The notes under the pieces: model-generated | What the model was told of the DNA's origin: nothing | The model's input: only the letters and a program-made list of their open reading frames with translations | The model's database searches: none | Made by a program: the position numbers and the translations under genes | Part shown: in pieces, positions 1 through 64,000 of the stretch | Position numbering within the stretch: the stretch's first letter is position 1 | Layout: every line of letters starts with the position of its first letter | DNA from: a virus | Virus record (IMG/VR): IMGVR_UViG_3300018059_000546 | Length of the DNA: 64,000 bases | Direction: 5' to 3' (one strand)

Positions 1-3000
1 CTTCGGTTCGAGAGAACGATCAGGGGCAGACAAGTCGGGTCCCGTCCCGGGGGCGTATATCTTCGGTTTTTTCAGCTTCTTAGCCTTCAACCCTTCCATG
101 TTCTCCACGAGAACATGGTGCATGTGACGGTAGTGGACAAATGGTTTACCCTTTCCGACGAGATCTATCGAATCGAACGCCTCAACCTTGATGAGTCCGT
201 CAAGAACTCTCTTGTTGAACTTCGAATGCTTCCACTCACCGGTCTCTGTCCACAGGAGATCGTTCACATCCTTGTAGGGACGCAACCTTTCAATCTCTTC
301 GACAGCGGCTTCACCGACGCCTTTCAAGGATGTGAACGACGGATAGAAAGTGTCTCCGCTCTTAGAGAGAGTCCAATCGTTTCCCGATTCGTTGATATCA
401 ACCTTGCCGATCTTGTAACTGAGCTTACGAACGTCTGTAGAAGCTCTCGCCTTCGATTCGTCATCGTTGGACATCGATTGCAGGTATGTGCAGAGCCATT
501 CAGGTTCGTAGTACGTCATGAGCCACGCGCACTGGTAGGAAAGCACAGAGTACGTCAAGCTGTGGGAATAGTTGAATGCGTACTTTGCGAACGCTGCGAT
601 ATCGTCGAACAACTTCTGTGCGATTTTCTCTTCGAGACCGTTCGCAATCGCTCCTGTGACGAACTGTTTTCCAAGTTCGATAGCTTCTAGGGCCTTCGAG
701 TCGATCTTGTCGACAGACCTCTTCAGAAGAGCCTTGCGAAGTTTGTCGCAATCTCCATGTGACATTCCTGCGAGTTGGTTCGCAAGCTGGATGATCTGCT
801 CCTGATAGACGATAAATCCGAACGTGGTCTCCAACAAACTGTCGATGACAGGGTGGTCGTACTTCTTGATTTCTTTCTCTCGACGAGCCTTGATGATGAG
901 CTTGTCGACTTTCGCTGCGAGCGGTCCGGGACGGTAGATCGCAGTGGCCATCGAAAGATCCTGCACGTTTCGAGGAGCGAAATCGTGGATGTACTTCTGG
1001 GTCTGAGGATTTGTGTACTGAAAGATGCCGGCGAATCTTCTAGTTTCGAACACGTGGTCGTAGACCTTCGGGTCGGACATCTCTCCGAGAGCCGCAGGGT
1101 GCAAGTTCTTCTCGTACCATGACTTGATATCTTCCCATGTGGGATTCGGATTGTTATGATGCCTCCGCAGGATCATCCTGATAGTATCTTCAAGCATCCG
1201 CAAAGTCTCAATACCGAGAATGTCGCTCTTCACGAATCCAAGCGGTTCGAGGCAGTGCATGTTCATGCCCTCGGGCCAAGGAGATCTCACCTCTCCCTTG
1301 ATGAAGATCAGGGGCATCTTTTCATCGAGGTCCTCGCAAATGACGACGCCCGAGGCGTGCTTTCCGATCGCTCGATTCTGCTTGTACAAAATCTTGATTG
1401 GTGCAGCTACTTGCGGATACTTGCCCATGAAGTCCCTGAATTTCTCGGAGAACTCCATGCAATCGTCGAACTTCAAGGAAAACAAGCTCTTGTTTTCTCC
1501 GTCGTTCGCTTTTGGCATCACCTCTTCGAGAAGATCTTTTGTGACATCGTTGACCTCTTCAAAGTCAATTCCATGAAGTTTTGAAAGATCCTTCACCAGA
1601 GACTTCAACTGAAGCGTGAGGAAGTTAGAAATCGGAACGACGTTTCTGGTTCCTGCTTTGTCTCTCAGGAGATCGAGAAGCTTGTTTCTATCAGAAACGT
1701 CGTTATCGATATCGGGCGTGTCGTTACGAGCGGGACTGATGAATCGTTCGAACATCAATCCGTACTTCAGGGGATCGATCTGCGTGATTCCCAAAACGTA
1801 ATTGACCAACGAACCGGCTCCAGAACCTCGGCCTGCACCGACGAGCATGTTATCGTAGGCGATATCCATGATGATCTTGGTGAGGAGAAAGTACTGCGAG
1901 AAATTCTTGTCCTTGATGATCGTCAGCTCGTACTTGAGCCGCTGCATGTACTCCTTTTTGCCCCAGAGATTTTTCTGTTGCATTCCGGTCTTGCAGTTCT
2001 CGTACAACGCTTCGAATGGCATTTGCCCAGGTGGGACGACGAACGATGGAAGTTTAATTCCCGTGTCCATCTTGATCGGATTGATCATATCATGGGCGAT
2101 GTCGTGCGTACGTTCGATCGCAGCGCGGACAGTTTCATCATCGTAGAACGGCATACCATTACAGTACTCGTTGTACGAATCCCACATCTGCCCAGCATTC
2201 TTCGGGTACAGCTCGCACTTCAACGCTTCCTTGGACTTGGGAAGCATATCAGGATTGATCTCTTCGTATCGAAGGCGACCCAACTTCTTGTAGATCTCTC
2301 TTTCGAGCCACAGTTCAGGTCGGCAGTAGTGAGAATCAGCTGCGGCAGTGAGTTTGATTCCCGTCTTGTTAGACATCTCAATGAGAGCCCGATTGACAAG
2401 ATGTTGCGGAGCGAGTTTATTGAACTGCAGCTCGGCGAATACGTTTTCTTCACCGACAGCGTCAACGATGGGATCGAATGCTCTTGCGAGTTCTTCCTGA
2501 ACCTCTCTCATCTTGGACGGATCGTCCAACAGCTCATGTTTGAGCTCGTCGAAAGGAACACCCTGGAACTTATCTAAGGTAGCGTACGCTCCGAAACCAC
2601 CGATGCACGCCGAGGTCACGATGATATCTTCGCCGTGCTCTTTCAACATCTTAGCATCGATTCGAGGAAACCTGTACATGCCCTCGATGTTAGCTCTTGA
2701 AACTAGCTTGAAGAGATTTTGGCGACCCTTGTCACTCTTAGCGAGGAGCACCATGTGGTGGCGTCTATTGACAGGATCTCTCCACTTGGAAACGTTCTTC
2801 GTTTCGTCTTCGTTCTCTGTCGTAGAGGCGTCGCTCTCATCGGATTCTTTAGCAAGTTTCTTCGACTCTTTCTTCGCGTCCTTCTTAGCTTCTTCCTTCT
2901 CGAACTTCTGCTTGCGCCAGTCTTCGAGACTCGGATGGTAGTACGCCTCGCATCCTGCGATTTGTTTGAACTCCCTTCCCTTCTTTTTCAGATCTTCAGA

Positions 3001-3174
3001 CTTGAGATAAGCCTGCGCAAAGGAGTTACAATTCCCATGTTCTGTGAAAGCCATCGCATCCATCCCGTTTTCAAGACAGAAGTCGATGTGCTCCTCAACG
3101 GGCCCGAGCCCATCGCTGATCGAGGCATGTGTGTGGCTGTGGAGATTAACGAACCTCTTCGGACTATCGCTCAA
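1..3174 (-). CDS. dnaE: DNA polymerase III alpha subunit (family C), 3' end outside window
   Basis: Absent from the ORF track (no stop in window). Manual translation from TTG at 3174: PHP start FVNLHSHTHASISDG...TEHGN, GAGRGSGAGSLVNYVLGITQIDPLKYGLMFERF, catalytic PDIDND, FAKYAFNYSH; the last codons at base 1 are still open. Confidence 0.95.
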   Translation of the reverse strand, partial: MSDSPKRFVNLHSHTHASISDGLGPVEEHIDFCLENGMDAMAFTEHGNCNSFAQAYLKSEDLKKKGREFKQIAGCEAYYHPSLEDWRKQKFEKEEAKKDAKKESKKLAKESDESDASTTENEDETKNVSKWRDPVNRRHHMVLLAKSDKGRQNLFKLVSRANIEGMYRFPRIDAKMLKEHGEDIIVTSACIGGFGAYATLDKFQGVPFDELKHELLDDPSKMREVQEELARAFDPIVDAVGEENVFAELQFNKLAPQHLVNRALIEMSNKTGIKLTAAADSHYCRPELWLEREIYKKLGRLRYEEINPDMLPKSKEALKCELYPKNAGQMWDSYNEYCNGMPFYDDETVRAAIERTHDIAHDMINPIKMDTGIKLPSFVVPPGQMPFEALYENCKTGMQQKNLWGKKEYMQRLKYELTIIKDKNFSQYFLLTKIIMDIAYDNMLVGAGRGSGAGSLVNYVLGITQIDPLKYGLMFERFISPARNDTPDIDNDVSDRNKLLDLLRDKAGTRNVVPISNFLTLQLKSLVKDLSKLHGIDFEEVNDVTKDLLEEVMPKANDGENKSLFSLKFDDCMEFSEKFRDFMGKYPQVAAPIKILYKQNRAIGKHASGVVICEDLDEKMPLIFIKGEVRSPWPEGMNMHCLEPLGFVKSDILGIETLRMLEDTIRMILRRHHNNPNPTWEDIKSWYEKNLHPAALGEMSDPKVYDHVFETRRFAGIFQYTNPQTQKYIHDFAPRNVQDLSMATAIYRPGPLAAKVDKLIIKARREKEIKKYDHPVIDSLLETTFGFIVYQEQIIQLANQLAGMSHGDCDKLRKALLKRSVDKIDSKALEAIELGKQFVTGAIANGLEEKIAQKLFDDIAAFAKYAFNYSHSLTYSVLSYQCAWLMTYYEPEWLCTYLQSMSNDDESKARASTDVRKLSYKIGKVDINESGNDWTLSKSGDTFYPSFTSLKGVGEAAVEEIERLRPYKDVNDLLWTETGEWKHSKFNKRVLDGLIKVEAFDSIDLVGKGKPFVHYRHMHHVLVENMEGLKAKKLKKPKIYAPGTGPDLSAPDRSLEPK

Positions 3175-3425
3175 TTATTCTCTCCCAAAATTTCCCATCG
3201 TGTAGATTCACTGTGGCTGTCGTGAACATGGTACACCCTGCCCGACATGAACATGAAGTGATCTTCACCATCGCCCCCAAGGTACAGTGCCTCGAGCCCG
3301 CCTGCATGGATCAGATCAGTTGACCCGAATGTCTCTTGACGAGCAACCCACATATGACCTATCCTACAGCGTACTAGGTCTCCAGTACCTAGCTCATCCA
3401 AGTAGTAGACTTTTTTCGCCGCCAC
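3171..3425 (-). CDS. hypothetical protein
   Basis: 84-aa ORF; its stop overlaps the dnaE start (TTGA). Confidence 0.6.
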   Translation of the reverse strand: MAAKKVYYLDELGTGDLVRCRIGHMWVARQETFGSTDLIHAGGLEALYLGGDGEDHFMFMSGRVYHVHDSHSESTRWEILGENN

Positions 3426-3470
3426 ACTCTAAAGGTATGCTAAAAACGTCAAAACAACCGTCTTAAAGAA

Positions 3471-4484
3471 TCAGAAATTCTGATCGAGCTCGATCGAAAA
3501 ATAGTCGATCGTACGCCTGATTCCTTCTTCGAAGGAAATCTCCGGATTCCAGCCTAGAACTTCTTGAGCAACTTTGATCGTAGGATTCCTACGCTTAGGA
3601 TCGTCCTGTGGAAGCGGGAGATAGGTCACCTTCGAAGTGGAACACATCGTTCGAACGATGAACTCGGCAGCTTCTCCAATTGTTCTTTCTTGCGGGTTTC
3701 CAAGGTTGATCGGAAAAGAATGCGGTTCGTCCTTGTGGAGGTAAGAGATGATTCCTCGAACGAGGTCGTCCACGTAGCAAAAACTCCTAGTTTGGGTTCC
3801 GTCTCCGTAGATCGTGATATCTTGTCCACAGAGAGCTTGGACCACGAAATTAGAAACTACTCGACCATCGTCGACCTGCATTCGCGGTCCGAAAGTATTG
3901 AATATCCGAACGACTCGTACATCGTGCCCCCTTTGAAGATGTTCGTAGCAGATAGTTTCTGCGACGCGCTTCCCTTCGTCGTAATTCGCTCGCGGACCCC
4001 ACGTATTGACGTGACCCTTGTACGATTCCTCCTGCGGATGAACCTCAGGATCTCCGTAGATTTCGCTCGTAGAAGCGTGAAGAACTCTGGAACCCAGGGC
4101 TGCGAACTTCATCGCAGTTTTCGTGCCCACGTAGCATGTATCCAGAGTTCCCATCGGGTCTTTTTGGTAGGCGACTGGTGAAGCGGGACAGGCGAGATTG
4201 AAATATGCGAAGGGTGCTTCACCTCGAGTGAAAGCTAGAACCTTTTCAACCAGAGTGGGTGAACACACATTCTCTTGGATCGTCCACAGAATTTGTCCCT
4301 TCGCAGATGCGAGAATAGATGCTTCGTCAAGATTCTTCCATCGACCTGTGCAGAGATTATCCACGCAGACGACATCGAAACCTTGTTCTATGAGAGAAAG
4401 AGTCAAGTGACTGCCGATGAATCCGGCTGCGCCGGCGATGACCGCGATTTTTCTAGAACTCAAGATACCTCTTCGAGAAACCAT
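3471..4484 (-). CDS. uxs: UDP-glucuronate decarboxylase (UDP-xylose synthase), extended SDR
   Basis: GAAGFIGSHL, LACPASPVAYQ, HASTSEIYGDP, YDEGKRVAET, RIFNTFGPRM..DDGRVVSNF, QTRSFCYVDDL. Confidence 0.9.
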   Translation of the reverse strand: MVSRRGILSSRKIAVIAGAAGFIGSHLTLSLIEQGFDVVCVDNLCTGRWKNLDEASILASAKGQILWTIQENVCSPTLVEKVLAFTRGEAPFAYFNLACPASPVAYQKDPMGTLDTCYVGTKTAMKFAALGSRVLHASTSEIYGDPEVHPQEESYKGHVNTWGPRANYDEGKRVAETICYEHLQRGHDVRVVRIFNTFGPRMQVDDGRVVSNFVVQALCGQDITIYGDGTQTRSFCYVDDLVRGIISYLHKDEPHSFPINLGNPQERTIGEAAEFIVRTMCSTSKVTYLPLPQDDPKRRNPTIKVAQEVLGWNPEISFEEGIRRTIDYFSIELDQNF

Positions 4485-4957
4485 CTAGATCTCGATTCGC
4501 CGATGGATTTCATCTGTTCTCGAAAGATCTGTCCTCGAATCATGAGGAACACGTGCGAATCAGACGTACTCGGAACCGATTTGCGACCAACGCAAGTGAC
4601 AATTTCGCCCGCGACCAGCGTCTGCCGTTGAATTTCTATCGCTCCAGCAAATGGAGGGCAATCTTTGACCTTGTAGGAGTTACCCAAACGAAACTTTTGC
4701 TTCACATCTACATCCTCTCGAAGAAAATGAATAAGATTGTCTCTCTCACCATTCTTGAGCCTGACCATGGAGTTGCCGAAGCTCCCGTTCATGATGTTGA
4801 GGTAAGCTTCCAGGAAATCCTCGTCTGTGAAGTTGCCCTTCAGGATCGTCGCTATTTCCCTGGCTTCGGAACAGTACTCGTCGAAGGGAGCTCCCATGTG
4901 GATCAAACCCATGGGGTCGACCAACGCGATCGCTCGTTCAATCTTATCAGGTGTCAC
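4460..4957 (-). CDS. hypothetical protein (N-terminus resembles YugE/DUF1871-like DP.G....P.DEY motif)
   Basis: DPMGLIHMGAPFDEYCSEAREI; family call tentative. Confidence 0.55.
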   Translation of the reverse strand: MTPDKIERAIALVDPMGLIHMGAPFDEYCSEAREIATILKGNFTDEDFLEAYLNIMNGSFGNSMVRLKNGERDNLIHFLREDVDVKQKFRLGNSYKVKDCPPFAGAIEIQRQTLVAGEIVTCVGRKSVPSTSDSHVFLMIRGQIFREQMKSIGESRSRWFLEEVS

Positions 4958-4986
4958 AGACAGAATGTACTATGGTTCGAGCGGAA

Positions 4987-5568
4987 TTATCCGCCCATAC
5001 GTTGTTTCAACAGGTAGATTGAAGCTTCGTGGTTGTCAGCCAGACCCTGGAGGAAATTGTCCACCCCCAAAGAAAGGGTGCCGTTCGTTTCCATGCGCTT
5101 GTACAGAAGTTCGAGTATTCCGAGGAAGTGCATTTCTGCCTCGTAGGACCTCTGAGTTAGGTCGTTGGAGGTCGGCATTTCGGAGAGGTTGGAACACATG
5201 GCTTCTACAACGAGTGCTTCATGCGTCACCTGTTGCACGGGATGGATCATCATCATACTCGACGTGCCGATAGCTTTCTCTGCAACCTTATCGACTTCTT
5301 CATTCGTACTATTGTACAGACGTTCGAACAAAAGATGGTCACCGTAGAATGTATCTGCCGTCGCGGTCCAATGGCCAACCTGGTGAACGAAAGCCAGGGC
5401 TCTCACGCATGACAGAAGGATGGGAAGCTCGCAAGCCTCCGTACCATCGTAATCGACGATCATCTGCTCAAGAAGAGCTTCGTGATTTACGGACTCTGTG
5501 ACAATCTTGAAACTGAGTGTCTCAACGATCTTCTTAGAAGTATTTCGTGTACCATTTCGGGTCGGCAT
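4987..5568 (-). CDS. ferritin/Dps-like four-helix-bundle protein
   Basis: HQVGHW...FYGDHLLFERLY...EEVDKVAEK resembles the Dps ferroxidase pattern; start uncertain (5634, 5568 or about 5463). Confidence 0.75.
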   Translation of the reverse strand: MPTRNGTRNTSKKIVETLSFKIVTESVNHEALLEQMIVDYDGTEACELPILLSCVRALAFVHQVGHWTATADTFYGDHLLFERLYNSTNEEVDKVAEKAIGTSSMMMIHPVQQVTHEALVVEAMCSNLSEMPTSNDLTQRSYEAEMHFLGILELLYKRMETNGTLSLGVDNFLQGLADNHEASIYLLKQRMGG

Positions 5569-5923
5569 AATATTGCGCTTTCGTTTCCGGATCGGCTTCG
5601 CCGAACTCGTCCTGTTCCTTCTCGGCATGACCAAGTTCAGATTCTAGGTCTTCTTGGTCGATTTCGATTCCCGTCAACTTTCGTTGACGATTTGAGATGT
5701 CTGCGGTCAGCCTACGAATATCCGGATGTTCTTCTCTGGACCTAGCATCCTTGTAGGCTCGGCGGGTCATGTTTGTGAACTGATCACTGTCGAATTCGGC
5801 CTCAATGTCGTCGGGATCTGTCGATGGACGGGTGAAATTGACCATGCCCTCACCATCGTCCGTAGCGATCGGACCCAGTTCTAAAAGAGCCTGGACATAC
5901 TCTTTGATCAGGTCTCTGATCAC
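5534..5923 (-). CDS. acidic hypothetical protein with putative virion-targeting leader
   Basis: MIRDLIKEYVQALLE leader; GTGA overlap with upstream gene. Confidence 0.7.
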   Translation of the reverse strand: MIRDLIKEYVQALLELGPIATDDGEGMVNFTRPSTDPDDIEAEFDSDQFTNMTRRAYKDARSREEHPDIRRLTADISNRQRKLTGIEIDQEDLESELGHAEKEQDEFGEADPETKAQYYADPKWYTKYF

Positions 5924-6120
5924 TTCATCAACCCCATGGTCTTCAAAAAGTGGGAGATTTTCGAACGAGCATCGTCAGAAACCATCGTTCCTGGCTCATC
6001 CAGCATCAGAGAATCATCCGTTCCCTGCATCCAACGGTCATCCTTTTCTCGTTCGGATCTCTTCTTGGTTTCATCCAGGAGCTCTCTAAACAAGGAACGG
6101 AAGTTTTGACGGGTGCCCAC
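5920..6120 (-). CDS. small hypothetical protein (putative late gene)
   Basis: 66 aa; TACTTA motif 4 nt upstream of GTG. Confidence 0.65.
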   Translation of the reverse strand: MGTRQNFRSLFRELLDETKKRSEREKDDRWMQGTDDSLMLDEPGTMVSDDARSKISHFLKTMGLMK

Positions 6121-6134
6121 AATCTAAGTATGGA

Positions 6135-7079
6135 TCAAATGAGACCGAGTAGCGTATCGATGTAAGGATCAGAAGACTTCGCAGACGATTCCGTGTAACC
6201 GTAGGGTAAATCGTATTCCTTCGCCCTGGTGGTGCTGTACGACACTCTCATTTCTGAGAGTTCTGTCTCTTTCTTTTGGAGGCAGCCCAATTGCTCGCTG
6301 GTGAACACCTCGCATGCTATCACACCACCTCGAGGGGGCCCCACATGGATAAAACGCGACAAGTATGTCTCGGCCCTACAGACAGCCCTGAATGAAGGGT
6401 TGTATTCCTTGTCGAACTCTTGTAGGGTGCTCTTCGTCTGGAGCACCAGAGACTTCCCGTGCTCGATCCCCTTGTCTGCGACAGTGTTTAGGTCCGAATA
6501 AAGTCGCTCGCGGATGGCGACGTCGATGGTGTAGTAGCCCTTTTTGAGGTATTTGGACACCCGAGACATGAAAAACGGACTATCTCCGTTAAGAAGGCTC
6601 AATTTCTTTTGTTCGCAAAGGGCTGGTACAGCCTTGTGATACCAAAAGCCCTTTCCGTCGAAAGCTACGGCGCAATTCGTGAAATCGAACTTCGAAATGA
6701 TCTCGACGGGAGTTCCCGTTCGGAACATGATGACCTGCAACTGCGGGCCACCGTCGGTGATATCGAGATCGATCGCATTCCTTCCGAAGGAGGGCCGGAA
6801 AGAAATGTTCCGATCCACGGCGGCAGTTGACAGGTAGACGTCGAGAGATTCTTGATTCGGGAACCACAGATCGACGTCCTTCCACAATCCGTAGCGAATC
6901 GAATTTCGATTTTTTCCTGTGGTCCTAGCTTCGAGTAGAGAAATGGCTGCGCCACCAGCGATGACAGCTCCCAAAGAAATAGCGAGGCGGATCATGTTGG
7001 CAGTAGTCTCATGCCTCGAAAAAGTATCAAGCATGGACAATAGAACTGTTTCATCGGGAAGAAATTCGTAATCGCTCAC
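6135..7079 (-). CDS. nucleotidyltransferase-like protein (Pol-beta superfamily, CCA/poly(A)-polymerase head-like)
   Basis: VIAGGAA...KDVDLWF...LQVI...FDFTNCAVAFDG...RVSKY pattern. Confidence 0.6.
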   Translation of the reverse strand: MSDYEFLPDETVLLSMLDTFSRHETTANMIRLAISLGAVIAGGAAISLLEARTTGKNRNSIRYGLWKDVDLWFPNQESLDVYLSTAAVDRNISFRPSFGRNAIDLDITDGGPQLQVIMFRTGTPVEIISKFDFTNCAVAFDGKGFWYHKAVPALCEQKKLSLLNGDSPFFMSRVSKYLKKGYYTIDVAIRERLYSDLNTVADKGIEHGKSLVLQTKSTLQEFDKEYNPSFRAVCRAETYLSRFIHVGPPRGGVIACEVFTSEQLGCLQKKETELSEMRVSYSTTRAKEYDLPYGYTESSAKSSDPYIDTLLGLI

Positions 7080-7882
7080 TCTGTGACTCCGATCATATTG
7101 CTGTCTGGAGAACCGTAGTCAGAATTTCCGACGACAACTCTCAGGTTAGGGCGAATCGCTATGTCTGAAAAGGAATGTGTGTGGCCACACAGAACCGTGA
7201 AATTGATTGCGGGATGTTTTTCTGAAAGAAGAGACAAAGCTTCTCCCATCATCCTTGATGAGTACCACGGCAACGCGTGCTCATGTGTGCGTTGTCCCCT
7301 GTAGAAGCAAGATTCTGCGAAGGGAGGAAAATGGGTGAGCATGATGATTTTAGTTCGTCCATCATCGATCGCTTTGTTGCATGCATTTTCGATGTGGGTC
7401 ACAGCGCCTGCTGCGAGCTTTCGCGCGGTCGACACGACATTGTGAAGATTGCCACTGAACTCTTCGGTTCTAAACCAATCATTCATTACGAACCGAGACT
7501 TCTTAGGATCTCCGTTCAGCGCGTCGTACCATCCGTCATGGCCGACCAACGCAATGCTCTCTCCGAATGGGACGTACTCCACTCCGCCCAACCAAACGAT
7601 CCCATCCTTTGCAAGATCGCCTTTCAAAATTTCTTTACGAATTTCTACAATAGAACCATCCCAAAAATCGTGGTTTCCACAAACGAACCACAATGGCATT
7701 TCAAGATGTTCTCGAAGAGTTCGTAAACTTGCAAAAAGGATCGGTGCTAACGCAATGTCACCCGTTATAAGGACACCTTCGCAATCAATATTGTTTTGCT
7801 TGACTTTTTGACACCATTCAATGATTTGAGACTGGCCTAAACAATCAAGATGAATGTCTGTCATCCAAACAAATTTCGCCAT
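7076..7882 (-). CDS. calcineurin-like metallophosphoesterase
   Basis: TDIHLD, ITGDIA, CGNHDF, THFPP, CGHTH; start set at MAKFVW (7882). Confidence 0.9.
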   Translation of the reverse strand: MAKFVWMTDIHLDCLGQSQIIEWCQKVKQNNIDCEGVLITGDIALAPILFASLRTLREHLEMPLWFVCGNHDFWDGSIVEIRKEILKGDLAKDGIVWLGGVEYVPFGESIALVGHDGWYDALNGDPKKSRFVMNDWFRTEEFSGNLHNVVSTARKLAAGAVTHIENACNKAIDDGRTKIIMLTHFPPFAESCFYRGQRTHEHALPWYSSRMMGEALSLLSEKHPAINFTVLCGHTHSFSDIAIRPNLRVVVGNSDYGSPDSNMIGVTE

Positions 7883-8673
7883 GTTCCATCCTTGAAAACA
7901 AATTCTGTAATTCTGATCAACTTTAACCCTTTTTGCGTGAACCATTCTTCTTGATAACGATCAAAAATCCATTTCTGATGGATTCCAATGTCTCGGCTTG
8001 TTTTGCCCTGTTTGATTTCATCTAGAGGACGATCTAAACCGTGCCAATATGCGCCGTCATATTGAACGAATGTGTCAATTTCGGGAATGTAAAAATCGAT
8101 CGGCCAATTTGAATTGACTACCACGTGCCGATGAACATCGTCAAATATTTCAACTAATTCATCGAACATAGCATCTTCATGGGAAGATTTTTTGTATCCT
8201 CCAAAAAGTTTTCTTGTTTCATGGCCTTTCTTCCAAATTGCAGGACATTGCAACGGTTCACTAACACCAAATCTTGCTTGGCAAGTGGTTCGTCTTTTTC
8301 CCTTGACTATTTCAGATTGAAATGTATGTTCTACGCCATAATTTCGCAGAGTTGTTTCTTTCTTTTTAAGTTGCGACTGCGGCGATTTGTCGACGATTTT
8401 TTGTCGAATTTTTTGATCTTTCAACGGATGAATTACACCGTAATTTTGAAGAAATGTTTGTTCTTTCTTCAAATGAAGAAGACCACTAATTTGTGAACGT
8501 GTAACGCACGTAGTTGAACAAAAATGATGTTGTTCATTCACTTTCTTCTTCATGAACCTCCGGTGAAACAACAATCTACATTCATCGCATTGTAACTCTA
8601 ATACACGATGAAATTTTGGACCTTTCGATTCGGGTGGTCGATTATTCGAGATCGAAATCGTAGAAATATACAC
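7861..8673 (-). CDS. putative homing endonuclease, Vsr/DUF559-like with (N/R)(Y/F)GV repeats
   Basis: AT-rich; three T..NYGV/RFGV repeats; IDFYIPEIDTFVQYDGAYWHG. Confidence 0.75.
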   Translation of the reverse strand: MYISTISISNNRPPESKGPKFHRVLELQCDECRLLFHRRFMKKKVNEQHHFCSTTCVTRSQISGLLHLKKEQTFLQNYGVIHPLKDQKIRQKIVDKSPQSQLKKKETTLRNYGVEHTFQSEIVKGKRRTTCQARFGVSEPLQCPAIWKKGHETRKLFGGYKKSSHEDAMFDELVEIFDDVHRHVVVNSNWPIDFYIPEIDTFVQYDGAYWHGLDRPLDEIKQGKTSRDIGIHQKWIFDRYQEEWFTQKGLKLIRITEFVFKDGTWRNLFG

Positions 8674-8702
8674 AAAGATAAGTAATCATGAGTACCAAAA
8701 AA

Positions 8703-9278
8703 TTAGTCTTCATTGACCCTTTTGCTTAAAAGTGAGTGTAGCACGTTCCAATCAGAGGTTCTGACGACTCCTTTGGGAAGAATAGCTACCCGATTGTACG
8801 GGTGATCCCATAATACCGCAATTCCGTCCGGGTTGGCGGCGGCCCAAACAAGCACGTTTGCAGGTTTGTCGTCCACGAACATGTCACCTTGAACCTGCTG
8901 TTTTTCATGAGCGAAGATCACCTTCTTGCGTGAGATACCGAAATGATCTTCGATCCAATGAGCCCGTTCGTACATCCACGGACGAGCATCGACAGGTGCT
9001 GTAACAATGAGAACTTCGCAAGTTTCTCGGAACTTTTTCACGGCTACTAGAGCTTCAGGATAGGGTTTCATGCTCGCGCAATAATCTACCTGGCTGGCAA
9101 GTTCTCCAAATTTGACCCACATTTCAGGATGACCCAAAGATTCGAACACCTCCCAATGAGGGATCTCTTCTGGGGTGTATCGTTTACCTGTCTCTCTTTC
9201 GATGAGTCCCAACGCTTCAGTCGTAAAGTCGGCGAGAACACCGTCGCAATCGAGCAGAACTACAGGTATTTTCTTCAT
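8703..9278 (-). CDS. 5'(3')-deoxyribonucleotidase (NT5C, HAD family)
   Basis: LLDCDGVLADF, IVTAP, DMFVDDKPAN, WDHPYN. Confidence 0.9.
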   Translation of the reverse strand: MKKIPVVLLDCDGVLADFTTEALGLIERETGKRYTPEEIPHWEVFESLGHPEMWVKFGELASQVDYCASMKPYPEALVAVKKFRETCEVLIVTAPVDARPWMYERAHWIEDHFGISRKKVIFAHEKQQVQGDMFVDDKPANVLVWAAANPDGIAVLWDHPYNRVAILPKGVVRTSDWNVLHSLLSKRVNED

Positions 9279-9478
9279 TAGAATTGATCTTCTTCCGTAG
9301 AACCTACAAGCTGCAATTTCGTCGAATACGCCAACTTCAAAATCTGGGTTTTATCGAACAATGTCAAAGCCTCCAAGTTATAGAAATCCTTATTATATGG
9401 TACTATAAAGTGATCAAATTTGCAAAAAAATGGAACGTAGTGAAAACACTCGTTCCTCGATTTGCAAGAGATAAAGAT

Positions 9479-9757
9479 TTAGATGATTCGAAAATTATGC
9501 TGGTGGGGCCAACTCAGAACGACAACAATTCCATCGCTAGCAATTGCCAGCGCGCTCTTCCATCCCCCACCCCACTCTCCGATTTCTGATCTAGAAAGAG
9601 TTTGGATGACAACGAAAGTCTCTCCCGGTATCACGAACTCCCATTCATCCGACCCAGAAGCAGCCGAGTAAAAGTGGGCGGAAGTTTCTTCGGTAGCATG
9701 AAGCACATCTCCATCATGCAAGATGCTGGATCCTGATTTGGGAAGTTTTCGCTTCAT
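9479..9757 (-). CDS. hypothetical protein
   Basis: ORF in gene-dense minus strand; start set at MKRKLP. Confidence 0.5.
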   Translation of the reverse strand: MKRKLPKSGSSILHDGDVLHATEETSAHFYSAASGSDEWEFVIPGETFVVIQTLSRSEIGEWGGGWKSALAIASDGIVVVLSWPHQHNFRII

Positions 9758-9773
9758 GTTGTGAAGAGTGATG

Positions 9774-10253
9774 TTAGTAACCCGTATTGATCCTTCGCAC
9801 GTTCTCAAGGCCCTTCTTCATGTACGCTGCGAAGAGTTCTTCCTTAGAGATTCCGGATGCGATTACGATCTCAAGATAGAAGTGTAGAGCATCTGAAAGT
9901 TCTTCGATGTACTCTTCCCTATCGACAGATCCCACGTCGGCGGCCCGATGATCCTTCTGTTTAAGGTGTTGACGGGCTTCGTGGAGCTCGTCCGCACATT
10001 CGTAACTGATTTGTTTGAGAAACTTCTGTCCTGCTTTGGAAGTGAGATCGACCGGAAATTCCGGAAATCCTCTTTTCTCTCGAAGCAAGTTCATGAATGA
10101 TTTCTGTTGTTCCCAAATCGCATCGAAGCGATCGATTTTCTCGTTAGCATCCATGAAGTCCTTGCAATCGCATTGCCCGCAGGCAAAAAAAGCACCGGGC
10201 ATCACAACGTGATCGCTCTCGGTGTGCTTACACTTACACACCGGATCGCTCAT
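9774..10253 (-). CDS. all-alpha NTP pyrophosphatase (dimeric dUTPase/dCTPase, MazG superfamily) with N-terminal Cys/His finger
   Basis: ECADELHEA, EEYIEELSDALHF, YMKKGLENVRRINTGY; CKCKH....H...CGQCDC at N-terminus. Confidence 0.8.
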   Translation of the reverse strand: MSDPVCKCKHTESDHVVMPGAFFACGQCDCKDFMDANEKIDRFDAIWEQQKSFMNLLREKRGFPEFPVDLTSKAGQKFLKQISYECADELHEARQHLKQKDHRAADVGSVDREEYIEELSDALHFYLEIVIASGISKEELFAAYMKKGLENVRRINTGY

Positions 10254-10498
10254 TCTGCGTCGCCACCCGTCGAGTTCATACGCTCCGCCATTTCAGCGTT
10301 GATCTTCTCGAATCCTGCCTGAACCTGCTGCAAGTAGGCATCGGTCAGTTGAAGCTTTCCCTCTCCGTCGACGTCGACCCGAATCATTCTCATGTGATCC
10401 GTGATGTCGGTTCCAGACATCATACCCTCTTGGAGGATCTGGACGACGCGGGCAATGACGTTATCACTCAACTGGTACGAATCTTTTTCCTGGCTCAT
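10250..10498 (-). CDS. hypothetical protein
   Basis: 82 aa, ATGA-coupled on both sides. Confidence 0.7.
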   Translation of the reverse strand: MSQEKDSYQLSDNVIARVVQILQEGMMSGTDITDHMRMIRVDVDGEGKLQLTDAYLQQVQAGFEKINAEMAERMNSTGGDAE

Positions 10499-10656
10499 TT
10501 GTTTTCTTTCTTGTTTGGGTAGATCTTCGGAAATTTGTCCCGAATAGTCTCAAGGTACTTCACTACGTCTTCGGGAGGAGTGTCGCCGACATCGACCTCG
10601 TACACAACGTGGTCGGGTGTCGAAAGACCGGGACGAAAATGAGGATTGTCTGTCAA
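10495..10656 (-). CDS. 53-aa protein resembling a segment of T4 gp20-type portal
   Basis: Below ORF-track cut-off; MTDNPHFRPGLSTPDHVVYEVDVGDTPPEDVVKYLETIRDKFPKIYPNKKENK; 4-nt overlaps with both neighbours. Confidence 0.65.
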   Translation of the reverse strand: MTDNPHFRPGLSTPDHVVYEVDVGDTPPEDVVKYLETIRDKFPKIYPNKKENK

Positions 10657-10907
10657 CGGTCTCGCCCTTCGCAGGTAGAGATAGCCGGTGCAAGCAAGAC
10701 TTCCCTGGACTCCACGAGTTTGTCGAGCTTACCTTCGAAGTCCTTAGAGTTGACGAACTCAACCCCCATTTTGGTCTCGTCTCCAACGCGCAGTGCGTAG
10801 GACATTCGAACACCCGCCGTGGTGCGCTTGAACTCAAGCGAGATTGTCTTGACGTTGGGATCACGGCCCATCTGCTGGAGAATCATGTCTAAGTTGTTCA
10901 TTTTCAT
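10653..10907 (-). CDS. hypothetical protein
   Basis: 84 aa, coupled overlaps. Confidence 0.65.
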   Translation of the reverse strand: MKMNNLDMILQQMGRDPNVKTISLEFKRTTAGVRMSYALRVGDETKMGVEFVNSKDFEGKLDKLVESREVLLAPAISTCEGRDR

Positions 10908-11173
10908 TTTCCTTGGAGGACCTGTCGAATCGATTGGACGAGCTCTTTCGGAAGAGCTGACATTTTCACGTAGCTCTCTACGTTCAAGTTGACCTCTGGG
11001 ATATTAGCACCTTCGTGCACGGTTAGACTCTGGGTTGGAACGAGAAAGAACGCATAGTCAGGAGCATTCTCATCGCAAGTCTTGATGATGGGAGTAGATA
11101 GAGACGTGATTGTGTCCGCATCTCGATCGTCGTACAAATGACTTGTACGTTGGTTGTAGTCTCTTGTCGTCAT
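10904..11173 (-). CDS. hypothetical protein
   Basis: 89 aa, abuts tmk. Confidence 0.65.
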   Translation of the reverse strand: MTTRDYNQRTSHLYDDRDADTITSLSTPIIKTCDENAPDYAFFLVPTQSLTVHEGANIPEVNLNVESYVKMSALPKELVQSIRQVLQGK

Positions 11174-11758
11174 TTAGAACCTAAACTCTCGGAGGATTTC
11201 TCTGAAGGTATCATCCGGATTGTCTGCGACGTAGATGTCGGTGACTTCCGTATATTGATTCCTCCAGGTCCGTGAATTGTAAAACGCAGCCACTGTTTTT
11301 TGCAAGGAATCGTCCTTCTCATAGATGTCACGAGGAACCTCTCTGAGCGTTGGATTTCCTGATAACAGGAATACCTGGTCCGGCTTCACAAGCATCTTGG
11401 ACATGATTCTGATGACAGAGGAAGGTACACCTGTAGCAAGACCGTACGCTTGCATCGACAGGTCCCATCGGTCCATGATGATGACATCCATTTCACGCTT
11501 GAGTTTAGCAAGGCGGCCGTACTGGAAATGCATCTTGTTGATGAACTGCATCACCTGAAAGAGCATAGGGTGCTCCAGAGCCCAACCGCTTTCTAGAGTC
11601 CGATAGATGTCAGCGTAGAAAACAGATTCCATGTCGGGACTCTTGATGTAACACGCCCGAAATCCCGAGTCTTCAAGATATTTGAGAAGTCGTTTGGCGT
11701 GGGTTGTTTTTCCCGCAGAATCGCATCCTTCGAGACTAACAAGGCAACAAATTTTCAT
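11174..11758 (-). CDS. tmk: thymidylate kinase
   Basis: SLEGCDSAGKTT P-loop, IIMDRW..S..AYG, KPDQVFLL. Confidence 0.9.
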   Translation of the reverse strand: MKICCLVSLEGCDSAGKTTHAKRLLKYLEDSGFRACYIKSPDMESVFYADIYRTLESGWALEHPMLFQVMQFINKMHFQYGRLAKLKREMDVIIMDRWDLSMQAYGLATGVPSSVIRIMSKMLVKPDQVFLLSGNPTLREVPRDIYEKDDSLQKTVAAFYNSRTWRNQYTEVTDIYVADNPDDTFREILREFRF

Positions 11759-11931
11759 TTTTGAATTCCAAGATCTATTCCTCGAACGATCGCTTCTTCG
11801 ATGAGAAATCTGGACATTGTGTCGTTTGCTGACGAACTCTCGCAGGTCAGATGAAACTCGTACTCGTCAACTAGTTGTTTATCGTCTAATTTTTTGACAA
11901 ATTCCAAAAGAAGTTTTTCAACTGTGTTCAT
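11755..11931 (-). CDS. 58-aa hypothetical protein
   Basis: Manual translation MNTVEKLLLEF...GIDLGIQK; ATGA overlaps with thyX and tmk. Confidence 0.6.
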   Translation of the reverse strand: MNTVEKLLLEFVKKLDDKQLVDEYEFHLTCESSSANDTMSRFLIEEAIVRGIDLGIQK

Positions 11932-12581
11932 TCAAATGGCTCTCTGATTCTACCATCTATAGTAAGCCCGAAGGCCTCCAAAGACATGGAGAAGTTCTGT
12001 AACTCCGACACTTGCTGAAGCATCTTACGAGCCAAATTTCTGACTTCTAACTGAGCATGTTTCGAATATCGCAGGCGAAGAAAATGAACGAAGCTCCGAA
12101 AGTTGAACATGACGTCCGCCGTCAGTTGGTTTCCGTACGGAATGTAGAGACGAGCAGATTCTTTGGCTCTCTTTCTGTTCATCCCTTTGGCGACGAGACG
12201 TTCGATCGCATCGTGGTACTTCTTGAGACAACCCTCCATGTGCTCAATGTACAGGAGTTGCTCGGCTCCGTCCCAATCCACGGGAACGTAGAATTTGTCG
12301 TCCTTGAGTTCTTTGTACCGAGCAGATTCCGCGTTCACAGACACACCCACCCGGTGCTTGATCAAGTGAATATGGGTTGCAACGTCCGTTGTGACGAGAA
12401 AATGGATGCTCGATTTTTCGAACGGCGTTTCATGGGCATTCGAAGCGAGCATCGTAAGAAGACCCTTGATGCGACATCTTTTATCGTCAGTCAGATCTCT
12501 TGACGTGCTGGTCCATGCTGACAAGGCATGGGTTTCGTCTCCACCGTAGGTACCAATCAACTCGACGAGGTTGTCATTCAT
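11928..12581 (-). CDS. thyX: flavin-dependent thymidylate synthase
   Basis: HETPFEK, HLIKHR...NAESARY, ESARLYIP, NFRSFVHFLRLR..HAQLEVR. Confidence 0.92.
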   Translation of the reverse strand: MNDNLVELIGTYGGDETHALSAWTSTSRDLTDDKRCRIKGLLTMLASNAHETPFEKSSIHFLVTTDVATHIHLIKHRVGVSVNAESARYKELKDDKFYVPVDWDGAEQLLYIEHMEGCLKKYHDAIERLVAKGMNRKRAKESARLYIPYGNQLTADVMFNFRSFVHFLRLRYSKHAQLEVRNLARKMLQQVSELQNFSMSLEAFGLTIDGRIREPFE

Positions 12582-12787
12582 TTGTCTTCTGTTCCGGTTT
12601 CGGCTGGTAGCTCCATTCTCTTCAGAGCTGCTTCTGCGCTGTTTGGTTTCAGATTAATTCTCACGTCTACGGTGTACTCTTGAGAGATGAATCCCTGTTC
12701 GTATAGAGGCGGGAGAATCGTTTCGCTCATGATCTTGTGGACGAAATGACGAAGAGCTTTTAGGGTTTCTCTTTCGATTTTTGTCAT
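12578..12787 (-). CDS. hypothetical protein
   Basis: ATGA-coupled between nrdJ and thyX. Confidence 0.6.
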   Translation of the reverse strand: MTKIERETLKALRHFVHKIMSETILPPLYEQGFISQEYTVDVRINLKPNSAEAALKRMELPAETGTEDK

Positions 12788-15318
12788 CCGCACTTGCTCC
12801 AAGTGCAGCTCGTGCCGTCGGGATTAGTTCCACCAAGGCATTGCATGCACCCTTGTTGGTATATCAAGGTCAGCCCGCCGCACCCTGGGCATGTCTTTTG
12901 ATTCGTCGACTTCGTTCCATCTACGATGTACTGCTTCAGAACGCGGGCGATGACTCTTGAGAATGATTGCATGTCATCGCTCTCCTGCTTTTGAAGTTGC
13001 TCGACGACGTAGGAAACAGGAATCCCATGACGGAGCGACAGAGAAATCATGCGTGTGAAGGATCCAAAGGTCGGATTATCGAATGTCGATACGACGTCCT
13101 TGATGAGAATTTCATCGTCGTCTCCGATAGGAATAGCGATGTTGTATGTAGAAATACCGTTCACTTTCCCATTCTTGATTAGTCTTCCGTGCTTGCGCTT
13201 CTTTGGAATTTCGATGTACTTCGAGAGGCCGCCAAAAACTTCGAATGGGCGGCCCTCGAACAATCCAACGATGATCGTCCAATCTTCTCCGTGAACCTTC
13301 GCACGATGGATCTCGCACGACAGTTCCTTCGGGCGTTTGGGAGCATGAGATTCGACGATCTGCTCCGGTTGCCCAGTAGCCGATTTCTTTTCTTCGATAG
13401 CAGCAAGAACACCCTTACGAGAATTCTCTCGGAATGCCGTGAGACCCTTGCATCCCGATCTCCACGCTCTCAAATACACATCAGAAAGAGTGTCTACAGG
13501 AACAGTTTCGGGAAGATTGCAAGTCTTCGAAATGCTGTGTTCGACCCACTTTTGAGCTGCGGCTTGCAAGTCGACGCTCGCGACCCAGTCTATCTCGTTA
13601 GCGGTCGCTCCCAAGTAGGGAGATTCTTCGACCTTCGTTTTTCCAGTCTTGTCCATCCAGATCTGGAAGGCACCATGGTAAATGTTGTACTTTTTCCAAT
13701 TGATCCCCGCCGAATCTGTTTCGTCGGCAATCGTACCAGAATCTATTTCGGACTGCGAAACTTTTCTGCGGCGGGAGTACACGAGCTTGTAAGCTGGTTC
13801 AATTCCCGAAGTCGTTCTAGTCAAAATCGACAAGCTACCAGCAGGGGCGGTCGTTGTGAGAGCGATGTTTCGACGCCCGAACTTCTCGAAGTCGGCATTA
13901 GTTTCATCCGATGAGGCATCAATAAGTCGCTGCATAAAAACGTGTCCGTGATGCGCACCCGGAATCCAAACTGGGAATGCGCCACGTTCTTTGGCGAGAT
14001 TCACACTGGAAGCATGACATGCAACCGCCAACGCCTTGTAGATCTGCTCTACAAATTCGATCGACTCCGGACCCGAGTACATCATCCCCAATGCAGCGAC
14101 AGCATCTCCCAGGGCCGTGATTCCCGTTCCCGTCCTACGACCGTTCACGCACTTTTCCCGAATCTTCACCCAGAGTTTGTATTCAGTTTCTTTTTCTTCG
14201 GCCGATTCTGGATCGGACTTGACCTTTTGAATGATCCTGTCAATTGCTTCGAGCTCGAGGTCGATGATATCATCCATGAGCCTCTGTGCTTTTTGTGTGT
14301 GCTCAGAAAAGAGCTTAAAGTCGAAACTAGCTGAGAGCCCGAAGGGATCAGAAACGTACGACAGCAGATTGAGGACGAGCAATCGGCAACTGTCGTACGC
14401 GCACAACGGAAGCTCTCCGCAAGGATTTGTGCATATCGTCTTGAATCCCTGATCAGCATAGATGTCTGCAGGACCGTCGTTAGTGATCCTATCCCAAAAA
14501 AGAATTCCAGGTTCTCCACCCTCTCCGGCAACTCCCCAAACGGAGTCTATCATTTTCTTCCAGAGTTCTTTCGCCCTAACGACCTTGGTAACTTTAGCGT
14601 CTGCGATCGAGGCCTCTACGGGCCAACGTAGGGTGAAGTCTGTATCATCTGTAACGGCCTTCATGAATTCGTCGGTCACACGAACAGAAACATTCGCGCC
14701 CTGAACCTTGCTGCCGTCTAACTTGATCGTAATGAATCTTTCGATATCAGGATGAGCGCAATGAATAGTCAACATCAACGCGCCGCGGCGGCCACCTTGG
14801 GCGACCTCTTCGGTTGTATTGCTGAATCTCTCCATGAAAATTCCAACACCGTCAGAAGTACCAGCAGCGTTAGCAACTTCGACTCCTCTCGGACGAATGT
14901 TCGAGATGTCCGCACCGACGCCTCCTCGACGTTTTTGAATCTGAGCGATCTCTTGGTCTGCTCTTAAAATAGAAGCGTACGAGTCGGCCGGACTTTCTAC
15001 AACGAAGCAATTGGAGAGACTCTGGAATTTGTACGGATTGCCGATAGCCGACATCGGGCTACCTTGTGGAACAACGTACTTGAAATCCTTGAGAAGAGAA
15101 TAGATTTCCTCTACGGTCATTCCTCCCGGGTACTTGGACTCGATTCGTGCGAATTCTTTTGCGAGACGATGATGCATCGAATCGGGAGACTTCTCAAGAA
15201 GTTCTCCCTTCGAATTACGAAGCGCATATTTCCCTATCCAAACGTCCGTAGCAATTTCGTCACCATCAAAGTATTCAAGCGTAGATTTACGGACTTGCTC
15301 AAGAGAAAACACGGCCAT
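12784..15318 (-). CDS. nrdJ: class II (adenosylcobalamin-dependent) ribonucleotide reductase
   Basis: LSNCFV, RRGALM, TNPCGELPL, TTAPAGSLS, SISKTCN, C-terminal domain with CPGC..CMQC..SKCG; no beta-subunit gene adjacent. Confidence 0.93.
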   Translation of the reverse strand: MAVFSLEQVRKSTLEYFDGDEIATDVWIGKYALRNSKGELLEKSPDSMHHRLAKEFARIESKYPGGMTVEEIYSLLKDFKYVVPQGSPMSAIGNPYKFQSLSNCFVVESPADSYASILRADQEIAQIQKRRGGVGADISNIRPRGVEVANAAGTSDGVGIFMERFSNTTEEVAQGGRRGALMLTIHCAHPDIERFITIKLDGSKVQGANVSVRVTDEFMKAVTDDTDFTLRWPVEASIADAKVTKVVRAKELWKKMIDSVWGVAGEGGEPGILFWDRITNDGPADIYADQGFKTICTNPCGELPLCAYDSCRLLVLNLLSYVSDPFGLSASFDFKLFSEHTQKAQRLMDDIIDLELEAIDRIIQKVKSDPESAEEKETEYKLWVKIREKCVNGRRTGTGITALGDAVAALGMMYSGPESIEFVEQIYKALAVACHASSVNLAKERGAFPVWIPGAHHGHVFMQRLIDASSDETNADFEKFGRRNIALTTTAPAGSLSILTRTTSGIEPAYKLVYSRRRKVSQSEIDSGTIADETDSAGINWKKYNIYHGAFQIWMDKTGKTKVEESPYLGATANEIDWVASVDLQAAAQKWVEHSISKTCNLPETVPVDTLSDVYLRAWRSGCKGLTAFRENSRKGVLAAIEEKKSATGQPEQIVESHAPKRPKELSCEIHRAKVHGEDWTIIVGLFEGRPFEVFGGLSKYIEIPKKRKHGRLIKNGKVNGISTYNIAIPIGDDDEILIKDVVSTFDNPTFGSFTRMISLSLRHGIPVSYVVEQLQKQESDDMQSFSRVIARVLKQYIVDGTKSTNQKTCPGCGGLTLIYQQGCMQCLGGTNPDGTSCTWSKCG

Positions 15319-15363
15319 CTCGACTCCCATTACAGATCGAATATGCAAACTAGGCGTAAGTTA

Positions 15364-16731
15364 TCACGATGCTTGGAATTTCTTCCACTTTTCCAACAAC
15401 GCCTTGTGCATGTCATCCTTATCCTCGGCGCCTGCCGCCTCCGGAGTAGAACTATCACCCACTATTTCAAACGTGCTGCGCGCAGTATTGATCTTGGTAT
15501 TGTACACAAGACCGTCCCGCCCGAATCGATTTTTTGCCATAAAGAGTCGTCCCCATCCAGAAGCCTTTTCCATTGCTCTGCGAGAGATCGTTAGCACCAC
15601 GTCAGCGATAAATACCTTCCCGAAAGCTTCGGACATCTGAGTAACGTCAACAACTTCAGCTTCGGCTCCTTCACGATTGACCTGGCTTGCCGTTGCGATC
15701 GGAAGATTCAATTCTCCTGCAAGTCCCCGTAGCTCCCGATAGATCAAAGTAAGCTCGTGGCGGAGAGAATCGTACTGCCGAGTCGAGCGCATGATATCGG
15801 CATAGTCTACAAGTATCAGATCCGGACGGAAACCTTTCAAAGCAAGTTTCTCGACGTGAGCTTTTAATGTGTGAACTGTCGCGGTGTTCGTAGGGTAGTA
15901 CTTGATAAAGAGACGCCCCATGGGCATTCCCTTGTACATTTCTATAACGACGTTCTTATTCTCAATGAGATCGTTAGAATCGATAGCACAGAGATTAGAA
16001 TCGTAACGAAGGCCCGTTTGTTCTGCTGTCAACTCGAAAGTGTAGTGAAGAACGTTTTTCCCCGCTTTTAGAGCGTTCGCCCCCAACATCGTAAGGAAGT
16101 GGCTCTTTCCCACTCCAGAAGCAGCGGCGACCACGCAGAGTTCACCAGCCGCCAACCCGCCGTTCAAAATCCCTTTCTTGTCAAGTTGGGGTAGACCGGT
16201 CGGAACGCAATTGCGTTTCAGATCGACGAAGCGTTGTTCGAGGTCATTGAAAAAATCGTGTCCCAGGGAAGCTTCTGATCCCGCAAGGACAGCATTTTTG
16301 ACGACATCCACGATGGACTCGTACTTTTCCTTCTGGATGAGGTCAATCGCTTCCTCTAACGCACCCTTGAGAGCCTGCCGCTTGCAGAAATCGAGGGTCT
16401 TATCCTTTACGTACGGAAGATCCTCGAGGTAATCCTCTGCCTTGATGCGACGGACGAAATCGATAACCTGCGTTTTGAGAGCGATGTCAGCCGTAGCTTT
16501 CAGTTCGTCCTTGACGATAGTGATCAGAATTTCTAACGAAGGAAACGTTCGATACTTCTTAGCGTAGGAGAAGTAACGGTCGCTGAGATACTGAAGATAC
16601 TTGAGCGAGAAATACTCAGGCTTCATAACCTCGAGCGTCTGTTCTGCCCATTGTTTGTCTGTCAGCAATGCAACGACGATTTTTTCCTGAAACCCTGTGC
16701 CGTACTGATCGAAAGACGCTTCAACCGCCAT
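15364..16731 (-). CDS. dnaB: replicative DNA helicase (DnaB/T4 gp41-like)
   Basis: AASGVGKS Walker A, YTFEL, LILVDYADIM, TASQVNR, AKNRFG. Confidence 0.92.
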   Translation of the reverse strand: MAVEASFDQYGTGFQEKIVVALLTDKQWAEQTLEVMKPEYFSLKYLQYLSDRYFSYAKKYRTFPSLEILITIVKDELKATADIALKTQVIDFVRRIKAEDYLEDLPYVKDKTLDFCKRQALKGALEEAIDLIQKEKYESIVDVVKNAVLAGSEASLGHDFFNDLEQRFVDLKRNCVPTGLPQLDKKGILNGGLAAGELCVVAAASGVGKSHFLTMLGANALKAGKNVLHYTFELTAEQTGLRYDSNLCAIDSNDLIENKNVVIEMYKGMPMGRLFIKYYPTNTATVHTLKAHVEKLALKGFRPDLILVDYADIMRSTRQYDSLRHELTLIYRELRGLAGELNLPIATASQVNREGAEAEVVDVTQMSEAFGKVFIADVVLTISRRAMEKASGWGRLFMAKNRFGRDGLVYNTKINTARSTFEIVGDSSTPEAAGAEDKDDMHKALLEKWKKFQAS

Positions 16732-16739
16732 CGAATTCC

Positions 16740-17735
16740 TTACCCTTCATTAGAACTACCGCTCGGATCCTCGTCGATATTCCATCGAGCCGCGAGGTAC
16801 GAGATTGTCGCAAACACATCATCGATGTGCAGATCTTTGATTCCATCATCGATGACCGTCTGAAGAAACTTCAATTTGTCAGAGTATGGTGTGAAATTAT
16901 CCACGGAATGATGGATCTTTGTAACTTGGTCCGCCGTCAAAATGCTCGAATCGAGGTACACCAACTTCCAATTCCTACGAATGAGGTCCTCGTGCTCTAC
17001 GATCTTTGCGTAGAACGGAGTTTCTTCCCTCCGGCTTTGACAGTAGGATATCACCTCGTCTAGACGAATTTCGGTATCTAGAGCAAACAATGGAATTCTC
17101 TTGGCTAGCGTTTTGTATCCAACGCCAGGGACTCCGTCGATGTTGTCGGATCCATCGCCGCAGATAGCTTTCGCCAGAGCAAAATTCTTAGCAGAAACAT
17201 GGAATTCCTTCTTGACATCTTCTCTAAGAACAAAATTCTTTCGAGCAGCATTGTAGATGATCGTCCCATCGACGTCCATCAGTTGGTAGAAGTCTCGATC
17301 CGTTGAAAGAACCGTCTTGTCGTCATCTTTGAATTTGTGTCGACAAAGGTACGAAATGACATCGTCAGCTTCGCAGTCTGTAACGTACACTTGACAAATA
17401 GGCATGCACGTTAGAAGTTTGATGAGGGTTTTTGTTTGATGAAGACGATTTTCGTCCGTGTCTGGAATGTCGTCTTCGTAGAATCGATTGAGCTTTTCGG
17501 GCTTACGATTCATCTTGTATTCGGAGAAGATGCTTCTCCGTCGGGCAGAACCTCCACTTTCCCACACGACCACGACTGCATCGGGTCTAAAGTCGTTGAT
17601 CAAATTTTTCAAGCCTCGGATGAACCCTACGACCCCTCCGATTTGATATCCATGTGCAGACATTGAAGGATTTGCTTGATAGTGACGAACGAATAAATTC
17701 ATTCCGTCGCAAATTATGACTCGTTTTTTAGACAT
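16740..17735 (-). CDS. 5'-3' exonuclease / T4 RNase H-like (FEN family)
   Basis: IICDGMNLF, EYKMNR, EADDVI, STDRDFYQL, GDGSDNIDGVPGVG. Confidence 0.92.
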   Translation of the reverse strand: MSKKRVIICDGMNLFVRHYQANPSMSAHGYQIGGVVGFIRGLKNLINDFRPDAVVVVWESGGSARRRSIFSEYKMNRKPEKLNRFYEDDIPDTDENRLHQTKTLIKLLTCMPICQVYVTDCEADDVISYLCRHKFKDDDKTVLSTDRDFYQLMDVDGTIIYNAARKNFVLREDVKKEFHVSAKNFALAKAICGDGSDNIDGVPGVGYKTLAKRIPLFALDTEIRLDEVISYCQSRREETPFYAKIVEHEDLIRRNWKLVYLDSSILTADQVTKIHHSVDNFTPYSDKLKFLQTVIDDGIKDLHIDDVFATISYLAARWNIDEDPSGSSNEG

Positions 17736-17762
17736 CGAACTCCTGATTTTGGAACGAGTTTT

Positions 17763-18500
17763 CTATGATTTGGGAAAATCATTGATTGCCCGCCCTTCAA
17801 AATTCTTTTGCCAGAGAATTTTGACTGTGTACCCTTTCTCAAGAGCAATTGAGTGTCTTTCTAAATCACGTTGCCAAATTTGGTACGCAAACTTCTTTCG
17901 ATATTCGTCCCAAAAATGCCATTGATATATGTCGGGGTTGCAATGCCAGTAATCTCCGTTGATCTCTACGATCAAATTTTGTGACGGGATGAAAACATCA
18001 AAGATGATTCTTCTTTTCTTGCTATCTTTCTCGTAAAAAACTCTATATGAATGAACGGCATCGGGAAATCGTTCAAGTAAAAAATGAAAAATGTACTGTT
18101 CTGTTTGGCTTCTTTTGGGACCAACAACCAATTGGCCATTTCGAATTTTTCTTCGTCTTTCAAGTTCTTCATCTCTACCGATGAAATCGTACCCTTGTTG
18201 TTGAAGTCTTCGACGACTAGCTCGACTCATATTTGCTCGGGCTTCACCAGAAGGAGATTTTCCTTTACCACGAGAGTGACCCAAATTTGCTTTTAGAGCT
18301 CCAGCTTGAAATCGAACCTGCCCACTTCTATGGGCAATTTCTGCATAGAGATTTTTCCCTAGTAGAGAAATTAGAGTTCGTTTTATGATTGCCGGTCCAA
18401 AATCATGATCAGAACACAGTTCTGGAATCACAACACCTGATTGAAAGCGTTCTAACAGGTTCAATGCAAGATCGTTCGGAATAATCTTTTTAGCGATCAT
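17763..18500 (-). CDS. putative homing endonuclease, Vsr/DUF559-like
   Basis: AT-rich; SQTEQ...FDVFIPSQNLIVEINGDYWHCNP...RD...GYTVKILW. Confidence 0.8.
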   Translation of the reverse strand: MIAKKIIPNDLALNLLERFQSGVVIPELCSDHDFGPAIIKRTLISLLGKNLYAEIAHRSGQVRFQAGALKANLGHSRGKGKSPSGEARANMSRASRRRLQQQGYDFIGRDEELERRRKIRNGQLVVGPKRSQTEQYIFHFLLERFPDAVHSYRVFYEKDSKKRRIIFDVFIPSQNLIVEINGDYWHCNPDIYQWHFWDEYRKKFAYQIWQRDLERHSIALEKGYTVKILWQKNFEGRAINDFPKS

Positions 18501-18741
18501 TTCCCAAACCTAGTCGAATTTTAGTTTCGATCCAGTCTCCGTCGAGATCGTTCTGAAACGGAGATGCGTCGAATGGGTTTCCATCTTTCGAACGAACTCG
18601 GACATGTTTTTTATTCAGAGGAGAGGTAACGGCAACCTCAAAAACAAAATCGGGGTGCTCTGCACCATAGTCGTTTACAATCACATCAAATTCTTGATCT
18701 GACAAATCCCGTCGTAGTACATACTCTTTTTGAATTTTCAT
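18490..18741 (-). CDS. hypothetical protein
   Basis: 83 aa, ATGA overlap with dut. Confidence 0.6.
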   Translation of the reverse strand: MKIQKEYVLRRDLSDQEFDVIVNDYGAEHPDFVFEVAVTSPLNKKHVRVRSKDGNPFDASPFQNDLDGDWIETKIRLGLGNDR

Positions 18742-19190
18742 TTTCCCGTCGATCCGAATCCTGAATCACCCCGGTCAGTCTGTTTCAGTTCTCCAATGCA
18801 AATTTCCGGTTGCGCGGTCATGTAAAAGACCATCTGTGCGATACGATCGCCGGCTTTGATGAAATAATCGAGATCCGATCTTGTATTACGAAGCATGACA
18901 ACGAGTTCTCCACGATACCCTGGATCAACGATCCCACCCACAGGATGAATGCCCTTCGCTGCGAGGCCAGAACGACCCTCGATCTTCGGAAAAATGGCCA
19001 TTGCTGACGTAGTGCTCGCTTCGCTGAGAGGGTCGAATCCTCCGTAAGCAATTCCCGTACGAACTTTTGTGACTGTACCTTCGGCAAGGTTGCAATCTTC
19101 TAATGCGTAAAGGTCGTATCCTACGTCAGTCTCGTGGGCCTTGGTGGGAAGCTTTGCTTTCTCACTTAGTAACTTGAACATCGCTCGCAT
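18738..19190 (-). CDS. dut: trimeric dUTPase
   Basis: GYDL, GRSGLA, GIVDPGYRGE, GDRIAQ, RGDSGFGSTG. Confidence 0.95.
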   Translation of the reverse strand: MRAMFKLLSEKAKLPTKAHETDVGYDLYALEDCNLAEGTVTKVRTGIAYGGFDPLSEASTTSAMAIFPKIEGRSGLAAKGIHPVGGIVDPGYRGELVVMLRNTRSDLDYFIKAGDRIAQMVFYMTAQPEICIGELKQTDRGDSGFGSTGK

Positions 19191-20127
19191 TTTGACTCTC
19201 CAACGCTGCTTTCTTGATGTCTCGTTCCGCTTGTGCTGGAGACTTCACCAACGCAATTTCAAGAAGAAGTTCAAGTTTTTCCTTGTACTTTTCGTCTGTC
19301 CAGAGTTCGTTGAACTTCTCTTTGTAGAACTTCTTTTCATGAGAGAACTTCTCGTCTTCGTGATCCTTCAATGACGTTGCAGTCGTGAAGCTCTTCCATG
19401 CTCCCTTGCCCGAGATTGCCACGAACTCACCGTTAATTTCCTGTGGACCATGAGCGTCGCAATATTCTCTCAGAACGTCGAACATCTCCTCATGGTCTTT
19501 GAGACCAACTCCGAAAATGATTTGAAAACTTGCACGTCTAAAAGGTGCGGCAACTTTGTTTTTGATGAGTTTTGCTTCGACGTTGATGCCGATGAGCTCC
19601 CCGTTCTTTTCAATCTTGCTGCCGCCGATCAGTTGGATCCGAGTCGAAGCATGGAAGGGAATCGCCATACCTCCGGAGGTCGTCGTTGGGTCGCCGTAGA
19701 TTGTATTGTGAGAAAGTATACCATTTGAAAAATAATTGTGATTTTTTTCTACTTCGATATCTAGCACATCCATCATCTCATCGACGAGATGAATGCTCGC
19801 AGCGGTCCATTCTTTTCCGTCGAAGACTTCGAAATTCTTTACATCTAAAAGTGCAGTTGCTTCTACCCAATGCGGTTTTGAACTTTCTATTTTTACATAG
19901 AACGAATGCAACGGAGACACTTTTACTTCAGATTGGGTCGCATTCAAAACGTACTGTTTCGTTGCAGGTTTACGAACTATCTTCAATACGTTCGCGTAAC
20001 AAATTTGTTTTGTTTCAAAATCGAACGATTTTATTTTGAATTTCAGATGTGAAACATCTTTCGGATCGTCATACAACATTTTCGTATAATCGACGTCACA
20101 AAGTTTAAAAAATTCACTAATCTTCAT
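19162..20127 (-). CDS. recA: RecA/UvsX C-terminal half fused behind split-intein C-fragment
   Basis: Residues 1-141 are intein (ends YFSNGILSHN); then TIYGDPTTTSGGMAIPFHASTRI...KNKVAAPFR is RecA C-terminal sequence. Confidence 0.93.
   Translation of the reverse strand: MKISEFFKLCDVDYTKMLYDDPKDVSHLKFKIKSFDFETKQICYANVLKIVRKPATKQYVLNATQSEVKVSPLHSFYVKIESSKPHWVEATALLDVKNFEVFDGKEWTAASIHLVDEMMDVLDIEVEKNHNYFSNGILSHNTIYGDPTTTSGGMAIPFHASTRIQLIGGSKIEKNGELIGINVEAKLIKNKVAAPFRRASFQIIFGVGLKDHEEMFDVLREYCDAHGPQEINGEFVAISGKGAWKSFTTATSLKDHEDEKFSHEKKFYKEKFNELWTDEKYKEKLELLLEIALVKSPAQAERDIKKAALESQNASDVQVTK
19705..20127 (-). other. split intein C-fragment (141 aa)
   Basis: Block B VSPLHSF, block F VLDIEVEKNHNYFSNG, terminal HN followed by Thr +1. 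Confidence 0.9.
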
Positions 20128-21029
20128 TCAATATTTTCCTTTAGTGCAACACGAATTTTAGCAACTAATGCATCTAATTTTTCGTCTGTCAGCCCGCATT
20201 CCCATACAACGTAACGTCGAAATCCTGTTTTTTTAGCTAATTCTCTTTTGGCAAAATCTCGACGCATCATTTTTTTCTGTGTATCATTTATGGGTCCACT
20301 TTTATAAACGTCGGGATTGCAGTGCCAATAATCTCCGTGAACTTCTATCAAAATATTTGTCCCAACAATGTGAACGTCAAAATAGAAAGGTTTCAAAAAA
20401 AACTCTACTTCAAAATCGATATTTTCTCTTCGAAGCCTATCATGCAAAAAACGTTCAGGCTTTGTAGGCGTGCAGAACTTGTATGCATCTGGATTTCGTG
20501 TATTGACAGGAAGCCCTAGTTTGGTTATTAGCGATGCTATAGCTTTTTTCCCATGTCCGACTACACGAGAAATTTCCACAAAGTAAACATGTTGTTTTGC
20601 TAGTTCGATTATCTTACGAATATCATCTGGTTCGAATAAAGAATTGCAATACGGTATCTGCGGTATTTTGCATTTTTCGACGAACAGTTGATTATAGTGG
20701 CGTGATGAAAGTCCAACTTCTTTTCTAATCACGATTGGATTTACACAGCGTAGTTCCCAAAGTTCATCCAATCGATTTAGCTGTTTAGCTGTCAATGCTT
20801 TTCTTTTTGCTGTTTTAGCCTTTGATATTGCCTCGCGTCGTGAAAGTGGAAATACTTTTCCCGTATTGGATTTCGCAATCTTGGCGCATCTGCTAGGTGA
20901 ATGTTTTTTTCCTCGGCGAGATGCACCGTAACATTGTTTACTACAAAATTGTGCCGGCATCGTAACGACCAATACTCCGCAATTTTTACAAGCTATTTGT
21001 AGACGTGTTCGAAGACGACCCATTCTCAA
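20124..21029 (-). CDS. free-standing Vsr-like homing endonuclease between the recA halves
   Basis: TKPER...FDVHIVGTNILIEVHGDYWHCNP...RD..K; N-terminal CKNC..FCSKQC and NUMOD-like repeats; AT-rich; 4-nt overlaps with both recA halves. Confidence 0.85.
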   Translation of the reverse strand: MRMGRLRTRLQIACKNCGVLVVTMPAQFCSKQCYGASRRGKKHSPSRCAKIAKSNTGKVFPLSRREAISKAKTAKRKALTAKQLNRLDELWELRCVNPIVIRKEVGLSSRHYNQLFVEKCKIPQIPYCNSLFEPDDIRKIIELAKQHVYFVEISRVVGHGKKAIASLITKLGLPVNTRNPDAYKFCTPTKPERFLHDRLRRENIDFEVEFFLKPFYFDVHIVGTNILIEVHGDYWHCNPDVYKSGPINDTQKKMMRRDFAKRELAKKTGFRRYVVWECGLTDEKLDALVAKIRVALKENIE

Positions 21030-21724
21030 TCTCTGATTATATCTATTTCTGTATCAGGATGTACACACCCGATTTTGTATCGAATCTGGTTCAGGAGGAT
21101 GAAGAGCACGTTGCTACTTCCGATGAGTTGCGTGATTCGACGCATGCCCTTGCTGATCGCACGGGCAGCCTGACCGATTCCGTCCTTGTCGACTTCTGCC
21201 ATGATCTCCGCCTTCGGTGGAGTCGCGGCGACAGAGTCCCAGATGATCGTGACCGGAACGTCCTTATTCGCTTCCTTGACACGGGCGATCGTGCTTTCTA
21301 CGACCTTGAACACGTCTTCGATGCAAGAAGGTTCAGCATAGACGAAGTTCTTACCAACGTCGATACCCAGATCCGAGAGAGTTTCAGGATTGACAGCGTT
21401 TTCCGTGTCGCAGTAAATGACAACTCCGCCCATTCTCTGGGTAGAAATAGCTGCTTGAGTCGCCATGTGCGACTTACCGATCGAAGGAGGTCCAAAGATC
21501 TCAACGATCCTACCTTCGGCGTATCCCCCATTTCGACGATTGCTGATGGCGTAGTCGAGAAGTCGAGAACCCGAAGAGATCCACCTCTTCACGTGGGTGG
21601 GAGAGATATCTGTACCAAGATTCCAAGCGATTCTCGACTGGTGCTCTCTATTCAGAGCGTCGATCAGGTCCTGCGAAAAATCATCATTCGCGTTGTTTTT
21701 TGGTGCATCGCTCTTCTTAGCCAT
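21026..21724 (-). CDS. recA: RecA/UvsX N-terminal half ending in a 13-aa split-intein N-fragment
   Basis: GRIVEIFGPPSIGKS, YCDTENA, IIWDSVAA, LNQIRYKIG then CVHPDTEIDIIRD-stop. Confidence 0.93.
   Translation of the reverse strand: MAKKSDAPKNNANDDFSQDLIDALNREHQSRIAWNLGTDISPTHVKRWISSGSRLLDYAISNRRNGGYAEGRIVEIFGPPSIGKSHMATQAAISTQRMGGVVIYCDTENAVNPETLSDLGIDVGKNFVYAEPSCIEDVFKVVESTIARVKEANKDVPVTIIWDSVAATPPKAEIMAEVDKDGIGQAARAISKGMRRITQLIGSSNVLFILLNQIRYKIGCVHPDTEIDIIRD
21029..21067 (-). other. split intein N-fragment (CVHPDTEIDIIRD)
   Basis: Intein block A pattern (C-h-x-x-D-T-x-I) begins exactly where RecA similarity breaks off. Confidence 0.85.
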
Positions 21725-21774
21725 TTTTCCTCTTTCGGTCCCCGGATCTTAACCCAGATTCGTCTAGTTGTCCT

Positions 21775-22542
21775 TTAAAATTGGGTCAAAATCTCGTATC
21801 CTGTTGCAGTAACAAGTATGGTATGTTCCCATTGAGCTGACAAAGATCCGTCGACAGTTCTAACTGTCCATTCGTCCGAATCGATTTGTATTTCAGAACT
21901 GCCCACGCATACCATGGGTTCTATTGTAAAAGTCATACCCGGCTGCAATCTCATTCCGGTCCCACGAGTTCCGTGATGGAATACTTGCGGCGGTGTATGG
22001 AATTTTCTTCCGATACCGTGCCCTACGAACTCTCGAACGACGCTGAAACCTTCGCGTTCGACGAACTCTTGGATCGTGGCACCGATATCTCCCAACCTTG
22101 CACCGGGTTTGACCTGCTCAATGCCCATTTGGAGGGCGCGCTCGGCCACCTCGGTGACACGCTGTGCGTCTTTCCCAACCTTGCCGATTAGGAATGTGGC
22201 AGACGTATCTCCGTGAAACTGGTCGTAAATAGATGTCACGTCAACATTGACAAGATCTCCAGATTTCAGCTTGACTTTTCCGGGAATTCCGTGGCACACG
22301 ACGTGATTAATCGACGTGCAACAACTCTTGGGAAATGGCGGAAGAGTTCCGCCCGCTCCCCTGTATCCCAAAGGAGCAGGAATCGCACTTCGACTTAGAG
22401 TGAAGTCGTGAACGAGTGTGTTGATATCGTCCGTCGTCATACCTTCACAGATCGTGCGGCGAACGAGCGAAAGGGTCTCGGCCGCTAAACGACCGGAGAC
22501 CCTCATCGCATCGATTTCTTTCTGAGACTTGATTTCTATCAC
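21775..22542 (-). CDS. map: methionine aminopeptidase type I
   Basis: CTSINHVVCHGIP, NVDVT, HGDTSAT, GHGIG..FH, TIEPM, SAQWEHT. Confidence 0.96.
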   Translation of the reverse strand: MIEIKSQKEIDAMRVSGRLAAETLSLVRRTICEGMTTDDINTLVHDFTLSRSAIPAPLGYRGAGGTLPPFPKSCCTSINHVVCHGIPGKVKLKSGDLVNVDVTSIYDQFHGDTSATFLIGKVGKDAQRVTEVAERALQMGIEQVKPGARLGDIGATIQEFVEREGFSVVREFVGHGIGRKFHTPPQVFHHGTRGTGMRLQPGMTFTIEPMVCVGSSEIQIDSDEWTVRTVDGSLSAQWEHTILVTATGYEILTQF

Positions 22543-22791
22543 TCAAAGACTCTTCATGAAGTCGCCATTCAAAACGCACGACACTGTAAAAAGTTTTTGC
22601 CCAGCACCAAAGAAGACCAAAATGTTTCCGAATTTTGAATCATCCCAGCCCGGCGGGCCTCCGAGATCTGAAAAGAAATTCCCAGGATTTTCGATCTCGC
22701 CTGCTAGGACTGCTACGGCTCCCCGTGGGAGTTCTTTCATGTGGCCACAAGTGGCTAAAAACCACCACGATTGTTGCAACAGGAAAATCAA
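22543..22791 (-). CDS. hypothetical protein
   Basis: Fills gap between Pth2-like gene and map; start uncertain. Confidence 0.5.
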   Translation of the reverse strand: MIFLLQQSWWFLATCGHMKELPRGAVAVLAGEIENPGNFFSDLGGPPGWDDSKFGNILVFFGAGQKLFTVSCVLNGDFMKSL

Positions 22792-23126
22792 GACAACGCC
22801 AACTTCAAATGAAGCAAGAACTCTCTTGATGCTGAATCTGTTGCGAAAGCCGTAAGACTATCATCTAGATCGGGTTCTCGAAACATCGAAACTCTCATTC
22901 CTTTTCTCGTGAGCCTATCGATCATCTTGAGAAGAGCCACTTCGTTATCGACCTTCAAGAAGGCGATGTGGTTAGAGGCTTCGAACCAATCCTGTTCCAC
23001 CTTGGGGAATTCAGAGATGAACTGCCTCATGGCGTGCATGCCCTGGACCGCTTGGGGACCTGGAGCGAGATCGCTTCGAACGACAACGAAGAACTTGTCT
23101 CCGTGCTTTACTGTTGGCTGATCCAT
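22788..23126 (-). CDS. peptidyl-tRNA hydrolase 2 (Pth2)-like protein
   Basis: VVVRSDL.PG.QAVQGMHA...IAFLKV.NE..L...FREPDL...LTA fits Pth2-fold spacing; GAGGAGG SD before ATG 23126. Confidence 0.75.
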   Translation of the reverse strand: MDQPTVKHGDKFFVVVRSDLAPGPQAVQGMHAMRQFISEFPKVEQDWFEASNHIAFLKVDNEVALLKMIDRLTRKGMRVSMFREPDLDDSLTAFATDSASREFLLHLKLALS

Positions 23127-23482
23127 TCGATCAGCACCTCCTCGCTGTGGTACTTCTCCTGCCAAGGACTGACATAGTGCTTTACAAGCCTGGTCAGTTC
23201 TGCAGCAGAAACCTTCTTTTGTACCGACGTCGATTTCTCGATCGTCTTGTAATTCATCCCTTTGAGGTAAGCCCTTACGAGGTTGAGGTAGCGCACCTCA
23301 GACTTCATCTCGAGCAGTTGCATCGCAACTTTCTCTCGCAGGGTTTCTACCTTGCGCAGGCTCTTCCGTTTCCTAATCTCCTCAGAGAGAGATCTCACAT
23401 GAGCCCTAAACGAGATCTTGCGAGCAACGGAAACCGTGTAATACATCTTATTCTTATCGTTCATCATAGCATCCTCCATCAA
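23108..23482 (-). CDS. basic helical hypothetical protein upstream of Pth2-like gene
   Basis: 124 aa; GGAGG SD before ATGATG at about 23467. Confidence 0.7.
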   Translation of the reverse strand: MMEDAMMNDKNKMYYTVSVARKISFRAHVRSLSEEIRKRKSLRKVETLREKVAMQLLEMKSEVRYLNLVRAYLKGMNYKTIEKSTSVQKKVSAAELTRLVKHYVSPWQEKYHSEEVLIEWISQQ

Positions 23483-23559
23483 TCGTTTAGCATCTTCAAA
23501 ATTGTTTTAGAATCTGAAGATGACGGAGGACCTCTGCAGTGCTACCAGAAATTCAACAT
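23479..23559 (-). promoter_or_regulatory. leader ORF MLNFW*HCRGPPSSSDSKTILKMLND* (in-frame UAG, RGPP motif)
   Basis: GAGGAG SD 8 nt before ATG 23559; UAG at 23544-23542; final TGA overlaps an ATG of the next gene. Confidence 0.55.
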
Positions 23560-23894
23560 ATCTTTGCTCCTCGACCCGAAATCGAGACTCCGGTTGCTGA
23601 ACAGTACGACGTCGGCTCCCGGTCCCAAAACCCCCAACGAGTCGTCCCATCAATACGGTCGAGCATTTCTTTACGAAGCTTGTCTCGAGCAGCACGATCG
23701 GTGTCAGTGGGAGTAGCAGTCAGGATCTCCTTCTTTGGTTCTCCTGGCGGCTCGGGCGGAACGATTCCTGTGACGTTGACAAAAACGAGGTTAAGATGTT
23801 GTTTGAGCATCTTCACCTGAGATTCGTTCAGTTCTTTTGGATCTCCCATTTCGAGAAACCCCTGCAACCAGTAGCAAAAATCCTGTGAGTTCAT
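23553..23894 (-). CDS. hypothetical protein, FCYWLQG family
   Basis: MNSQDFCYWLQGFLE; ATGA-coupled. Confidence 0.7.
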   Translation of the reverse strand: MNSQDFCYWLQGFLEMGDPKELNESQVKMLKQHLNLVFVNVTGIVPPEPPGEPKKEILTATPTDTDRAARDKLRKEMLDRIDGTTRWGFWDREPTSYCSATGVSISGRGAKIC

Positions 23895-24115
23895 TTCGTT
23901 CTTTCGTTGGAAAGTGAGCACGTGAGGATGCCCAGACCTTTTGCGAACGGTGAACTAGATCTGAACCCGATCGCACCCTCAGTAGGTTTAGAATCTTTCT
24001 TGAGAGCGACTTCGAGCTTGCTCTGAATGATTCCTGCTTCGCGAGCAGAAATTCCATCGCTCCCCGCGATATCAAAATAGCCCTGAAGCCAGTAGCAGAA
24101 TTCGTTCGGAGTCAT
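23891..24115 (-). CDS. hypothetical protein, FCYWLQG family
   Basis: MTPNEFCYWLQGYFD; paralogue of neighbour. Confidence 0.7.
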   Translation of the reverse strand: MTPNEFCYWLQGYFDIAGSDGISAREAGIIQSKLEVALKKDSKPTEGAIGFRSSSPFAKGLGILTCSLSNERTK

Positions 24116-24351
24116 AATTCCCTTGAGAGATTGTACTGCAATTCTCTGATCTTATCCATCTGAATCTGTCCTTCAGGGCAGTACTTTCCTTCGGTGTCTT
24201 TTTCTATAATCTCGATGATGCTTTTAACGAAACTAATGTGGAACTTCTTCCTTTGGGCTTCGTCGAACTTTCGACCCAAGAACTTCTCAGCTTCGGGAAA
24301 TTGGTCCTTCAATGCATGTTCGAATGGATTTGAAACGCATACCCAGCACAT
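24112..24351 (-). CDS. hypothetical protein
   Basis: 79 aa, GGAG SD. Confidence 0.6.
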   Translation of the reverse strand: MCWVCVSNPFEHALKDQFPEAEKFLGRKFDEAQRKKFHISFVKSIIEIIEKDTEGKYCPEGQIQMDKIRELQYNLSREL

Positions 24352-24360
24352 GTTATACTC

Positions 24361-24576
24361 CTACCACGGATGCTCGTCTTCGGTAGATTCATCGATGACA
24401 TCGTCGCTCTTGAATCGAGTGTACGACAATCCCTCGTTTTTGACGAGCTTGATAACGATGATTCCTCCAAGAGCGAAGGGGCCTTCGTAAATATCCCATC
24501 CGTCAGTAAGAAGTTTCTCAATTTCGGGTTCCTTCGAAAGGAACTGACCCATCTCGGCCATGATTAATTTTTGCAC
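24361..24576 (-). CDS. hypothetical protein
   Basis: 71 aa. Confidence 0.55.
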   Translation of the reverse strand: MQKLIMAEMGQFLSKEPEIEKLLTDGWDIYEGPFALGGIIVIKLVKNEGLSYTRFKSDDVIDESTEDEHPW

Positions 24577-24770
24577 TACTTGGCACCATTCATTGCTTCT
24601 GTTTGAGATGCACGAGAGTACTTCCTGAGAAAGACGACAAACAAATCTTCATAAATTTGCTTGTCTACAATGTCCCAATTTCCGTCTTTAAGAGTTTCAT
24701 TCAAGTCAGAAAGCTTCGCTCTCGTCTCAATAACTTCGCAAAACCAAACTTTAGAGTCTACTTTTTCCAT
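24576..24770 (-). CDS. hypothetical protein
   Basis: Start set at MEKVDS; weakly similar to the next ORF (L.DG.WDI). Confidence 0.55.
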   Translation of the reverse strand: MEKVDSKVWFCEVIETRAKLSDLNETLKDGNWDIVDKQIYEDLFVVFLRKYSRASQTEAMNGAK

Positions 24771-24867
24771 CTTTGTTCTTCTTTCTGAGTACAGTAGCGC
24801 CCTCGGCGGATCCTGCCACCACATTGTCCATTTTAGAGATGGATGCTTTGCTTTTAAGCTACGAGGG

Positions 24868-24896
24868 CAAAAACTAGAGAGCCCCTTTCGGGGCTC
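24868..24896 (-). terminator. intrinsic terminator
   Basis: Minus strand GAGCCCC-GAAA-GGGGCTC followed by TCTAGTTTTT. Confidence 0.75.
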
Positions 24897-24905
24897 CCTT
24901 ACGTT

Positions 24906-25082
24906 CTAGTGGCAGCACGTTGCGATAGTTTGAAGGAAAAAACCCAAACCAATCAGCAGATAAATCATCGTGTGCGCGTTCTTACAATCGCATCCGCAAT
25001 CAGAAGTCGACTCCTTTTCAGAATTAAGCTCTCCTTGATTTTCAGGATGTTCTCTCGAAGGATGTTCACCGCAAGTAATCAT
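24906..25082 (-). CDS. 58-aa protein with C-terminal hydrophobic segment
   Basis: ATGA overlap with SSB stop; ends MIYLLIGLGFFLQTIATCCH. Confidence 0.4.
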   Translation of the reverse strand: MITCGEHPSREHPENQGELNSEKESTSDCGCDCKNAHTMIYLLIGLGFFLQTIATCCH

Positions 25083-25975
25083 TCGCTGCTTCCTCCCATG
25101 TCGAGTTCCTGAAGCATCTTGTCGACTTGATCTTCGATGTCTTCAGCTTTCTTGCTACCGGGCTTGCTGCCGGCCTTCTTAGACTCTTTCATCGCCGCGG
25201 CGATCGCTTCCACCTGGTTTTCAGGTGTCGAAACCGTCGCAGGAACGGAAACGGTCACGGGTACACCACCCTTGATGACAGCATCAGGTCCGCCATTCGT
25301 CAGCCACTCTTCGAAAATCGCCTTGATGTCCTCGAATGATTGCGGACGGTAGAATTCGTCAACGTTGGGGAGATTGTCCAGCCACTTCTTCACTTCTTCG
25401 GGATCTTCCGAAGCGGGAGAGGCAGTGAACGAGGGCATGACCTTCGTATCAAAAACGGTCTTACCATTGAACTTCTTCGGAGACGGAGAGAGGGTGATGT
25501 TAAGGTCACGACCCTTCTCGAGATCCATGAAGTTGCCGACCTGCTTGTTGAGGAACAGACCGAAGACGTCTCTCACGACCATGACGTTCATGGCCCAGAG
25601 CTGGACCTCACCGGGGTTGGCTCGATCAACAATGGCTGCGCAGGTTTGCAGCTTGGGACGGAGCTTATCCGCCAGAGCCTTGCTGGCGACCTTTCCCTCA
25701 CGTGCTTCATCGTACAGCTTACGAATGAAATCGTCGATGGGATCGGGCTTGCCAAAAGAACGAGGAGATACGATCGGACGCTTAGCGATTCCGAAGTAAA
25801 TCTGTCGTTCGACGAAGGGCATGCCTTCCTTCGTATCCGAATCCTTCCAGGGGAGGATTCGAATCGTATGTTCACCCTCGGTCGGCTTCCACAGCTTGAC
25901 ATTCGAAAATGCTTGCTTCTTACCGTTCAGTGCGTCGACCCTCTTGCGGATCGCGTCTAAATCGAACTGTGCCAT
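25079..25975 (-). CDS. single-stranded DNA-binding protein (T4 gp32-like)
   Basis: LWKP..GEHTIRILP, FGKPDPI, DLEKGRDL.I, acidic C-terminal tail. Confidence 0.85.
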   Translation of the reverse strand: MAQFDLDAIRKRVDALNGKKQAFSNVKLWKPTEGEHTIRILPWKDSDTKEGMPFVERQIYFGIAKRPIVSPRSFGKPDPIDDFIRKLYDEAREGKVASKALADKLRPKLQTCAAIVDRANPGEVQLWAMNVMVVRDVFGLFLNKQVGNFMDLEKGRDLNITLSPSPKKFNGKTVFDTKVMPSFTASPASEDPEEVKKWLDNLPNVDEFYRPQSFEDIKAIFEEWLTNGGPDAVIKGGVPVTVSVPATVSTPENQVEAIAAAMKESKKAGSKPGSKKAEDIEDQVDKMLQELDMGGSSE

Positions 25976-26060
25976 GTCGTATTTCTCTTTTTCTTTCGTG
26001 TTTCTAGAGGTAAACTACCCTCATTACAATGTAATTCGTAGTAGCTTCGTTTACAGTTTT

Positions 26061-26249
26061 TCAGATCTTACGTTTCTTCTTTGCCTTCGGCTTGGGCCAC
26101 TTTCCCTTGAGCTTAAGGGTCGGTGATTCAGGGTCGATGGACATGCCGAGCGGGAGCGTGTAACCTGGGCAAGCCCCGGCACCCGTGAATTCGTTGACAA
26201 TTTCCTCGACAAGTTCCCGAAGAAGTTGGTCAAATTCGTCACCCGACAT
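26061..26249 (-). CDS. small protein with putative virion-targeting leader
   Basis: LLRELVEEIVNE then GAGACPGYTLPLG and a basic tail; TACTTA 6 nt upstream. Confidence 0.7.
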   Translation of the reverse strand: MSGDEFDQLLRELVEEIVNEFTGAGACPGYTLPLGMSIDPESPTLKLKGKWPKPKAKKKRKI

Positions 26250-26275
26250 GCCCTATAAGTATGTCGAATCGGCCT

Positions 26276-26566
26276 CTACTGCCCAAAAATGACTAGAATA
26301 TCGTCTTCTCGGATGATAAGATATTCCTCACCATCGAACTTAATTTCTGTGCCGCTGTACTTCCCAAAGAGGATTCGATCACCGACATTCACAGTCAGGG
26401 GTACTGTGGTGCCGTCCTGAAGGAACCTTCCAGGGCCGACAGCAAGAACCTCTCCCTCAATCGGCTTTTCCTTAGCATTTCCAGGGATGATGATTCCTCC
26501 GGGAGTCATCTCAGCTTCTGGTTGACGCCTGACCACGACTCGATCGTGCAAGGGACGCGCCTTCAT
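26276..26566 (-). CDS. groES: co-chaperonin GroES
   Basis: [50 protein letters not shown]. Confidence 0.97.
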
Positions 26567-26871
26567 GCGACCACCAGTCCGATCGGATTCGCTGATTCTT
26601 GGTTCATCACGTGGAGGTCGGCATTTTCCCCTTCTTTCGCGAATCGAAAGCGACGACCGATCTCCTTTGTGAATTCGGATGGAATGTCCAGATTCGCTTC
26701 ATCCAGCTGCCCATTGATCGTGTAAGTTCGAAGCTGCTCTTCGAAGGTATCTTCCGAGATCTGCTCCACAATCACAATCTTGTAATCGAATGGATAGGTT
26801 CCCGCAGGATCAAATGGGCTCTGCTGCGTTTCGATCTCTTCGGGCGAGGGCCAGTTCGTATTTGTATTCAT
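26563..26871 (-). CDS. hypothetical protein
   Basis: 102 aa, coupled overlaps. Confidence 0.6.
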
Positions 26872-27134
26872 TGCTGGTTTCCGTTTCTCTCTTTCAAAAG
26901 TTTCTCCACATCAGATACAGCGCAAGTGCTCTCGTGACCGTATTCGATCCATTTTTTACAAGAACGGCAGCTCAGACCTGCGAAGGTTCCTTCTTTCGAA
27001 GATCCCATTCCTAAGCTGTACTGCGCATGATAGTACTTTCTTATCTCTCCGAGGGCAAGCATAGCATTTTCTGCTAGAGTTTCCTGCTCTTTCGCAAACG
27101 TAGCTTCGTCAAATAGTTCGTTAGATCTCTTCAC
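26868..27134 (-). CDS. hypothetical protein (CxxC...H..C)
   Basis: 88 aa, coupled overlaps. Confidence 0.6.
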   Translation of the reverse strand: MKRSNELFDEATFAKEQETLAENAMLALGEIRKYYHAQYSLGMGSSKEGTFAGLSCRSCKKWIEYGHESTCAVSDVEKLLKERNGNQQ

Positions 27135-27958
27135 TTGCTTTCTCTGTTATTCTTTCTTCGAGTTTCCCAACCTTTTCGAGATTTCGCTTGCCGTTGTTCT
27201 ACCGTTTGGCTATCAGCAATCTTTTGAGCACGAATTTTGACCTGCTCAGGATTGTTTTTACACCATTCCGACAACTTCATAGAAATCTTTTTTCCAAACT
27301 CTTCATTGAAGAGTGGGTCAGTTGCGAGCTTATAACACATAGCTGCGTTACCTAATCGAGCATTCGCCGCTTGCGTTTCAAGATATTTCTTTTTAAATTC
27401 TTCATCATTATCCAAGTGATTTCTAAGCGTAATTTGAGCTTTGTTGGCGTGCTCTTTACACTTGTGTAAGTTTTCTTCAAGCCATGAAATTCGAGCGATG
27501 CTCAATTTTTGTCTTGTCTCATTAGAAACATCATTCTCTAGATAAAATGCTAAAAGTTGTTGTTTCTTTGCCTGACGAGCAGTTTGCGATAATTTTCGAA
27601 GTCCTTTGACACTCCCACCGTTGCCACCCTTGTTGAAATTCATTCCGCCGTGCTCGCACCACGTACGATAGACGACAATAGATTCAATTTCAACAGCATC
27701 CATCTCTTCTTTTGAAGAACACCTTCTGATAAGACGAATTTGAAGATTTTCGACTCCTCCGTGAGTTTTCATAAAAGTATGAAATCGAAGAAAGTTTTTT
27801 CCCGGTGGACGATTTTCTGTGAGAAGACATATTGCTCGGCGATGTTCACGAGCACGAACTTCAAATCCATGAAGAGCTTGGCCAACGTAAATGTCTCGAT
27901 CATTGCAAGTTGGGCAGAGGCAACTACAGCAATAGACATCAAACAGATTTATTTTCAT
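27131..27958 (-). CDS. GIY-YIG homing endonuclease
   Basis: DVY...IYVGQA...R..EH, EMDAVEIESI, GMNFNKGG; AT-rich; NUMOD-like tail. Confidence 0.75.
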   Translation of the reverse strand: MKINLFDVYCCSCLCPTCNDRDIYVGQALHGFEVRAREHRRAICLLTENRPPGKNFLRFHTFMKTHGGVENLQIRLIRRCSSKEEMDAVEIESIVVYRTWCEHGGMNFNKGGNGGSVKGLRKLSQTARQAKKQQLLAFYLENDVSNETRQKLSIARISWLEENLHKCKEHANKAQITLRNHLDNDEEFKKKYLETQAANARLGNAAMCYKLATDPLFNEEFGKKISMKLSEWCKNNPEQVKIRAQKIADSQTVEQRQAKSRKGWETRRKNNRESK

Positions 27959-28544
27959 CTCGTTTTTCTTCTTCGCAAGAAATCCTATCTGCTTGATGTA
28001 CAAATATAGCAAGCAATGGTTCTTTCATTGCATATGGTTTGTTTTCATCCAATACCGGACCATCGTTCAATAGAATTGCTGCAAATTCGTTGTACGAAAT
28101 TCTAATGTCAAAATGTTGGCACAAAAAGACTCCTGCATGAGAAGTTGTTAGAAATGGCATCTTCTTATTGATTTCGTACACATTTCCCTTATTACGATGC
28201 CAATCGCTAGATTGCGGAAGATATCGTTCTGCGGACGGCATACCGAGCTTTCCAATGTCATGGAACAATGACGCAAATATAAGTTCTTCTTTAGAAAAAT
28301 CAATAGAATCTTTAAACGTTTGCATAAGTTTCATTCCATTTTTAAGAACTCTTAGCGAATGTTCAACAAGTCCGCCAGGTGTCGCTCTGTGAAACTCTGT
28401 TCTACTCGATGCAGGACACATGGCCAATCTCTCTCCGAAATGTTCGAAGAACTGCTTGAGCCCTTCCTGCCGATGCGCTCCGGTTTTACCGGCCAGAGCT
28501 TCGAATTTGTTGTAGTTCTCAACGATCTGTTCAGGTGTCAACAT
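27939..28544 (-). CDS. HD-domain phosphohydrolase (YhaM-like)
   Basis: PAS...FH...GGLVEHSL.V, LFHDIGK, HQADRIS. Confidence 0.88.
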   Translation of the reverse strand: MLTPEQIVENYNKFEALAGKTGAHRQEGLKQFFEHFGERLAMCPASSRTEFHRATPGGLVEHSLRVLKNGMKLMQTFKDSIDFSKEELIFASLFHDIGKLGMPSAERYLPQSSDWHRNKGNVYEINKKMPFLTTSHAGVFLCQHFDIRISYNEFAAILLNDGPVLDENKPYAMKEPLLAIFVHQADRISCEEEKRDENKSV

Positions 28545-28550
28545 ACCCTA

Positions 28551-29780
28551 CTAAGGTTCAATAATCGAGGGTGGTTTTGCAAAGTCTCCGATCGTCAAGG
28601 GAAACACACAGTCCAGCTGAGAACAGTAGAATCCCTTGGAAACGAGGGCAGAAAGCTTGGAGAATTCTTCATCGGAAATTTCCCCCACGAGAGCATCGTG
28701 AACAAGGAACATGGGTTTGAATTCTATCCCGAGGAATTCGATGTCCATGACCAACTTATCGAACCCAATGTGTGCCACGTCGACCCCTGAAGACTGGATG
28801 TAGTTGTTCAGAAGGGCTGGCTTATTGATCTCGATCGTCTTACCGAAAAAGTTCTTAGTGCTGTCTCCGTACGTTTCTCTCTCAATCCTAGAAAGAAGCT
28901 CCTTGATTTTGAAGTGCTTCTTGACAGTGGAGAGAATGACACGACAATCATCCGCCGGCATTTCGATGTGAGCCGACAAGGTGTCCACGGACATACCGTA
29001 AAGGATGCCGAGGACCGCGACCTTTGTCTTGTCCCGAGAGAGCTTTCCAGAGAAGCACGCTTCAGTGAGTTCTGTATAGAGATCTCCCTTGGAAGCGGGC
29101 AACTTTGCCAACGCGGCGAGTAACCTTGGCTCTAACGAAGAGAAGTCGATCTGGATGATCCTAGATTTCTTCGGTGCGATGAATAAGTTTCTGTGTTCCT
29201 TGGGAAGGGTTAGAACCATCGGTCCTGTGTTCACGGTCAGACGTCCGGTACGGGTCCCAAAGAAATTGTAGATCGGTGGTCTCACGAACCCATCTTCATG
29301 GGGAAGCAACGAATCTAGATGTGCGAGCAAAGAATCGTTCGCAGAATCGAAAGCTTTGCGAAGCAACCTCTCATCGACCTTGAACGGTTTAAATTTCGAG
29401 ACAAGACGACGGAAATTTCGATATCCAGTCTCGTAGTAGACATCGTTCACGTCCATCAGAGAAACGGCAGTGAGGAAGTTTTTGAGCGTCTCTTTGTAGA
29501 CGGTCGACGGCATGCACAAACTCCACGGAATGGACTTCACATGGGACGGAAGAATGCGAGAGTACACCTTTTGATTCACCACTCCTGGATTGTACTCTAC
29601 TGCCAACCCATTCACTCTCAGAAGGGTTTTCAAGCACTTGTCAACTAACCCTTCGCTTCTATCAAAGATCCATTCTGGTGACACCAGATCGTCCGACCAC
29701 GAAATCTTTCCAGAATCGTAGGCTACATGCTTGAGCGCGCCTACCACATCCCTGTGGACTAGAAATTTCTTAGTCTGCAT
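28551..29780 (-). CDS. polA: short family A DNA polymerase-like protein
   Basis: TRTGRL, motif A IDFSSLEPR, motif B RDKTKVAVLGILYG, NNYIQS, motif C LVHDAL; only 409 aa. Confidence 0.8.
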   Translation of the reverse strand: MQTKKFLVHRDVVGALKHVAYDSGKISWSDDLVSPEWIFDRSEGLVDKCLKTLLRVNGLAVEYNPGVVNQKVYSRILPSHVKSIPWSLCMPSTVYKETLKNFLTAVSLMDVNDVYYETGYRNFRRLVSKFKPFKVDERLLRKAFDSANDSLLAHLDSLLPHEDGFVRPPIYNFFGTRTGRLTVNTGPMVLTLPKEHRNLFIAPKKSRIIQIDFSSLEPRLLAALAKLPASKGDLYTELTEACFSGKLSRDKTKVAVLGILYGMSVDTLSAHIEMPADDCRVILSTVKKHFKIKELLSRIERETYGDSTKNFFGKTIEINKPALLNNYIQSSGVDVAHIGFDKLVMDIEFLGIEFKPMFLVHDALVGEISDEEFSKLSALVSKGFYCSQLDCVFPLTIGDFAKPPSIIEP

Positions 29781-29816
29781 ACCCTGTCAAAGTACTACGC
29801 TATTTGCGCAAGAACT

Positions 29817-32582
29817 TCACTTGGGTTTGATTTTTGCAGCATCTTTCTTGAGGATTGCTGAAAGTTGATCGACTTTAGAGATGATAGATTCGAGAACTCC
29901 GTATGAATCCAGCGGGACGAACTTCAAGTGAGACGTGAACGACCCTTGCTTGATCTTGTGCTCGAGGTTAGTAAGGAGATAGATGTTGTCCGCGGTCGTG
30001 CCGGTGGAGAAGTCTATGAAGAATTGCTGGTTGATGTTCAATAAAGGGCATCCGAATGTCTCCATGTCCAACTGACATGGAATGACCCTAAGAGGGATGC
30101 CACCGACGGCAGAGCCGTTGGGTTCTGTATTGTTCTGCCTTCCAGCCGTGCGAAGCATTTGAACCGTGCTGAGGAGCTGGTTCTGTTGGGTCGCGAGGTT
30201 TGCTGAAATTATCGCTGAGTTGTTAGATCCGTACGTCAGGCTTGGTAGGGCAGACGACACCACGCGCTTGATCTCTTCCGCAGAAGTAGCTCGAACTCTG
30301 ACCTCTCCCGTTTTCGTGTCGTCATCGCTACCGGTCAATCCAACATCGTTCGATTTGATGAGGTTGATGACATCTCGAACCTGCTGGTTCGCGTAGAACT
30401 TGTCCGCTCGTTCAACGATTTGCTGCAACCCAGTTTGGGTCGTGAGCATCTGCATGAACTGGTCGTAGGGTGAAGCCTGCTTGTCGAAGACGTGAATACG
30501 CAGGATGTCGTGCAATGCCTTGTCGTGGGTAGTCTCCCCGTTCTTGAGAACTCGTCCTCCACGCGTTTCGACGTACGCTTCGATGGCAGGAAACTTGAAC
30601 GATCCTCCCTGTCCTTTCATGATCTCGGCGAAGTCGTCTTCGATCTTCGCCCCGCTGTAGACTGCCTTTCCTTCGGAGTCCTTCTTGTACTTGTTTCTAA
30701 GTCCGTAGGCAAGAGCTCTGGGATCGTTGATGATGGCAGATTGCAGGAGCAAAACGAACTCGTTGACGGTCATGTCGACATTTCGTTTGCTGTGAATGTG
30801 ATCGTTGAACACTTCATCGAGTTGAGCGATTTCGACCGGGAAAGATCCGATGGCGACGTCGCGGGCTTTACCAGCTTGGGAATTGAACTGGTAGAAGATC
30901 AGTTGGATTTCGTCGAAATTCGGTGATGCCAGCAACGGCTCGACAGCGAATACGAGCATCACCTTAGCAAGCGATACGAACTTCTTCGGACGTCGTGGGT
31001 CTCCCGGCTTGAAGTCAGCTTGCAGGCCGTTCTTCGCTATTTCGTCGGCGTAGGTCGTAGCATCCAAGAAAGGATCGGGACCCTCTCTGAGCTTGTCCAT
31101 CTTGCCCTTGATGAAGCTCTTGATGGTGCTGTTCTGCTTCTCTAAGAATCCCTCTTTCTCATTGAAGATCTTGTCGAGAGCTTCGGCGAGCTGCTTATGA
31201 GCTTCGCTGTTAGGGTTCTTCGAGAGCTGTGCTATTAGGTTGGGGATCTCTCCCTTCTTGAACCCGGTCATGAGCTGTCCATTAGACACCGAATCTAGAA
31301 TCTGGTAGGAACGAATTTCCTTGTTGACGAACTCTGGTTTCTTGAGTCCAGCCTTCTCACGGAGCCGATTGACGTCTTCCATCAATTTTTCGAGCTCGCG
31401 CTGGTTGTCAGCGTATCCATCTCCCTCAGAGATCTTTACGATCCTCATCTCTTGTGCGCCCTTCATGGCGAGAGAGAGAGTGATGTGAACCTGCTGCGCG
31501 TTATCGAACGAGAATGAAACATTCACGATGCCATATTTTTCGTTCTTCACGATCATCTGATTAAGAAGATCGCCGTAGGCGTTGTCTGAATTAATGCCAT
31601 CAGGATGTTTCCACCCATACGAAATGCTAAGAGTCGTGTTCGTGTAAACTTCTGGTCGAACAAAATCGCTGATCTCTGCGAGACGAGATCGATCATGAAG
31701 AATGAGGTTCAGCTTCGCAGTCTTGTAACTGAACATTCCGGTGGATTTCGTAGCATGCACTTCGAAAGATTCGATAGACATGAACGGACGGAAGGCATCG
31801 AGGATCGGGGCGTGCCGACGAGCCGATCCGCCTTCGATGGACGCGGGATTGAAGAGAGTTTGGGTTGCAGTTGCCAGTTCCATCCCTGCTGTGAAGACCG
31901 TTTTCTTCTGACCGCCAGGACCCGATTCGGTGTCTTGCGCGGCGTTGAACATCGCGAGGTCAGCTTTGCCTGCCCTGCTAAGTTCTAAGCCCCCGTTGAG
32001 AAATTTTAGCAATGATGGAGATCGTAAACTCTTGGGACCAACTTCTTCTCGTTTGAATTGGAAGATGATGTCGAGATGGGGCATGCATCTCGACATCTCG
32101 ATAGTCGGAATGGTGTTCATGAACAGACTGACCTTGTTCACGTCCCTCACAGAAATAGAAACCATCGGAGAAGTCGACATGATGACGCCGAACTTCTTCG
32201 ACGTGTCCTTGCTAGAATCTATTTTGAGAATAGATCCCATCGTGAACTGCTTCTTCTCATCATTCAAGTACGCGTCTTTTGCACCAGGCAAAGAGGTCGC
32301 TTCATCATGAAAAATCTTGATCCTATCATGGAAATCTTTTTCGTTTGCGACTTGGCCTTTCTTGAAGAGAGTGCCGAGTTCATGAATTATCTCCTTGAAC
32401 GTCAGAAGTCCAGAGCCTGTTCGATCACCCGTGTGGATGAGAGTCTCGTTTATCTTCTGAAGGATTGCGTCCCCATCGGGAACCTTTCCCTTTGAGAACG
32501 TTTTGAGAGTGTACTTGCCGAGTAGATCTCCAGGCTGAATCGTTCGGTAATATCTCTCTAGTTCGTTGACGTTATCGCCCAT
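29817..32582 (-). CDS. putative baseplate hub / tail structural protein
   Basis: 921 aa in tail module; C-terminal FGCP.L...Q.FFIDF.TGT.ADNIY....LEH.I..G.F.S resembles late-control/hub proteins. Confidence 0.55.
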   Translation of the reverse strand: MGDNVNELERYYRTIQPGDLLGKYTLKTFSKGKVPDGDAILQKINETLIHTGDRTGSGLLTFKEIIHELGTLFKKGQVANEKDFHDRIKIFHDEATSLPGAKDAYLNDEKKQFTMGSILKIDSSKDTSKKFGVIMSTSPMVSISVRDVNKVSLFMNTIPTIEMSRCMPHLDIIFQFKREEVGPKSLRSPSLLKFLNGGLELSRAGKADLAMFNAAQDTESGPGGQKKTVFTAGMELATATQTLFNPASIEGGSARRHAPILDAFRPFMSIESFEVHATKSTGMFSYKTAKLNLILHDRSRLAEISDFVRPEVYTNTTLSISYGWKHPDGINSDNAYGDLLNQMIVKNEKYGIVNVSFSFDNAQQVHITLSLAMKGAQEMRIVKISEGDGYADNQRELEKLMEDVNRLREKAGLKKPEFVNKEIRSYQILDSVSNGQLMTGFKKGEIPNLIAQLSKNPNSEAHKQLAEALDKIFNEKEGFLEKQNSTIKSFIKGKMDKLREGPDPFLDATTYADEIAKNGLQADFKPGDPRRPKKFVSLAKVMLVFAVEPLLASPNFDEIQLIFYQFNSQAGKARDVAIGSFPVEIAQLDEVFNDHIHSKRNVDMTVNEFVLLLQSAIINDPRALAYGLRNKYKKDSEGKAVYSGAKIEDDFAEIMKGQGGSFKFPAIEAYVETRGGRVLKNGETTHDKALHDILRIHVFDKQASPYDQFMQMLTTQTGLQQIVERADKFYANQQVRDVINLIKSNDVGLTGSDDDTKTGEVRVRATSAEEIKRVVSSALPSLTYGSNNSAIISANLATQQNQLLSTVQMLRTAGRQNNTEPNGSAVGGIPLRVIPCQLDMETFGCPLLNINQQFFIDFSTGTTADNIYLLTNLEHKIKQGSFTSHLKFVPLDSYGVLESIISKVDQLSAILKKDAAKIKPK

Positions 32583-32610
32583 TTAGACTTTGTCCTGGTT
32601 ATATACCTGA

Positions 32611-32904
32611 TCACCCACAGATTTTTGCAATCTCAACGAGATCAGGAATTCGAATAACGGTGCCCGGAGGAACCTGTAAACCCCATCCGATATCAGAGGC
32701 CGCGGCGATGATCCACCAGTACCTTCCGTTTTGGTAGTACTTGAAAGCGAGGTGGTCAAGTCTCTCTGCTTCGTGAAGAACGATAGTCTTGAACGGAACT
32801 CGTTCGTTCTTCACCGCGGCGCGAATGAGAGAATGGGTCGTCGAAGTACCGTACTGAAAGTTGTAGCCCAGCACGTCAGTTCTTTGGTAACGAGAGAAAG
32901 CCAC
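32611..32904 (-). CDS. LysM/tail-X type baseplate protein (gp53-like)
   Basis: ERLDHLAFKYY.NGRYWWIIAAAS...PPGTVIRIP. Confidence 0.85.
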   Translation of the reverse strand: MAFSRYQRTDVLGYNFQYGTSTTHSLIRAAVKNERVPFKTIVLHEAERLDHLAFKYYQNGRYWWIIAAASDIGWGLQVPPGTVIRIPDLVEIAKICG

Positions 32905-35900
32905 TTACTTGAGCACCTTTCTCAACTTCTTGCGAAGGTTGTTGAAGTTCGTTCTTCCGGCTCCGACAGAATCCGTACCGTCACCACCGATGCCGTTCAT
33001 GATTTCTCCAACGTTGTAGACAGGAGCTCGGTTGAATCCGTTGACGTCCAAGCCCGGAGCAATGTCGTGAATCGGAGAAAGGGACATTCTTACGACGCAC
33101 ATTTTAGGAGCGCGCGAACCGTACGACTCGGTCTCCCAAGGAATGTTGTCGAGCCAATTAAACCCCAAGCTATCGATCATGCAAGCGAGACCCTTGCCGG
33201 CCGAAGATTCGAACGATCTGACGATGCTGTTCTCGTTAGGATTGAGAAAGTCGTCTATTTTCTTCAAGGTCGCAAAATCGCTCGCCGAACCAGTTCCACT
33301 CAAACGGGATTCAAGAACCTTCGCAAGAGATTCTCTCGGAATAGAAATCTGATCCACTGGAACGATAATGAACTCGTCGTCTCCACCGGTACGATCTGTC
33401 ATCTGAACGACGTACAAACCTTCGTCTTCTTTTTCGGCGACCTTCGCAGGTTCTTGAAGTTCGACAGACACCGACGTTCGGTTCTTCTTCCCTCCCAATT
33501 GGATTCCGAGTCCATTCGTCTTCGCAGTCTTGATGGGATAAACACCGGGTTGAATGACTACTTCTGCATCTCTTAGAGATTCCAGATCGTTCGTGCCAAT
33601 GATACGAGAGAATTCAACCAACTTAGCGATGCCTTCATCTTCGATCTTCACGTTGAAGAACGTGTCTTGTTGTCCGAGACCAAAGAGACGAGCTAGAGCA
33701 AAACGAGAATAGTTCGTTCTAAACAGATCTCCCAACCGAAGCCTGATAAGAGGAGAATTGGTCGGAGTCTGTGAGAACGGTTGCACGAACTTATCGTTAG
33801 TTTCGGGATTCGTTAGAACATTCCCCTTCGACCACTGGGGGTAGACTAACGTAACGAGCTTGTTGATCTTCCACCACATCTGATCGAAGTCCTGCTTGTT
33901 CGTAGCAACGACGTAGAATTCGATGCTGATCTTTCTATCCGTAGATTTGTAGATCTTCACAGGATCGATACGACCGAATGCTTTCACAGTCTCTGTTTCG
34001 ACAGTGTAGTCATCGGACATAGAACGCAGGAAGGCGTGGAACGAAACGATTTCGTTCGTTCGAAGATCGTGAAAGTAGAACGGCATGTACTCTGCGTCGA
34101 GCTTCGCTTCTACCTTCGCAACATTTTCTGCGGAAATTCGCCTGTTGATGTTGCTTCCCAGGTCTTCGTCGAAACCTTCTTCGCTCTTGACAGCAGCGAC
34201 CGAAGCGGGAGTTACACTGTTCGGAAACCTGTTTGAAAAAGCTGTCAACGCTGAAACTGCTGCGCGCGGGAAAAGGAATGCAGACGGAGATGTTGATGTG
34301 GCGAGCGCGGATTGCAGCCGACCTTGCATACGTCCCTTGCCCACTCTGAAGTCATCGTCCAAAGCGTCGACAGTCGAGTACTTGGTGATTCCTAGAAACT
34401 CTTCTTTTTGAAGCGGTTTGTCATCCAACGACAAGGTCGAATCTCCAAGCTTAGCCATGATGTTGATTGCAGCGATGACCTTGGACGACCGAATCACGTT
34501 GACTAGCTCGATGATGTTCTGGGCGATTTGGATCGGGTTTCCCTTCACAGCGTTCTGAACTTGTATCACAATATTCGCTGCAGAACGAACGATGTTTCGG
34601 CAGATGACTCCGTAGAAACCGGGAGTTTCGAGCACTCGATCGAAGGACGACCCCAAGCCTGATCCGAAGACCAGCGCGATTCCTTCGTCGACGCAATCTT
34701 CAAAATCATGCGTCGTGATCGTCAGACCAAGAAGGCTCGCAGGAATGGGCAACGGAGGGAAGCTCGATCCCTTGCCTGCGGAATGCATATAGCTGCCTAA
34801 GATGTAGCGACCCTGACTATCCTTCTTGACATTTCCTTGCTTCGCAGAAGTGATTGCAGCGAGCAACATCGTCAATCCCTTTAGAGCCAGTTTCATTCCG
34901 ATCACGAGAGCAGTCGATGCGGCGATCATTCCCAGCGGGAGCAGACCCGAGAACGGTTCAAGAACGTTGTTCATCTGACCGAACGACGACGCACCGGTGT
35001 TATTGATGAGGTGATCGTTCGCGTCGCCAGGATCTAAATTAACGGCGTCCGTGTTGTCTTCAATCAGAGATTTGAAAGCTTCGCTAGCTCGAAGATCGTC
35101 CACGTCTACCTTGATGAGACCGATCTGGGCTGTTCCAGGAAGGAGCGCCGCCGCAGAGGCTCCAAGTCCGTCGGGTCCGTCCTGCCCGTATCCCGTGGTA
35201 GATGCAAGTTCAGACGTGGCACGAACTGTCAAGAGAGCTCCCAGGTTGGCGAAGTGACCGGCTGTCACATCCTTTCCTCCCGGAGACTCGACGAACGCTC
35301 GATAGTTTCCGAGAGTATCTTCTGGATGAGTGGGATTCACCCGCACGAGAGTGGGATTTTCAGAGCGCTTTGATGTCGCCGTGAATCGATTGTTCGACAG
35401 GATGGGAGACACGTACGTCTCTTGTATCTTATCTACTCCATCTCTAAGAAGAGTATTTCCGTCGTGCTCACCTTGCTCCCGAACCTGCTTTCCCTTTTTA
35501 AGGGTCGGTGAAATCGTTCCGGGATTTTTGAGGGTGCGGCCGCTAGAAACTGTGCTGTTGGAATAATTCTTGAGAAGATCTTGGTCTTCAGTGCTTTCGA
35601 CGAACTGTGCGCCGGTACCGTTCGTCCTTTGGGACGTATTCGTGGCCGAATCGAACGGAACGGGATTTCCAGAATTATCGTTCAGATCTTTAGAGTTGTA
35701 GCCGGCCCCGACAGGATATCGGTTCCTGTGGGTTGGATCGTTAGCTCCATGGGTAATATCGCTAGCGTTCTGGACAACGGCTTCTTTGGTCTCTTGGCTA
35801 AGGTCGTCGACCCCTGGTTCAAGGATTTTAGGCGTACCGATATGAGTCGTCGGGTCGTATTTGACCCCGACGTCGTATTCGATGGGCTTTCCAAAAACGT

Positions 35901-35916
35901 TGTTTACACGTGCCAT
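32905..35916 (-). CDS. putative baseplate/tube-initiator structural protein
   Basis: 1003 aa; PFYFHDLR...FHAFL..SDDY...FGR.DPVKIYKST.RKISI.F, PLIRLRLGD; late-type motif upstream. Confidence 0.6.
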   Translation of the reverse strand: MARVNNVFGKPIEYDVGVKYDPTTHIGTPKILEPGVDDLSQETKEAVVQNASDITHGANDPTHRNRYPVGAGYNSKDLNDNSGNPVPFDSATNTSQRTNGTGAQFVESTEDQDLLKNYSNSTVSSGRTLKNPGTISPTLKKGKQVREQGEHDGNTLLRDGVDKIQETYVSPILSNNRFTATSKRSENPTLVRVNPTHPEDTLGNYRAFVESPGGKDVTAGHFANLGALLTVRATSELASTTGYGQDGPDGLGASAAALLPGTAQIGLIKVDVDDLRASEAFKSLIEDNTDAVNLDPGDANDHLINNTGASSFGQMNNVLEPFSGLLPLGMIAASTALVIGMKLALKGLTMLLAAITSAKQGNVKKDSQGRYILGSYMHSAGKGSSFPPLPIPASLLGLTITTHDFEDCVDEGIALVFGSGLGSSFDRVLETPGFYGVICRNIVRSAANIVIQVQNAVKGNPIQIAQNIIELVNVIRSSKVIAAINIMAKLGDSTLSLDDKPLQKEEFLGITKYSTVDALDDDFRVGKGRMQGRLQSALATSTSPSAFLFPRAAVSALTAFSNRFPNSVTPASVAAVKSEEGFDEDLGSNINRRISAENVAKVEAKLDAEYMPFYFHDLRTNEIVSFHAFLRSMSDDYTVETETVKAFGRIDPVKIYKSTDRKISIEFYVVATNKQDFDQMWWKINKLVTLVYPQWSKGNVLTNPETNDKFVQPFSQTPTNSPLIRLRLGDLFRTNYSRFALARLFGLGQQDTFFNVKIEDEGIAKLVEFSRIIGTNDLESLRDAEVVIQPGVYPIKTAKTNGLGIQLGGKKNRTSVSVELQEPAKVAEKEDEGLYVVQMTDRTGGDDEFIIVPVDQISIPRESLAKVLESRLSGTGSASDFATLKKIDDFLNPNENSIVRSFESSAGKGLACMIDSLGFNWLDNIPWETESYGSRAPKMCVVRMSLSPIHDIAPGLDVNGFNRAPVYNVGEIMNGIGGDGTDSVGAGRTNFNNLRKKLRKVLK

Positions 35917-35932
35917 ACGACGATAAGTACCC

Positions 35933-36739
35933 TCACTTGAACTTCCTCATGTAATCCACAATGAACGACGATCCCCAGGAAAGTTGCTGAATGAGTTCTT
36001 TTCTCCAGATTCCCAAGTTCTGAAGATCTTCATTCGAAGGCGCGGACTTTCCCAACCCTTCAATGTCTATGTAGTCTCGTGTGACGATAACGTGGTCGCC
36101 ACCCTCGACAGGTTCTTCGAACGGATCGGATTCCACGTCGTACTTTTCACTTCGAGAGATCCATTTGTTAGAAGGTTCTTCAGGACCGCTCGCACCAGGC
36201 TTCAAGGGCCTTGCAAGAAATCGAGCCAAACTGACTTTAGCTCCTTGTTCTCGTGTGGCCATCCTGTCCTCCATAACGTAAGTCAACATGACATGGCCAT
36301 TATCATGCTCTACCTTGAAGGGTCCCTTAGAGTGTCCCCTGGGAACACCGTGACGGTAGTACGCGATGGTCTTGTTAGCAACGTCGACGACGGTCGGATT
36401 TTCTCCGTCCCTATGTCGTTGGCCGTTCTTGAAGTAGGAAATGGATTCGTCCCTAAACCAGATCTCTGCAGGTAGCGGTCCGTTATCAGGACGACCATCA
36501 GGGCCATTCCAGACGAGAACTTGAGAATGAACGACGGGTTTTGGAAATCCTAGGACGAGCGTGGCTAGCGGTGCTAGAACAGCATCGACGATGGCTGCTC
36601 CGCTGAATCTGCGATCTATGTCCAGCGTGATCGGATGTCGAACAGTTTCGAGAATCTCCATCAAACGAAGAAACGATTGTCTGTCACCGTTGAGCGCAGA
36701 CCGGGCAAGGTCCGAGATGAGCTCTTTACTCGCTTTCAT
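35933..36739 (-). CDS. hypothetical protein
   Basis: 268 aa; YFKNGQRHRDG..P.V repeat-like motif. Confidence 0.6.
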   Translation of the reverse strand: MKASKELISDLARSALNGDRQSFLRLMEILETVRHPITLDIDRRFSGAAIVDAVLAPLATLVLGFPKPVVHSQVLVWNGPDGRPDNGPLPAEIWFRDESISYFKNGQRHRDGENPTVVDVANKTIAYYRHGVPRGHSKGPFKVEHDNGHVMLTYVMEDRMATREQGAKVSLARFLARPLKPGASGPEEPSNKWISRSEKYDVESDPFEEPVEGGDHVIVTRDYIDIEGLGKSAPSNEDLQNLGIWRKELIQQLSWGSSFIVDYMRKFK

Positions 36740-36974
36740 GTTTCTTCGCCTCTCGTGAAACTAAAAGTGATCTGATCTCCTGCTTTATTTCAGGATCTTC
36801 CGTGGCCCTTTTAACGAGTTCTTCAAGGGGAAGAACAAAATTTTCAACGAAGGACTTCACGATTCCGTTGACTTTTTCCTTCTCTTCTTCGGAGAGTTGT
36901 TTGTTAGCTTCAGAGAGTAGAGGATCATTAGAGATCTGCTCTAGTATGCTTTCAACGGTTTGTTTTTTCATCAA
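36726..36974 (-). CDS. hypothetical protein
   Basis: 82 aa, helical, coupled to tape measure gene. Confidence 0.65.
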   Translation of the reverse strand: MMKKQTVESILEQISNDPLLSEANKQLSEEEKEKVNGIVKSFVENFVLPLEELVKRATEDPEIKQEIRSLLVSREAKKHESE

Positions 36975-39900
36975 CGATTCCTGATCTTATCTCGAAGTTC
37001 ATCATCACCGATTCCGAGAGACGACTTGATGGATTCTTTGATTATACTCTTTGTGCGCAGAACAAGAGCCTCTTCGAGTTCTTCTGCGTTCATGACGATC
37101 TTCAGATCAAGATTGATCTGAATTCCCTTGTTCGTGATGGTGTACTTGTCGTTTCCGCCGAGGCCCGCATTCTTCGCGAACTTGGAGAGGTTCTTAGAGA
37201 CAGAGATTCGAGTTGCATCTCCCGAAGCTAGAATGTTATCCAACTCTCTGACCGATTGAATGATATCTTGCGTCGCTTTGATAGTAGGGGCGAGCCGAGC
37301 TTCGATGTCCGCCCCAGACGTCTTTAAACCCTCTGAAAGCTTTGTCATCGTAGCATTGAGCTCGGTCACACGATTCAAAAGACCAGTATTGATCTTGTCC
37401 ATGTTGATTGCATCGAGCTTAGCTCCGGTATCATTGATAGTTTTTTGGATGTCCATCTTCTGTAGTTCTTGCAGCGCTTTCATGCCTTCGAGGGTCGCGG
37501 TTGCTTTCATCATTTTGTCTGCAGGGACGTCTTCTGGACCCATCGGGGTGACAGCTAGTTTCTTTGGAGCGACATCTTCCCTAATACCGCTATTAGCTTT
37601 TCCTTGCGCAAGTTTCGTAGCATCTGCAGCTTGTTGTTCGACACTCTTCTTATCGCTGCCAGAACCGAACTTCAGCATACCCTTGATTTTCTCAAATGAT
37701 GCCATCAAGGAAGGAGCAAACTTACTGATTATTGCACCTGGGATCGCCATGAGCGCGCTGATGAGAAGATTCCACATACCCTTGGTAATATCTTCTACCA
37801 GTCCTCCAAAAGCTTTCAAAAGCCATATCCCGAGAGTTCCTACAAGCACTAAGAGAGATGGAATGAGTTTTGTCCATACGGCGAAGAACATTGCTTTGAA
37901 CGCACCCCACAACGGACCACCCATGTTAGTAATAGATTGCCATAGCGCAGGTTTTACTTTTGTCCACACACTACCGCTGGCAGTATCACTCAAAGAATCA
38001 TAGAGGAAAACAGACAATCTGTCTATCGCTGGAACGATCCAATTGATGAACGCGGTCGGAAGTTCCATGAAGACCATGCGAATGTTGTTGACAGCCATCT
38101 TGAATGCATCTGCCAAGATGCTTCCGATACTCTTTCCAATGCCATCGATATTGCCGGACAGAATGTTCCTGATGAGGTCACCAATGTGGGTAAGAAAATC
38201 GAACTGAATCGTGAGACGTTCTTTCATCACCGCACCAAGAGATGGTCCAAAAATCTTGTCAACTTGTTTGAACAGATTGTCCGTGAATTTCGCGAAACTC
38301 TTTGCCATTCCGTATGCGGCTTCGTCAGTAACTGTTCCGAATGATAGCAGCTGCACGATGCCTGCAAGAGACGAACCAATCTGTTTTTCGACCTTGCCAC
38401 CGATGGCCGACGTGTCAGCAACGAGCTTGTCCTGGAATTTTTCGACACCCTTGGACATTCCGACACCGGCGACACCGACAGCGACAAGAAAAGCTGCAGC
38501 TGCAACGTAGGGATTACCGAACAGACCTGTCATTAGCTTCCCACCGATGGGGGCTTTCCCTGCGAGGCCGACAGCAGCGTCGCCCCCTAATTTGCCAGCA
38601 CCGAACAACGTGCTAGTGATCGTGCTCGCAAGTCCACCGGCGACACCCCGAATCAACGTTGGAGCCATGAGCATTCCGAACATAGCTATCCCAATGGGAG
38701 CAACGATCTTGAGGAATGCTGGGCTGGTGACCCACTTCTTGACAAGTTGCCACACACCTCCGAATGCATCGGTGATCGCTCCCCACAGTTTTGTCCAAAG
38801 CGCCCTATCTTTTACAAGCTCGACAAGAGGTTCGATGACCTTCATGAAGCCGCTTTTAGCACCGTCAGCACCTGATGCGAACGCAGCTTCGAGCGTCTTA
38901 GGATCCTTAACATACGCTTTGATGAAAGCACCGATTTTGTGAAGACCTTTGGTAAGTTCTTCGATGACAAATTTCAGCCCATTCGCGAACATCTTTGCAA
39001 GATGACTGAAGAATGTTTTGGCTCCCGATGCAATTCCAGTTGCCCCTCCTCCTGTGAAGAATTTTCCGAACGTAGCTTGAAGATTCTCGACGAATCCACG
39101 CACGTCAGCTGTTACGAACAGTGTCTTGAACGCAGCTTCGATTCCGCTGAGGACCTTACCGAAGCCGTCGAACGAATGGGTGATGGACTTGAGCATCGGA
39201 GTCGCACCCGGAAAGAGGTTGATGAATGCTTTTCCGACACGAACACCCATGTACATCGTCTGTTGCAGAGCATTCCGCAACGTCAGAATCATTTCGACAA
39301 ATGCGGGAGAACTCTTGATTCCGATTTGGAACCCATGGAGGAATTGTTCAACGAATCCTCCTTTGAACATCTGTCCCGTCATGACAACGCGCTCGATGGA
39401 CGCTGCAAGTTTTTCCATCGCTTCAGCCTGACGTAACGGAGCGTTTTCAGCTTCTCCAGCTTTCTTCTTGATCTGATCTAGGGAAATTCCCTGGTTCTTC
39501 GTAGAGAAAGCTAACTGGGCTGTCGCTTCATCGAGATGAGTTGTGTTCGCCAAGAGTTTAAGCTCTTGACGTGACATATTTTCCGAGGTCTTGCCCGCAG
39601 CTGCCATCGACTTACGAAGCATGTCGAGTTGGTCAGCAGGATTTTGAGCTGACATCATTTTGAACGCATCGACGGACGTTCCGAACGCCTGGGAGAGCAT
39701 AGCGCTGTTCGTCGCCGCGTCCTCGAAGGTATCGAACGCGTCCATCATCCCAGTCAGGCTCTTGATTTCGATGCCGAGCTTACGTGTGTAGACAGAAGCG
39801 ATCGTCATCTCTTTTTGGGTGATGGATCCGAAATGCTTGACGTCCTTGACCATGGCGGCGACGTCTTTTGCCAAGAGCTTCTGGGACATTCCAAAAGCTT

Positions 39901-40807
39901 CACCCATCTGCAGAGAATAGTTCGCGACTTTGAGGAATTGTGTCTGCCAGCTCGTTCCGAAGATCTTCGCTCGATCGAGCATGGACTTGATCTGGTCGTC
40001 AGCGACACCCAAACCTTTTTGTAATCCTATGAATGTTCCGGCGTCCGCAGCAATAGCACTACCGAACTCGTGGAACTGTGGCCCAGCTGCCTTGGCGACC
40101 GCTGAGAAGTGCTCTAACTGCTGGGCAAAGGTTCCCAACACTCTAAAGGTAGAAAGTCCCGTGCCAGTGATTCCAGCCTGTGCTCCCTTGAATGCACCAA
40201 GGACATTCTTAGACACGTCCGACTTGAAGTCTCCGGACTCTTTTCTCAAATTTTCAAGCGCTTGAAGAAACGCGGAGTCGACCGGAAAGTCAGTCGCCAT
40301 GTCGATAAGACCACTAAAGATCTTCAGAGGAATTGACGCGATCGACTTACCAATCTTGAAGACTCCACTGGCAAATCCCGTTGCCATCCCTATGGCAGAA
40401 GCTCCGCCGGCGACGATGTTCTTGAAACCCTGAACAAGTCCGTTCAAAGCACCAGCAGAAGCACTCTTGAGAGCGGGAAACTTCGTTGTAAGCAACTTCA
40501 TCCGCTTGTCAACGTCGCTTATTCCCTTTCCGGCTCCTTTGGTGCTAGTTCCAACAGCAGCCATGGCTTTTTCAGCTTGACTACCAGCTTCTTCGGACCT
40601 ATCCTTGAAGTCCTGCATCGCCTTAGAAGCTCCTGCGAGCTTTTCACCGATTTCTTCAGGTTTCATTCCCCCGACGATAGTAGCAATTTGAGTCGCCAGT
40701 TCGAGTTGGTTCCTCATCTCACGCGTTACCGCCGCAGCGAGGACTCGCCTTTCGGAGAACAGCTTATTGAACTGTTCAACTACCTTTATGTTGTCTATAT
40801 CAGCCAC
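36971..40807 (-). CDS. tail tape measure protein
   Basis: 1278 aa, Ala/Gly-rich helical with hydrophobic segments; downstream of tail chaperones. Confidence 0.85.
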   Translation of the reverse strand: MADIDNIKVVEQFNKLFSERRVLAAAVTREMRNQLELATQIATIVGGMKPEEIGEKLAGASKAMQDFKDRSEEAGSQAEKAMAAVGTSTKGAGKGISDVDKRMKLLTTKFPALKSASAGALNGLVQGFKNIVAGGASAIGMATGFASGVFKIGKSIASIPLKIFSGLIDMATDFPVDSAFLQALENLRKESGDFKSDVSKNVLGAFKGAQAGITGTGLSTFRVLGTFAQQLEHFSAVAKAAGPQFHEFGSAIAADAGTFIGLQKGLGVADDQIKSMLDRAKIFGTSWQTQFLKVANYSLQMGEAFGMSQKLLAKDVAAMVKDVKHFGSITQKEMTIASVYTRKLGIEIKSLTGMMDAFDTFEDAATNSAMLSQAFGTSVDAFKMMSAQNPADQLDMLRKSMAAAGKTSENMSRQELKLLANTTHLDEATAQLAFSTKNQGISLDQIKKKAGEAENAPLRQAEAMEKLAASIERVVMTGQMFKGGFVEQFLHGFQIGIKSSPAFVEMILTLRNALQQTMYMGVRVGKAFINLFPGATPMLKSITHSFDGFGKVLSGIEAAFKTLFVTADVRGFVENLQATFGKFFTGGGATGIASGAKTFFSHLAKMFANGLKFVIEELTKGLHKIGAFIKAYVKDPKTLEAAFASGADGAKSGFMKVIEPLVELVKDRALWTKLWGAITDAFGGVWQLVKKWVTSPAFLKIVAPIGIAMFGMLMAPTLIRGVAGGLASTITSTLFGAGKLGGDAAVGLAGKAPIGGKLMTGLFGNPYVAAAAFLVAVGVAGVGMSKGVEKFQDKLVADTSAIGGKVEKQIGSSLAGIVQLLSFGTVTDEAAYGMAKSFAKFTDNLFKQVDKIFGPSLGAVMKERLTIQFDFLTHIGDLIRNILSGNIDGIGKSIGSILADAFKMAVNNIRMVFMELPTAFINWIVPAIDRLSVFLYDSLSDTASGSVWTKVKPALWQSITNMGGPLWGAFKAMFFAVWTKLIPSLLVLVGTLGIWLLKAFGGLVEDITKGMWNLLISALMAIPGAIISKFAPSLMASFEKIKGMLKFGSGSDKKSVEQQAADATKLAQGKANSGIREDVAPKKLAVTPMGPEDVPADKMMKATATLEGMKALQELQKMDIQKTINDTGAKLDAINMDKINTGLLNRVTELNATMTKLSEGLKTSGADIEARLAPTIKATQDIIQSVRELDNILASGDATRISVSKNLSKFAKNAGLGGNDKYTITNKGIQINLDLKIVMNAEELEEALVLRTKSIIKESIKSSLGIGDDELRDKIRNR

Positions 40808-41910
40808 TTCGCAGTATACTTACGAGTAAGAATAACTAGGCTCTTAGTGTTCACATACAGATATCGTATTCGTGATAGTTCTTCGAAGGTTCGGCTTAAG
40901 AAGCTCGCTTCTTCTGTCAACTTCGTCTGGAACTATGTCAATAAACTCTCGTTCGAGAACATCAAACAACACGGCCGATTTCTCTCGACGTACGATGTAA
41001 ATTACTATTTGAATGGATGTTCAAAAGGTTTAGAAATTGGATCAAGTTCTATACAAGAAATTGCACGTTTTTACGTGCAAACTAGACAACAGTTCAAGAA
41101 ACGAAAACTCTCGTGGAGGAGCGCTAAACGTTCTCTTGGGTGGGTTCCACTTCGACACGACGGGTTTAAACTAAAGAACGATACCGTTCGCTATTGTGGA
41201 CATGACTTCAAACTCTGGAAGCATCGAGAGCTTCCGCAGGGAGCTAAGATAAAGACAGGATCATTCGTGCAAGATGCACGCGATCGTTGGTACTTGAATG
41301 TTTCCTTCGAAGTTCCCGATGTTGAAGTGCATGCGCTTCCTAGAACCGAGGTCGGCATCGACCTCGGTATCAAGAACCAACTGACCCTCTCGACGGGTGA
41401 GAACTTCACCCGCGGCAGCGAGACGAAGAAGTTCGCCGTAGATCTTGCACATGCCCAAAGGGCTCGCAAGAAGAAACGTATGAAAGCTGTCTCCGCCAAG
41501 GCGGCGAACCGTCGCTCCGATTGGACGCATAAGGTGACGACGGACATCGTCCGTCGCTTCGCGACGGTCTTCGTCGGTGATCTGAAGACGAGCGAGCTCG
41601 TCGCAAAATCTTCGTTATCTAATTTCTCGAGCCTCTACGATGCTTCCATCGGAAGCATCAAGCACTGCTTGAAATACAAAGCCAAGAAACTTGGCGGTGC
41701 TTGCTATGTCGTGAACGAGGCGTATACTTCCGTCACTTGCTACTTCTGTGAAGCCCGAAGCGGGCCGACAGGCAAAGGTGGGCTGGCGATAAGAGAGTGG
41801 ACGTGCCAAAGTTGCGGAGCGGTGCATCACCGCGACGTGAACGCCGCCCGGAACATTCTCCGTCGAGGGCATTCGACGCTGCAGAGGAGCCTCATAGGAG
41901 GAGATGCCAC
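40790..41910 (+). mobile_element. non-autonomous tnpB-only (IS1341-like) element at the tape-measure 5' end
   Basis: TTTAT immediately left of 40790, CCAC at 41907-41910, imperfect direct repeat GTTGTC.A..TC.GC at 40790 and 41911. Confidence 0.55.
40817..40838. promoter_or_regulatory. overlapping oppositely oriented late-promoter-like motifs for tnpB (+, TACTTA 40817-22) and tape measure (-, TAGTTA 40838-33)
   Basis: Both match the TA(C/G/T)TTA motif seen upstream of other structural genes, each about 25 nt from its GTG. Confidence 0.5.
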
Positions 41911-41929
41911 GTTGTCGACGTCTGCTTAG
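40847..41929 (+). CDS. tnpB: TnpB RNA-guided endonuclease (IS200/IS605 family), solo
   Basis: TYRYRI...VNFVWNY, RuvC-I VGIDLG, VFVGDL, VNEAYTSVTC..C, WTCQSCG..HHRDVNAARNI; start set at GTG 40847 because the longer ORF overlaps the tape measure gene; no tnpA nearby. Confidence 0.93.
   Translation: MFTYRYRIRDSSSKVRLKKLASSVNFVWNYVNKLSFENIKQHGRFLSTYDVNYYLNGCSKGLEIGSSSIQEIARFYVQTRQQFKKRKLSWRSAKRSLGWVPLRHDGFKLKNDTVRYCGHDFKLWKHRELPQGAKIKTGSFVQDARDRWYLNVSFEVPDVEVHALPRTEVGIDLGIKNQLTLSTGENFTRGSETKKFAVDLAHAQRARKKKRMKAVSAKAANRRSDWTHKVTTDIVRRFATVFVGDLKTSELVAKSSLSNFSSLYDASIGSIKHCLKYKAKKLGGACYVVNEAYTSVTCYFCEARSGPTGKGGLAIREWTCQSCGAVHHRDVNAARNILRRGHSTLQRSLIGGDATLSTSA
41780..41926 (+). ncRNA. predicted TnpB omega/reRNA with guide at 41911-41926
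   Basis: Expected position overlapping tnpB 3' end; CCTC-ATAG-GAGG hairpin 41890-41901; ...GATGCCAC boundary at 41910; 5' limit is a guess. Confidence 0.5.
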
Positions 41930-41936
41930 TTGTAAT

Positions 41937-42182
41937 TTACAGCGGCCAGACGCATCCAAAAACGTGCTCGAACGTACGAGAACAGGCATGCTTGCGTCTC
42001 AGAGCCTCTGTGATCTGTTCCAGTGACTTCGAATCGTCTAAAAGGGTGGATTCGAAGATCTTTGTGGCAGCAACAACGTCTACCAAAGCCTTCAATTCGG
42101 GTTTGGTTCCATGAAAGTTGTACGCAGGTCGTTCCACTGCGCTCTCGATTAGGGCTTTACGAAGTAGAAAACGATCCTTCAT
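41937..42182 (-). CDS. hypothetical tail-region protein
   Basis: Start set at MKDRFL with TATTTA just upstream. Confidence 0.65.
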   Translation of the reverse strand: MKDRFLLRKALIESAVERPAYNFHGTKPELKALVDVVAATKIFESTLLDDSKSLEQITEALRRKHACSRTFEHVFGCVWPL

Positions 42183-42199
42183 GGGCATAAATACCTGGT

Positions 42200-42481
42200 T
42201 CAAGTGAATCGACGTAAACGGGCAGGAGTTTGGGCTCGGTGCTTCCCAGTCATCGCTGCGTAGGTCGGATCATTCTGGTGGTTCATGGCCTTAGAAGGTC
42301 CGTTTCCTGGTTCTCCCTCTCCGGCCGAGCCTTTGATTTCTTTGGCAACTCTTTCAATGAACCATCGTTTGTAGACGATCGGAATGTTCAGGGCCTCGAT
42401 GTACGTGAACCCCAAATAATACATGAGAAGAAAAATCGGCTCGAGGAACACCTGTTCCCGGTTTTCGTAGGTCAACGGGAA
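42200..42481 (-). CDS. tail/baseplate assembly chaperone C-terminal part (gp51-like), probably made by recoding
   Basis: LTYENREQVFLEPIFLLMYYLGFTY.EALNIPIVYKRWFIERV; +1 frame relative to upstream chaperone; no SD. Confidence 0.65.
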   Translation of the reverse strand, partial: FPLTYENREQVFLEPIFLLMYYLGFTYIEALNIPIVYKRWFIERVAKEIKGSAGEGEPGNGPSKAMNHQNDPTYAAMTGKHRAQTPARLRRFT

Positions 42482-42512
42482 CGGGTGAACTACTGCGACA
42501 GAAGGGCCTTCC

Positions 42513-43334
42513 TCACCCCTTGGGAAAGAAAAAGCCCACGCCAACCGGCACGCTGACCTCCTCAACAGCGTCGCATTCGCTGCAGTCGATCACCTGAGTC
42601 ATATCGATCCCAGGTTCACACTTGGACATGTACTTTCTGAGTGCATCGGCATCTCGAACAACCATGCTGTTGATAGCGCGGATGATCTCGAGCCTGTTGT
42701 CATTTCCATCGATGGCGACAATCGTCTGAGCTAGCCGAGAAGTCACGGTCGTTTCGATGTCGTGATTGAACTTGGCCTTCTTCTGATTCTGGGTCAAAAG
42801 CATCGACTCCTCGTCGGCACCGGTCAAGAACTTGAACTGGACCTTCTTTTTCGACTGGGGGAGTTCGAATTCGAAGAGATTCAATCCGACTCCTACAGGG
42901 GTGGCTTCCAACTCTTTAATCGGCAACTCGTCCAGTTTGAACGTATGGGTCTGCTTGTGTCCGCACTGGGGACACTCGACAGTGGCTTCGTATTCTGGTC
43001 CGTAGCTCATAACACGAAGGGCGACCAGAAGAGCGTAACGATCTCCTGAAAGCATCTTGTCGACAGGAATAGACTGGTCAACGAGACAGTTCTTGATGAG
43101 GTGAGTGACGACCGTTCCCTTCTTGATGAGAGCACGAGACATGAGGATATCCTCTTCTCGGGTTGTCATGGCGCGAATTTCGACCTGCGCTCTCATGTGG
43201 AGAGGAGATCCTTCCGGGTAAGCCTTTCCTCCCGAAGGGAGCGGAATCGATTCAACAGGAACATCCACAGCCATCTGCTGCTTGATAAGATTCCCGCCAT
43301 GCTGAAACACAGGATTTCTAACGTCACCGCTCAT
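42513..43334 (-). CDS. baseplate hub/tail assembly chaperone (T4 gp26-like)
   Basis: PLPSGG..Y, IRAMT.REEDIL, GDR.ALL.ALR..SYG, CPQC, CSEC, ends GFFFP. Confidence 0.8.
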   Translation of the reverse strand: MSGDVRNPVFQHGGNLIKQQMAVDVPVESIPLPSGGKAYPEGSPLHMRAQVEIRAMTTREEDILMSRALIKKGTVVTHLIKNCLVDQSIPVDKMLSGDRYALLVALRVMSYGPEYEATVECPQCGHKQTHTFKLDELPIKELEATPVGVGLNLFEFELPQSKKKVQFKFLTGADEESMLLTQNQKKAKFNHDIETTVTSRLAQTIVAIDGNDNRLEIIRAINSMVVRDADALRKYMSKCEPGIDMTQVIDCSECDAVEEVSVPVGVGFFFPKG

Positions 43335-43357
43335 TTGATATCACCCATCTTGTAAAA

Positions 43358-43654
43358 TTACTCTTTGTTCGAAGATTTGTACCCTGCTTCTGTCAAGACA
43401 TAAACATCGAACTCAATTCGCATGCTACGAACAACCTTTTCATCGTCAGAAAGACGATGAACAAGCCTACGTTCTTGAAGAACTTCCAAGGCCTCCTTTA
43501 CGACGACCAAGGAATATAGAGTCTCCAGAGAGATGTAACCAGAGAAACAAGGCAACGGATGACGCGGCCACATACAAGCTAGAATTCGTTCCAATAGAAT
43601 TGGAGCGTACTGTCTTGCGGGCTTTGTCATGGGTCCGCTCTTTGTATGTATCAA
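43358..43654 (-). CDS. hypothetical protein (winged-helix-like)
   Basis: ALEVLQERRLV...YVLTEAG. Confidence 0.5.
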   Translation of the reverse strand: MIHTKSGPMTKPARQYAPILLERILACMWPRHPLPCFSGYISLETLYSLVVVKEALEVLQERRLVHRLSDDEKVVRSMRIEFDVYVLTEAGYKSSNKE

Positions 43655-43660
43655 CCTGCG

Positions 43661-44287
43661 TCAATTTTTCCCACGAGGGCGATGTGCTCTCGGGTCGATT
43701 TCTTCGGGTTTGATGGGTCCAACATTTTCAAAAACGTCCACAAAGACTTTCTGACCCCGGACATCTTTCAACATATCTCCGGGACGAATCGTTCCAAGCA
43801 TTTCTAAAGCTTCATCGAGCGGAGGAGGAGATTCTACATCGATTTCATCTCCACAGAGCTCACCACCGGCTTGAAAGGCTTCTATTGTCGTCATCTTGCT
43901 ACGGGCAGCTCTTCGCACGGCTCTTTTCTTAGAATCTTCCAAAACATCCTTGATGGAAAACGAAGCAAGGTCGCCAGCTTTTTCGAGAGTCTTTCCCTGA
44001 AATAACAGAAGATCTGCTCGATTTCTGATCAACGCAAGTTGGCTGTAAGAGACCTTGGCTTCTCCGTCCGGATGCCATAGAACAATCTCTAGCGGATCAA
44101 GACCAGCAATCTGGCTGGCTCTGATCTCCGGGTCATCCATCAACCAAGCTACGGGCTCTCCATCTCGATCTGCCAAAAATTTCTTACCAGCCTTGTACTG
44201 GAGATCGAGACGCTTAGCAAAGGAAACGAATTGCCGAGGCAAACCTGCGAACTGGGAGCGAGACCAACGTTTATCCATGGTGATCAT
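43661..44287 (-). CDS. hypothetical protein
   Basis: Start set at MITMDK to avoid overlap with the divergent + gene. Confidence 0.65.
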   Translation of the reverse strand: MITMDKRWSRSQFAGLPRQFVSFAKRLDLQYKAGKKFLADRDGEPVAWLMDDPEIRASQIAGLDPLEIVLWHPDGEAKVSYSQLALIRNRADLLLFQGKTLEKAGDLASFSIKDVLEDSKKRAVRRAARSKMTTIEAFQAGGELCGDEIDVESPPPLDEALEMLGTIRPGDMLKDVRGQKVFVDVFENVGPIKPEEIDPRAHRPRGKN

Positions 44288-44324
44288 GGTACTATAAACA
44301 AATCTAGGTGAAGTATTTATAGAA

Positions 44325-45089
44325 ATGGTCATTTCGCCCAAAAAAGATAACGCTCGAACAGGTTCAGAATTCGCCAAGAGCATCATGGGAATAACGGGAA
44401 TCCCACGAGAGAACGCGATTCTCATCGAGCTTATAAATGGGAATGTGCCTGATTTCATTCGCGCGCGCGTGCACGTAGCATCGATGAATGAGAAATTAGG
44501 ATTCAGCGTCACTTTTACCGTAATTCCACGATTTTTGGCGATTGGTACGAATGAGGATCATTTCTACGTGCCCATGGCTCCCACCACAGCCCAAAAGGTC
44601 GCGGATTTGTACGGGGCCATGCTTCCAACGTACAAGATGGTTCAGGACATCTTCACGTTCGCAAGTTGGAAACAGATCGCCGTTCCCTTGCAGTTCGGAC
44701 CACTGATGACGTCGACTGAATGGTACAAGAGGCACAACGATATCGTGGTGAAGCAACTAGAAAATGTTCCGTTTCCAGCTCTGTGTGACGGTTACAAGAA
44801 GAACGTCATCATCAGCAAGAACATGGAGACGAAGCCGAATTCCGTCTTCATCTACGGCTGGATGAAAGATCAATCGGGTAACTTTTGGCAGGGGCTTCCG
44901 TTGTACCCGGGACATTCGAGAGACTACGCAGATTATAGCCACTCTGTTCGACTTGTAGATCGAAAGATGATACTCACAAATCTAAACGACGAAACTTCTA
45001 TTGAAGTAGACGCATACGATATCTTGAAAGATCCAGCTCTCTGCATTCTCCTCAGCGCTGAGGGTCCGCTATCCAAACCGTACTACTGA
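44325..45089 (+). CDS. conserved-looking enzyme of unknown function, candidate cell-wall hydrolase
   Basis: Well-formed ORF (FLAIGT.ED...PM...TAQ..AD...LPT, GYKKNV, IYGW, H..DYADYSH.VRLV, LLSAEG); TATTTA 5 nt upstream. Confidence 0.6.
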   Translation: MVISPKKDNARTGSEFAKSIMGITGIPRENAILIELINGNVPDFIRARVHVASMNEKLGFSVTFTVIPRFLAIGTNEDHFYVPMAPTTAQKVADLYGAMLPTYKMVQDIFTFASWKQIAVPLQFGPLMTSTEWYKRHNDIVVKQLENVPFPALCDGYKKNVIISKNMETKPNSVFIYGWMKDQSGNFWQGLPLYPGHSRDYADYSHSVRLVDRKMILTNLNDETSIEVDAYDILKDPALCILLSAEGPLSKPYY

Positions 45090-45856
45090 ATCTGTACATG
45101 CGGCCATGTTGTTCCGTTTCTAATTCGTCGAACCATCCGATCATTGATTTCGAATTTTCTAGCGACATCCAGATAATGCATTCCAGAAGCTAACATTTTC
45201 TTGATTGCTAGAACAACCTCTTCTGTGAGTTTAGCAAAATGAGATTTTGTTCCCAAATGCTTCCCTTTTTGTTGTAAGCTCATCTGCTGACGTTGCTCAG
45301 GTGTTCGTTTTTGTCCACGAAGTTTCATTCCAACGAACTTCGCAATTTCAGGGTTTTTCATATGATGAAGATGAGAACGTGAGCGCTTTGTCGCCGACGC
45401 TTTCTCATATGCACTCTTGTCATGCGGTTTTCGGTTCGGGTACTTCTTCCCTTTGTTCTTGCCCATCATCGACGCAGACTTCCTAGCTTTAACCTCAGGA
45501 CGGTGAGATGGATTCAAAGCTCCCTTCATTTTCTCAGCTCCTCTCCGTTGTGCTTCCTCCGAAATTCTACCTCCAGAGCCGCCCTCTCGTCTGTTGTAAC
45601 CGATCTTCGGATTCATCGCATCGAAATGATCGACCCAGTACGTCTCAGCATCGAGTGAGTCCTTCTCAGTCGTGAAGCTCTGGAAGATGCGAAATTCGAA
45701 GTGCTTATCTCCGTATTTTCTCATCGCAGAGTACAATGCTTTGACATGACCTCGGCGAGCATTTTCGCGGTGATCTTTCCAGCGATCGATCGGATCATTA
45801 GCTTTACCAACGTAGAGTTTGCCGTTGATTCTATTGATGATTACGTAAACGTGCAC
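45083..45856 (-). CDS. GIY-YIG homing endonuclease with NUMOD3-like repeats and HTH
   Basis: VYVIINRINGKLYVGK...RW..H, LYSAMRKYG..HF, GYN...GG, AKLTEE.V..I...TW.HV. Confidence 0.92.
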   Translation of the reverse strand: MHVYVIINRINGKLYVGKANDPIDRWKDHRENARRGHVKALYSAMRKYGDKHFEFRIFQSFTTEKDSLDAETYWVDHFDAMNPKIGYNRREGGSGGRISEEAQRRGAEKMKGALNPSHRPEVKARKSASMMGKNKGKKYPNRKPHDKSAYEKASATKRSRSHLHHMKNPEIAKFVGMKLRGQKRTPEQRQQMSLQQKGKHLGTKSHFAKLTEEVVLAIKKMLASGMHYLDVARKFEINDRMVRRIRNGTTWPHVQIQ

Positions 45857-45876
45857 AACAAGATTGTACTACGAAA

Positions 45877-46302
45877 TCAATGGAATCCACATTCTGGACA
45901 AGGTTCGTTCGGATCGTATCCTTGATGTTTGCATTGTGGACATTCGAACGCGCCGCTACCATCATCTGGTTCACACAATTCGCAAAACTCATCATTCGGA
46001 TTAGCAGTTTGAGATCCGCAACCAGCACATGGATTGTCTTTATGAGGATCATGTCCACAATCAGGACAAGACCAGTCTTTTGTGGGTATGTTCTTTCGAT
46101 CGCACTGTGGGCAATCCCACGCGTCGCGCTCGATTTCGTGGTTCATCAATTGTTTCTGAGAAAAGAACCTACATTGTTGGTTCGGGCACTCAACGTTGTT
46201 CATGCCTCCGATGTACGCACCTGGATGATTGCATCCGGGACAAACAGCCTCAGAAAGCACCCGCCGAACAATTTCTCGAAACTCTTTCAGGGTGGCTTGC
46301 AT
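45877..46302 (-). CDS. multi zinc-ribbon protein with putative virion-targeting leader
   Basis: MQATLKEFREIVRRVLSE then multiple CxxC pairs; TAGTTA upstream. Confidence 0.75.
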   Translation of the reverse strand: MQATLKEFREIVRRVLSEAVCPGCNHPGAYIGGMNNVECPNQQCRFFSQKQLMNHEIERDAWDCPQCDRKNIPTKDWSCPDCGHDPHKDNPCAGCGSQTANPNDEFCELCEPDDGSGAFECPQCKHQGYDPNEPCPECGFH

Positions 46303-46306
46303 TACT

Positions 46307-47551
46307 CTAACTATTCGAAAACAGCTTCAGATAGAGCTGTGCTACATTGTACCAGCTGTTTTCTTCCACGTACTTCAGCTGTTTGTCGACCTGCTTCTTC
46401 TTCATAAGAGGATCGGAGAAAAGCTTATCCAATATCTCTGCAAGGGACTTGGGATCGTCCGCCTTGAGGGTTGGGATGTCCGAGAAGTGATTCACGGACG
46501 TCGTAACGACGGGCACGGCTTTCGACATAGCGGAACGTGCTGCGCCGGAAGCTCCGTACACCTCGTGCTTCGGGTGGGACGTGTACGGAAACAGCACAGC
46601 CTGGTTGGTGCGCATGTAGCTGTCCAGCACCTCGACGGACTGGAACCCTCTGATGATCGAAACGTTGGATTCTAATCCGTGTTTAGTGACGAACGACATG
46701 AGCTCATCGTAGTAGAGCTGATGTTCGGTCGCATTGAAGGGCGATTCGGAGAACAGCCCCGTGAAAAACGCATCCTCGTACCTGCCAGCGAGGATCCGTG
46801 CCACCTCCAGGGACGTCTCCCAACCCTTGTACCGGAAACCAAATCCGAATTGCATGAAGGTTCTGGGTGACTTATAGAGGTTCCAGAGCTTCTTCCTGTC
46901 CAGGCACGGATCGCAGCCGTGCGGAATGACCGAAACAGATCCGCAGATCTTCTTCTCATCATCGAGAACTTTCTTCGCGCCGTCGAGATGAACGACGATC
47001 TCAGGCATCGCAGCTTCACAGATCGTCTTGTCACGATGGTGGAACACGGAATGCATCGTGACGATGACCCTTCGAGATCTCATCTGTGAAAGGAACGATA
47101 GCCAGTGGCGCGCATTGGACCAAAGCCCCCACTCGTGCTGCACCCAAACGATATCCGGATCGTATTCATCTATCCGCTTGACAAGCTCTTTTAGATCTTC
47201 TCCACGCTTCCAACAGATTACAACATCTTCGTCGGCGACTGTTCTATCTCCAACAAGATGAAGAGGTCCGGTCGGAGTGTCGTTACGTTCGATGAACAAC
47301 CTAGCATGACCAACACCGTCGATGACGTGCGGCCACAGTTTCTCGGAGTACGTGGAAATTCCGCACACCATCTTCCAATTTCCGACGAATGCAACCTTCA
47401 TCTCGTTGAGCGGTTTTTGGACACGATCGTGCTTCGAAAGAGAGATGGGATTTTCGGAAGATGATTCGACCACTTTCATTCCTTTCGATTCGAACGGAGA
47501 ATCCGACACAGTTACGATCTTGTCATTTCGTATGCCGACATACTTGACCAT
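46307..47551 (-). CDS. GT-B glycosyltransferase (family 4-like)
   Basis: CGISTYS, DIVWVQHE, VTMHSV, IPHG, FGF..RYKG, FPY...YGASGA. Confidence 0.88.
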   Translation of the reverse strand: MVKYVGIRNDKIVTVSDSPFESKGMKVVESSSENPISLSKHDRVQKPLNEMKVAFVGNWKMVCGISTYSEKLWPHVIDGVGHARLFIERNDTPTGPLHLVGDRTVADEDVVICWKRGEDLKELVKRIDEYDPDIVWVQHEWGLWSNARHWLSFLSQMRSRRVIVTMHSVFHHRDKTICEAAMPEIVVHLDGAKKVLDDEKKICGSVSVIPHGCDPCLDRKKLWNLYKSPRTFMQFGFGFRYKGWETSLEVARILAGRYEDAFFTGLFSESPFNATEHQLYYDELMSFVTKHGLESNVSIIRGFQSVEVLDSYMRTNQAVLFPYTSHPKHEVYGASGAARSAMSKAVPVVTTSVNHFSDIPTLKADDPKSLAEILDKLFSDPLMKKKQVDKQLKYVEENSWYNVAQLYLKLFSNS

Positions 47552-48518
47552 CGTGAACCCCCTTCAAGAAAACCGCAATCTTGCTTTTCAATTCGGAAAA
47601 ATCGGCAACTGAAGAATTCATCAGTTTGCCGTGGAGTTCGTCCACCGCAGCGTGCAAAGGTCTCTTCGAGAATTCGTAGTAGGGAACTTTCTCTCCCCTG
47701 AATGGTTCGATGTTCTTGAGCTTATCATGGTGGTGAACAGAAATGGAAGGAACGTTCACCATCTCCGCAAGGACGAGCCCGTGGTAGCGTTGGCTGATCA
47801 CGATGGAGCGTTTAGAGAATTCTTCCAACACTTGAGAAGCGGAGATCTCGGACGCCTGAATCATTTCGAATCTGGTAGACCTTCTTGTCATCTTAGAAAC
47901 GATTTCTGTGGCCGCCCAAAGGTCGTCCATCCACAGATTTTTGCACATCGAGAGGAACGATATTTTCCACCCTGAAGACAATCGTTCATCCAAGAACTGG
48001 GCCGCTTCATTCTTGAACCGTTCCCACGCGAGGTGAGCCCATGATGGAGCATCCCACTTAGGGATCGTTTCTACATTCGATACGAAGAGAATGCTGTTGG
48101 GAATTCTCTTGCCTTGAACGACCGGTACGATGTGAACGATGTCCGGAATTGACATGGCATCGACACCCATGCTACGAAGATGTTTCGTTCCAAGCGCGGT
48201 GCGTACAGCAACGATCTTAGACTTCTTCATCAGGCGGAGGTGGACCGGATGAACCTCCGCCTCCACACCCACTCCGATGTACGCTGTCGGTATTGCCACC
48301 AACAAATCGAACACATCGGAGTCGATTCGAGGTTCTTTATACAAGAAAGAGCCGCCGCCGAAGACGACCGCTCTTTTCCCTTCGAGATCCTTGGCTGAGA
48401 TTTTGTCGACGAACGTCAGCTCAGCTTCCGGCATGAGAAGCCGGAAAGCATCACAGAAAAGTTCATCTCCAACATTCCCGTGATGGTACCACCCGTACGC
48501 AAGGATGGAAATTGGCAT
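47523..48518 (-). CDS. polysaccharide pyruvyl transferase family protein
   Basis: GWYHHGNVGDEL, FGGGSFL, GVGV, VAVR, PDIV, SQRYHGLVLA. Confidence 0.85.
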   Translation of the reverse strand: MPISILAYGWYHHGNVGDELFCDAFRLLMPEAELTFVDKISAKDLEGKRAVVFGGGSFLYKEPRIDSDVFDLLVAIPTAYIGVGVEAEVHPVHLRLMKKSKIVAVRTALGTKHLRSMGVDAMSIPDIVHIVPVVQGKRIPNSILFVSNVETIPKWDAPSWAHLAWERFKNEAAQFLDERLSSGWKISFLSMCKNLWMDDLWAATEIVSKMTRRSTRFEMIQASEISASQVLEEFSKRSIVISQRYHGLVLAEMVNVPSISVHHHDKLKNIEPFRGEKVPYYEFSKRPLHAAVDELHGKLMNSSVADFSELKSKIAVFLKGVHDGQVCRHTK

Positions 48519-48519
48519 C

Positions 48520-48861
48520 TCAACTGCAGGCCTCCCAGACGATCTTTCTCAGACCCGAGACCTTCCAACGAATGACAAGCTCCCAGCGCTTATGCTTGTG
48601 GCAACAATGACACTTGTGGTGACATTTGTGCTCACAACAGACAGAATGTACTTCATAATCGAGCTCATCATCCGATCCGGGATCGCAGGGAGTGCAATCT
48701 TCGTCGGCAAATTCTACGCTGATGTATTCGGGATTACGTGTGAGATCGAACCGGGCCTCGTCAGCACCGGTGACGGTGAGTTCTCCTCGTGCTTTTGTGC
48801 TAACGAAGAGATCCATGAAGAATTTCCAGATCATATCGAGTATTGTGAACATCCTAAGCAT
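48520..48861 (-). CDS. small beta-rich protein with Cys/His-rich insert
   Basis: CCEHKCHHKCHCCHKHKR tract. Confidence 0.65.
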   Translation of the reverse strand: MLRMFTILDMIWKFFMDLFVSTKARGELTVTGADEARFDLTRNPEYISVEFADEDCTPCDPGSDDELDYEVHSVCCEHKCHHKCHCCHKHKRWELVIRWKVSGLRKIVWEACS

Positions 48862-48868
48862 AGATAGG

Positions 48869-49129
48869 TCAGCGAGAGGGTGTATTTTGGACTTCTACGA
48901 GAACATCTCGAACGATTTCTCGAACCTCTTTGACCGACATAACCTTGGAAAGAACTTCGAAAGGAACAGAGCGTAGAGCTAGAGCAGCCTTATCGATCAC
49001 GCTCCAAAAAGTATCCAAGTCCTTCTGGTTCTTAATTCGTCCGGAAGTGACACGATCTTCTAGGATACTCTGCAAGGCCTGGCGAATCTGCTCCTGGCCC
49101 ATGTATTCTGAAGAAGCTCCGACTTTCAT
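48869..49129 (-). CDS. hypothetical protein
   Basis: 86 aa; leader-like motif VKEVREIVRDVLVE near the C-terminus. Confidence 0.65.
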   Translation of the reverse strand: MKVGASSEYMGQEQIRQALQSILEDRVTSGRIKNQKDLDTFWSVIDKAALALRSVPFEVLSKVMSVKEVREIVRDVLVEVQNTPSR

Positions 49130-49132
49130 GAA

Positions 49133-49459
49133 TTACATGCTCGAAATGAGGAAACCTGCTGCAGCACCGAGATGGTAATGAGCGAGCTCAGGAAGCTTCA
49201 TCTTCGCGGCGTCGATAGGATGGACGATATCGGCCGGTTTGAAGGATCGAACGACGGTCCAAACGAGCAGAAGAGCCCAGGTAACCAACTTAGCCAGAAG
49301 ACCTCGAGAAACCCATCCCATGCTAAGCATCAGAGTGTATCCAACGAGAGCATGAAACAGGGGCATGTTCTTCACCGGATCACGCATCCACGGTCCAAGA
49401 ACGAAAGAAACCTTGTCGGAAACCCAGTCACGCGCACCTTTCAAAAGATCGAGAAACAT
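49133..49459 (-). CDS. small membrane protein (possible holin-like)
   Basis: Start set at MFLDLL; 2-3 hydrophobic segments; TATTTA upstream. Confidence 0.5.
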   Translation of the reverse strand: MFLDLLKGARDWVSDKVSFVLGPWMRDPVKNMPLFHALVGYTLMLSMGWVSRGLLAKLVTWALLLVWTVVRSFKPADIVHPIDAAKMKLPELAHYHLGAAAGFLISSM

Positions 49460-49517
49460 TTTTTTGCCTGCCTTACCGATAAATAGCAAGCTCTCGGGCA
49501 CACTACTTATGGATTCC

Positions 49518-50144
49518 ATGCAGCTCAAAGAATTAAGAAAACTAGTTCGCTCTGTCTTACAAGAAGAGATGGAGATGATTACCGACCACAATCCAGAGGT
49601 TGTTCTATCCTTTTTGAAGGATCGAAACGTTGAGGACAAGATGAGGAACATGGGACTCAGCCATCTCATTGATAATCCTAACCTTTCGGATGAGCTTGAA
49701 AACCACATCAGAGTTGCATGCCTAGTCGGTTGCAAAGGAGAGGCTCAGAACTGGCTCGGATTCGATCTGGGGACGAATGACGAAACTGCCGAACGTCGAT
49801 TTTGCAGTGCTAGCAAATGGCAGAAGCACGACTCCATGGATTCGGATTGGTTCAAAATCAAAGCCTTGAACGTCTGGGGTCAGCCTTTCTACTCGACAGC
49901 CAAAGAATACCAGGCAAGCCAACAGTGCGCCGACGAACATACGATGGACATGTTCTCTAATGTGAACGACACCGAAATCAATCGAACAATGCTAGAACCT
50001 AGCACAACTATCTGGGTTCCTCATGATGATGGAATCAGATGTGTTGAAGGGAACAAGAGAATGCATGCTCTTGCGCTGGGCATGGTTCGAGGTGTCGTAG
50101 GAGACGACGTGACCACCCGCTGGAAGATGTGGTCGAAGATCTAA
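49518..50144 (+). CDS. hypothetical protein with leader and ParB/Srx-like motif
   Basis: MQLKELRKLVRSVLQE leader; CVEGNKR..AL resembles the ParB/Srx GxxR motif; TACTTA 8 nt upstream. Confidence 0.65.
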   Translation: MQLKELRKLVRSVLQEEMEMITDHNPEVVLSFLKDRNVEDKMRNMGLSHLIDNPNLSDELENHIRVACLVGCKGEAQNWLGFDLGTNDETAERRFCSASKWQKHDSMDSDWFKIKALNVWGQPFYSTAKEYQASQQCADEHTMDMFSNVNDTEINRTMLEPSTTIWVPHDDGIRCVEGNKRMHALALGMVRGVVGDDVTTRWKMWSKI

Positions 50145-50145
50145 C

Positions 50146-50448
50146 TTACTTCGGAACGTTCTGAAGAAGAGTTTGAAGCGTCTTATTCACGTTCGTTAGA
50201 ACTTGCTTGGTCGAAGCATCTTGGGCAGAACCCAGAGCTTTCGTCACGGCAGCTACGACAGCCTGCAGATCAGCGATCACCGGAGTTGCCTGCGGAGGGG
50301 CCGGGGCCGGAGGAGCTCCTGCGGCGGGCGGCGGAGCTGCAAGAGGTGCACCCGGCGCCGCAGGAGCGGCAGTAGGTGCCGGAGGAGGTACAGCTTCTTT
50401 CAAAACAGAACGCACCAACTCACGAAATTCTTGCAGGGAGATCTTCAT
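50146..50448 (-). CDS. Pro/Ala-rich protein with putative virion-targeting leader
   Basis: MKISLQEFRELVRSVLKE then a PA-rich linker; TAGTTA upstream. Confidence 0.75.
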   Translation of the reverse strand: MKISLQEFRELVRSVLKEAVPPPAPTAAPAAPGAPLAAPPPAAGAPPAPAPPQATPVIADLQAVVAAVTKALGSAQDASTKQVLTNVNKTLQTLLQNVPK

Positions 50449-50465
50449 CGTAATCGATAACTAGG

Positions 50466-50729
50466 TCAGTCGATGTACAGAACTGCCTGACCACTGAAGT
50501 AGCCAATGGTTCCCTCGTCAGTCAAGACCATAATTCTACCATCTGGCTCAGGATAATTGCTAACTGGACCGTCCTCGACAACAGACAGAACGAGATGGGG
50601 TTGGTAGGCTTCGCCCGGACCAATTATCATCATTCCGTAGAATTTCTTAGACATTGATCTTTTGGCTGGAAAGCCTGGGTAGACCACGTCTCCCGGTCGG
50701 AGCTTTTTATAGCAGTCCAGACGTTTCAT
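50466..50729 (-). CDS. hypothetical protein
   Basis: 87 aa. Confidence 0.6.
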   Translation of the reverse strand: MKRLDCYKKLRPGDVVYPGFPAKRSMSKKFYGMMIIGPGEAYQPHLVLSVVEDGPVSNYPEPDGRIMVLTDEGTIGYFSGQAVLYID

Positions 50730-50971
50730 TTCTTCTCGAGTTTCGCAGAGAGGTAAGTTCCCACGAATGCTCCCAACACAGCAGGAAGGACCATCGAATG
50801 GTCTCCGATGTAGGCAATGACGATGACCGATCCTAGCAAATAGATGGCAGAGGCGTAGACAGCCGATTTGAGAGCGTTCGACTCCGCCGTGTGTTTAATG
50901 TACCTCGCCCACAAGAAGTCGGAAAAAGCCACTAGCAGGAAGATCCCAACAAATTTGAGAACGAATGTCAC
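50726..50971 (-). CDS. small membrane protein (3 TM)
   Basis: Three hydrophobic helices ending GAFVGTYLS; start set at GTG 50971. Confidence 0.65.
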   Translation of the reverse strand: MTFVLKFVGIFLLVAFSDFLWARYIKHTAESNALKSAVYASAIYLLGSVIVIAYIGDHSMVLPAVLGAFVGTYLSAKLEKK

Positions 50972-51020
50972 AGGATGTTGAACTTCTCTCCGAGCCTTTC
51001 GTGCTCGGCTGCATGGCATT

Positions 51021-51257
51021 TCATGTCGTTCCTTGCAAGCTTCTCTGTGTGATCGCCCAATGGTTACAAGGCATCCACTCGTATCCAATTGTACTTTGTT
51101 CACCATCTTGGAACACAAAAGACCTGTACTCAAACTCGCCTCTTTTGAATTCTGCGACGACAAGACCAGTTTCCTCTAATGGACCATTTATCACAGTGTA
51201 GTGCTCGCCGACGGGAAGAAGATTTTGAATTAGACATTTGCATTTAGAACACTTCAT
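51021..51257 (-). CDS. hypothetical protein
   Basis: 78 aa, N-terminal CSKC. Confidence 0.5.
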   Translation of the reverse strand: MKCSKCKCLIQNLLPVGEHYTVINGPLEETGLVVAEFKRGEFEYRSFVFQDGEQSTIGYEWMPCNHWAITQRSLQGTT

Positions 51258-52087
51258 ACGACCCTCTTCAAAATGTTGAAGCTCTCTCCAAGACGCTCAT
51301 GTTCTGCATCATGACATTTATCGCATAAAACGAGGCCAGAGATGTTTCTTTCTAGATGGATCTGTTCAATTTTCTGAGCAATCTTTGTCTTCAAAGCGAA
51401 GTCGTCCTGACCGGTGAATCCAAACTCATCTGAAGCTTCGTGAAGGATCGTAGCAAATCTCTCCCCATCATGGTGGACATGGAGATCTCCTGTCGTTTCG
51501 CAACGAGAACATTTGAAATTAGCTGCTTGGAGCTTGGGAAACTTCCAGGATTTGTAGAGAAGTGAATGGGCCAAACCAGCCAGCCGAGAATATCCTCCCT
51601 TCCACTGAGAATGATCAGATCCATAAAGGGTTGGAACTTTCCCACTCTTACGATTTTCTGACATAGACTTAGATCGTCTTTTGACCTCACTGGGATTTGA
51701 AAGAATCGCGATTGATCCACTTTGACCGTACTTGGCAATACGTTCGTCAGCTTCTTTCGTCAAACCCTTATTCCATGCTTCGAGCTCCCCATTCGCAAAA
51801 GCCTTTTTGCGAGATTCACTAAGCTTTTTGTTTCTTTCTTCTGGATTAGCTCCGGCAAAATTATTTTTCACGCGAGAAGCATGCCCATGAATGAACGGGT
51901 TATAGCCCTTTTTTATCCCACAGAATTTCGTTTCAATCTTGCAAGGGCATCCACAAAGTCCGGGACCGTGGATGGCATCCCATAATTCTTTTGCAGATTT
52001 CTTATGATGATGTTGAACATGAGCTCTAAACGAATTATCAAGGTTTCCCTCATACGAACAATCATCGAACGGACACTTAAACATCAA
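51254..52087 (-). CDS. HNH homing endonuclease with C2H2 finger and NUMOD-like repeats
   Basis: CPFDDC...H....H, CGCPC, AWNKGLTKE, WKGG, CSRC...LHVHH...LCDKCH..EH. Confidence 0.85.
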   Translation of the reverse strand: MMFKCPFDDCSYEGNLDNSFRAHVQHHHKKSAKELWDAIHGPGLCGCPCKIETKFCGIKKGYNPFIHGHASRVKNNFAGANPEERNKKLSESRKKAFANGELEAWNKGLTKEADERIAKYGQSGSIAILSNPSEVKRRSKSMSENRKSGKVPTLYGSDHSQWKGGYSRLAGLAHSLLYKSWKFPKLQAANFKCSRCETTGDLHVHHDGERFATILHEASDEFGFTGQDDFALKTKIAQKIEQIHLERNISGLVLCDKCHDAEHERLGESFNILKRVV

Positions 52088-52146
52088 ATCCTCCCGGCCT
52101 TTTGCGACCTAGGAGGATTATACGATGTTAGTTTACGATTTGTAAA
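52087..52146 (-). promoter_or_regulatory. sigma70-like promoter overlapping an RBS-sequestering hairpin for the HNH gene
   Basis: TTTACA-18 nt-TATAAT; AATCCTCC pairs with GGAGGATT containing the SD. Confidence 0.6.
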
Positions 52147-52169
52147 TTCGATTTAGCAGTTCACCCTAG

Positions 52170-52242
52170 GACTTGACATCGCAGTCCTACAATAGCCAAA
52201 TCGAATAATGACGTCAATATTGCAAAACAGCGATGTCAAATC
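52170..52242 (-). repeat. 25-bp imperfect inverted repeat spanning the tail-tube 3' end
   Basis: 52218-52242 pairs with 52170-52194 in the minus-strand RNA (4 G-U, 1 U-U). Confidence 0.7.
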
Positions 52243-52702
52243 GAAGTGAGAGCTCAATCATCTGCGGCTCACCGGTTTCGTAAGACAGCTCGCCGAAGTT
52301 GACGTTCTTGATCCAAACACCCTTGAGATCCCAGAGCTCGACCACGGTCCCGATCGGGTCCACGATCTTGATCTGAGCGTCTCGCTTGTAGAAGTCGGCG
52401 TAGCCTGCGCGACCCGACACAATCTCGAAGTGAAGACGGATCCACTCCATGACCTGCTGCGCACCCGAGGGAGCGATCGGATCGTGGAGAGTAACGGCCA
52501 TTTCCTTGAGCTTCGAAACGCCCATAACCCACCGGCGTGAGTTGACGAACGGGATTTCGTGCTCTTCGTGCTCGATTTCAGGACGAGCTGCCTTGCTCAT
52601 CAAGAAGGCGTCGATTCCTTCGATGGCAAAGATCCACTGATTCTTCCTCTTCGGCTCGAAGAGGTTAGGAAGCATAGATGATACACTAAGGGTTTCTGCC
52701 AT
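52214..52702 (-). CDS. tail tube protein (T4 gp19-like)
   Basis: FEPKRKNQW, P.I......IPFVN, TLHDPI.PS..Q.VMEW, DP.G.VVE.W.LKG, FGELSY, IELSLRFD. Confidence 0.9.
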   Translation of the reverse strand: MAETLSVSSMLPNLFEPKRKNQWIFAIEGIDAFLMSKAARPEIEHEEHEIPFVNSRRWVMGVSKLKEMAVTLHDPIAPSGAQQVMEWIRLHFEIVSGRAGYADFYKRDAQIKIVDPIGTVVELWDLKGVWIKNVNFGELSYETGEPQMIELSLRFDIAVLQY

Positions 52703-52767
52703 GGTCTTATCCGAAGCTTAAGTATACGATCTCTTGGATTGTAAACGATGAAGTTCTATTCGCATTT

Positions 52768-53190
52768 TCATGCTGGTTCCCACCCACGACCTGGATTCCA
52801 AATGAACTCTCTTTGCTCGGGTCGATTGTTGTGCATGTACCCTCGCAAATTTCCTTCGGAGTCTTCGTACCAGCTATCGTCGTCTTTGTTACTTCCTGGT
52901 ATGTCCAACCATTGCTCAGCAGCTTCGGGAAAACTCTGCGAGACGTGTTCCCAGTTGTCGTAATCTCCTCCAAAATCGGGCGGAAACCTTGGATGTTGAT
53001 CTACAATTGGCGAAGCAAAAGGGCTTTGTACGGCGTCTGCCTAGCGTTTGTTATACAATTTACAATCTGGATTTGGACATTCAATGTCGTGTAAGCCGAT
53101 GTGTGCTTCAGAATCTCCGCATCGAGGGCAGACAGATTCACGGAGCAGGACCCTGATTGCGCTTCGAACTTCTGATATTAGAATTTTCAT
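52768..53190 (-). CDS. leader-bearing zinc-finger protein with in-frame UAG at codon 50 (readthrough gene or pseudogene)
   Basis: Manual translation MKILISEVRSAIRVLLRESVCPRCG...ECPNPDCKLYNKR*ADAVQ...RGWEPA; ATGA-coupled; N-terminus paralogous to 45877-46302. Confidence 0.75.
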
Positions 53191-53678
53191 TTGACGTCCT
53201 CGAATGTTTTATTCAGTTTGTCCCACCAAAATGAGAAGATACCGTAGTTCTTCCCCATGTCGACATGGTGGATCTTGTGCAGATTAATTAGCCTCTTCGT
53301 TCCCAGAATCCAATGGAACCAATGAGCCTTGAGATGGATCCAATCATGAATGAAGCTATGAAGGAGTCCCACACCCCCGATGACAAGCACTAGCCAAATA
53401 GCGGACATCCATCCGATGAGATCGGTGAACAGTGCAAGAAGAAGAGGTGAGCAGAGCAGCGGAAGTCCGATGGCAAGAAACGTCCATGTAGAATTATCCT
53501 TACCCGCGTCGCGATACGTTTCTGATGAGAAATTTGTGGGTGGATAAAGGACGAGATGGTGCATCATGTGCGCTCTATGAAGAACTCCCATCCACGACTG
53601 ATGTAGCGCTCGATGGAGCCAGTATCCGAATGCATCTGTCGTTACGATGGCAGCAACAGTTAGAATTGCTGTAATCAT
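53187..53678 (-). CDS. fatty acid hydroxylase/sterol desaturase family membrane di-iron enzyme
   Basis: YWLHRALH, HMMHH, IHDWIH, HKIHH...NYG....WDKL. Confidence 0.88.
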   Translation of the reverse strand: MITAILTVAAIVTTDAFGYWLHRALHQSWMGVLHRAHMMHHLVLYPPTNFSSETYRDAGKDNSTWTFLAIGLPLLCSPLLLALFTDLIGWMSAIWLVLVIGGVGLLHSFIHDWIHLKAHWFHWILGTKRLINLHKIHHVDMGKNYGIFSFWWDKLNKTFEDVK

Positions 53679-54709
53679 TTTTTACCTCCAAGGTCTTGCC
53701 AAACTTGAAATGCTCGTTTGCGAAACCATTTTTCTGCTCGTTCAAGCTCAGCTTTACGATCCGGTTCTTTCGTTCTTTTTCCCTTGCGATCCCTACCCCG
53801 TAAAAGCATATTTGCGTGCATGCCCCAAGGAAATCTAAATTCTGGATTTGTTTCTTGTGCTGGTGTTGTTGCTTGCGGTTTCAAATAGCTTACAAGAACT
53901 TCAACAGTTGGAAATTTCTGTAAGAATGCTTCGGGGCGATCACCATATTTCGAATACAATTTCTCGAATTGCTGGATAAAAGTTCCTACAATTTCCTCGT
54001 AGTCGAACTCACTGCCACCTCTCGTAAAAAAATGTTTCACATGAGGACCAGTAGGAACTTTTCGGGCCGTAATAAGATGACCCACTTCATGAAACCAAGT
54101 CTCATGAGCATCATCTAACAATCGAGGCATCGCACGCACAAATCGTTGCAAACTCCACAATTTTTCTTCAGGAGAATATGGAATGAGTATCACATACTTG
54201 CGTTGGGATTCTGGCATATTAGGGATATTTTTGAGACGTTCTTTACTAGTTGTCTGCCCATAGAGTCTTCTTCCTATGAAGCTATCTGTCGGATTAGAAC
54301 TTTTGTACATCCCGTATGTTTCGTCTTCAGGAACTTCATTGTTCCTGAAGACGATGTCGACATTCATAAATTCAGGAATTCCAAGAAATTTTCCTGAGAT
54401 AATCCAGTCTTCGTCGTATTTTCCCTTCCGAATGGGAATGCTCTTTGGGTCTTGCTGCAATTTAGCAGCGAGGTCCTGCATCGAATCGAATGAATTTTGA
54501 GCAAATCGAGCGTGATCTGATATCACTTCTTGAAGAGTATGTTTGACAATTCGACGAATATCTTCCATCGTCATCGTTTCATCCTCTTTGTGTTTTTCAT
54601 CCTTACCAGTTTCATCTCCTGGAACAGGTTCGACACCACCACTCGAAATCTTGTTCAGTTCCGGATTGTCGACATGGAAATAGGACTCCCTAAATTTCTT
54701 GTGGGACAT
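53675..54709 (-). CDS. putative zincin metallopeptidase-like protein
   Basis: WFHEVGHL (HExxH) with downstream YEE; internal leader-like MTMEDIRRIVKHTLQE at 54574. Confidence 0.6.
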   Translation of the reverse strand: MSHKKFRESYFHVDNPELNKISSGGVEPVPGDETGKDEKHKEDETMTMEDIRRIVKHTLQEVISDHARFAQNSFDSMQDLAAKLQQDPKSIPIRKGKYDEDWIISGKFLGIPEFMNVDIVFRNNEVPEDETYGMYKSSNPTDSFIGRRLYGQTTSKERLKNIPNMPESQRKYVILIPYSPEEKLWSLQRFVRAMPRLLDDAHETWFHEVGHLITARKVPTGPHVKHFFTRGGSEFDYEEIVGTFIQQFEKLYSKYGDRPEAFLQKFPTVEVLVSYLKPQATTPAQETNPEFRFPWGMHANMLLRGRDRKGKRTKEPDRKAELERAEKWFRKRAFQVWQDLGGKK

Positions 54710-54780
54710 TACAAAATTCTCTTTAAGGGTGCAGCAGGAGCAATTTCAACGACTTGCATGTATTGTTAAGTACACATAAA

Positions 54781-55347
54781 ATGGAACTCTATTTCAGCAT
54801 TGATATCGAAGCCGACGGACCCGTCCCAGGAATGTATTCCATGCTCAGTCTGGGCGCTGCAGCATTCAAGATTGACGATGCTGGAAAGGGATCCATCGTC
54901 GGGACCTGGTCGTCGAACCTCGAAACCCTACCCGGAGCGGCGACAGATCCCGACACCATGAATTGGTGGTCCATGCAAAACGAAGCATGGATGGCAGTAC
55001 AGAAGGATAAGAAAGAACCGAAGAAAGCGATGAGAGAATTCATCGACTGGGTCAACTCTGTGTGCAAGGAGCACAATGCAAAGCCCGTCTTCGTAGCCTA
55101 CCCCGCAGGATTCGATTTCACCTTCGTATACTGGTACATGATCACCTTCGCAGGAGAGTCTCCATTCTCCTTCTCGTGCCTCGACATGAAGAGCTATGCG
55201 ATGGCGAAACTCAAAACAGACTTCCGAACTGTTATCAAGAGAAACATGCCCAAGGAATGGTTTTCTAAGAAGAACGAGCAGCCGCATGTGGCTCTAGAAG
55301 ATGCCATCGAACAAGGTTGGATGTTCGTGGAAATGATGAAAGCGTAA
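54781..55347 (+). CDS. DEDDh 3'-5' exonuclease
   Basis: SIDIEADGP, AGFDF, CLDMK, PHVALEDAIEQ. Confidence 0.88.
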   Translation: MELYFSIDIEADGPVPGMYSMLSLGAAAFKIDDAGKGSIVGTWSSNLETLPGAATDPDTMNWWSMQNEAWMAVQKDKKEPKKAMREFIDWVNSVCKEHNAKPVFVAYPAGFDFTFVYWYMITFAGESPFSFSCLDMKSYAMAKLKTDFRTVIKRNMPKEWFSKKNEQPHVALEDAIEQGWMFVEMMKA

Positions 55348-55350
55348 AGG

Positions 55351-56007
55351 TCAACCTTCGGGATGCTCGGTCACAGATCCTGCTTTTATCTTCTGATAAT
55401 GAAGGTCAAAAAATAACACTCCTACGTTGGCTGAAGTGGTACCTCCCGTTTTGTTCGTTTGGTACGTATCAGCAGCATCCGAAGAACCGGGTCTTTCAAC
55501 CTTGAACACCAAAATAGAACTATCACCGGCGTTGGCGGGAGGAACTATCGTTCCAAATGACATGACACGTTGCACATACTGATCAGCAGGAGTATAGGAC
55601 GCAGTCACAGATCCCGAAATCCAACCCGCAGCAGCAGGAAGAGTGCCAGACCCAACGATGCTCCATGAATAGACGTAGTCCATCTTTACATCACCGCTTC
55701 CCGAAGCCATCGGAATGAGATGCATATGGGGACGGATCGAGGTCGTGTTATCCCATGTATGAGGCATCTGATAGGTCATGAAAATGTTATCATCCTGGTT
55801 GCGACGAAAAAATCTCATGAAGTACCCGGTGTCTCGATAACCTTCGTACGTCAGAGCAGCAGGACCGGTTCCTTGGTCGATGAAAGCAATCAGATCATCC
55901 CATCGATCCTCGAAGACAGCATTCCGAAAATCGCGACCGGCCACGACAAACCCGTCTCCGTCTGCTTGAATGTCCAGTCCTTTGTCATTTGAAATAATGG
56001 TTCGCAT
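55351..56007 (-). CDS. putative virion structural / carbohydrate-binding protein
   Basis: WDDL, QMPHTW...IRPHMH, FDLHYQ; Ser/Gly-rich; lies in late region. Confidence 0.55.
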   Translation of the reverse strand: MRTIISNDKGLDIQADGDGFVVAGRDFRNAVFEDRWDDLIAFIDQGTGPAALTYEGYRDTGYFMRFFRRNQDDNIFMTYQMPHTWDNTTSIRPHMHLIPMASGSGDVKMDYVYSWSIVGSGTLPAAAGWISGSVTASYTPADQYVQRVMSFGTIVPPANAGDSSILVFKVERPGSSDAADTYQTNKTGGTTSANVGVLFFDLHYQKIKAGSVTEHPEG

Positions 56008-56053
56008 GTATCACCACAATGGGCTCAGAGCACCTCGAACACCTCGGACGAGG

Positions 56054-56392
56054 TTATTCCTTTTGAGCACGTTTGACCATCGCAACAACCAAAGAAACCA
56101 AGTCCGATCGAAAGTCATGATCCTTCGTGAGGAGCACTCCGACGATCTGTTCTGCCAACTTGCGAGCATCCGCACCTTCGGCCAGAGCGACGGCTTTTCG
56201 AACCTCGGGATTGCGAGCTGCGTGCACAGCAATTTCCCTAAGACCATCCAACATCGCATCCCCGATGAGCATCGATAGTTCGAGCCCGCCGTGTGAAGTT
56301 CTCTCTGTTAAAGTACGACGAAGCTCGCCTCTAATGACAGATCTAATCTCTGTTTCGGTGAGTTTCAGATCGTTCTTTTCGTTTTTTACCAT
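56054..56392 (-). CDS. small protein with putative virion-targeting leader
   Basis: LKLTETEIRSVIRGELRRTLTE. Confidence 0.7.
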   Translation of the reverse strand: MVKNEKNDLKLTETEIRSVIRGELRRTLTERTSHGGLELSMLIGDAMLDGLREIAVHAARNPEVRKAVALAEGADARKLAEQIVGVLLTKDHDFRSDLVSLVVAMVKRAQKE

Positions 56393-56757
56393 TCGCCGAA
56401 ATCTTTATCTTCCATTTCGAGCTCACGGGTGATGAGATTGACCTCAAGCCGAATGGCTTTCATGATCCTGTTGGAGATCCTATTTGATACTTCCATGTTG
56501 GTCCATTCATTTTCGGTCGACTGAGTGCTGTTCAGCAGAAGAGTCGATACCTGCTCGGTCACGGCGTCTACTAGATCGATCACAGATGACAGATCTAGCG
56601 GGCCAGACTCTGCAGGACCTCGGTTGGGAGATGCCTTCAGGCGCGTTTCAGAATCTTCCCTTGGAGGAAGCAGCTGATTTGTTTGAGCGAGCGGATTTTT
56701 CTTTCCGTCCAATTCTTCACGAATCAACTTCCTAAGTTCGGACTCGCTGAACTTCAT
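56386..56757 (-). CDS. small protein with putative virion-targeting leader
   Basis: MKFSESELRKLIREEL. Confidence 0.7.
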   Translation of the reverse strand: MKFSESELRKLIREELDGKKNPLAQTNQLLPPREDSETRLKASPNRGPAESGPLDLSSVIDLVDAVTEQVSTLLLNSTQSTENEWTNMEVSNRISNRIMKAIRLEVNLITRELEMEDKDFGEW

Positions 56758-56760
56758 TTA

Positions 56761-59700
56761 TCAGCCTCCGGTTGCGCGGTTGGTGATGATGAAGTCAAGA
56801 GTGACGAATTCGATCGTTCTGGTCGGAACCACGAAGATCTTACCTCGAATCGTGTTGTTCTCGATATCGATCTGCGAGGTCGTAGTGGCATCAATCTGAA
56901 CCTTGTAGTTCGTAAGACCGAACTGCTTCCTGATCTTTGCAAGTTTCGGTTCGACGGCCGAAGAGAAGCGAGCAAGGGTGGATTCACGGTTGGGCTCGAA
57001 GAGGATTGTGTTGCCAACGTCTCTAACCTGTCGACGAATCTCAATGAGAAGTCGACGAACGTTGACCCGATCCAGCGCGGAGGCGAGTTGGTATAGAGTA
57101 CGTTGTCCCCACACTACGACTCCACCCTGCGCTTGCGTGCCGGGAGGTGAGGTGGATGGAAAGGCAACTAACGGATTGATGTTGGCATCGTAGAGCGTAT
57201 CCAGGTTATCCTTCGACAGACGAACCTTAGCTTCGTTCGTCGTAGAAAGAGCTCCTCGAGTGAATCCTGCAGGAGCGAACCAGGGATGTGCGATCCTATC
57301 GTTCAGAGAGAAGGCTCCGAGAACAACGACAGAAGGAGGAACGACCACGTTAGTCCGAGTGTTGGGATCCTGGACCACAACGTCGGGGTAGTAGGCTGCC
57401 GCGAAGGAGGTGTTCAGAGCACGATTCTTGAAGGCGATCGTAGTGTTAGTTACGCTGGGCGACTGGATGCTGCTAGTAACGACAGTATTAACCGTGTCGT
57501 ACTCCAGAATGTCCATGATGTACAGAGCATCGAACCTGTCCTCGATAGTAGAGACAGCAGTGTCAGTTACGACAGACTGCCGAATCCCGGGAATGGCGAG
57601 GAGTTTGACATCGACGTCGGACTTGTTCCTGATGACTGCAAGAGCCTTCAGGTAGGCCGAGACGGACGGACCCAAGGTCAATCCTCGATTGCTGTCGTCC
57701 ATATCACCCTTGACAGCGACGTCCGTGAGTTCGGATTCGTTCTGATCGAAAATGTTCGTTCCATCGAACCCGCCCTGCATAAAGGTCGTGAATTTAGCGA
57801 ACCGTCTGTTGGATGGTGTCGCAAGGTCGTTGACGGTCAGGGCACGGGTCTTATTGGGTTCGTCTGCAGAGATGAGACCGCTTCGAACGTACCGTGCCTG
57901 TTCCCACTTCTGGGTGTCAGCGAGGGTATCAGAACCGGTAACGACGAGCACGTTCTCAAGAGAGAATCTGTTGTAATTGAATCTGTCCGCGTCCACAATT
58001 CCGTTCGCGGCAGTCGCCGAAGCACCGATCTGGCCACCTTCGACGACGTCCATCGTAGAAACCATGAAATCAGGCATGTACTTGGCGAAGCTCTTGATAG
58101 ACTCATTCTTCGAGTTAGTGGAGTTCGGAGTATCGATTGTGTTGACTTGTTCGAATTGCACGCCCCAGTAGAGAAGAGAGTTAGCAAGCTTCTTGTCTGC
58201 CGAACCGTCTGCCACTGATTGGCGATACGGAACCGGAGGCTGGACCGCTCGTTTGAGTGCACCATTGACGATGAGTTCGTTCGTGAGTTCAGTCGGGCTG
58301 GTCAGAGGAGCAGACCCAGAAGTTACGAGGTGGGCCGGTCCGCGGAATCCCATTGGAAGTCCGACTGGATTAGATTCACCACTATCAACAGAAGTGTCGA
58401 GTTCGACTCTGATGTAGTTCGAACGGTTCGGATAGTTGCCTTCGATAGCAAGTTTCTGAGAAGCTGTTGTCTTGTCGAAGTCGAAGTAGACATTCTGGTC
58501 TCCGACGAGTTTACCGATGAATCGATCTGAAGAAGGATTCAAAGTAGCCCCTCTGAAGGTTTCGAAAATTCTCGGAGCCGAATCGCTGTCAGCCCAATCT
58601 CTAACCACGAGATCGAACGTACCGTAGAGATCCGACGCATTCACTGCGGGTGAAATATTCTCGATGGAGATCTTGATAGCTACGCTAACTCCAGTGCCGT
58701 CGTCGAGAGCGTGAATTCTAAAGAGATTAGCAGGAGATCCACCAAATTTTTGAGAGATGATCCAAGGAGTTACCGCGTGGCGGAAACGATCTTCGAAGTT
58801 CTCGTAATCGGGTACAGTCGCCGAACCAACATCTCTTCCAAGAGATCCTGTCGTGAGGAATGCTGCTGCTTCAGTACCGGATTTCCGAGTTGCGGTTCCG
58901 TTTGCACCTTGCGAACCGGAAATGAGACCTGTGCCAGTGACAACAGCAAGGGTAGGATGAATATCCCAGTACGCGTACAGATAGTGACCTGCTTGCTGAA
59001 GCTTGTATGGGTCAGTGTTGAAGACGTTGGGAAAGTAGTTTGGTGCCGTGATATCGAACGATGCAGAAAGCACATTAGGATACCGAGCGTCCAGACCTTT
59101 GTGCCCGTTCAGTAACATCGTGAACTGCTGCTTCGCTTGCGAGTTTTCCAGAAGGATGACTGCACCCAACTGAGAACCGGATGAGAATGCGTCCGATGCA
59201 ACGAATGTTGACGCCGGAGCGGCGCTGTCACCGAGGAGAGATCCTCCGAGGCTACCTGTTTGCGAAGAAGATAGACGAAGGATGACACCAGAAGCTGCCA
59301 TCAACATTCCACGGACGATTGGAAGGGACGATGAAATTCCAGGCGTGATGCTTCCAGTTCCCTGGAGACCAGCTGCAGAAAACACGGTTGATCCGATGGA
59401 CTCGGACATGAAACATCCGATGAAGTATGTACGTCCCAAAGGGCCACCCGGATTAGCGTACGGGTTCTGTGCTAGAATACCCGCATCGTTCGGCTGCTGT
59501 TCGCCGACAACGAAACCGGCGCTCGCAACTTTTCCAGCGGTCACACCGCTCGTGGTTCTTTTACTGCCATCTCCAACACCGAGAACTCGGAGGAAGGTGA
59601 GGGACTGCGCATTCCGTAACCATTCGACAGCTGCAAGGGGAGCGAATTTCTTCCCATCGGATTTACCGAACTTGGCATAGAAATCGCTGAGCAGACCGAT

Positions 59701-59841
59701 CGTTACGGGAACGTACGCAGGACCCTTGACAGCAGTGCCAATGACCGCCGCAGGAATTCCCACAGGGGACGCTTGTGTCGGTCCCGAGAGGTCAACCTCA
59801 CGAGTAGAGACGCCTGCACTACCAAATTTTGTCTGTCCCAT
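56761..59841 (-). CDS. tail sheath protein, paralogue 1
   Basis: SAGVSTREVD, GTAVKGPAYVP, PWFAPAGFTRG, WGQRTL...SALDRVNVRRLL, FEPN, PTRTIEF..LDF. Confidence 0.95.
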   Translation of the reverse strand: MGQTKFGSAGVSTREVDLSGPTQASPVGIPAAVIGTAVKGPAYVPVTIGLLSDFYAKFGKSDGKKFAPLAAVEWLRNAQSLTFLRVLGVGDGSKRTTSGVTAGKVASAGFVVGEQQPNDAGILAQNPYANPGGPLGRTYFIGCFMSESIGSTVFSAAGLQGTGSITPGISSSLPIVRGMLMAASGVILRLSSSQTGSLGGSLLGDSAAPASTFVASDAFSSGSQLGAVILLENSQAKQQFTMLLNGHKGLDARYPNVLSASFDITAPNYFPNVFNTDPYKLQQAGHYLYAYWDIHPTLAVVTGTGLISGSQGANGTATRKSGTEAAAFLTTGSLGRDVGSATVPDYENFEDRFRHAVTPWIISQKFGGSPANLFRIHALDDGTGVSVAIKISIENISPAVNASDLYGTFDLVVRDWADSDSAPRIFETFRGATLNPSSDRFIGKLVGDQNVYFDFDKTTASQKLAIEGNYPNRSNYIRVELDTSVDSGESNPVGLPMGFRGPAHLVTSGSAPLTSPTELTNELIVNGALKRAVQPPVPYRQSVADGSADKKLANSLLYWGVQFEQVNTIDTPNSTNSKNESIKSFAKYMPDFMVSTMDVVEGGQIGASATAANGIVDADRFNYNRFSLENVLVVTGSDTLADTQKWEQARYVRSGLISADEPNKTRALTVNDLATPSNRRFAKFTTFMQGGFDGTNIFDQNESELTDVAVKGDMDDSNRGLTLGPSVSAYLKALAVIRNKSDVDVKLLAIPGIRQSVVTDTAVSTIEDRFDALYIMDILEYDTVNTVVTSSIQSPSVTNTTIAFKNRALNTSFAAAYYPDVVVQDPNTRTNVVVPPSVVVLGAFSLNDRIAHPWFAPAGFTRGALSTTNEAKVRLSKDNLDTLYDANINPLVAFPSTSPPGTQAQGGVVVWGQRTLYQLASALDRVNVRRLLIEIRRQVRDVGNTILFEPNRESTLARFSSAVEPKLAKIRKQFGLTNYKVQIDATTTSQIDIENNTIRGKIFVVPTRTIEFVTLDFIITNRATGG

Positions 59842-59861
59842 GCTGTTTCCTTAGATCACCC

Positions 59862-60110
59862 TTAAGTATCGTCATCATCTGGTATGTGCTTCCACGTTTT
59901 AAACATGGCAATATTGCAGACAGATATCGGTGTTGAACCTATTGTATTTGCCCATCGTTGACAAAATTCTAATCGTGGAGAGCCATACCAACGATTTCCA
60001 GGATTTCCTAAGCCCGCAGCTTTCCATTCTTTTCTGATTTGGCGAACAACTTGTTCGGTGAACTTTGAGCTACCGCAACGTTCTCCTTTAGGGTGGCTAG
60101 CCTCTATTGG
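59862..60110 (-). pseudogene. remnant of homing endonuclease C-terminal DNA-binding domain
   Basis: 83-codon frame with no ATG/GTG/TTG near its 5' end: KGERCGSSKFTEQVVRQIR...IAMFKTWKHI, like the C-terminus of 45083-45856. Confidence 0.6.
59863..59868 (-). promoter_or_regulatory. late-promoter-like motif TACTTA for sheath 1
   Basis: Recurrent motif, 21 nt upstream of the ATG, followed by an AAGGA SD. Confidence 0.55.
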
Positions 60111-60114
60111 TTAT

Positions 60115-63100
60115 CTAGATAAAATCCACGCCGCTGTTTGTTATGATAAAGTCGATACCGATCTTTTCAATCGCTCTGGTCGGCTTGATTTCAATGCTGC
60201 CATTGACTCGATTGTCGAGTGCATCGCGTTCACTGTTGTTGCGTTCGTCCATGATGACCTGGTAACTTTCGACACCGAACTGCGTTTGGATCAGACCAAT
60301 TCTGATGGACACGTCGCTGACGAACTTGTTGCGAACTTCGGGAGTGTTCTGCTCGAACACCATTCTGTTTGCGATGTCGACGATTTGCCGCTTGACTTCG
60401 ATGACGAGCCGACGGACGTTGACACGGTTGAGCGCAGAGTTCGCCTGCTGGAGCGTCTTTTGTGCGAAGATGACGAACTGGCGGGGTGGAAATGGTGCGA
60501 TCGGATTGATACGAGCATCGTCCAGAATGTCTCTGTCCGAACCGTTTAAGCGAACCGCTACGTTTTTGACGAATTCCAGAGAAGCTCTGTTGAATCCTGC
60601 AGGAGCGTACCAGGGATAAGCAACTCGATCATTCAGTGCAAGGGCGGCGAGCGCCGCAACCGAAGCGGGAACCTTCACTCGACGGCTGTTCACGGCATCA
60701 TCAGCAATGACATCTGGGAAGTAAGTCGCGGTGTAGTTATTATCGAGAGCGCGGGAATCGAAGTTCTTCGCGGTGTTGGTGATGTCCGGACGGGTCACGG
60801 AATCATCGTATAGACGTACGTTCGTATCGTCGTACGAGGGAATGTCCATCACGTACAGAGCGAGACCATATTCTCTTACCATCTTAGCGGCGTAGTCGGT
60901 GACATATGGATCTCTGATTCCAGGAATCGTCAGGATGTTGAGGTTGACGTTCAGTTTGTTGGTCATGATATCGATCGCTGTTTTGATCGAGAAGACCGAA
61001 CTGTTCGTCGCACCTGATCCACCCTGGTTTTGGGCGAGACCGGGAGAAACATAGGTTGTGGAGGCTCCACCACCGGTATCGAAAGATACTGACCTGTCGT
61101 TCATTCTGCGTGAGGCTTTATCGAGGATGTTGAGTCCATCGAATCCACCCTGAAGGAATGTCGAAAACTTCATGGCAGGTGAGAACCTGTTGAAGTCAGA
61201 AGATCCCGTCATTGCTGCGAGAGTTGCGAACGTGATACGAGTCGAGATAGTTCCATCGTTGACAGTATACGTCGTTGGATCGGGAGTCGCATCACGAACG
61301 TAAGCAGCTTCCTTCATATGGGTCTCTACCGTACCTGTGAGGTCGACGACAGACTGGTTGAAAAAAGCAACCTTTGCAAGGGTGAACTTGTTGTTGTTCT
61401 GAACGTCTGCTCCCGAACCTGTGACAAGCATGTCCAATTGCGCGATGCCTGCGAACTTCGAAAAAGACTGGATGATCTTGTTCTGTTCGCTTGCCGTGTT
61501 AGAATCGAGAGGACTATTATTACGTTCGAACTTGACACCCCAGTAGTAATTCATATTCGTGACAGTCGTGGTACCCGGATTACCGAGGAAACCTGACGTC
61601 GCGAGATTACCGCGAGTGATTTTGAAACGGAATGGAATCGGAGGAACGATCGAACCCGTAGTACTAGAAGCGATTCCAACACCAACCGTTCCAGCGAGGC
61701 GCTGACCCGTAGTAGATCCCGTGTCCGACAATAAGTCGTTAGTTTTGAGAACAGAATGACCCCGAAATCCGAAGGGCAGGGCCGAGGGAGGAACCATCGC
61801 TCTATCGACTTCATCCGTCATGACCACACGAACGAGGTTCGAACGGTTCGCGTACTTGCCCTTGGCAACCAAACGACGATCTGCAACTTGTTCAGATTCG
61901 AAATCGAAATAAACTCTACGATCTCCAATCACCCTAGCAACGTAATTTTCCAACGCAGGGTTCAGAGAACAGTTCGGGAACTGCTCGAGCACCTTTGGAT
62001 TCGAATCATCGTCATCCCACGCTCGAACGAGGATGGTGAAGGTTCCGTACGGATTCATCTGATCCGAAGAACGCTTCAGGCTGGTGATAGAAATCTTGTA
62101 AAGGCTGTTAGCGTACTCTCCATCGTCAATAGCTTCAATTCTGAAAAGATCGTACTCAGTTTTACCGAACGGTTGTGAGATGAAATTGGGAGTCTTTGGG
62201 GTCGTGTACTTCGTATCGAAGTGTCCAAGAGCATCTCTGAACGTCATCGTCGAATTACCGGACGAGTTCGAAGCGTTGGCTGAACCGGAAAGAACACCGA
62301 CTGCAGTCGGCGTGGCAACTTCATCGTCGACAGGGAAGTCAGCGTAAACTACATGAAGTTCGGTCGCGAACTTATCAAGATCCTTATTGAGGAGCTTGGC
62401 ATAGTAGTTGTCGCTGGTCGGATTTAGGGAAGCAGTAAAGATCTTGACTCCCGCAATACCATCCGTGGCGGACCAGGCCGCACCGAGCGTGGACGAAAGA
62501 ACGAGCTTGAAAGTTCCTCCTGAAACTGTTCCGACGTCATCGGGACCAAGTCCGTTGAAAACTCCGAGAGCATTTTCGTTACCGTCAAGAACCATTAGAC
62601 GTGTGCCCGAAGTCAACATGACAACTCCTCTAACGAGGTTGACAGTCGAACCGACGAAGCTTTCATTGTTGGTAAACATAGGCATTCCGAATGCCTCGTT
62701 CGTCTGCAGAGTGTGACGGGCGGTCACAAGTTGAGTGCAGCCATTATGACGACGTTCTCCATTACCGACTACGGTACCAGTCACGTTGAACCCGGCATTT
62801 TTTACCTGCCCGGTTGTTTTGAACAACGTAATGTCTGCTGTCGTGCTAAGAGTTCCCGCGCCCAAAAGGCGAAGGAATGTCAAAGCACTTCTATGCTTCA
62901 AAAACTCGTTCGCTGCGTAAGGACCGAACTTCTTAACATCGAGATCGCCGAATTTACCTCGGAAATCTGCCATGCTAGAAACCGTTACCGGGACGAACGC
63001 AGGCCCCTTGTTTGACGTAGAAATGACTCCCGCCGGTGTACCCGTCGGAACAACATCCTGTAAAATCGAGCGGTCAATTTCCTGCTCGAAAAATCCCGGA

Positions 63101-63123
63101 GAACGAAACGCCTGCTCTGCCAT
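60115..63123 (-). CDS. tail sheath protein, paralogue 2
   Basis: FRSPGFFEQEID, KGPAFVP, PWYAPAGFNR, QKTL...SALNRVNVRRL, FEQN, PTRAIE.I.IDF; GGAG SD before ATG 63123. Confidence 0.95.
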   Translation of the reverse strand: MAEQAFRSPGFFEQEIDRSILQDVVPTGTPAGVISTSNKGPAFVPVTVSSMADFRGKFGDLDVKKFGPYAANEFLKHRSALTFLRLLGAGTLSTTADITLFKTTGQVKNAGFNVTGTVVGNGERRHNGCTQLVTARHTLQTNEAFGMPMFTNNESFVGSTVNLVRGVVMLTSGTRLMVLDGNENALGVFNGLGPDDVGTVSGGTFKLVLSSTLGAAWSATDGIAGVKIFTASLNPTSDNYYAKLLNKDLDKFATELHVVYADFPVDDEVATPTAVGVLSGSANASNSSGNSTMTFRDALGHFDTKYTTPKTPNFISQPFGKTEYDLFRIEAIDDGEYANSLYKISITSLKRSSDQMNPYGTFTILVRAWDDDDSNPKVLEQFPNCSLNPALENYVARVIGDRRVYFDFESEQVADRRLVAKGKYANRSNLVRVVMTDEVDRAMVPPSALPFGFRGHSVLKTNDLLSDTGSTTGQRLAGTVGVGIASSTTGSIVPPIPFRFKITRGNLATSGFLGNPGTTTVTNMNYYWGVKFERNNSPLDSNTASEQNKIIQSFSKFAGIAQLDMLVTGSGADVQNNNKFTLAKVAFFNQSVVDLTGTVETHMKEAAYVRDATPDPTTYTVNDGTISTRITFATLAAMTGSSDFNRFSPAMKFSTFLQGGFDGLNILDKASRRMNDRSVSFDTGGGASTTYVSPGLAQNQGGSGATNSSVFSIKTAIDIMTNKLNVNLNILTIPGIRDPYVTDYAAKMVREYGLALYVMDIPSYDDTNVRLYDDSVTRPDITNTAKNFDSRALDNNYTATYFPDVIADDAVNSRRVKVPASVAALAALALNDRVAYPWYAPAGFNRASLEFVKNVAVRLNGSDRDILDDARINPIAPFPPRQFVIFAQKTLQQANSALNRVNVRRLVIEVKRQIVDIANRMVFEQNTPEVRNKFVSDVSIRIGLIQTQFGVESYQVIMDERNNSERDALDNRVNGSIEIKPTRAIEKIGIDFIITNSGVDFI

Positions 63124-63200
63124 GGTGCTCCTTCGAAGATTAGCTCCCACATATAACTATACGCGCCAGCTTTGGAAGTCCCAAGAGGCTGCCCGTAGAA

Positions 63201-64000
63201 TCAGTCATCGGAGATATTTAGAGTGGTTCCCATCTCGGGAATAAGGACCTGTTCACCAGAACGAGGGTCCGTTGTAACTATTCGTAGGTATTCCGTTCGT
63301 TCTTTGCCGGTAAACGGATTTTTCACGATCGTGACTTTAGAGACCGGTGTTTCGACAGTTCTCCTGGCAGTTGGTTGGATTTCACCGTTCAGAGTGAAGC
63401 CTCTCGACGGATCGTCTGAACCCTCTGTGGGATCTGAAGCTGTGGGGATACCATTCGTCAGACGAACGTAGTCTTCATCGTATCCGATCCCGAAACTGAT
63501 GATGGGAGCTGAGAGATGCGCTCTGACAGAAGACGGTTCTCCCGGATTTTCCGCAGCTACCATGTAGGCAGGCACCCTAACGGAAAACTTGTACTTGAGC
63601 AAACGTTCTGACGATGACATGTCATCAGCATTATCTTCGGCCGTGTACGGATCATCTTGGACAGAAGCTACGAACCAGTAACCTTTCGTTGTTTCGAGAC
63701 GCAAAAGTTTATGACCGGTGGGTAAATATGATCCCATGAGTCTCTGGAGCATTTGATTCATGTGCGTCGTGTACTGGGACCAAAGCACAACTTCGTAGTT
63801 CGCGGTGAAGAACTGTTGCATCGGAATCGTGATGAGTTCCCAAAAGTTGTTCCCGTACTTGGCGGCCAATAACCCTCCATCCTGGATGTTCTGGTCATCT
63901 TCGTTCGCTCCGACAATTCGATCAGTTTCTAAGGAGAATGAATCGTCAGCAACATTGGCTTGGTTCTTCAATCCAATCTTGTTGATGAGATTCTGGTAGG
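63201..64000 (-). CDS. putative tail terminator/neck protein (gp15-like), 5' end outside window
   Basis: Frame open to window edge; ITIP...F..NYEV.LW..Y..HMN.M...; upstream of sheaths. Confidence 0.55.
   Translation of the reverse strand, partial: YQNLINKIGLKNQANVADDSFSLETDRIVGANEDDQNIQDGGLLAAKYGNNFWELITIPMQQFFTANYEVVLWSQYTTHMNQMLQRLMGSYLPTGHKLLRLETTKGYWFVASVQDDPYTAEDNADDMSSSERLLKYKFSVRVPAYMVAAENPGEPSSVRAHLSAPIISFGIGYDEDYVRLTNGIPTASDPTEGSDDPSRGFTLNGEIQPTARRTVETPVSKVTIVKNPFTGKERTEYLRIVTTDPRSGEQVLIPEMGTTLNISDD

What the first reader, a model, noticed from the sequence alone, without database searches (positions are those of the whole stretch)
22788..23575. Amber-plus-RGPP leader peptide ahead of the Pth2-like/Map genes: candidate sensor of termination efficiency or suppression
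Seen (not in ORF track): GAGGAG-8 nt-ATG TTG AAT TTC TGG TAG CAC TGC AGA GGT CCT CCG ... GAT TGA (23559-23479), i.e. MLNFW*HCRGPPSSSDSKTILKMLND*. The last stop overlaps an ATG and sits directly before the GGAGG SD of the next gene. Downstream are a basic helical protein, a Pth2-like hydrolase and Map. Known: RAPP/RGPP motifs are bacterial ribosome-arrest motifs (ApdA/ApdP/ApcA class), and very short ORFs promote peptidyl-tRNA drop-off that Pth resolves. Inference: only ribosomes reading through UAG (low RF1 or a suppressor tRNA) reach RGPP and the coupled start, tying expression of translation-rescue genes to termination status.
Basis: partly seen in the sequence, partly recalled or inferred. 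Interest (0 to 1): 0.75.

Follow-up and report, generated by a model that had tools for sequence, protein, structure and literature searches.

The report
Stop-codon-gated ribosome-stalling phage leader
A large uncultured phage places a tiny leader in front of a small operon (unknown helical protein, peptidyl-tRNA-hydrolase-like protein, probably methionine aminopeptidase); its ribosome-stalling Arg-Gly-Pro-Pro motif is reached only if a UAG stop is read through, so the operon is probably switched on only when stop-codon suppression is active.

Summary
On the minus strand, ATG(23559)-TTG-AAT-TTC-TGG-TAG(23544-23542)-CAC-TGC-AGA-GGT-CCT-CCG lies between geneA and a 119-aa helical gene (geneB) that is followed by a Pth2-like gene and Map. 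All 11 independent related loci keep one frame: ATG, 1-4 codons, TAG, 2-5 codons, R-[G/D]-[P/S]-P. Arg uses five different codons, every indel is a multiple of three, and pN/pS is 0.17 in this frame against 1.1 and 1.6 in the other two. The Pro-Pro codons (CCUCC) pair with the geneB Shine-Dalgarno in every predicted fold. Where a tRNA gene is visible (6 loci), its anticodon matches the leader's stop: five CUA with TAG, one UUA with TAA. The window holds no tRNA, but one of its genes (52768-53190) carries an in-frame TAG where an uninterrupted homologue has Gln. Best reading: a suppression-gated RGPP arrest leader that unmasks the geneB start site. Nothing was tested at the bench. I found no paper describing this design. 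This scan has noted the same design before on other phage DNA (62 notes in at least 51 genomes). This window adds a single-UAG form, coupled to an upstream gene, with no suppressor tRNA nearby.

The parts
23553..23894 (-). geneA, a small protein ending ...GAKIC-TGA. Its stop overlaps the leader ATG (ATGTTGA).
   Evidence: The orthologous upstream genes all end Cys-stop, with the leader ATG overlapping or abutting that stop. PHROG hits of unknown function.
23567..23572 (-). GAGGAG Shine-Dalgarno-like sequence, 7 nt before the leader ATG
   Evidence: GGAG/GAGG-like sequences lie 8-11 nt upstream of the leader ATG in most related loci.
23542..23559 (-). First part of the leader: ATG TTG AAT TTC TGG TAG (MLNFW-UAG)
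   Evidence: An in-frame ATG lies 6-15 nt before the TAG in 11 of 11 loci, and every length is a multiple of 3.
23542..23544 (-). Gating stop codon UAG
   Evidence: TAG in 11 of 11 family loci although the flanking codons vary. It is TAA in L015, where the tRNA anticodon is UUA.
23524..23541 (-). Read-through part: CAC TGC AGA GGT CCT CCG (H-C-R-G-P-P). The arrest core RGPP is 23535-23524.
   Evidence: Arg codons are AGA/AGG/CGA/CGC/CGT, Gly GGT/GGC/GGA, and the second Pro uses all four codons. pN/pS is 0.17 in this frame against 1.06 and 1.56 in the others.
23524..23532 (-). Anti-SD GGUCCUCCG (Gly-Pro-Pro codons), complementary to the geneB SD region
   Evidence: The MFE pairs it with the SD in 11 of 11 loci. 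The first Pro codon is always CCU (UCU in L003), a nucleotide constraint beyond coding.
23491..23522 (-). Inner hairpin CAUCUUCA...UGAAGAUG, enclosed by the anti-SD:SD helix
   Evidence: A hairpin sits at this place in most loci, with a different sequence in L004, L007 and L010.
23473..23477 (-). GGAGG Shine-Dalgarno of geneB
23108..23467 (-). geneB, a 119-aa basic all-helical protein of unknown function and the first regulated gene
   Evidence: Homologues are 39-91% identical. The AF2 model has pLDDT 90 and no convincing structural match.
22788..23126 (-). Pth2-like gene (112 aa); its start overlaps the end of geneB by 19 nt
   Evidence: Pfam PTH2 E=1.8e-6. PDB 2zv3 Pth2 E=0.009. 44% identical to the L015 homologue.
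22543..22737 (-). Small ORF (64 aa) between the Pth2-like gene and Map. This slot varies among relatives.
21775..22542 (-). Methionine aminopeptidase (Map)
   Evidence: Pfam Peptidase_M24 E=2e-50. It follows the Pth2-like gene in L004-L007 and L011.
52768..53190 (-). Gene with an in-frame TAG at codon 50 (53043-53041). It is independent evidence that this phage relies on UAG suppression.
   Evidence: The uninterrupted 205-aa homologue P0023 aligns to both halves (E=9e-47) and has Gln at the TAG position.

Best explanation
This is a translational switch made of a very short leader ORF. Ribosomes start at ATG 23559, either through the GAGGAG SD or by coupling to the end of geneA.

Without suppression they terminate at UAG after five codons. 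The mRNA then stays folded, with the Pro-Pro codons CCUCC paired to the GGAGG Shine-Dalgarno of geneB, so geneB and the overlapping Pth2-like gene are poorly translated.

When UAG is decoded by an amber suppressor tRNA (probably inserting Gln), the ribosome goes on to R-G-P-P. That motif is the strongest known RAPP-type arrest core. [quoted passage not shown] The anti-SD then sits inside the stalled ribosome, which frees the geneB start site about 50 nt downstream. Relatives encode the suppressor tRNA next to the leader.

Shown here: the conserved frame, codon-level selection, the pairing potential, the match between tRNA anticodon and leader stop in relatives, and one TAG-interrupted gene in this phage. 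Inferred: read-through, stalling, unmasking and the ON direction of the switch.
For: (1) One conserved frame, ATG-(1-4 codons)-TAG-(2-5 codons)-R-[G/D]-[P/S]-P, in 11 of 11 independent loci at 39-91% geneB identity.

(2) Selection acts on the protein after the stop. There are five Arg codons, three Gly codons and four codons for the second Pro. Leu follows the TAG as CTG/CTT/CTC, and Cys precedes Arg as TGC/TGT. pN/pS is 0.17 against 1.06 and 1.56 in the other frames.

(3) At least five indels (ATG-TAG spacing 6/9/12/15 nt; TAG-Arg spacing 6/9/15 nt) are all multiples of 3.

(4) No start codon lies between the TAG and RGPP, so RGPP can only be reached through the stop.

(5) The R-x-P-P codons pair with the geneB SD or start in the MFE of 11 of 11 family loci, with z at or below -2.3 in 8 of them. 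L015 and L017 do the same with different sequences: CGUGGCC:GGUCAUG and CUCUCCU:AGGAGAG.

(6) tRNA(CUA) genes lie 25-800 nt upstream of the leader in L006, L007, L011 and L012, and downstream of the Pth2-like gene in L017. L015 has a TAA leader and a tRNA(UUA). That is 6 of 6 matches.

(7) This phage has a gene with an in-frame TAG aligned to Gln of an intact homologue.

(8) Literature: RGPP gives the most stable arrest with varied N-terminal contexts, is the most avoided tetrapeptide and is not rescued by EF-P; RDPP and RSPP are partly permissive (PMC12992588). A minimal RxPP is reported as sufficient for arrest (PMC10951233).

(9) No real protein in the 64-kb window contains R[GADS]PP.
Against: No tRNA gene occurs anywhere in the 64-kb window, and the rest of the ~350-kb genome could not be read. 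The suppressor of this particular phage is therefore inferred.

The core of the anti-SD:SD helix is invariant within the family, so the covariation test is uninformative. Three family loci fold no better than shuffles.

The nascent chain at the arrest site is only 9-12 residues. That is shorter than any tested RAPP arrest peptide I read about.

L003 has RGSP, which is not a known arrest core.

TAG also ends about 15% of ordinary ORFs in the window, so suppression must be partial or timed.

No experiment was done.
Confidence: 0.6

Rival explanations
1. The architecture is the same, but the input is general termination efficiency at UAG rather than a dedicated suppressor tRNA. RF1 could be scarce, inhibited or modified during infection, or near-cognate read-through could suffice. 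Rare read-through events would be integrated by the long-lived RGPP arrest.
For: No tRNA lies in this window or within 3 kb of the leader in its four closest relatives. The stop is followed by C in 10 of 11 loci. From my own memory, not checked here, that is a weak termination context in E. coli.
Against: The anticodon matches the leader's stop in 6 of 6 loci where a tRNA is visible, including a TAA/UUA pair. This points to the tRNA as the input. The TAG-interrupted gene in this phage needs efficient decoding.
Confidence: 0.15
2. The polarity or purpose is different. Read-through plus arrest could repress the operon, for example by mRNA cleavage at the stalled ribosome or by blocking. Alternatively the stall could exist to produce a peptidyl-tRNA substrate or signal for the Pth2-like enzyme rather than to unmask the SD.
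For: Stalled ribosomes can trigger cleavage and rescue pathways (general knowledge; PMC10897456 title and abstract). The link to a Pth2-like gene is conserved.
Against: The arrest codons are themselves the partner of the SD in every lineage, even where the sequences differ. That is the layout of ON-type arrest leaders.
Confidence: 0.1
3. It is a minigene and anti-SD attenuator with no read-through. Translation of MLNFW-stop places a terminating ribosome next to the anti-SD and opens the helix, or drop-off from the minigene matters. RGPP would be a by-product of the CCUCC anti-SD.
For: The mini-ORF and anti-SD are both conserved. The UAG lies 13 nt before CCUCC in most loci.
Against: It does not explain five synonymous Arg codons, the Leu and Cys conservation after the stop, the in-frame 3- and 9-nt insertions between TAG and Arg (L012, L005), RGPP encoded as CGT GGC CCC CCT in L015, or the matching of stop and anticodon.
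Confidence: 0.08
4. It is an untranslated nucleotide element (promoter, processing site or protein-binding site) that happens to read as ATG...TAG...RGPP.
For: GTAGC and AGAGGTCCTCC are the best-conserved intergenic blocks.
Against: Variation is concentrated at synonymous positions in one frame. L012, L015 and L017 keep the stop and R-x-P-P with different nucleotides. No Rfam family matches.
Confidence: 0.03

Closest known systems
RAPP/RGPP-type regulatory arrest peptides (ApdA, ApdP, ApcA; SecM with RAGP; Streptomyces RAPP/RGPP uORFs). Sources: PMC7897499, PMC10951233, PMC12992588.
   Same: An R-[A/G]-P-P core at the end of an upstream ORF. [quoted passage not shown] The next gene's start site is paired with leader RNA. 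RDPP and RSPP variants occur, as among the partly permissive motifs.
   Different: The leader is only about 12 codons long, with no signal peptide or membrane segment, so it cannot monitor secretion. The arrest motif lies behind an in-frame stop codon. The downstream genes are a Pth2-like protein, an unknown helical protein and Map, in a phage. There is no sequence homology.
Phage stop-codon recoding and 'code-change modules' (Borges et al., bioRxiv 10.1101/2021.08.26.457843; code 15 crAss-like phages, PMC9523058)
   Same: Phage-encoded suppressor tRNAs that change how a stop codon is read during infection, and the idea that suppression times gene expression.
   Different: In those phages many genes carry in-frame stops and no sensing leader is described. 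This genome is essentially standard-coded, with one interrupted gene in 64 kb. The stop sits in a regulatory leader in front of an arrest motif.
prfB (RF2) autoregulatory in-frame UGA
   Same: An early in-frame stop codon whose decoding efficiency sets expression (general knowledge).
   Different: prfB uses a +1 frameshift inside the coding gene and senses RF2. Here the reading stays in the zero frame, in a separate leader, and the output is SD unmasking.
ErmCL/ermC and similar leader-stall attenuators
   Same: A ribosome stalled in a short leader opens a hairpin that sequesters the next gene's SD (general knowledge).
   Different: The stall trigger there is a drug. Here it is intrinsic (RGPP), and access to it is gated by a stop codon.
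Lambda bar minigenes and Pth
   Same: A very short ORF linked functionally to peptidyl-tRNA hydrolase (general knowledge).
   Different: The bar minigenes are toxic through peptidyl-tRNA drop-off and do not regulate a downstream gene. No arrest motif or read-through is involved.

Membership tests
RAPP/RGPP-type ribosome arrest peptides | R-[A/G]-P-P (or a permissive RDPP/RSPP) core in a small ORF upstream of, and co-directional with, the regulated gene | tested here: met
   RGPP at 23535-23524. It is RGPP in 9 of 11 family loci and in L015, RDPP in L012, RSPP in L017 and RGSP in L003.
RAPP/RGPP-type ribosome arrest peptides | Leader RNA pairs with the SD or start of the downstream gene, so that a stalled ribosome frees it | tested here: inconclusive
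   The pairing is in the MFE of all 13 loci, and it is kept with different sequences in L011, L012, L015 and L017. The formal covariation test within the family is uninformative because the core is invariant.
RAPP/RGPP-type ribosome arrest peptides | Measured elongation arrest (peptidyl-tRNA accumulation or toeprint) | not testable with these tools
   This needs in vitro translation or reporter assays.
RAPP/RGPP-type ribosome arrest peptides | An N-terminal localisation signal that lets the Sec/YidC machinery release the arrest (monitoring substrate) | tested here: not met
   The nascent chain is 9-12 residues at the arrest site, which leaves no room for a signal peptide.
Stop-codon-recoded (alternative-code) phages | Many genes with in-frame reassigned stops and low coding density under code 11 | tested here: not met
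   Long ORFs are intact under code 11, and TAG ends 12 of 80 ORFs. Only one supported in-frame TAG gene was found.
Stop-codon-recoded (alternative-code) phages | A phage-encoded suppressor tRNA | tested here: inconclusive
   None in the 64-kb window. One is present in six related or analogous loci. The rest of this genome is not held.
Pth2 (PF01981) peptidyl-tRNA hydrolase | Match to the family profile above Pfam's gathering score | tested here: met
   28.6 bits against a cut-off of 23, E=1.8e-6. M. jannaschii Pth2 (2zv3) gives E=0.009.
Pth2 (PF01981) peptidyl-tRNA hydrolase | Catalytic residues and hydrolase activity | not tested
   The alignment shows the conserved G-K of 2zv3 facing G-P here. 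I did not establish which residues are catalytic.
prfB-type autoregulatory recoding | +1 frameshift at an in-frame stop within a release-factor gene | tested here: not met
   The conserved peptide continues in the zero frame, and no release-factor gene is in the operon.

The most novel reading that the evidence does not exclude
The leader is a natural sensor of the cell's genetic-code state. A mostly standard-coded jumbo phage uses a UAG-gated RGPP arrest leader to express a conserved module (geneB, Pth2-like, Map) only once its amber suppressor tRNA is working. This gives 'orphan' phage suppressor tRNAs a defined regulatory target. It also implies that geneB and the Pth2-like protein handle the consequences of genome-wide stop-codon read-through.
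Probability: 0.5. Interest if true: 0.9.

Novelty: new variant of a known kind. Interest (0 to 1): 0.8.

Why it matters
Arrest-peptide leaders are known to sense secretion, drugs or metabolites. A leader whose arrest motif is hidden behind a stop codon would sense decoding itself. It would explain why standard-coded large phages carry suppressor tRNAs. It would supply a missing regulatory link for how phages switch a host cell between genetic codes. It would tie a widespread phage Pth2-like gene and an unknown helical protein to that switch. It would also be a compact natural part for synthetic biology: an ON switch that reports amber suppression. The RGPP stall on a 9-12-residue chain would test how little nascent peptide an RAPP-type arrest needs.

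Tried and rejected
- The whole genome is not held, and the 349-kb relative contig cannot be reached by handle. I therefore could not look for this phage's own tRNA(CUA) or for release-factor genes.
- IMG/VR scans with geneB, the Pth2-like protein and the geneB alignment found no relatives.
- geneB gave no hit by tblastn against GenBank phages and no usable ESM Atlas hit.
- The geneB structure model is confident, but Foldseek and VIA-align give only generic helical matches with Z at or below 6.1. Function remains unknown.
- The covariation test on the anti-SD:SD helix was uninformative because the core is invariant.
- Rfam at a permissive threshold found nothing in the leader or in the 245-nt gap after the Pth2-like gene. 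The tRNA-like look of that gap was rejected.
- A window-wide test of whether TAG-ended ORFs have longer in-frame extensions than TAA- or TGA-ended ones showed no clear signal.
- A whole-window screen for TAG-split long ORFs gave only two same-frame neighbours.
- LR756504.1 (L014) and L016 carry related genes but no leader or suppressor nearby.
- Mycobacteriophage Catera has no RxPP leader.
- A frameshift at the UAG was rejected because conservation continues in the zero frame.
- Full TAG reassignment was rejected.
Full report
**What is there.** All genes in this part of the window run on the minus strand.
- GAGGAG at 23572-23567
- ATG at 23559-23557, then TTG AAT TTC TGG
- TAG at 23544-23542
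- CAC TGC AGA GGT CCT CCG, with RGPP at 23535-23524
- a variable tail ending at TGA 23481-23479
- GGAGG at 23477-23473
- the ATG of a 119-aa gene (geneB, 23467-23108)

The leader ATG overlaps the stop of an upstream small gene (geneA, 23894-23553, ...GAKIC-TGA). Three genes follow geneB:
- a Pth2-like gene at 23126-22788 (Pfam PF01981, 28.6 bits against a cut-off of 23; PDB 2zv3, E=0.009)
- a small ORF
- Map at 22542-21775 (Peptidase_M24, E=2e-50)

Beyond Map lies a RecA gene. The window looks like part of a ~350-kb phage contig. It has GroES and many large ORFs. It has no tRNA gene. The code is standard, and TAG ends 12 of 80 long ORFs.

**Is it more than chance?** Homologues of geneB led to ten further independent loci with DNA: L001, L003-L008, L010-L012. 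Their geneB identity to the window is 39-91%, and all have the Pth2-like gene next door.

Every locus has, in one reading frame, ATG, 1-4 sense codons, TAG, 2-5 codons and R-[G/D]-[P/S]-P. The leaders read:

| Locus | Leader (hyphen marks the TAG) |
|---|---|
| window, L008 | MLNFW-[HL]CRGPP |
| L001 | MLTIW-LCRGPP |
| L003 | MLTLW-LCRGSP |
| L004 | MIFS-LCRGPP |
| L005 | MLTFM-LTLFCRGPP |
| L006 | MFW-LARGPP |
| L007 | MFM-LIRGPP |
| L010 | MLTFM-LPRGPP |
| L011 | MFY-LCRGPP |
| L012 | MK-IFCRDPP |

The variation is the kind expected of a translated peptide:
- Arg is written AGA, AGG, CGA, CGC and CGT.
- Gly is written GGT, GGC and GGA.
- The second Pro uses all four codons.
- Leu after the stop is CTG, CTT or CTC.
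- Cys before Arg is TGC or TGT.

Over the four RGPP codons, pN/pS is 0.17 in this frame and 1.06 and 1.56 in the other two. These are pairwise counts, not corrected for shared ancestry. The spacings ATG-TAG (6, 9, 12, 15 nt) and TAG-Arg (6, 9, 15 nt) differ only by multiples of three.

No start codon lies between the TAG and RGPP, so the conserved peptide can only be made by ribosomes that pass the TAG. The TAG itself is invariant while the codons on either side change. If TAG were just another Gln codon it should alternate with CAA and CAG. If it only ended a minigene it should alternate with TAA and TGA.

**The RNA.** The Pro-Pro codons CCU CCN form CCUCC, the complement of the geneB SD. In all 11 loci the minimum-energy fold of the stretch from TAG to the geneB start pairs these codons with the SD and encloses an inner hairpin. 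In 8 of 11 loci the fold is more stable than shuffles (z from -2.3 to -4.7).

The first Pro codon is CCU in 10 of 11 loci although the second varies freely. That is a nucleotide constraint on top of the coding one.

Within the family the helix core never varies, so a formal covariation test says nothing. In the more distant loci the pairing persists with other sequences:
- CCUC:GAGG in L011
- CUCC:GGAG in L012
- CGUGGCC:GGUCAUG in L015
- CUCUCCU:AGGAGAG in L017

A ribosome stalled with CCU in the P site and CCN in the A site would hold the anti-SD inside itself. The SD, 45-58 nt downstream, would then be free.

**The link to suppressor tRNAs.** ARAGORN and Rfam find a tRNA with anticodon CUA in four family loci. 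It lies 25-30 nt upstream of the leader in L011 and L012, about 500 nt upstream in L007 and about 750 nt upstream in L006. Compensatory changes in the acceptor and other stems show these are maintained genes.

Two much more distant loci that share the Pth2-like gene, and a geneB-like gene, keep the design:

| Locus | Leader | Order of genes | tRNA |
|---|---|---|---|
| L017 | MNNFF-TAG-IKS-RSPP | leader, geneB-like, an intervening ORF, Pth2-like | CUA |
| L015 (LR745208.1, a 485-kb phage) | MGAMHH-TAA-LPYC-RGPP, with RGPP written CGT GGC CCC CCT | leader, geneB-like, Pth2-like (44% identical to the window's) | UUA |

So in 6 of 6 loci where both can be seen, the leader's stop is the codon that the neighbouring tRNA reads.

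In this window's own lineage (window, L008, L001, L003, L004) no tRNA lies within reach. The rest of the genome could not be read.

It has an in-frame TAG at codon 50. The only homologue found, P0023, is an uninterrupted 205-aa protein. It aligns to both halves (E=9e-47) and has Gln opposite the TAG; a paralogue in the window also has Gln there. This phage therefore appears to depend on UAG decoding, probably as Gln.

**Mechanism proposed.** In the default state the ribosome translates MLNFW and terminates at UAG, the helix stays closed, and geneB and the overlapping Pth2-like gene stay low. When UAG is suppressed the ribosome reaches RGPP and arrests. The anti-SD is then occupied, the SD is exposed and the operon is on.

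The literature supports the arrest step:
- RGPP gives the most stable arrest with varied N-terminal contexts (PMC12992588).
- It is the most avoided tetrapeptide in many bacterial phyla (PMC12992588).
- It is not rescued by EF-P (PMC12992588).
- RDPP and RSPP are partly permissive (PMC12992588).
- A minimal RxPP is reported as sufficient for arrest (PMC10951233).

No real protein in the window contains R[GADS]PP. The steps from read-through onward are inference.

Why a Pth2-like protein, geneB and Map should be tied to suppression is open. One idea is that genome-wide read-through raises ribosome stalling and peptidyl-tRNA drop-off. The function of geneB is unknown: the model is confident, but no fold match is informative.

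**Rivals.** I considered four:
- Sensing of RF1 or general termination efficiency rather than a tRNA. This is possible for this lineage, but the anticodon matching argues for the tRNA.
- The opposite polarity, or a different purpose for the stall.
- A minigene and anti-SD attenuator without read-through. It cannot explain the coding conservation after the stop or the in-frame insertions.
- An untranslated motif, which the synonymous pattern contradicts.

**Comparison with known systems.** It works like RAPP/RGPP arrest leaders and like erm-type stall-and-unmask attenuators. It is not a secretion-monitoring substrate, because there is no room for a signal peptide, and it shares no homology with ApdA, ApdP or ApcA.

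It relates to the phage code-switch idea of Borges et al. (bioRxiv 10.1101/2021.08.26.457843). That work describes recoded genes and suppressor modules, not a sensing leader, and its text contains neither 'leader' nor 'peptidyl'.

Three literature searches found no description of a stop-gated arrest leader.

This scan has already noted the same design on other phage DNA: 62 notes in at least 51 genomes. Those notes are unchecked leads, not independent evidence.

This window adds four things:
- a single-UAG version
- coupling of the leader start to the stop of an upstream gene
- Map within the downstream gene run
- a lineage in which the suppressor tRNA has left the neighbourhood

**Verdict.** I class it as a new variant of a known kind, with high interest, pending bench tests.

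Noticed in passing
window 19162-21724 (-): RecA is fractured. The N part (21026-21724) ends in an intein-N-like sequence, CVHPDTEIDII. A 301-aa ORF with no Pfam match follows (20124-21029). Then comes an ORF with the Intein_splicing C end (...SHNT) fused to the RecA C part (19162-20127). Relatives L004 and L006 have an intact 398-399-aa RecA. It looks like a split-intein 'fractured gene' with a free-standing endonuclease-like ORF.
   Followed up: partly
window 52768-53190 (-): This gene has an in-frame TAG at codon 50. The uninterrupted homologue P0023 and a paralogue (45877-46302) both have Gln at that position.
   Followed up: yes
L013 (Mycobacterium phage Catera NC_008207.1) 1590-2680: In this lab-grown phage the GTG start of the Pth2-like gp153 is preceded in frame by ATG-TAG. 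An ATG-TTT-TAG minigene precedes gp152. ARAGORN reads a tRNA 250 nt downstream with anticodon CUA; the record calls it tRNA-Arg. There is no RxPP. This may be a different stop-gated form of the same theme.
   Followed up: partly
L015 (LR745208.1) 2484-3481: An ochre version of the design: leader MGAMHH-TAA-LPYC-RGPP, a geneB-like gene, a Pth2-like gene, then a tRNA with anticodon UUA.
   Followed up: partly
L017 605-1276 and 4981-5057: A distant locus with an RSPP/TAG leader also carries three tRNA-Thr genes, a tmRNA, a Thg1-like gene and a tRNA(CUA). It is a dense translation-related island.
   Followed up: no
window 24830-24899 (-): A strong terminator-like hairpin (24899-24876) is followed by a sigma-70-like promoter match (24857-24830). 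This is the syntenic place where relative L006 carries its tRNA(CUA), and it may mark the start of the transcription unit that includes the leader.
   Followed up: no
window 23553-24115 (-): geneA and the gene before it are paralogues that share an N-terminal F-C-Y-W-L-Q-G motif. Orthologues of geneA in relatives all end in Cys-stop, overlapping or abutting the leader ATG.
   Followed up: no
window 24361-24576 and 24906-25082 (-): Two small ORFs just upstream in the same gene run end in TAG and continue in frame into the next ORF. This could be chance (1 in 3 each) or read-through fusions.
   Followed up: no

Follow-up and report, generated by a model that had tools for sequence, protein, structure and literature searches.

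TnpB is currently viewed as a helper that restores an insertion sequence (IS) after its excision by TnpA and, lately, as a drive among plasmid copies. The locus described here raises the question of what a TnpB might do on its own, within the head of a phage gene. It lies in 64 kb of DNA from a large uncultured phage (the window, meaning the whole stretch that was analysed), and had been singled out in a sequence-only reading, whose coordinates and letters were all confirmed. The locus holds a TnpB/omegaRNA cassette which has neither a transposase nor a left end, and we regard it as probable that this cassette, with its rescue patch, serves RNA-guided homing or the cutting of competitors. Cutting, self-immunity and homing are what we infer from the sequence; the RNA ends, the TAM and cleavage are predicted from ISDra2-type enzymes, which share only about 25-30% identity. 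A literature search found no paper describing such a cassette.

Architecture of the cassette

The interrupted gene is a tape-measure-like (TMP-like) ORF of 1278 aa with a GTG start (36971-40807, minus strand). Its putative identity as a tape-measure gene derives from genomic context, which includes a baseplate-hub gene upstream, and from its neighbours in a protein atlas (PF10145/PF20155 at 0.95-0.96). Searches of Pfam and PHROG gave no match for the protein and none in IMG/VR found a relative, and a megablast of 10 kb against GenBank phages returned zero matches; full-length relatives (P0122-P0124) share 81, 72 and 60% amino acid identity. From codon 7 onward the gene body (36971-40789, minus strand) is collinear with tnpB-free relatives. 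The cassette (40790-41936) is lodged after codon 6, antisense to the TMP-like gene, and consists, in order, of a 57-nt head patch (spacer, GTG and re-spelled codons 2-6), tnpB, the omegaRNA scaffold and the original codons 2-6.

Within the head patch, the new start codon and codons 2-6 of the TMP-like gene (40790-40807, minus strand) read GTG GCT GAT ATA GAC AAC, encoding VADIDN in place of MADVDN, and the reading frame remains open through them. The tnpB gene (40847-41929, plus strand) encodes 360 aa from a GTG start, and its ORF continues past the right end and across the guide before stopping at a TAG (41927-41929). Between the two divergent start codons lies a spacer of 39 nt (40808-40846), in agreement with the earlier description of tnpB as standing opposite TMP with the starts about 40 bp apart. 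The spacer probably carries promoters for both genes; it holds the hexamers TACTTA (plus strand) and TAGTTA (minus strand), and the class TA[CGT]TTA is enriched about 10-fold in the 45 nt before genes of this window. An origin of the spacer from the native TMP spacer was considered and rejected, as alignments to ten relatives were no better than shuffles (z of 1.7 or less). By base composition, the cassette is not clearly foreign.

The right end of the element, ...GATGCCAC, finishes at 41910. Three sister cassettes that lie in different surroundings, together with covarying omegaRNA helices, fix this boundary at 41910/41911. Homology of the window cassette with sisters L025, L026 and L027 (76-79% amino acid identity) ends at GATGCCAC/T (41910), each continuing thereafter into its own DNA, and the element pairs L014/L022 and L001/L003 diverge at the same point. 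The conserved 3′ part of the predicted omegaRNA scaffold (41793-41910, plus strand) contains a long-range helix between GAGAGTG (41793-41799) and CATTCTC (41854-41860), a further hairpin at 41861-41878 and a terminal hairpin at 41890-41901, in which CCTC (41890-41893) and GAGG (41898-41901) enclose ATAG. RNAalifold on 15 elements detected compensatory changes in 12 pairs, those of the 41861-41878 hairpin having 5-6 each, and the terminal hairpin covaries among the sisters (CCTC/GAGG, CCCG/CGGG, CCGCT/AGCGG, CCTCA/TGAGG). The CCTC-ATAG-GAGG hairpin and the boundary behind it, both originally noticed from the letters alone, are thereby confirmed by the shared end and the covariation of the sisters.

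At the left junction stands TTTAT (40785-40789, plus strand), the candidate TAM. More distantly related elements (L014/L022, L015, L013 and L006) have the same motif at the boundary of their left end, where TTTAT is followed by CC..CGTAAAAC-hairpin-GGATATAAG, 100-190 nt ahead of tnpB. This CGTAAAAC...GGATATAAG left-end motif is absent from the 57 nt (TMP head and spacer) that precede tnpB in the window, and the four sister cassettes have no upstream sequence in common. The cassette junction falls exactly 3′ of TTTAT, yet a diverged second copy of the target's first 18 nt flanks the element. No tnpA was found at the locus, as had been claimed of its neighbourhood: the sole extra DNA relative to the relatives L023, L024 and L028 is the 1.1-kb cassette, with tnpB alone.

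The TnpB protein looks functional, judging by its intact ORF, conserved residues and low dN/dS. It matches PF07282 (Cas12f1-like_TNB, 68 bits) and PF01385 (OrfB_IS605, 45 bits), both past the cut-offs, as well as phrog_506 and ISDra2 TnpB structures (E-value of 1.6e-17); an exact look-up of its sequence returned no record. D172 and D330 align to D191 and D361 of ISDra2, and are invariant in 19 homologues together with G244, E291 and the four cysteines of a C4 zinc finger (C298, C301, C320 and C323). The RuvC-II Glu position is taken by G244, and the alternative Glu is E291, in the motif NEAYTS; a rearranged RIIr-type RuvC site with an alternative Glu is known from other work (PMC10691335). That such a site would be catalytic in the TnpB clade of the window has to be presumed, and is a caveat against our main reading. 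Among the four sister cassettes dN/dS is about 0.15-0.22, indicating purifying selection.

The guide and the uninterrupted alleles of relatives

The predicted guide position (41911-41925, plus strand) reads GTTGTCGACGTCTGC, the reverse complement of which, GCA GAC GTC GAC AAC, is a relic of the original TMP codons 2-6. At the other end of the cassette, 40785-40804 reads TTTAT followed by GTTGTCTATATCAGC; on the plus strand the patch is thus a self site that matches the guide in 11/15 positions, with the first six bases identical and mismatches at positions 7, 9, 10 and 13. On the coding strand the relic encodes ADVDN and the patch ADIDN. These letters are as the sequence-only reading had given them. 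By itself, an 11/15 match is not rare, since 31 other sites in the 64 kb match the guide in at least 11/15 positions and shuffled guides find about 4.9 such sites per 20 kb. The likeness of guide and TMP is nonetheless non-random because of its position and the comparison with L023.

L023, L024 and L028 are tnpB-free: between the small gene and the ATG of TMP they have just a spacer of 23 nt; a tnpB at the TMP head was found in none of about 70 TMP relatives. The TMP gene of L023, the closest tnpB-free relative, starts ATG GCA GAC GTC GAC AAC ATA AAG. On the tnpB strand this empty site is composed of CTACCTTTAT, GTTGTCGACGTCTGC and CAT, that is, TTTAT and then 15/15 identity to the guide, and the match falls at the exact base where the homology of the window breaks. 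The orthologous sites of L024 and L029 match 41911-41925 in 13/15 positions and that of L028 in 12/15. Among the sampled relatives only L023 offers a perfect target, the rest having two to three mismatches or an altered TAM, which counts against our main reading. The sequence-only reading had expected a closer match to the guide in tnpB-free relatives than in the window, and the retention of a TT(T/G)AT TAM; L023 agrees on both counts. That the match exceeds chance is shown by the 15/15 identity of L023 at the break point, and not by the 11/15 self match taken by itself.

The suggestion that the old gene start became the guide is correct for codons 2-6 of TMP, but the old ATG and its spacer are gone. 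Alignment to L023 and L024 places an 11-nt filler (41926-41936) where the native 23-nt spacer and ATG would be. The filler carries the stop codon of tnpB and, on the minus strand, TAA at the position of the old ATG; homology to the relatives picks up again at the stop codon of the small gene upstream of TMP (41937-42203, minus strand; 88 aa, and 81 aa in relatives).

Relic and patch differ in how far they have diverged from L023. The relic has 0/15 changes, whereas the patch is 13/18 identical to the L023 head ATG GCA GAC GTC GAC AAC, its 5/18 changes being all synonymous or V-to-I, although nucleotide identity between the two TMP genes is 0.97 over the adjoining 60 nt after the patch (0.865 over 1.5 kb). 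The excess divergence of the patch is statistically modest (about p 0.007-0.03, computed from identities). The sampled natural alleles match the patch in 12/15 positions at best. A2 and N6 are invariant across the TMP family, and GTG starts and ADIDN heads occur naturally in some TMP relatives too. The patch may thus have been re-spelled in place or may be an imported allele; of the original idea that a recoded N-terminus restores the gene, the open frame and the difference from L023 hold good, while import could equally account for the recoding.

Any IS200/IS605 insertion automatically yields a guide identical to the uninterrupted allele, and a guide of this kind is therefore not in itself proof of a homing role. 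What sets this locus apart is its rescue patch, the lack of both left end and tnpA, and the existence of a sister cassette.

A second locus and the sister cassettes

The sister cassette of L025, a related phage, sits at a different locus from that of the window. The best match of its guide in the whole window (14/16) is at 5553-5568 (plus strand), an uninterrupted allele in a region that is orthologous to the L025 locus by flanking-gene homology. The reverse complement of this site, ATGCCGACCCGAAATG, is the start of a 193-aa gene, which lies within the last codons of the preceding gene. Uninterrupted alleles in four phages match the L025 guide in 13-14/16 positions; the allele of L025 itself is re-spelled and matches in 10/16. 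At this sister locus the guide is on the strand opposite the target and the TAM position holds TGTAC, not TTTAT; a simple insertion model does not account for this, which counts against our main reading.

Searches of IMG/VR with the flanks of L025 gave 34% relatives only. For L026 and L027, searches for cassette-free alleles in IMG/VR and among representatives yielded either the same cassette-bearing arrangement (L110) or relatives of 29-36%; a patch in L026 that puts MEV for MTKVS is a guess. The L027 guide has a 14/16 match in a GIY-YIG gene of the window, which was attributed to chance as it has no TAM and no flank homology.

The sisters also bear on a wider proposal, which we judge to be evenly poised between right and wrong: that large groundwater phages harbour a lineage of transposase-less TnpB cassettes which works as a natural RNA-guided gene drive of the cut-and-rescue kind, every member having a working replacement gene piece and a guide directed at the uninterrupted allele of the locus it occupies. 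At least one of the sisters has a guide that has ceased to be a simple collinear flank, which on this proposal would mean that guides are retained or re-acquired under selection and that target-site diversity in relatives mirrors an arms race.

Predicted action, rival explanations and known systems

In our favoured reading, the spacer would drive TnpB expression and the omegaRNA would bear 41911-41925 as its guide. Upon co-infection with a relative that has the unbroken allele, the complex would cut this allele at the start codon of TMP, 15-21 nt away from TTTAT. The break could then be repaired from the cassette-bearing genome, with homology arms provided by the TMP body on one side and the upstream small gene on the other, so that the cassette is copied in (homing); or the rival genome could be lost after the cut (exclusion). 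The carrier would be spared through three mismatches within the TAM-proximal 12 nt, and cleavage by ISDra2 TnpB is abolished by double mismatches at positions 1-12 (PMC10097598). Because there is no left end and no tnpA, and so no peel-and-paste, RNA-guided cutting would be the only evident route by which the cassette spreads. Experiments have demonstrated that an IS can spread among plasmid copies in a way that depends on TnpB and not on TnpA (PMC11870625).

A more conservative account is that of a passive relic, in which an ordinary IS1341/IS605-type element was inserted at TTTAT by TnpA acting in trans, the gene survived through a chance duplication of its start, the left end decayed later, and TnpB has no role beyond that in any stranded IS copy. 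In its favour, TAM, element and flank are arranged precisely as a canonical insertion would leave them, the relation of guide to target arises automatically, and a single genome with this insertion was found among the approximately 70 TMP relatives. We nevertheless consider this account unlikely, as tnpB is intact and under purifying selection over four cassettes at different loci, no left end is common to the four sisters, and the 15-nt relic is perfectly kept while the adjacent native spacer and ATG have been replaced; moreover, the guide of a sister cassette, though it is no collinear flank, matches the uninterrupted allele at its locus all the same. A chance likeness of the DNA after tnpB to the TMP start, for which the frequency of 11/15 matches in the window (about one in every 4 kb) could be cited, has a negligible probability and is refuted by the 15/15 identity to orthologous L023 codons, at the exact break point and with the family TAM in front.

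Two further accounts retain a role for the complex. The cassette might be a competitor-cutting weapon only, which destroys co-infecting relatives, is rarely or never copied and persists by benefiting its phage. The evidence for our main reading serves this one too, and the single carrier among the relatives sampled and the diversity of their target alleles are in keeping with it; the two are inseparable by sequence. However, homology arms within about 25 nt on each side of the predicted cut should cause repair to copy the cassette, and a weapon alone appears quite improbable. The sequence-only reading had itself offered a regulator, in which TnpB/omegaRNA binds its own TTTAT and 6-nt seed without cutting and tunes TMP or tnpB in a TldR-like manner. 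The self site does overlap the TMP start, about 20 nt from the divergent promoter region, and nuclease-dead TnpB relatives in phages work as repressors, but the proposal went unsupported and is very improbable: D172, E291, D330 and the zinc finger are invariant, the loss of catalytic residues seen in TldR is not found, contiguous pairing at the self site is just 6 nt, mismatches 7, 9 and 10 fall in the region that ISDra2 needs for heteroduplex formation (PMC10097598), and a perfect external target exists in L023.

The homing or competition cassette that we favour shares features with several known systems. With the ISDra2-type TnpB/omegaRNA of IS200/IS605 (Karvelis 2021, PMC8612924; Nakagawa 2023, PMC10097598) and the TnpB 'gene drive' of IS among plasmid copies (PMC11870625) it has in common the protein family, a predicted omegaRNA from the 3′ end of tnpB and the right end, a guide of about 16 nt past the right end, a left junction marked by a T-rich TAM of 5 nt and the element-free site as target. 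Unlike those elements, it lacks tnpA, a left end, peel-and-paste and a 'restorative' role after excision, and has the RuvC-II Glu replaced by Gly with an alternative Glu (PMC10691335). It also lies within an essential-looking phage gene to which it brings a replacement head, and its predicted target is a co-infecting phage rather than a sister chromatid. IStrons, which are IS605 or IS607 elements with a group I intron (PMC10690162), likewise place a TnpB element in a gene without killing it; the window cassette has no intron, and the gene is whole at the DNA level through its duplicate head and not through splicing. An IStron was rejected on this ground and because an Rfam search of 40000-43000 gave no family at an E-value of 1 or below.

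The layout resembles that of fungal mitochondrial mobile-ORF (mORF) 'gene hybrids', as in atp6 of Allomyces macrogynus and atp6, atp9, cox2 and nad3 of Glomus (PMC3630166), where a nuclease gene in a conserved gene comes with a divergent replacement for the displaced end, and the native end is kept downstream as a relic near-identical to nuclease-free relatives. The relic and patch of the window compare with L023 in this same way (15/15 and 13/18), which is an analogy of layout, not homology, as TnpB is unrelated to the fungal nucleases. In contrast, those nucleases are protein-guided LAGLIDADG or GIY-YIG enzymes and the C-terminus is replaced, whereas the window cassette is predicted to recognise its target by RNA, has a relic that doubles as the guide and an antisense nuclease gene, and replaces the head, along with start codon and spacer. 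The free-standing homing endonucleases SegF, SegB and Mob of T-even phages, which act in intronless homing (reviewed in PMC13565253), also have their genes between conserved phage genes; as is predicted here, the allele of a related phage is cut in co-infection, self is protected by target sequence differences and flanking markers are co-converted. Their specificity resides in the protein, and that of the window cassette in a 15-nt guide copied from the target, with self and non-self distinguished by a split target and a re-spelled copy.

The locus suggests a third, TnpA-independent life style for TnpB, in which lytic phages would carry it as a free-standing cassette for RNA-guided homing or competition. 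Such a cassette could occupy an essential structural gene because it brings a replacement head that would also be invisible to its own guide. If this is true, it would be an RNA-guided counterpart of the phage Seg/Mob endonucleases and the fungal mORF hybrids, and would show in nature the cleave-and-rescue logic on which synthetic gene drives are built. It also makes for a testable system, with one guide, a perfect natural target (L023), a natural allele that should be immune (self) and two alleles in between (L024 and L028); its TnpB is compact, has a rearranged active site and probably uses TTTAT as TAM.

The tape-measure locus with and without tnpB

The tnpB gene (window 40847-41929, + strand) encodes a protein of 360 aa with Pfam OrfB_IS605 and Cas12f1-like_TNB domains, which matches phrog_506 and, at E 1.6e-17, the ISDra2 TnpB structures. 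It lies back to back with an ORF of 1278 aa (36971-40807, - strand), the two start codons being 39 nt apart. This ORF has no match in Pfam or PHROG, but is preceded by two small ORFs and a baseplate-hub-like gene, and the named clusters nearest to it in a protein atlas, which serve as a lead only, are tape-measure families; it is here called tape-measure-like (TMP). Full-length relatives of the protein have 81, 72 and 60% identity.

In the contigs of tnpB-free relatives (L023, L024 and L028), gene order is as in the window without tnpB, and 23 nt lie between a small 81-aa gene and the TMP ATG downstream of it. The gene starts in L023 with ATG GCA GAC GTC GAC AAC ATA AAG. On the tnpB strand, this empty site reads CTACCTTTAT, then GTTGTCGACGTCTGC, then CAT, and the window reads CTACCTTTAT, then GTTGTCTATATCAGCCAC...tnpB...GATGCCAC, then GTTGTCGACGTCTGC, then TTAG. 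The alignment therefore places the extra DNA, the cassette (40790-41936), directly 3′ of TTTAT. The 15 nt past GATGCCAC (41911-41925) are the original TMP codons 2-6, identical to L023 at 15/15 positions, and are at once a relic of the interrupted gene and the predicted guide.

The sequence-only reading, every quoted letter of which agrees with the window, had proposed an RNA-guided homing or anti-competitor TnpB with self-immunity, and its structural predictions are all supported. It expected a better guide match in tnpB-free relatives than in the carrier, with a T-rich motif kept. TTTAT precedes both the L023 target, with its 15/15 match, and the self site of the window, which matches at 11/15. 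In the other TMP relatives, the orthologous position has 12-13/15 and is preceded by TTTAC, TTGAT or TTTAG. The L024 allele has TTTAC and differs from the guide at positions 4 and 7; that of L028 has TTGAT and differs at positions 1, 9 and 13. The window holds 31 other sites with at least 11/15, and the guide/self match taken alone is weak. A further ∼70 metagenomic TMP relatives all lack tnpB at the TMP site.

The 18 nt following TTTAT (40790-40807) are a second, diverged copy of TMP codons 1-6 (GTG GCT GAT ATA GAC AAC), here called the patch, which keeps the TMP ORF open, reading VADIDN-IKV.... Compared with L023, the relic has 0/15 changes and the patch 5/18 (ATG>GTG, GCA>GCT, GAC>GAT and GTC>ATA); identity is 97% over the next 60 nt and 87% over the whole gene. 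By our own arithmetic, at least five changes in 18 nt have a chance of ∼0.007-0.03 at a background of 7-10%. Patch and guide mismatch at guide positions 7, 9, 10 and 13. Cleavage by ISDra2 TnpB is abolished by double mismatches within positions 1-12 (PMC10097598), which supports, solely by analogy, a predicted self-immunity of the carrier through the patch mismatches. Relatives naturally have GTG starts and ADIDN heads, and the patch matches any sampled allele at no more than 12/15; it may therefore have been imported rather than mutated in place. Alignment of the 39-nt spacer with native TMP spacers did not show it to derive from one of them.

The spacer contains the hexamers TACTTA (+, 40817-40822) and TAGTTA (-, 40833-40838), one facing tnpB and one facing TMP. 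Within 45 nt upstream of genes, the pattern TA[CGT]TTA occurs at ∼2.0 per kb, versus 0.19 per kb window-wide, an enrichment of ∼10-fold based on 78 crude gene calls; it is a possible promoter or regulatory motif of the phage. Four terminator-like hairpins, versus 1.5 expected, lie antisense to tnpB on the - strand (40974-40989, 41061-41080, 41176-41189 and 41681-41695). Real terminators at these positions would block transcription entering from upstream late genes and leave TMP dependent on a promoter in the spacer.

Ends, RNA and protein of the cassette

Sister TnpBs on contigs L025, L026 and L027 share 76-79% aa identity with the window TnpB and have flanks unrelated to one another. Collinearity of the sister DNA with the window extends to GATGCCAC/T and gives way directly to unrelated sequence, and in two more distant elements, each found in two contexts (L014/L022 and L001/L003), the sequence changes at the same point, equivalent to 41910/41911. 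Conserved helices with compensatory changes occupy the last 120 nt: 41793-99 pairs at long range with 41854-60 (+), each pair of the hairpin at 41861-78 (+) shows 5-6 double changes, and the terminal hairpin is spelled differently in each of the four sisters (CCTC/GAGG, CCCG/CGGG, CCGCT/AGCGG and CCTCA/TGAGG). Judged by this covariation, the folded region is the expected omegaRNA scaffold, for which Rfam holds no model. A sigma-70-like match (TTGCTA-16-TATACT, 9/12; 41701-41728, +) lies inside tnpB, ∼180 nt before the right end; as a consensus match only, it is a possible separate omegaRNA promoter.

In relatives found in two contexts, homology starts at TTTAT and continues into a 100-190-nt left end (CC..CGTAAAAC-hairpin-GGATATAAG), and TTTAT is therefore taken as the transposon-adjacent motif (TAM) of the family. 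A left end of this type is absent from the 57 nt between TTTAT and the GTG of the window tnpB, which consist entirely of the TMP head copy and the 39-nt spacer, and the four sisters have no common sequence upstream of their start codons. Since the cassette is the only extra DNA relative to L023, it is without tnpA. Lacking both this left end and tnpA, it is not a canonical IS200/IS605 element; protein and RNA are members of the TnpB/omegaRNA family.

ISDra2 residues D191 and D361 align with D172 and D330 of the window TnpB, in which Gly244 occupies the position of the RuvC-II glutamate. G244, E291 (in NEAYTS) and the four zinc-finger cysteines are invariant across 19 homologues. The alignment assigns the window TnpB to the 'rearranged' RuvC-II type (Altae-Tran et al., PMC10691335), whose site is predicted to be completed by an alternative glutamate. 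The four sister cassettes have a dN/dS of 0.15-0.22 at a dS of ∼0.8-1.1, which argues that selection has maintained TnpB as the cassettes reached different loci.

Proposed mechanism and known systems

The layout of the locus follows from comparison with the empty site, and it probably reflects a function in RNA-guided homing or competitor cutting. The omegaRNA would terminate in 41911-41925, and TnpB would cut a co-infecting relative at TTTAT plus the 15 nt that match. Given the ISDra2 cleavage distance of 15-21 nt to the TAM (PMC8612924), the break would fall at the TMP start codon. Repair from the carrier would copy the cassette in, with homology arms provided by the adjoining TMP body on one side and the small upstream gene on the other; alternatively, the rival genome would be lost.

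Experiments have shown that an IS can spread among plasmid copies in a TnpB-dependent, TnpA-independent manner (PMC11870625), and 'non-restorative homing' into co-infecting phages has been put forward as a theoretical possibility (PMC13565253). The closest functional analogue of the cassette is provided by free-standing phage homing endonucleases. In layout, it is closest to the mORF gene hybrids of fungal mitochondria, where a nuclease ORF comes with a divergent substitute for one end of a gene, and the displaced native end remains as a relic identical to nuclease-free relatives (PMC3630166). Unlike in these hybrids, the relic in the window doubles as guide, and it is the head of the gene that is replaced. 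Our literature search found no description of phage TnpB cassettes with such replacement gene parts.

Sister cassettes at other loci

L025 derives from a related phage, and its arrangement is the same as in L100-L104. Its flanking genes are orthologous to window genes at ∼1150-6140, and its tnpB sits between two genes whose 35-nt overlap is kept in the window, L105, L108 and L109. In the window (5534-5570, -), the 129-aa gene ends ...YYADPKWYTKYF-stop, and the ATG of the 193-aa DUF5856/ferritin-like gene lies within its TAT TAT GCC codons. Of all window positions, this orthologous site (5553-5568) best matches the 16 nt beyond the L025 right end, CACTTCGGGTCTGCAT, with 14/16; the scores are 14/16 in L108 and 13/16 in L105 and L109. 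In L025 itself, the copy of the site is synonymously re-spelled, leaving a 10/16 match, and the two genes no longer overlap. From these alignments, the principle of a guide matching the uninterrupted allele next to a re-spelled self allele recurs in L025. A simple insertion fits neither the orientation of the L025 guide, which reads as the reverse complement of its target in the phage, nor the TGTAC found at the TAM position. Inversion after antisense insertion and a changed TAM preference are possible explanations. Of the window and L025 tnpB genes, the REC/WED-coding part has diverged most.

The L026/L110 cassette stands head to head with an aminotransferase gene; a search for cassette-free alleles of this cassette and that of L027 found none. 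The L027 guide matches the GIY-YIG endonuclease gene of the window (45083-45856, -; PF01541, E 6e-14), which is syntenic with GIY-YIG genes of L023 and L024, at 14/16 (45754, -). This candidate target was rejected, as it has neither TAM nor flank homology and the match is probably due to chance.

A single ENA sample, ERZ27253378, yields L024, with its empty TMP site, together with an L025-type cassette (L102) and an L026-type cassette (L110), and one phage population or genome with several sister cassettes at different loci is a possibility. The window's own proteins are found on a 168-kb contig. Contigs of relatives reach ∼350 kb (L028/L108, 348,904 bp; P0248 cluster, up to 350,418 bp), and the phage group may therefore belong to the 'huge phages'.
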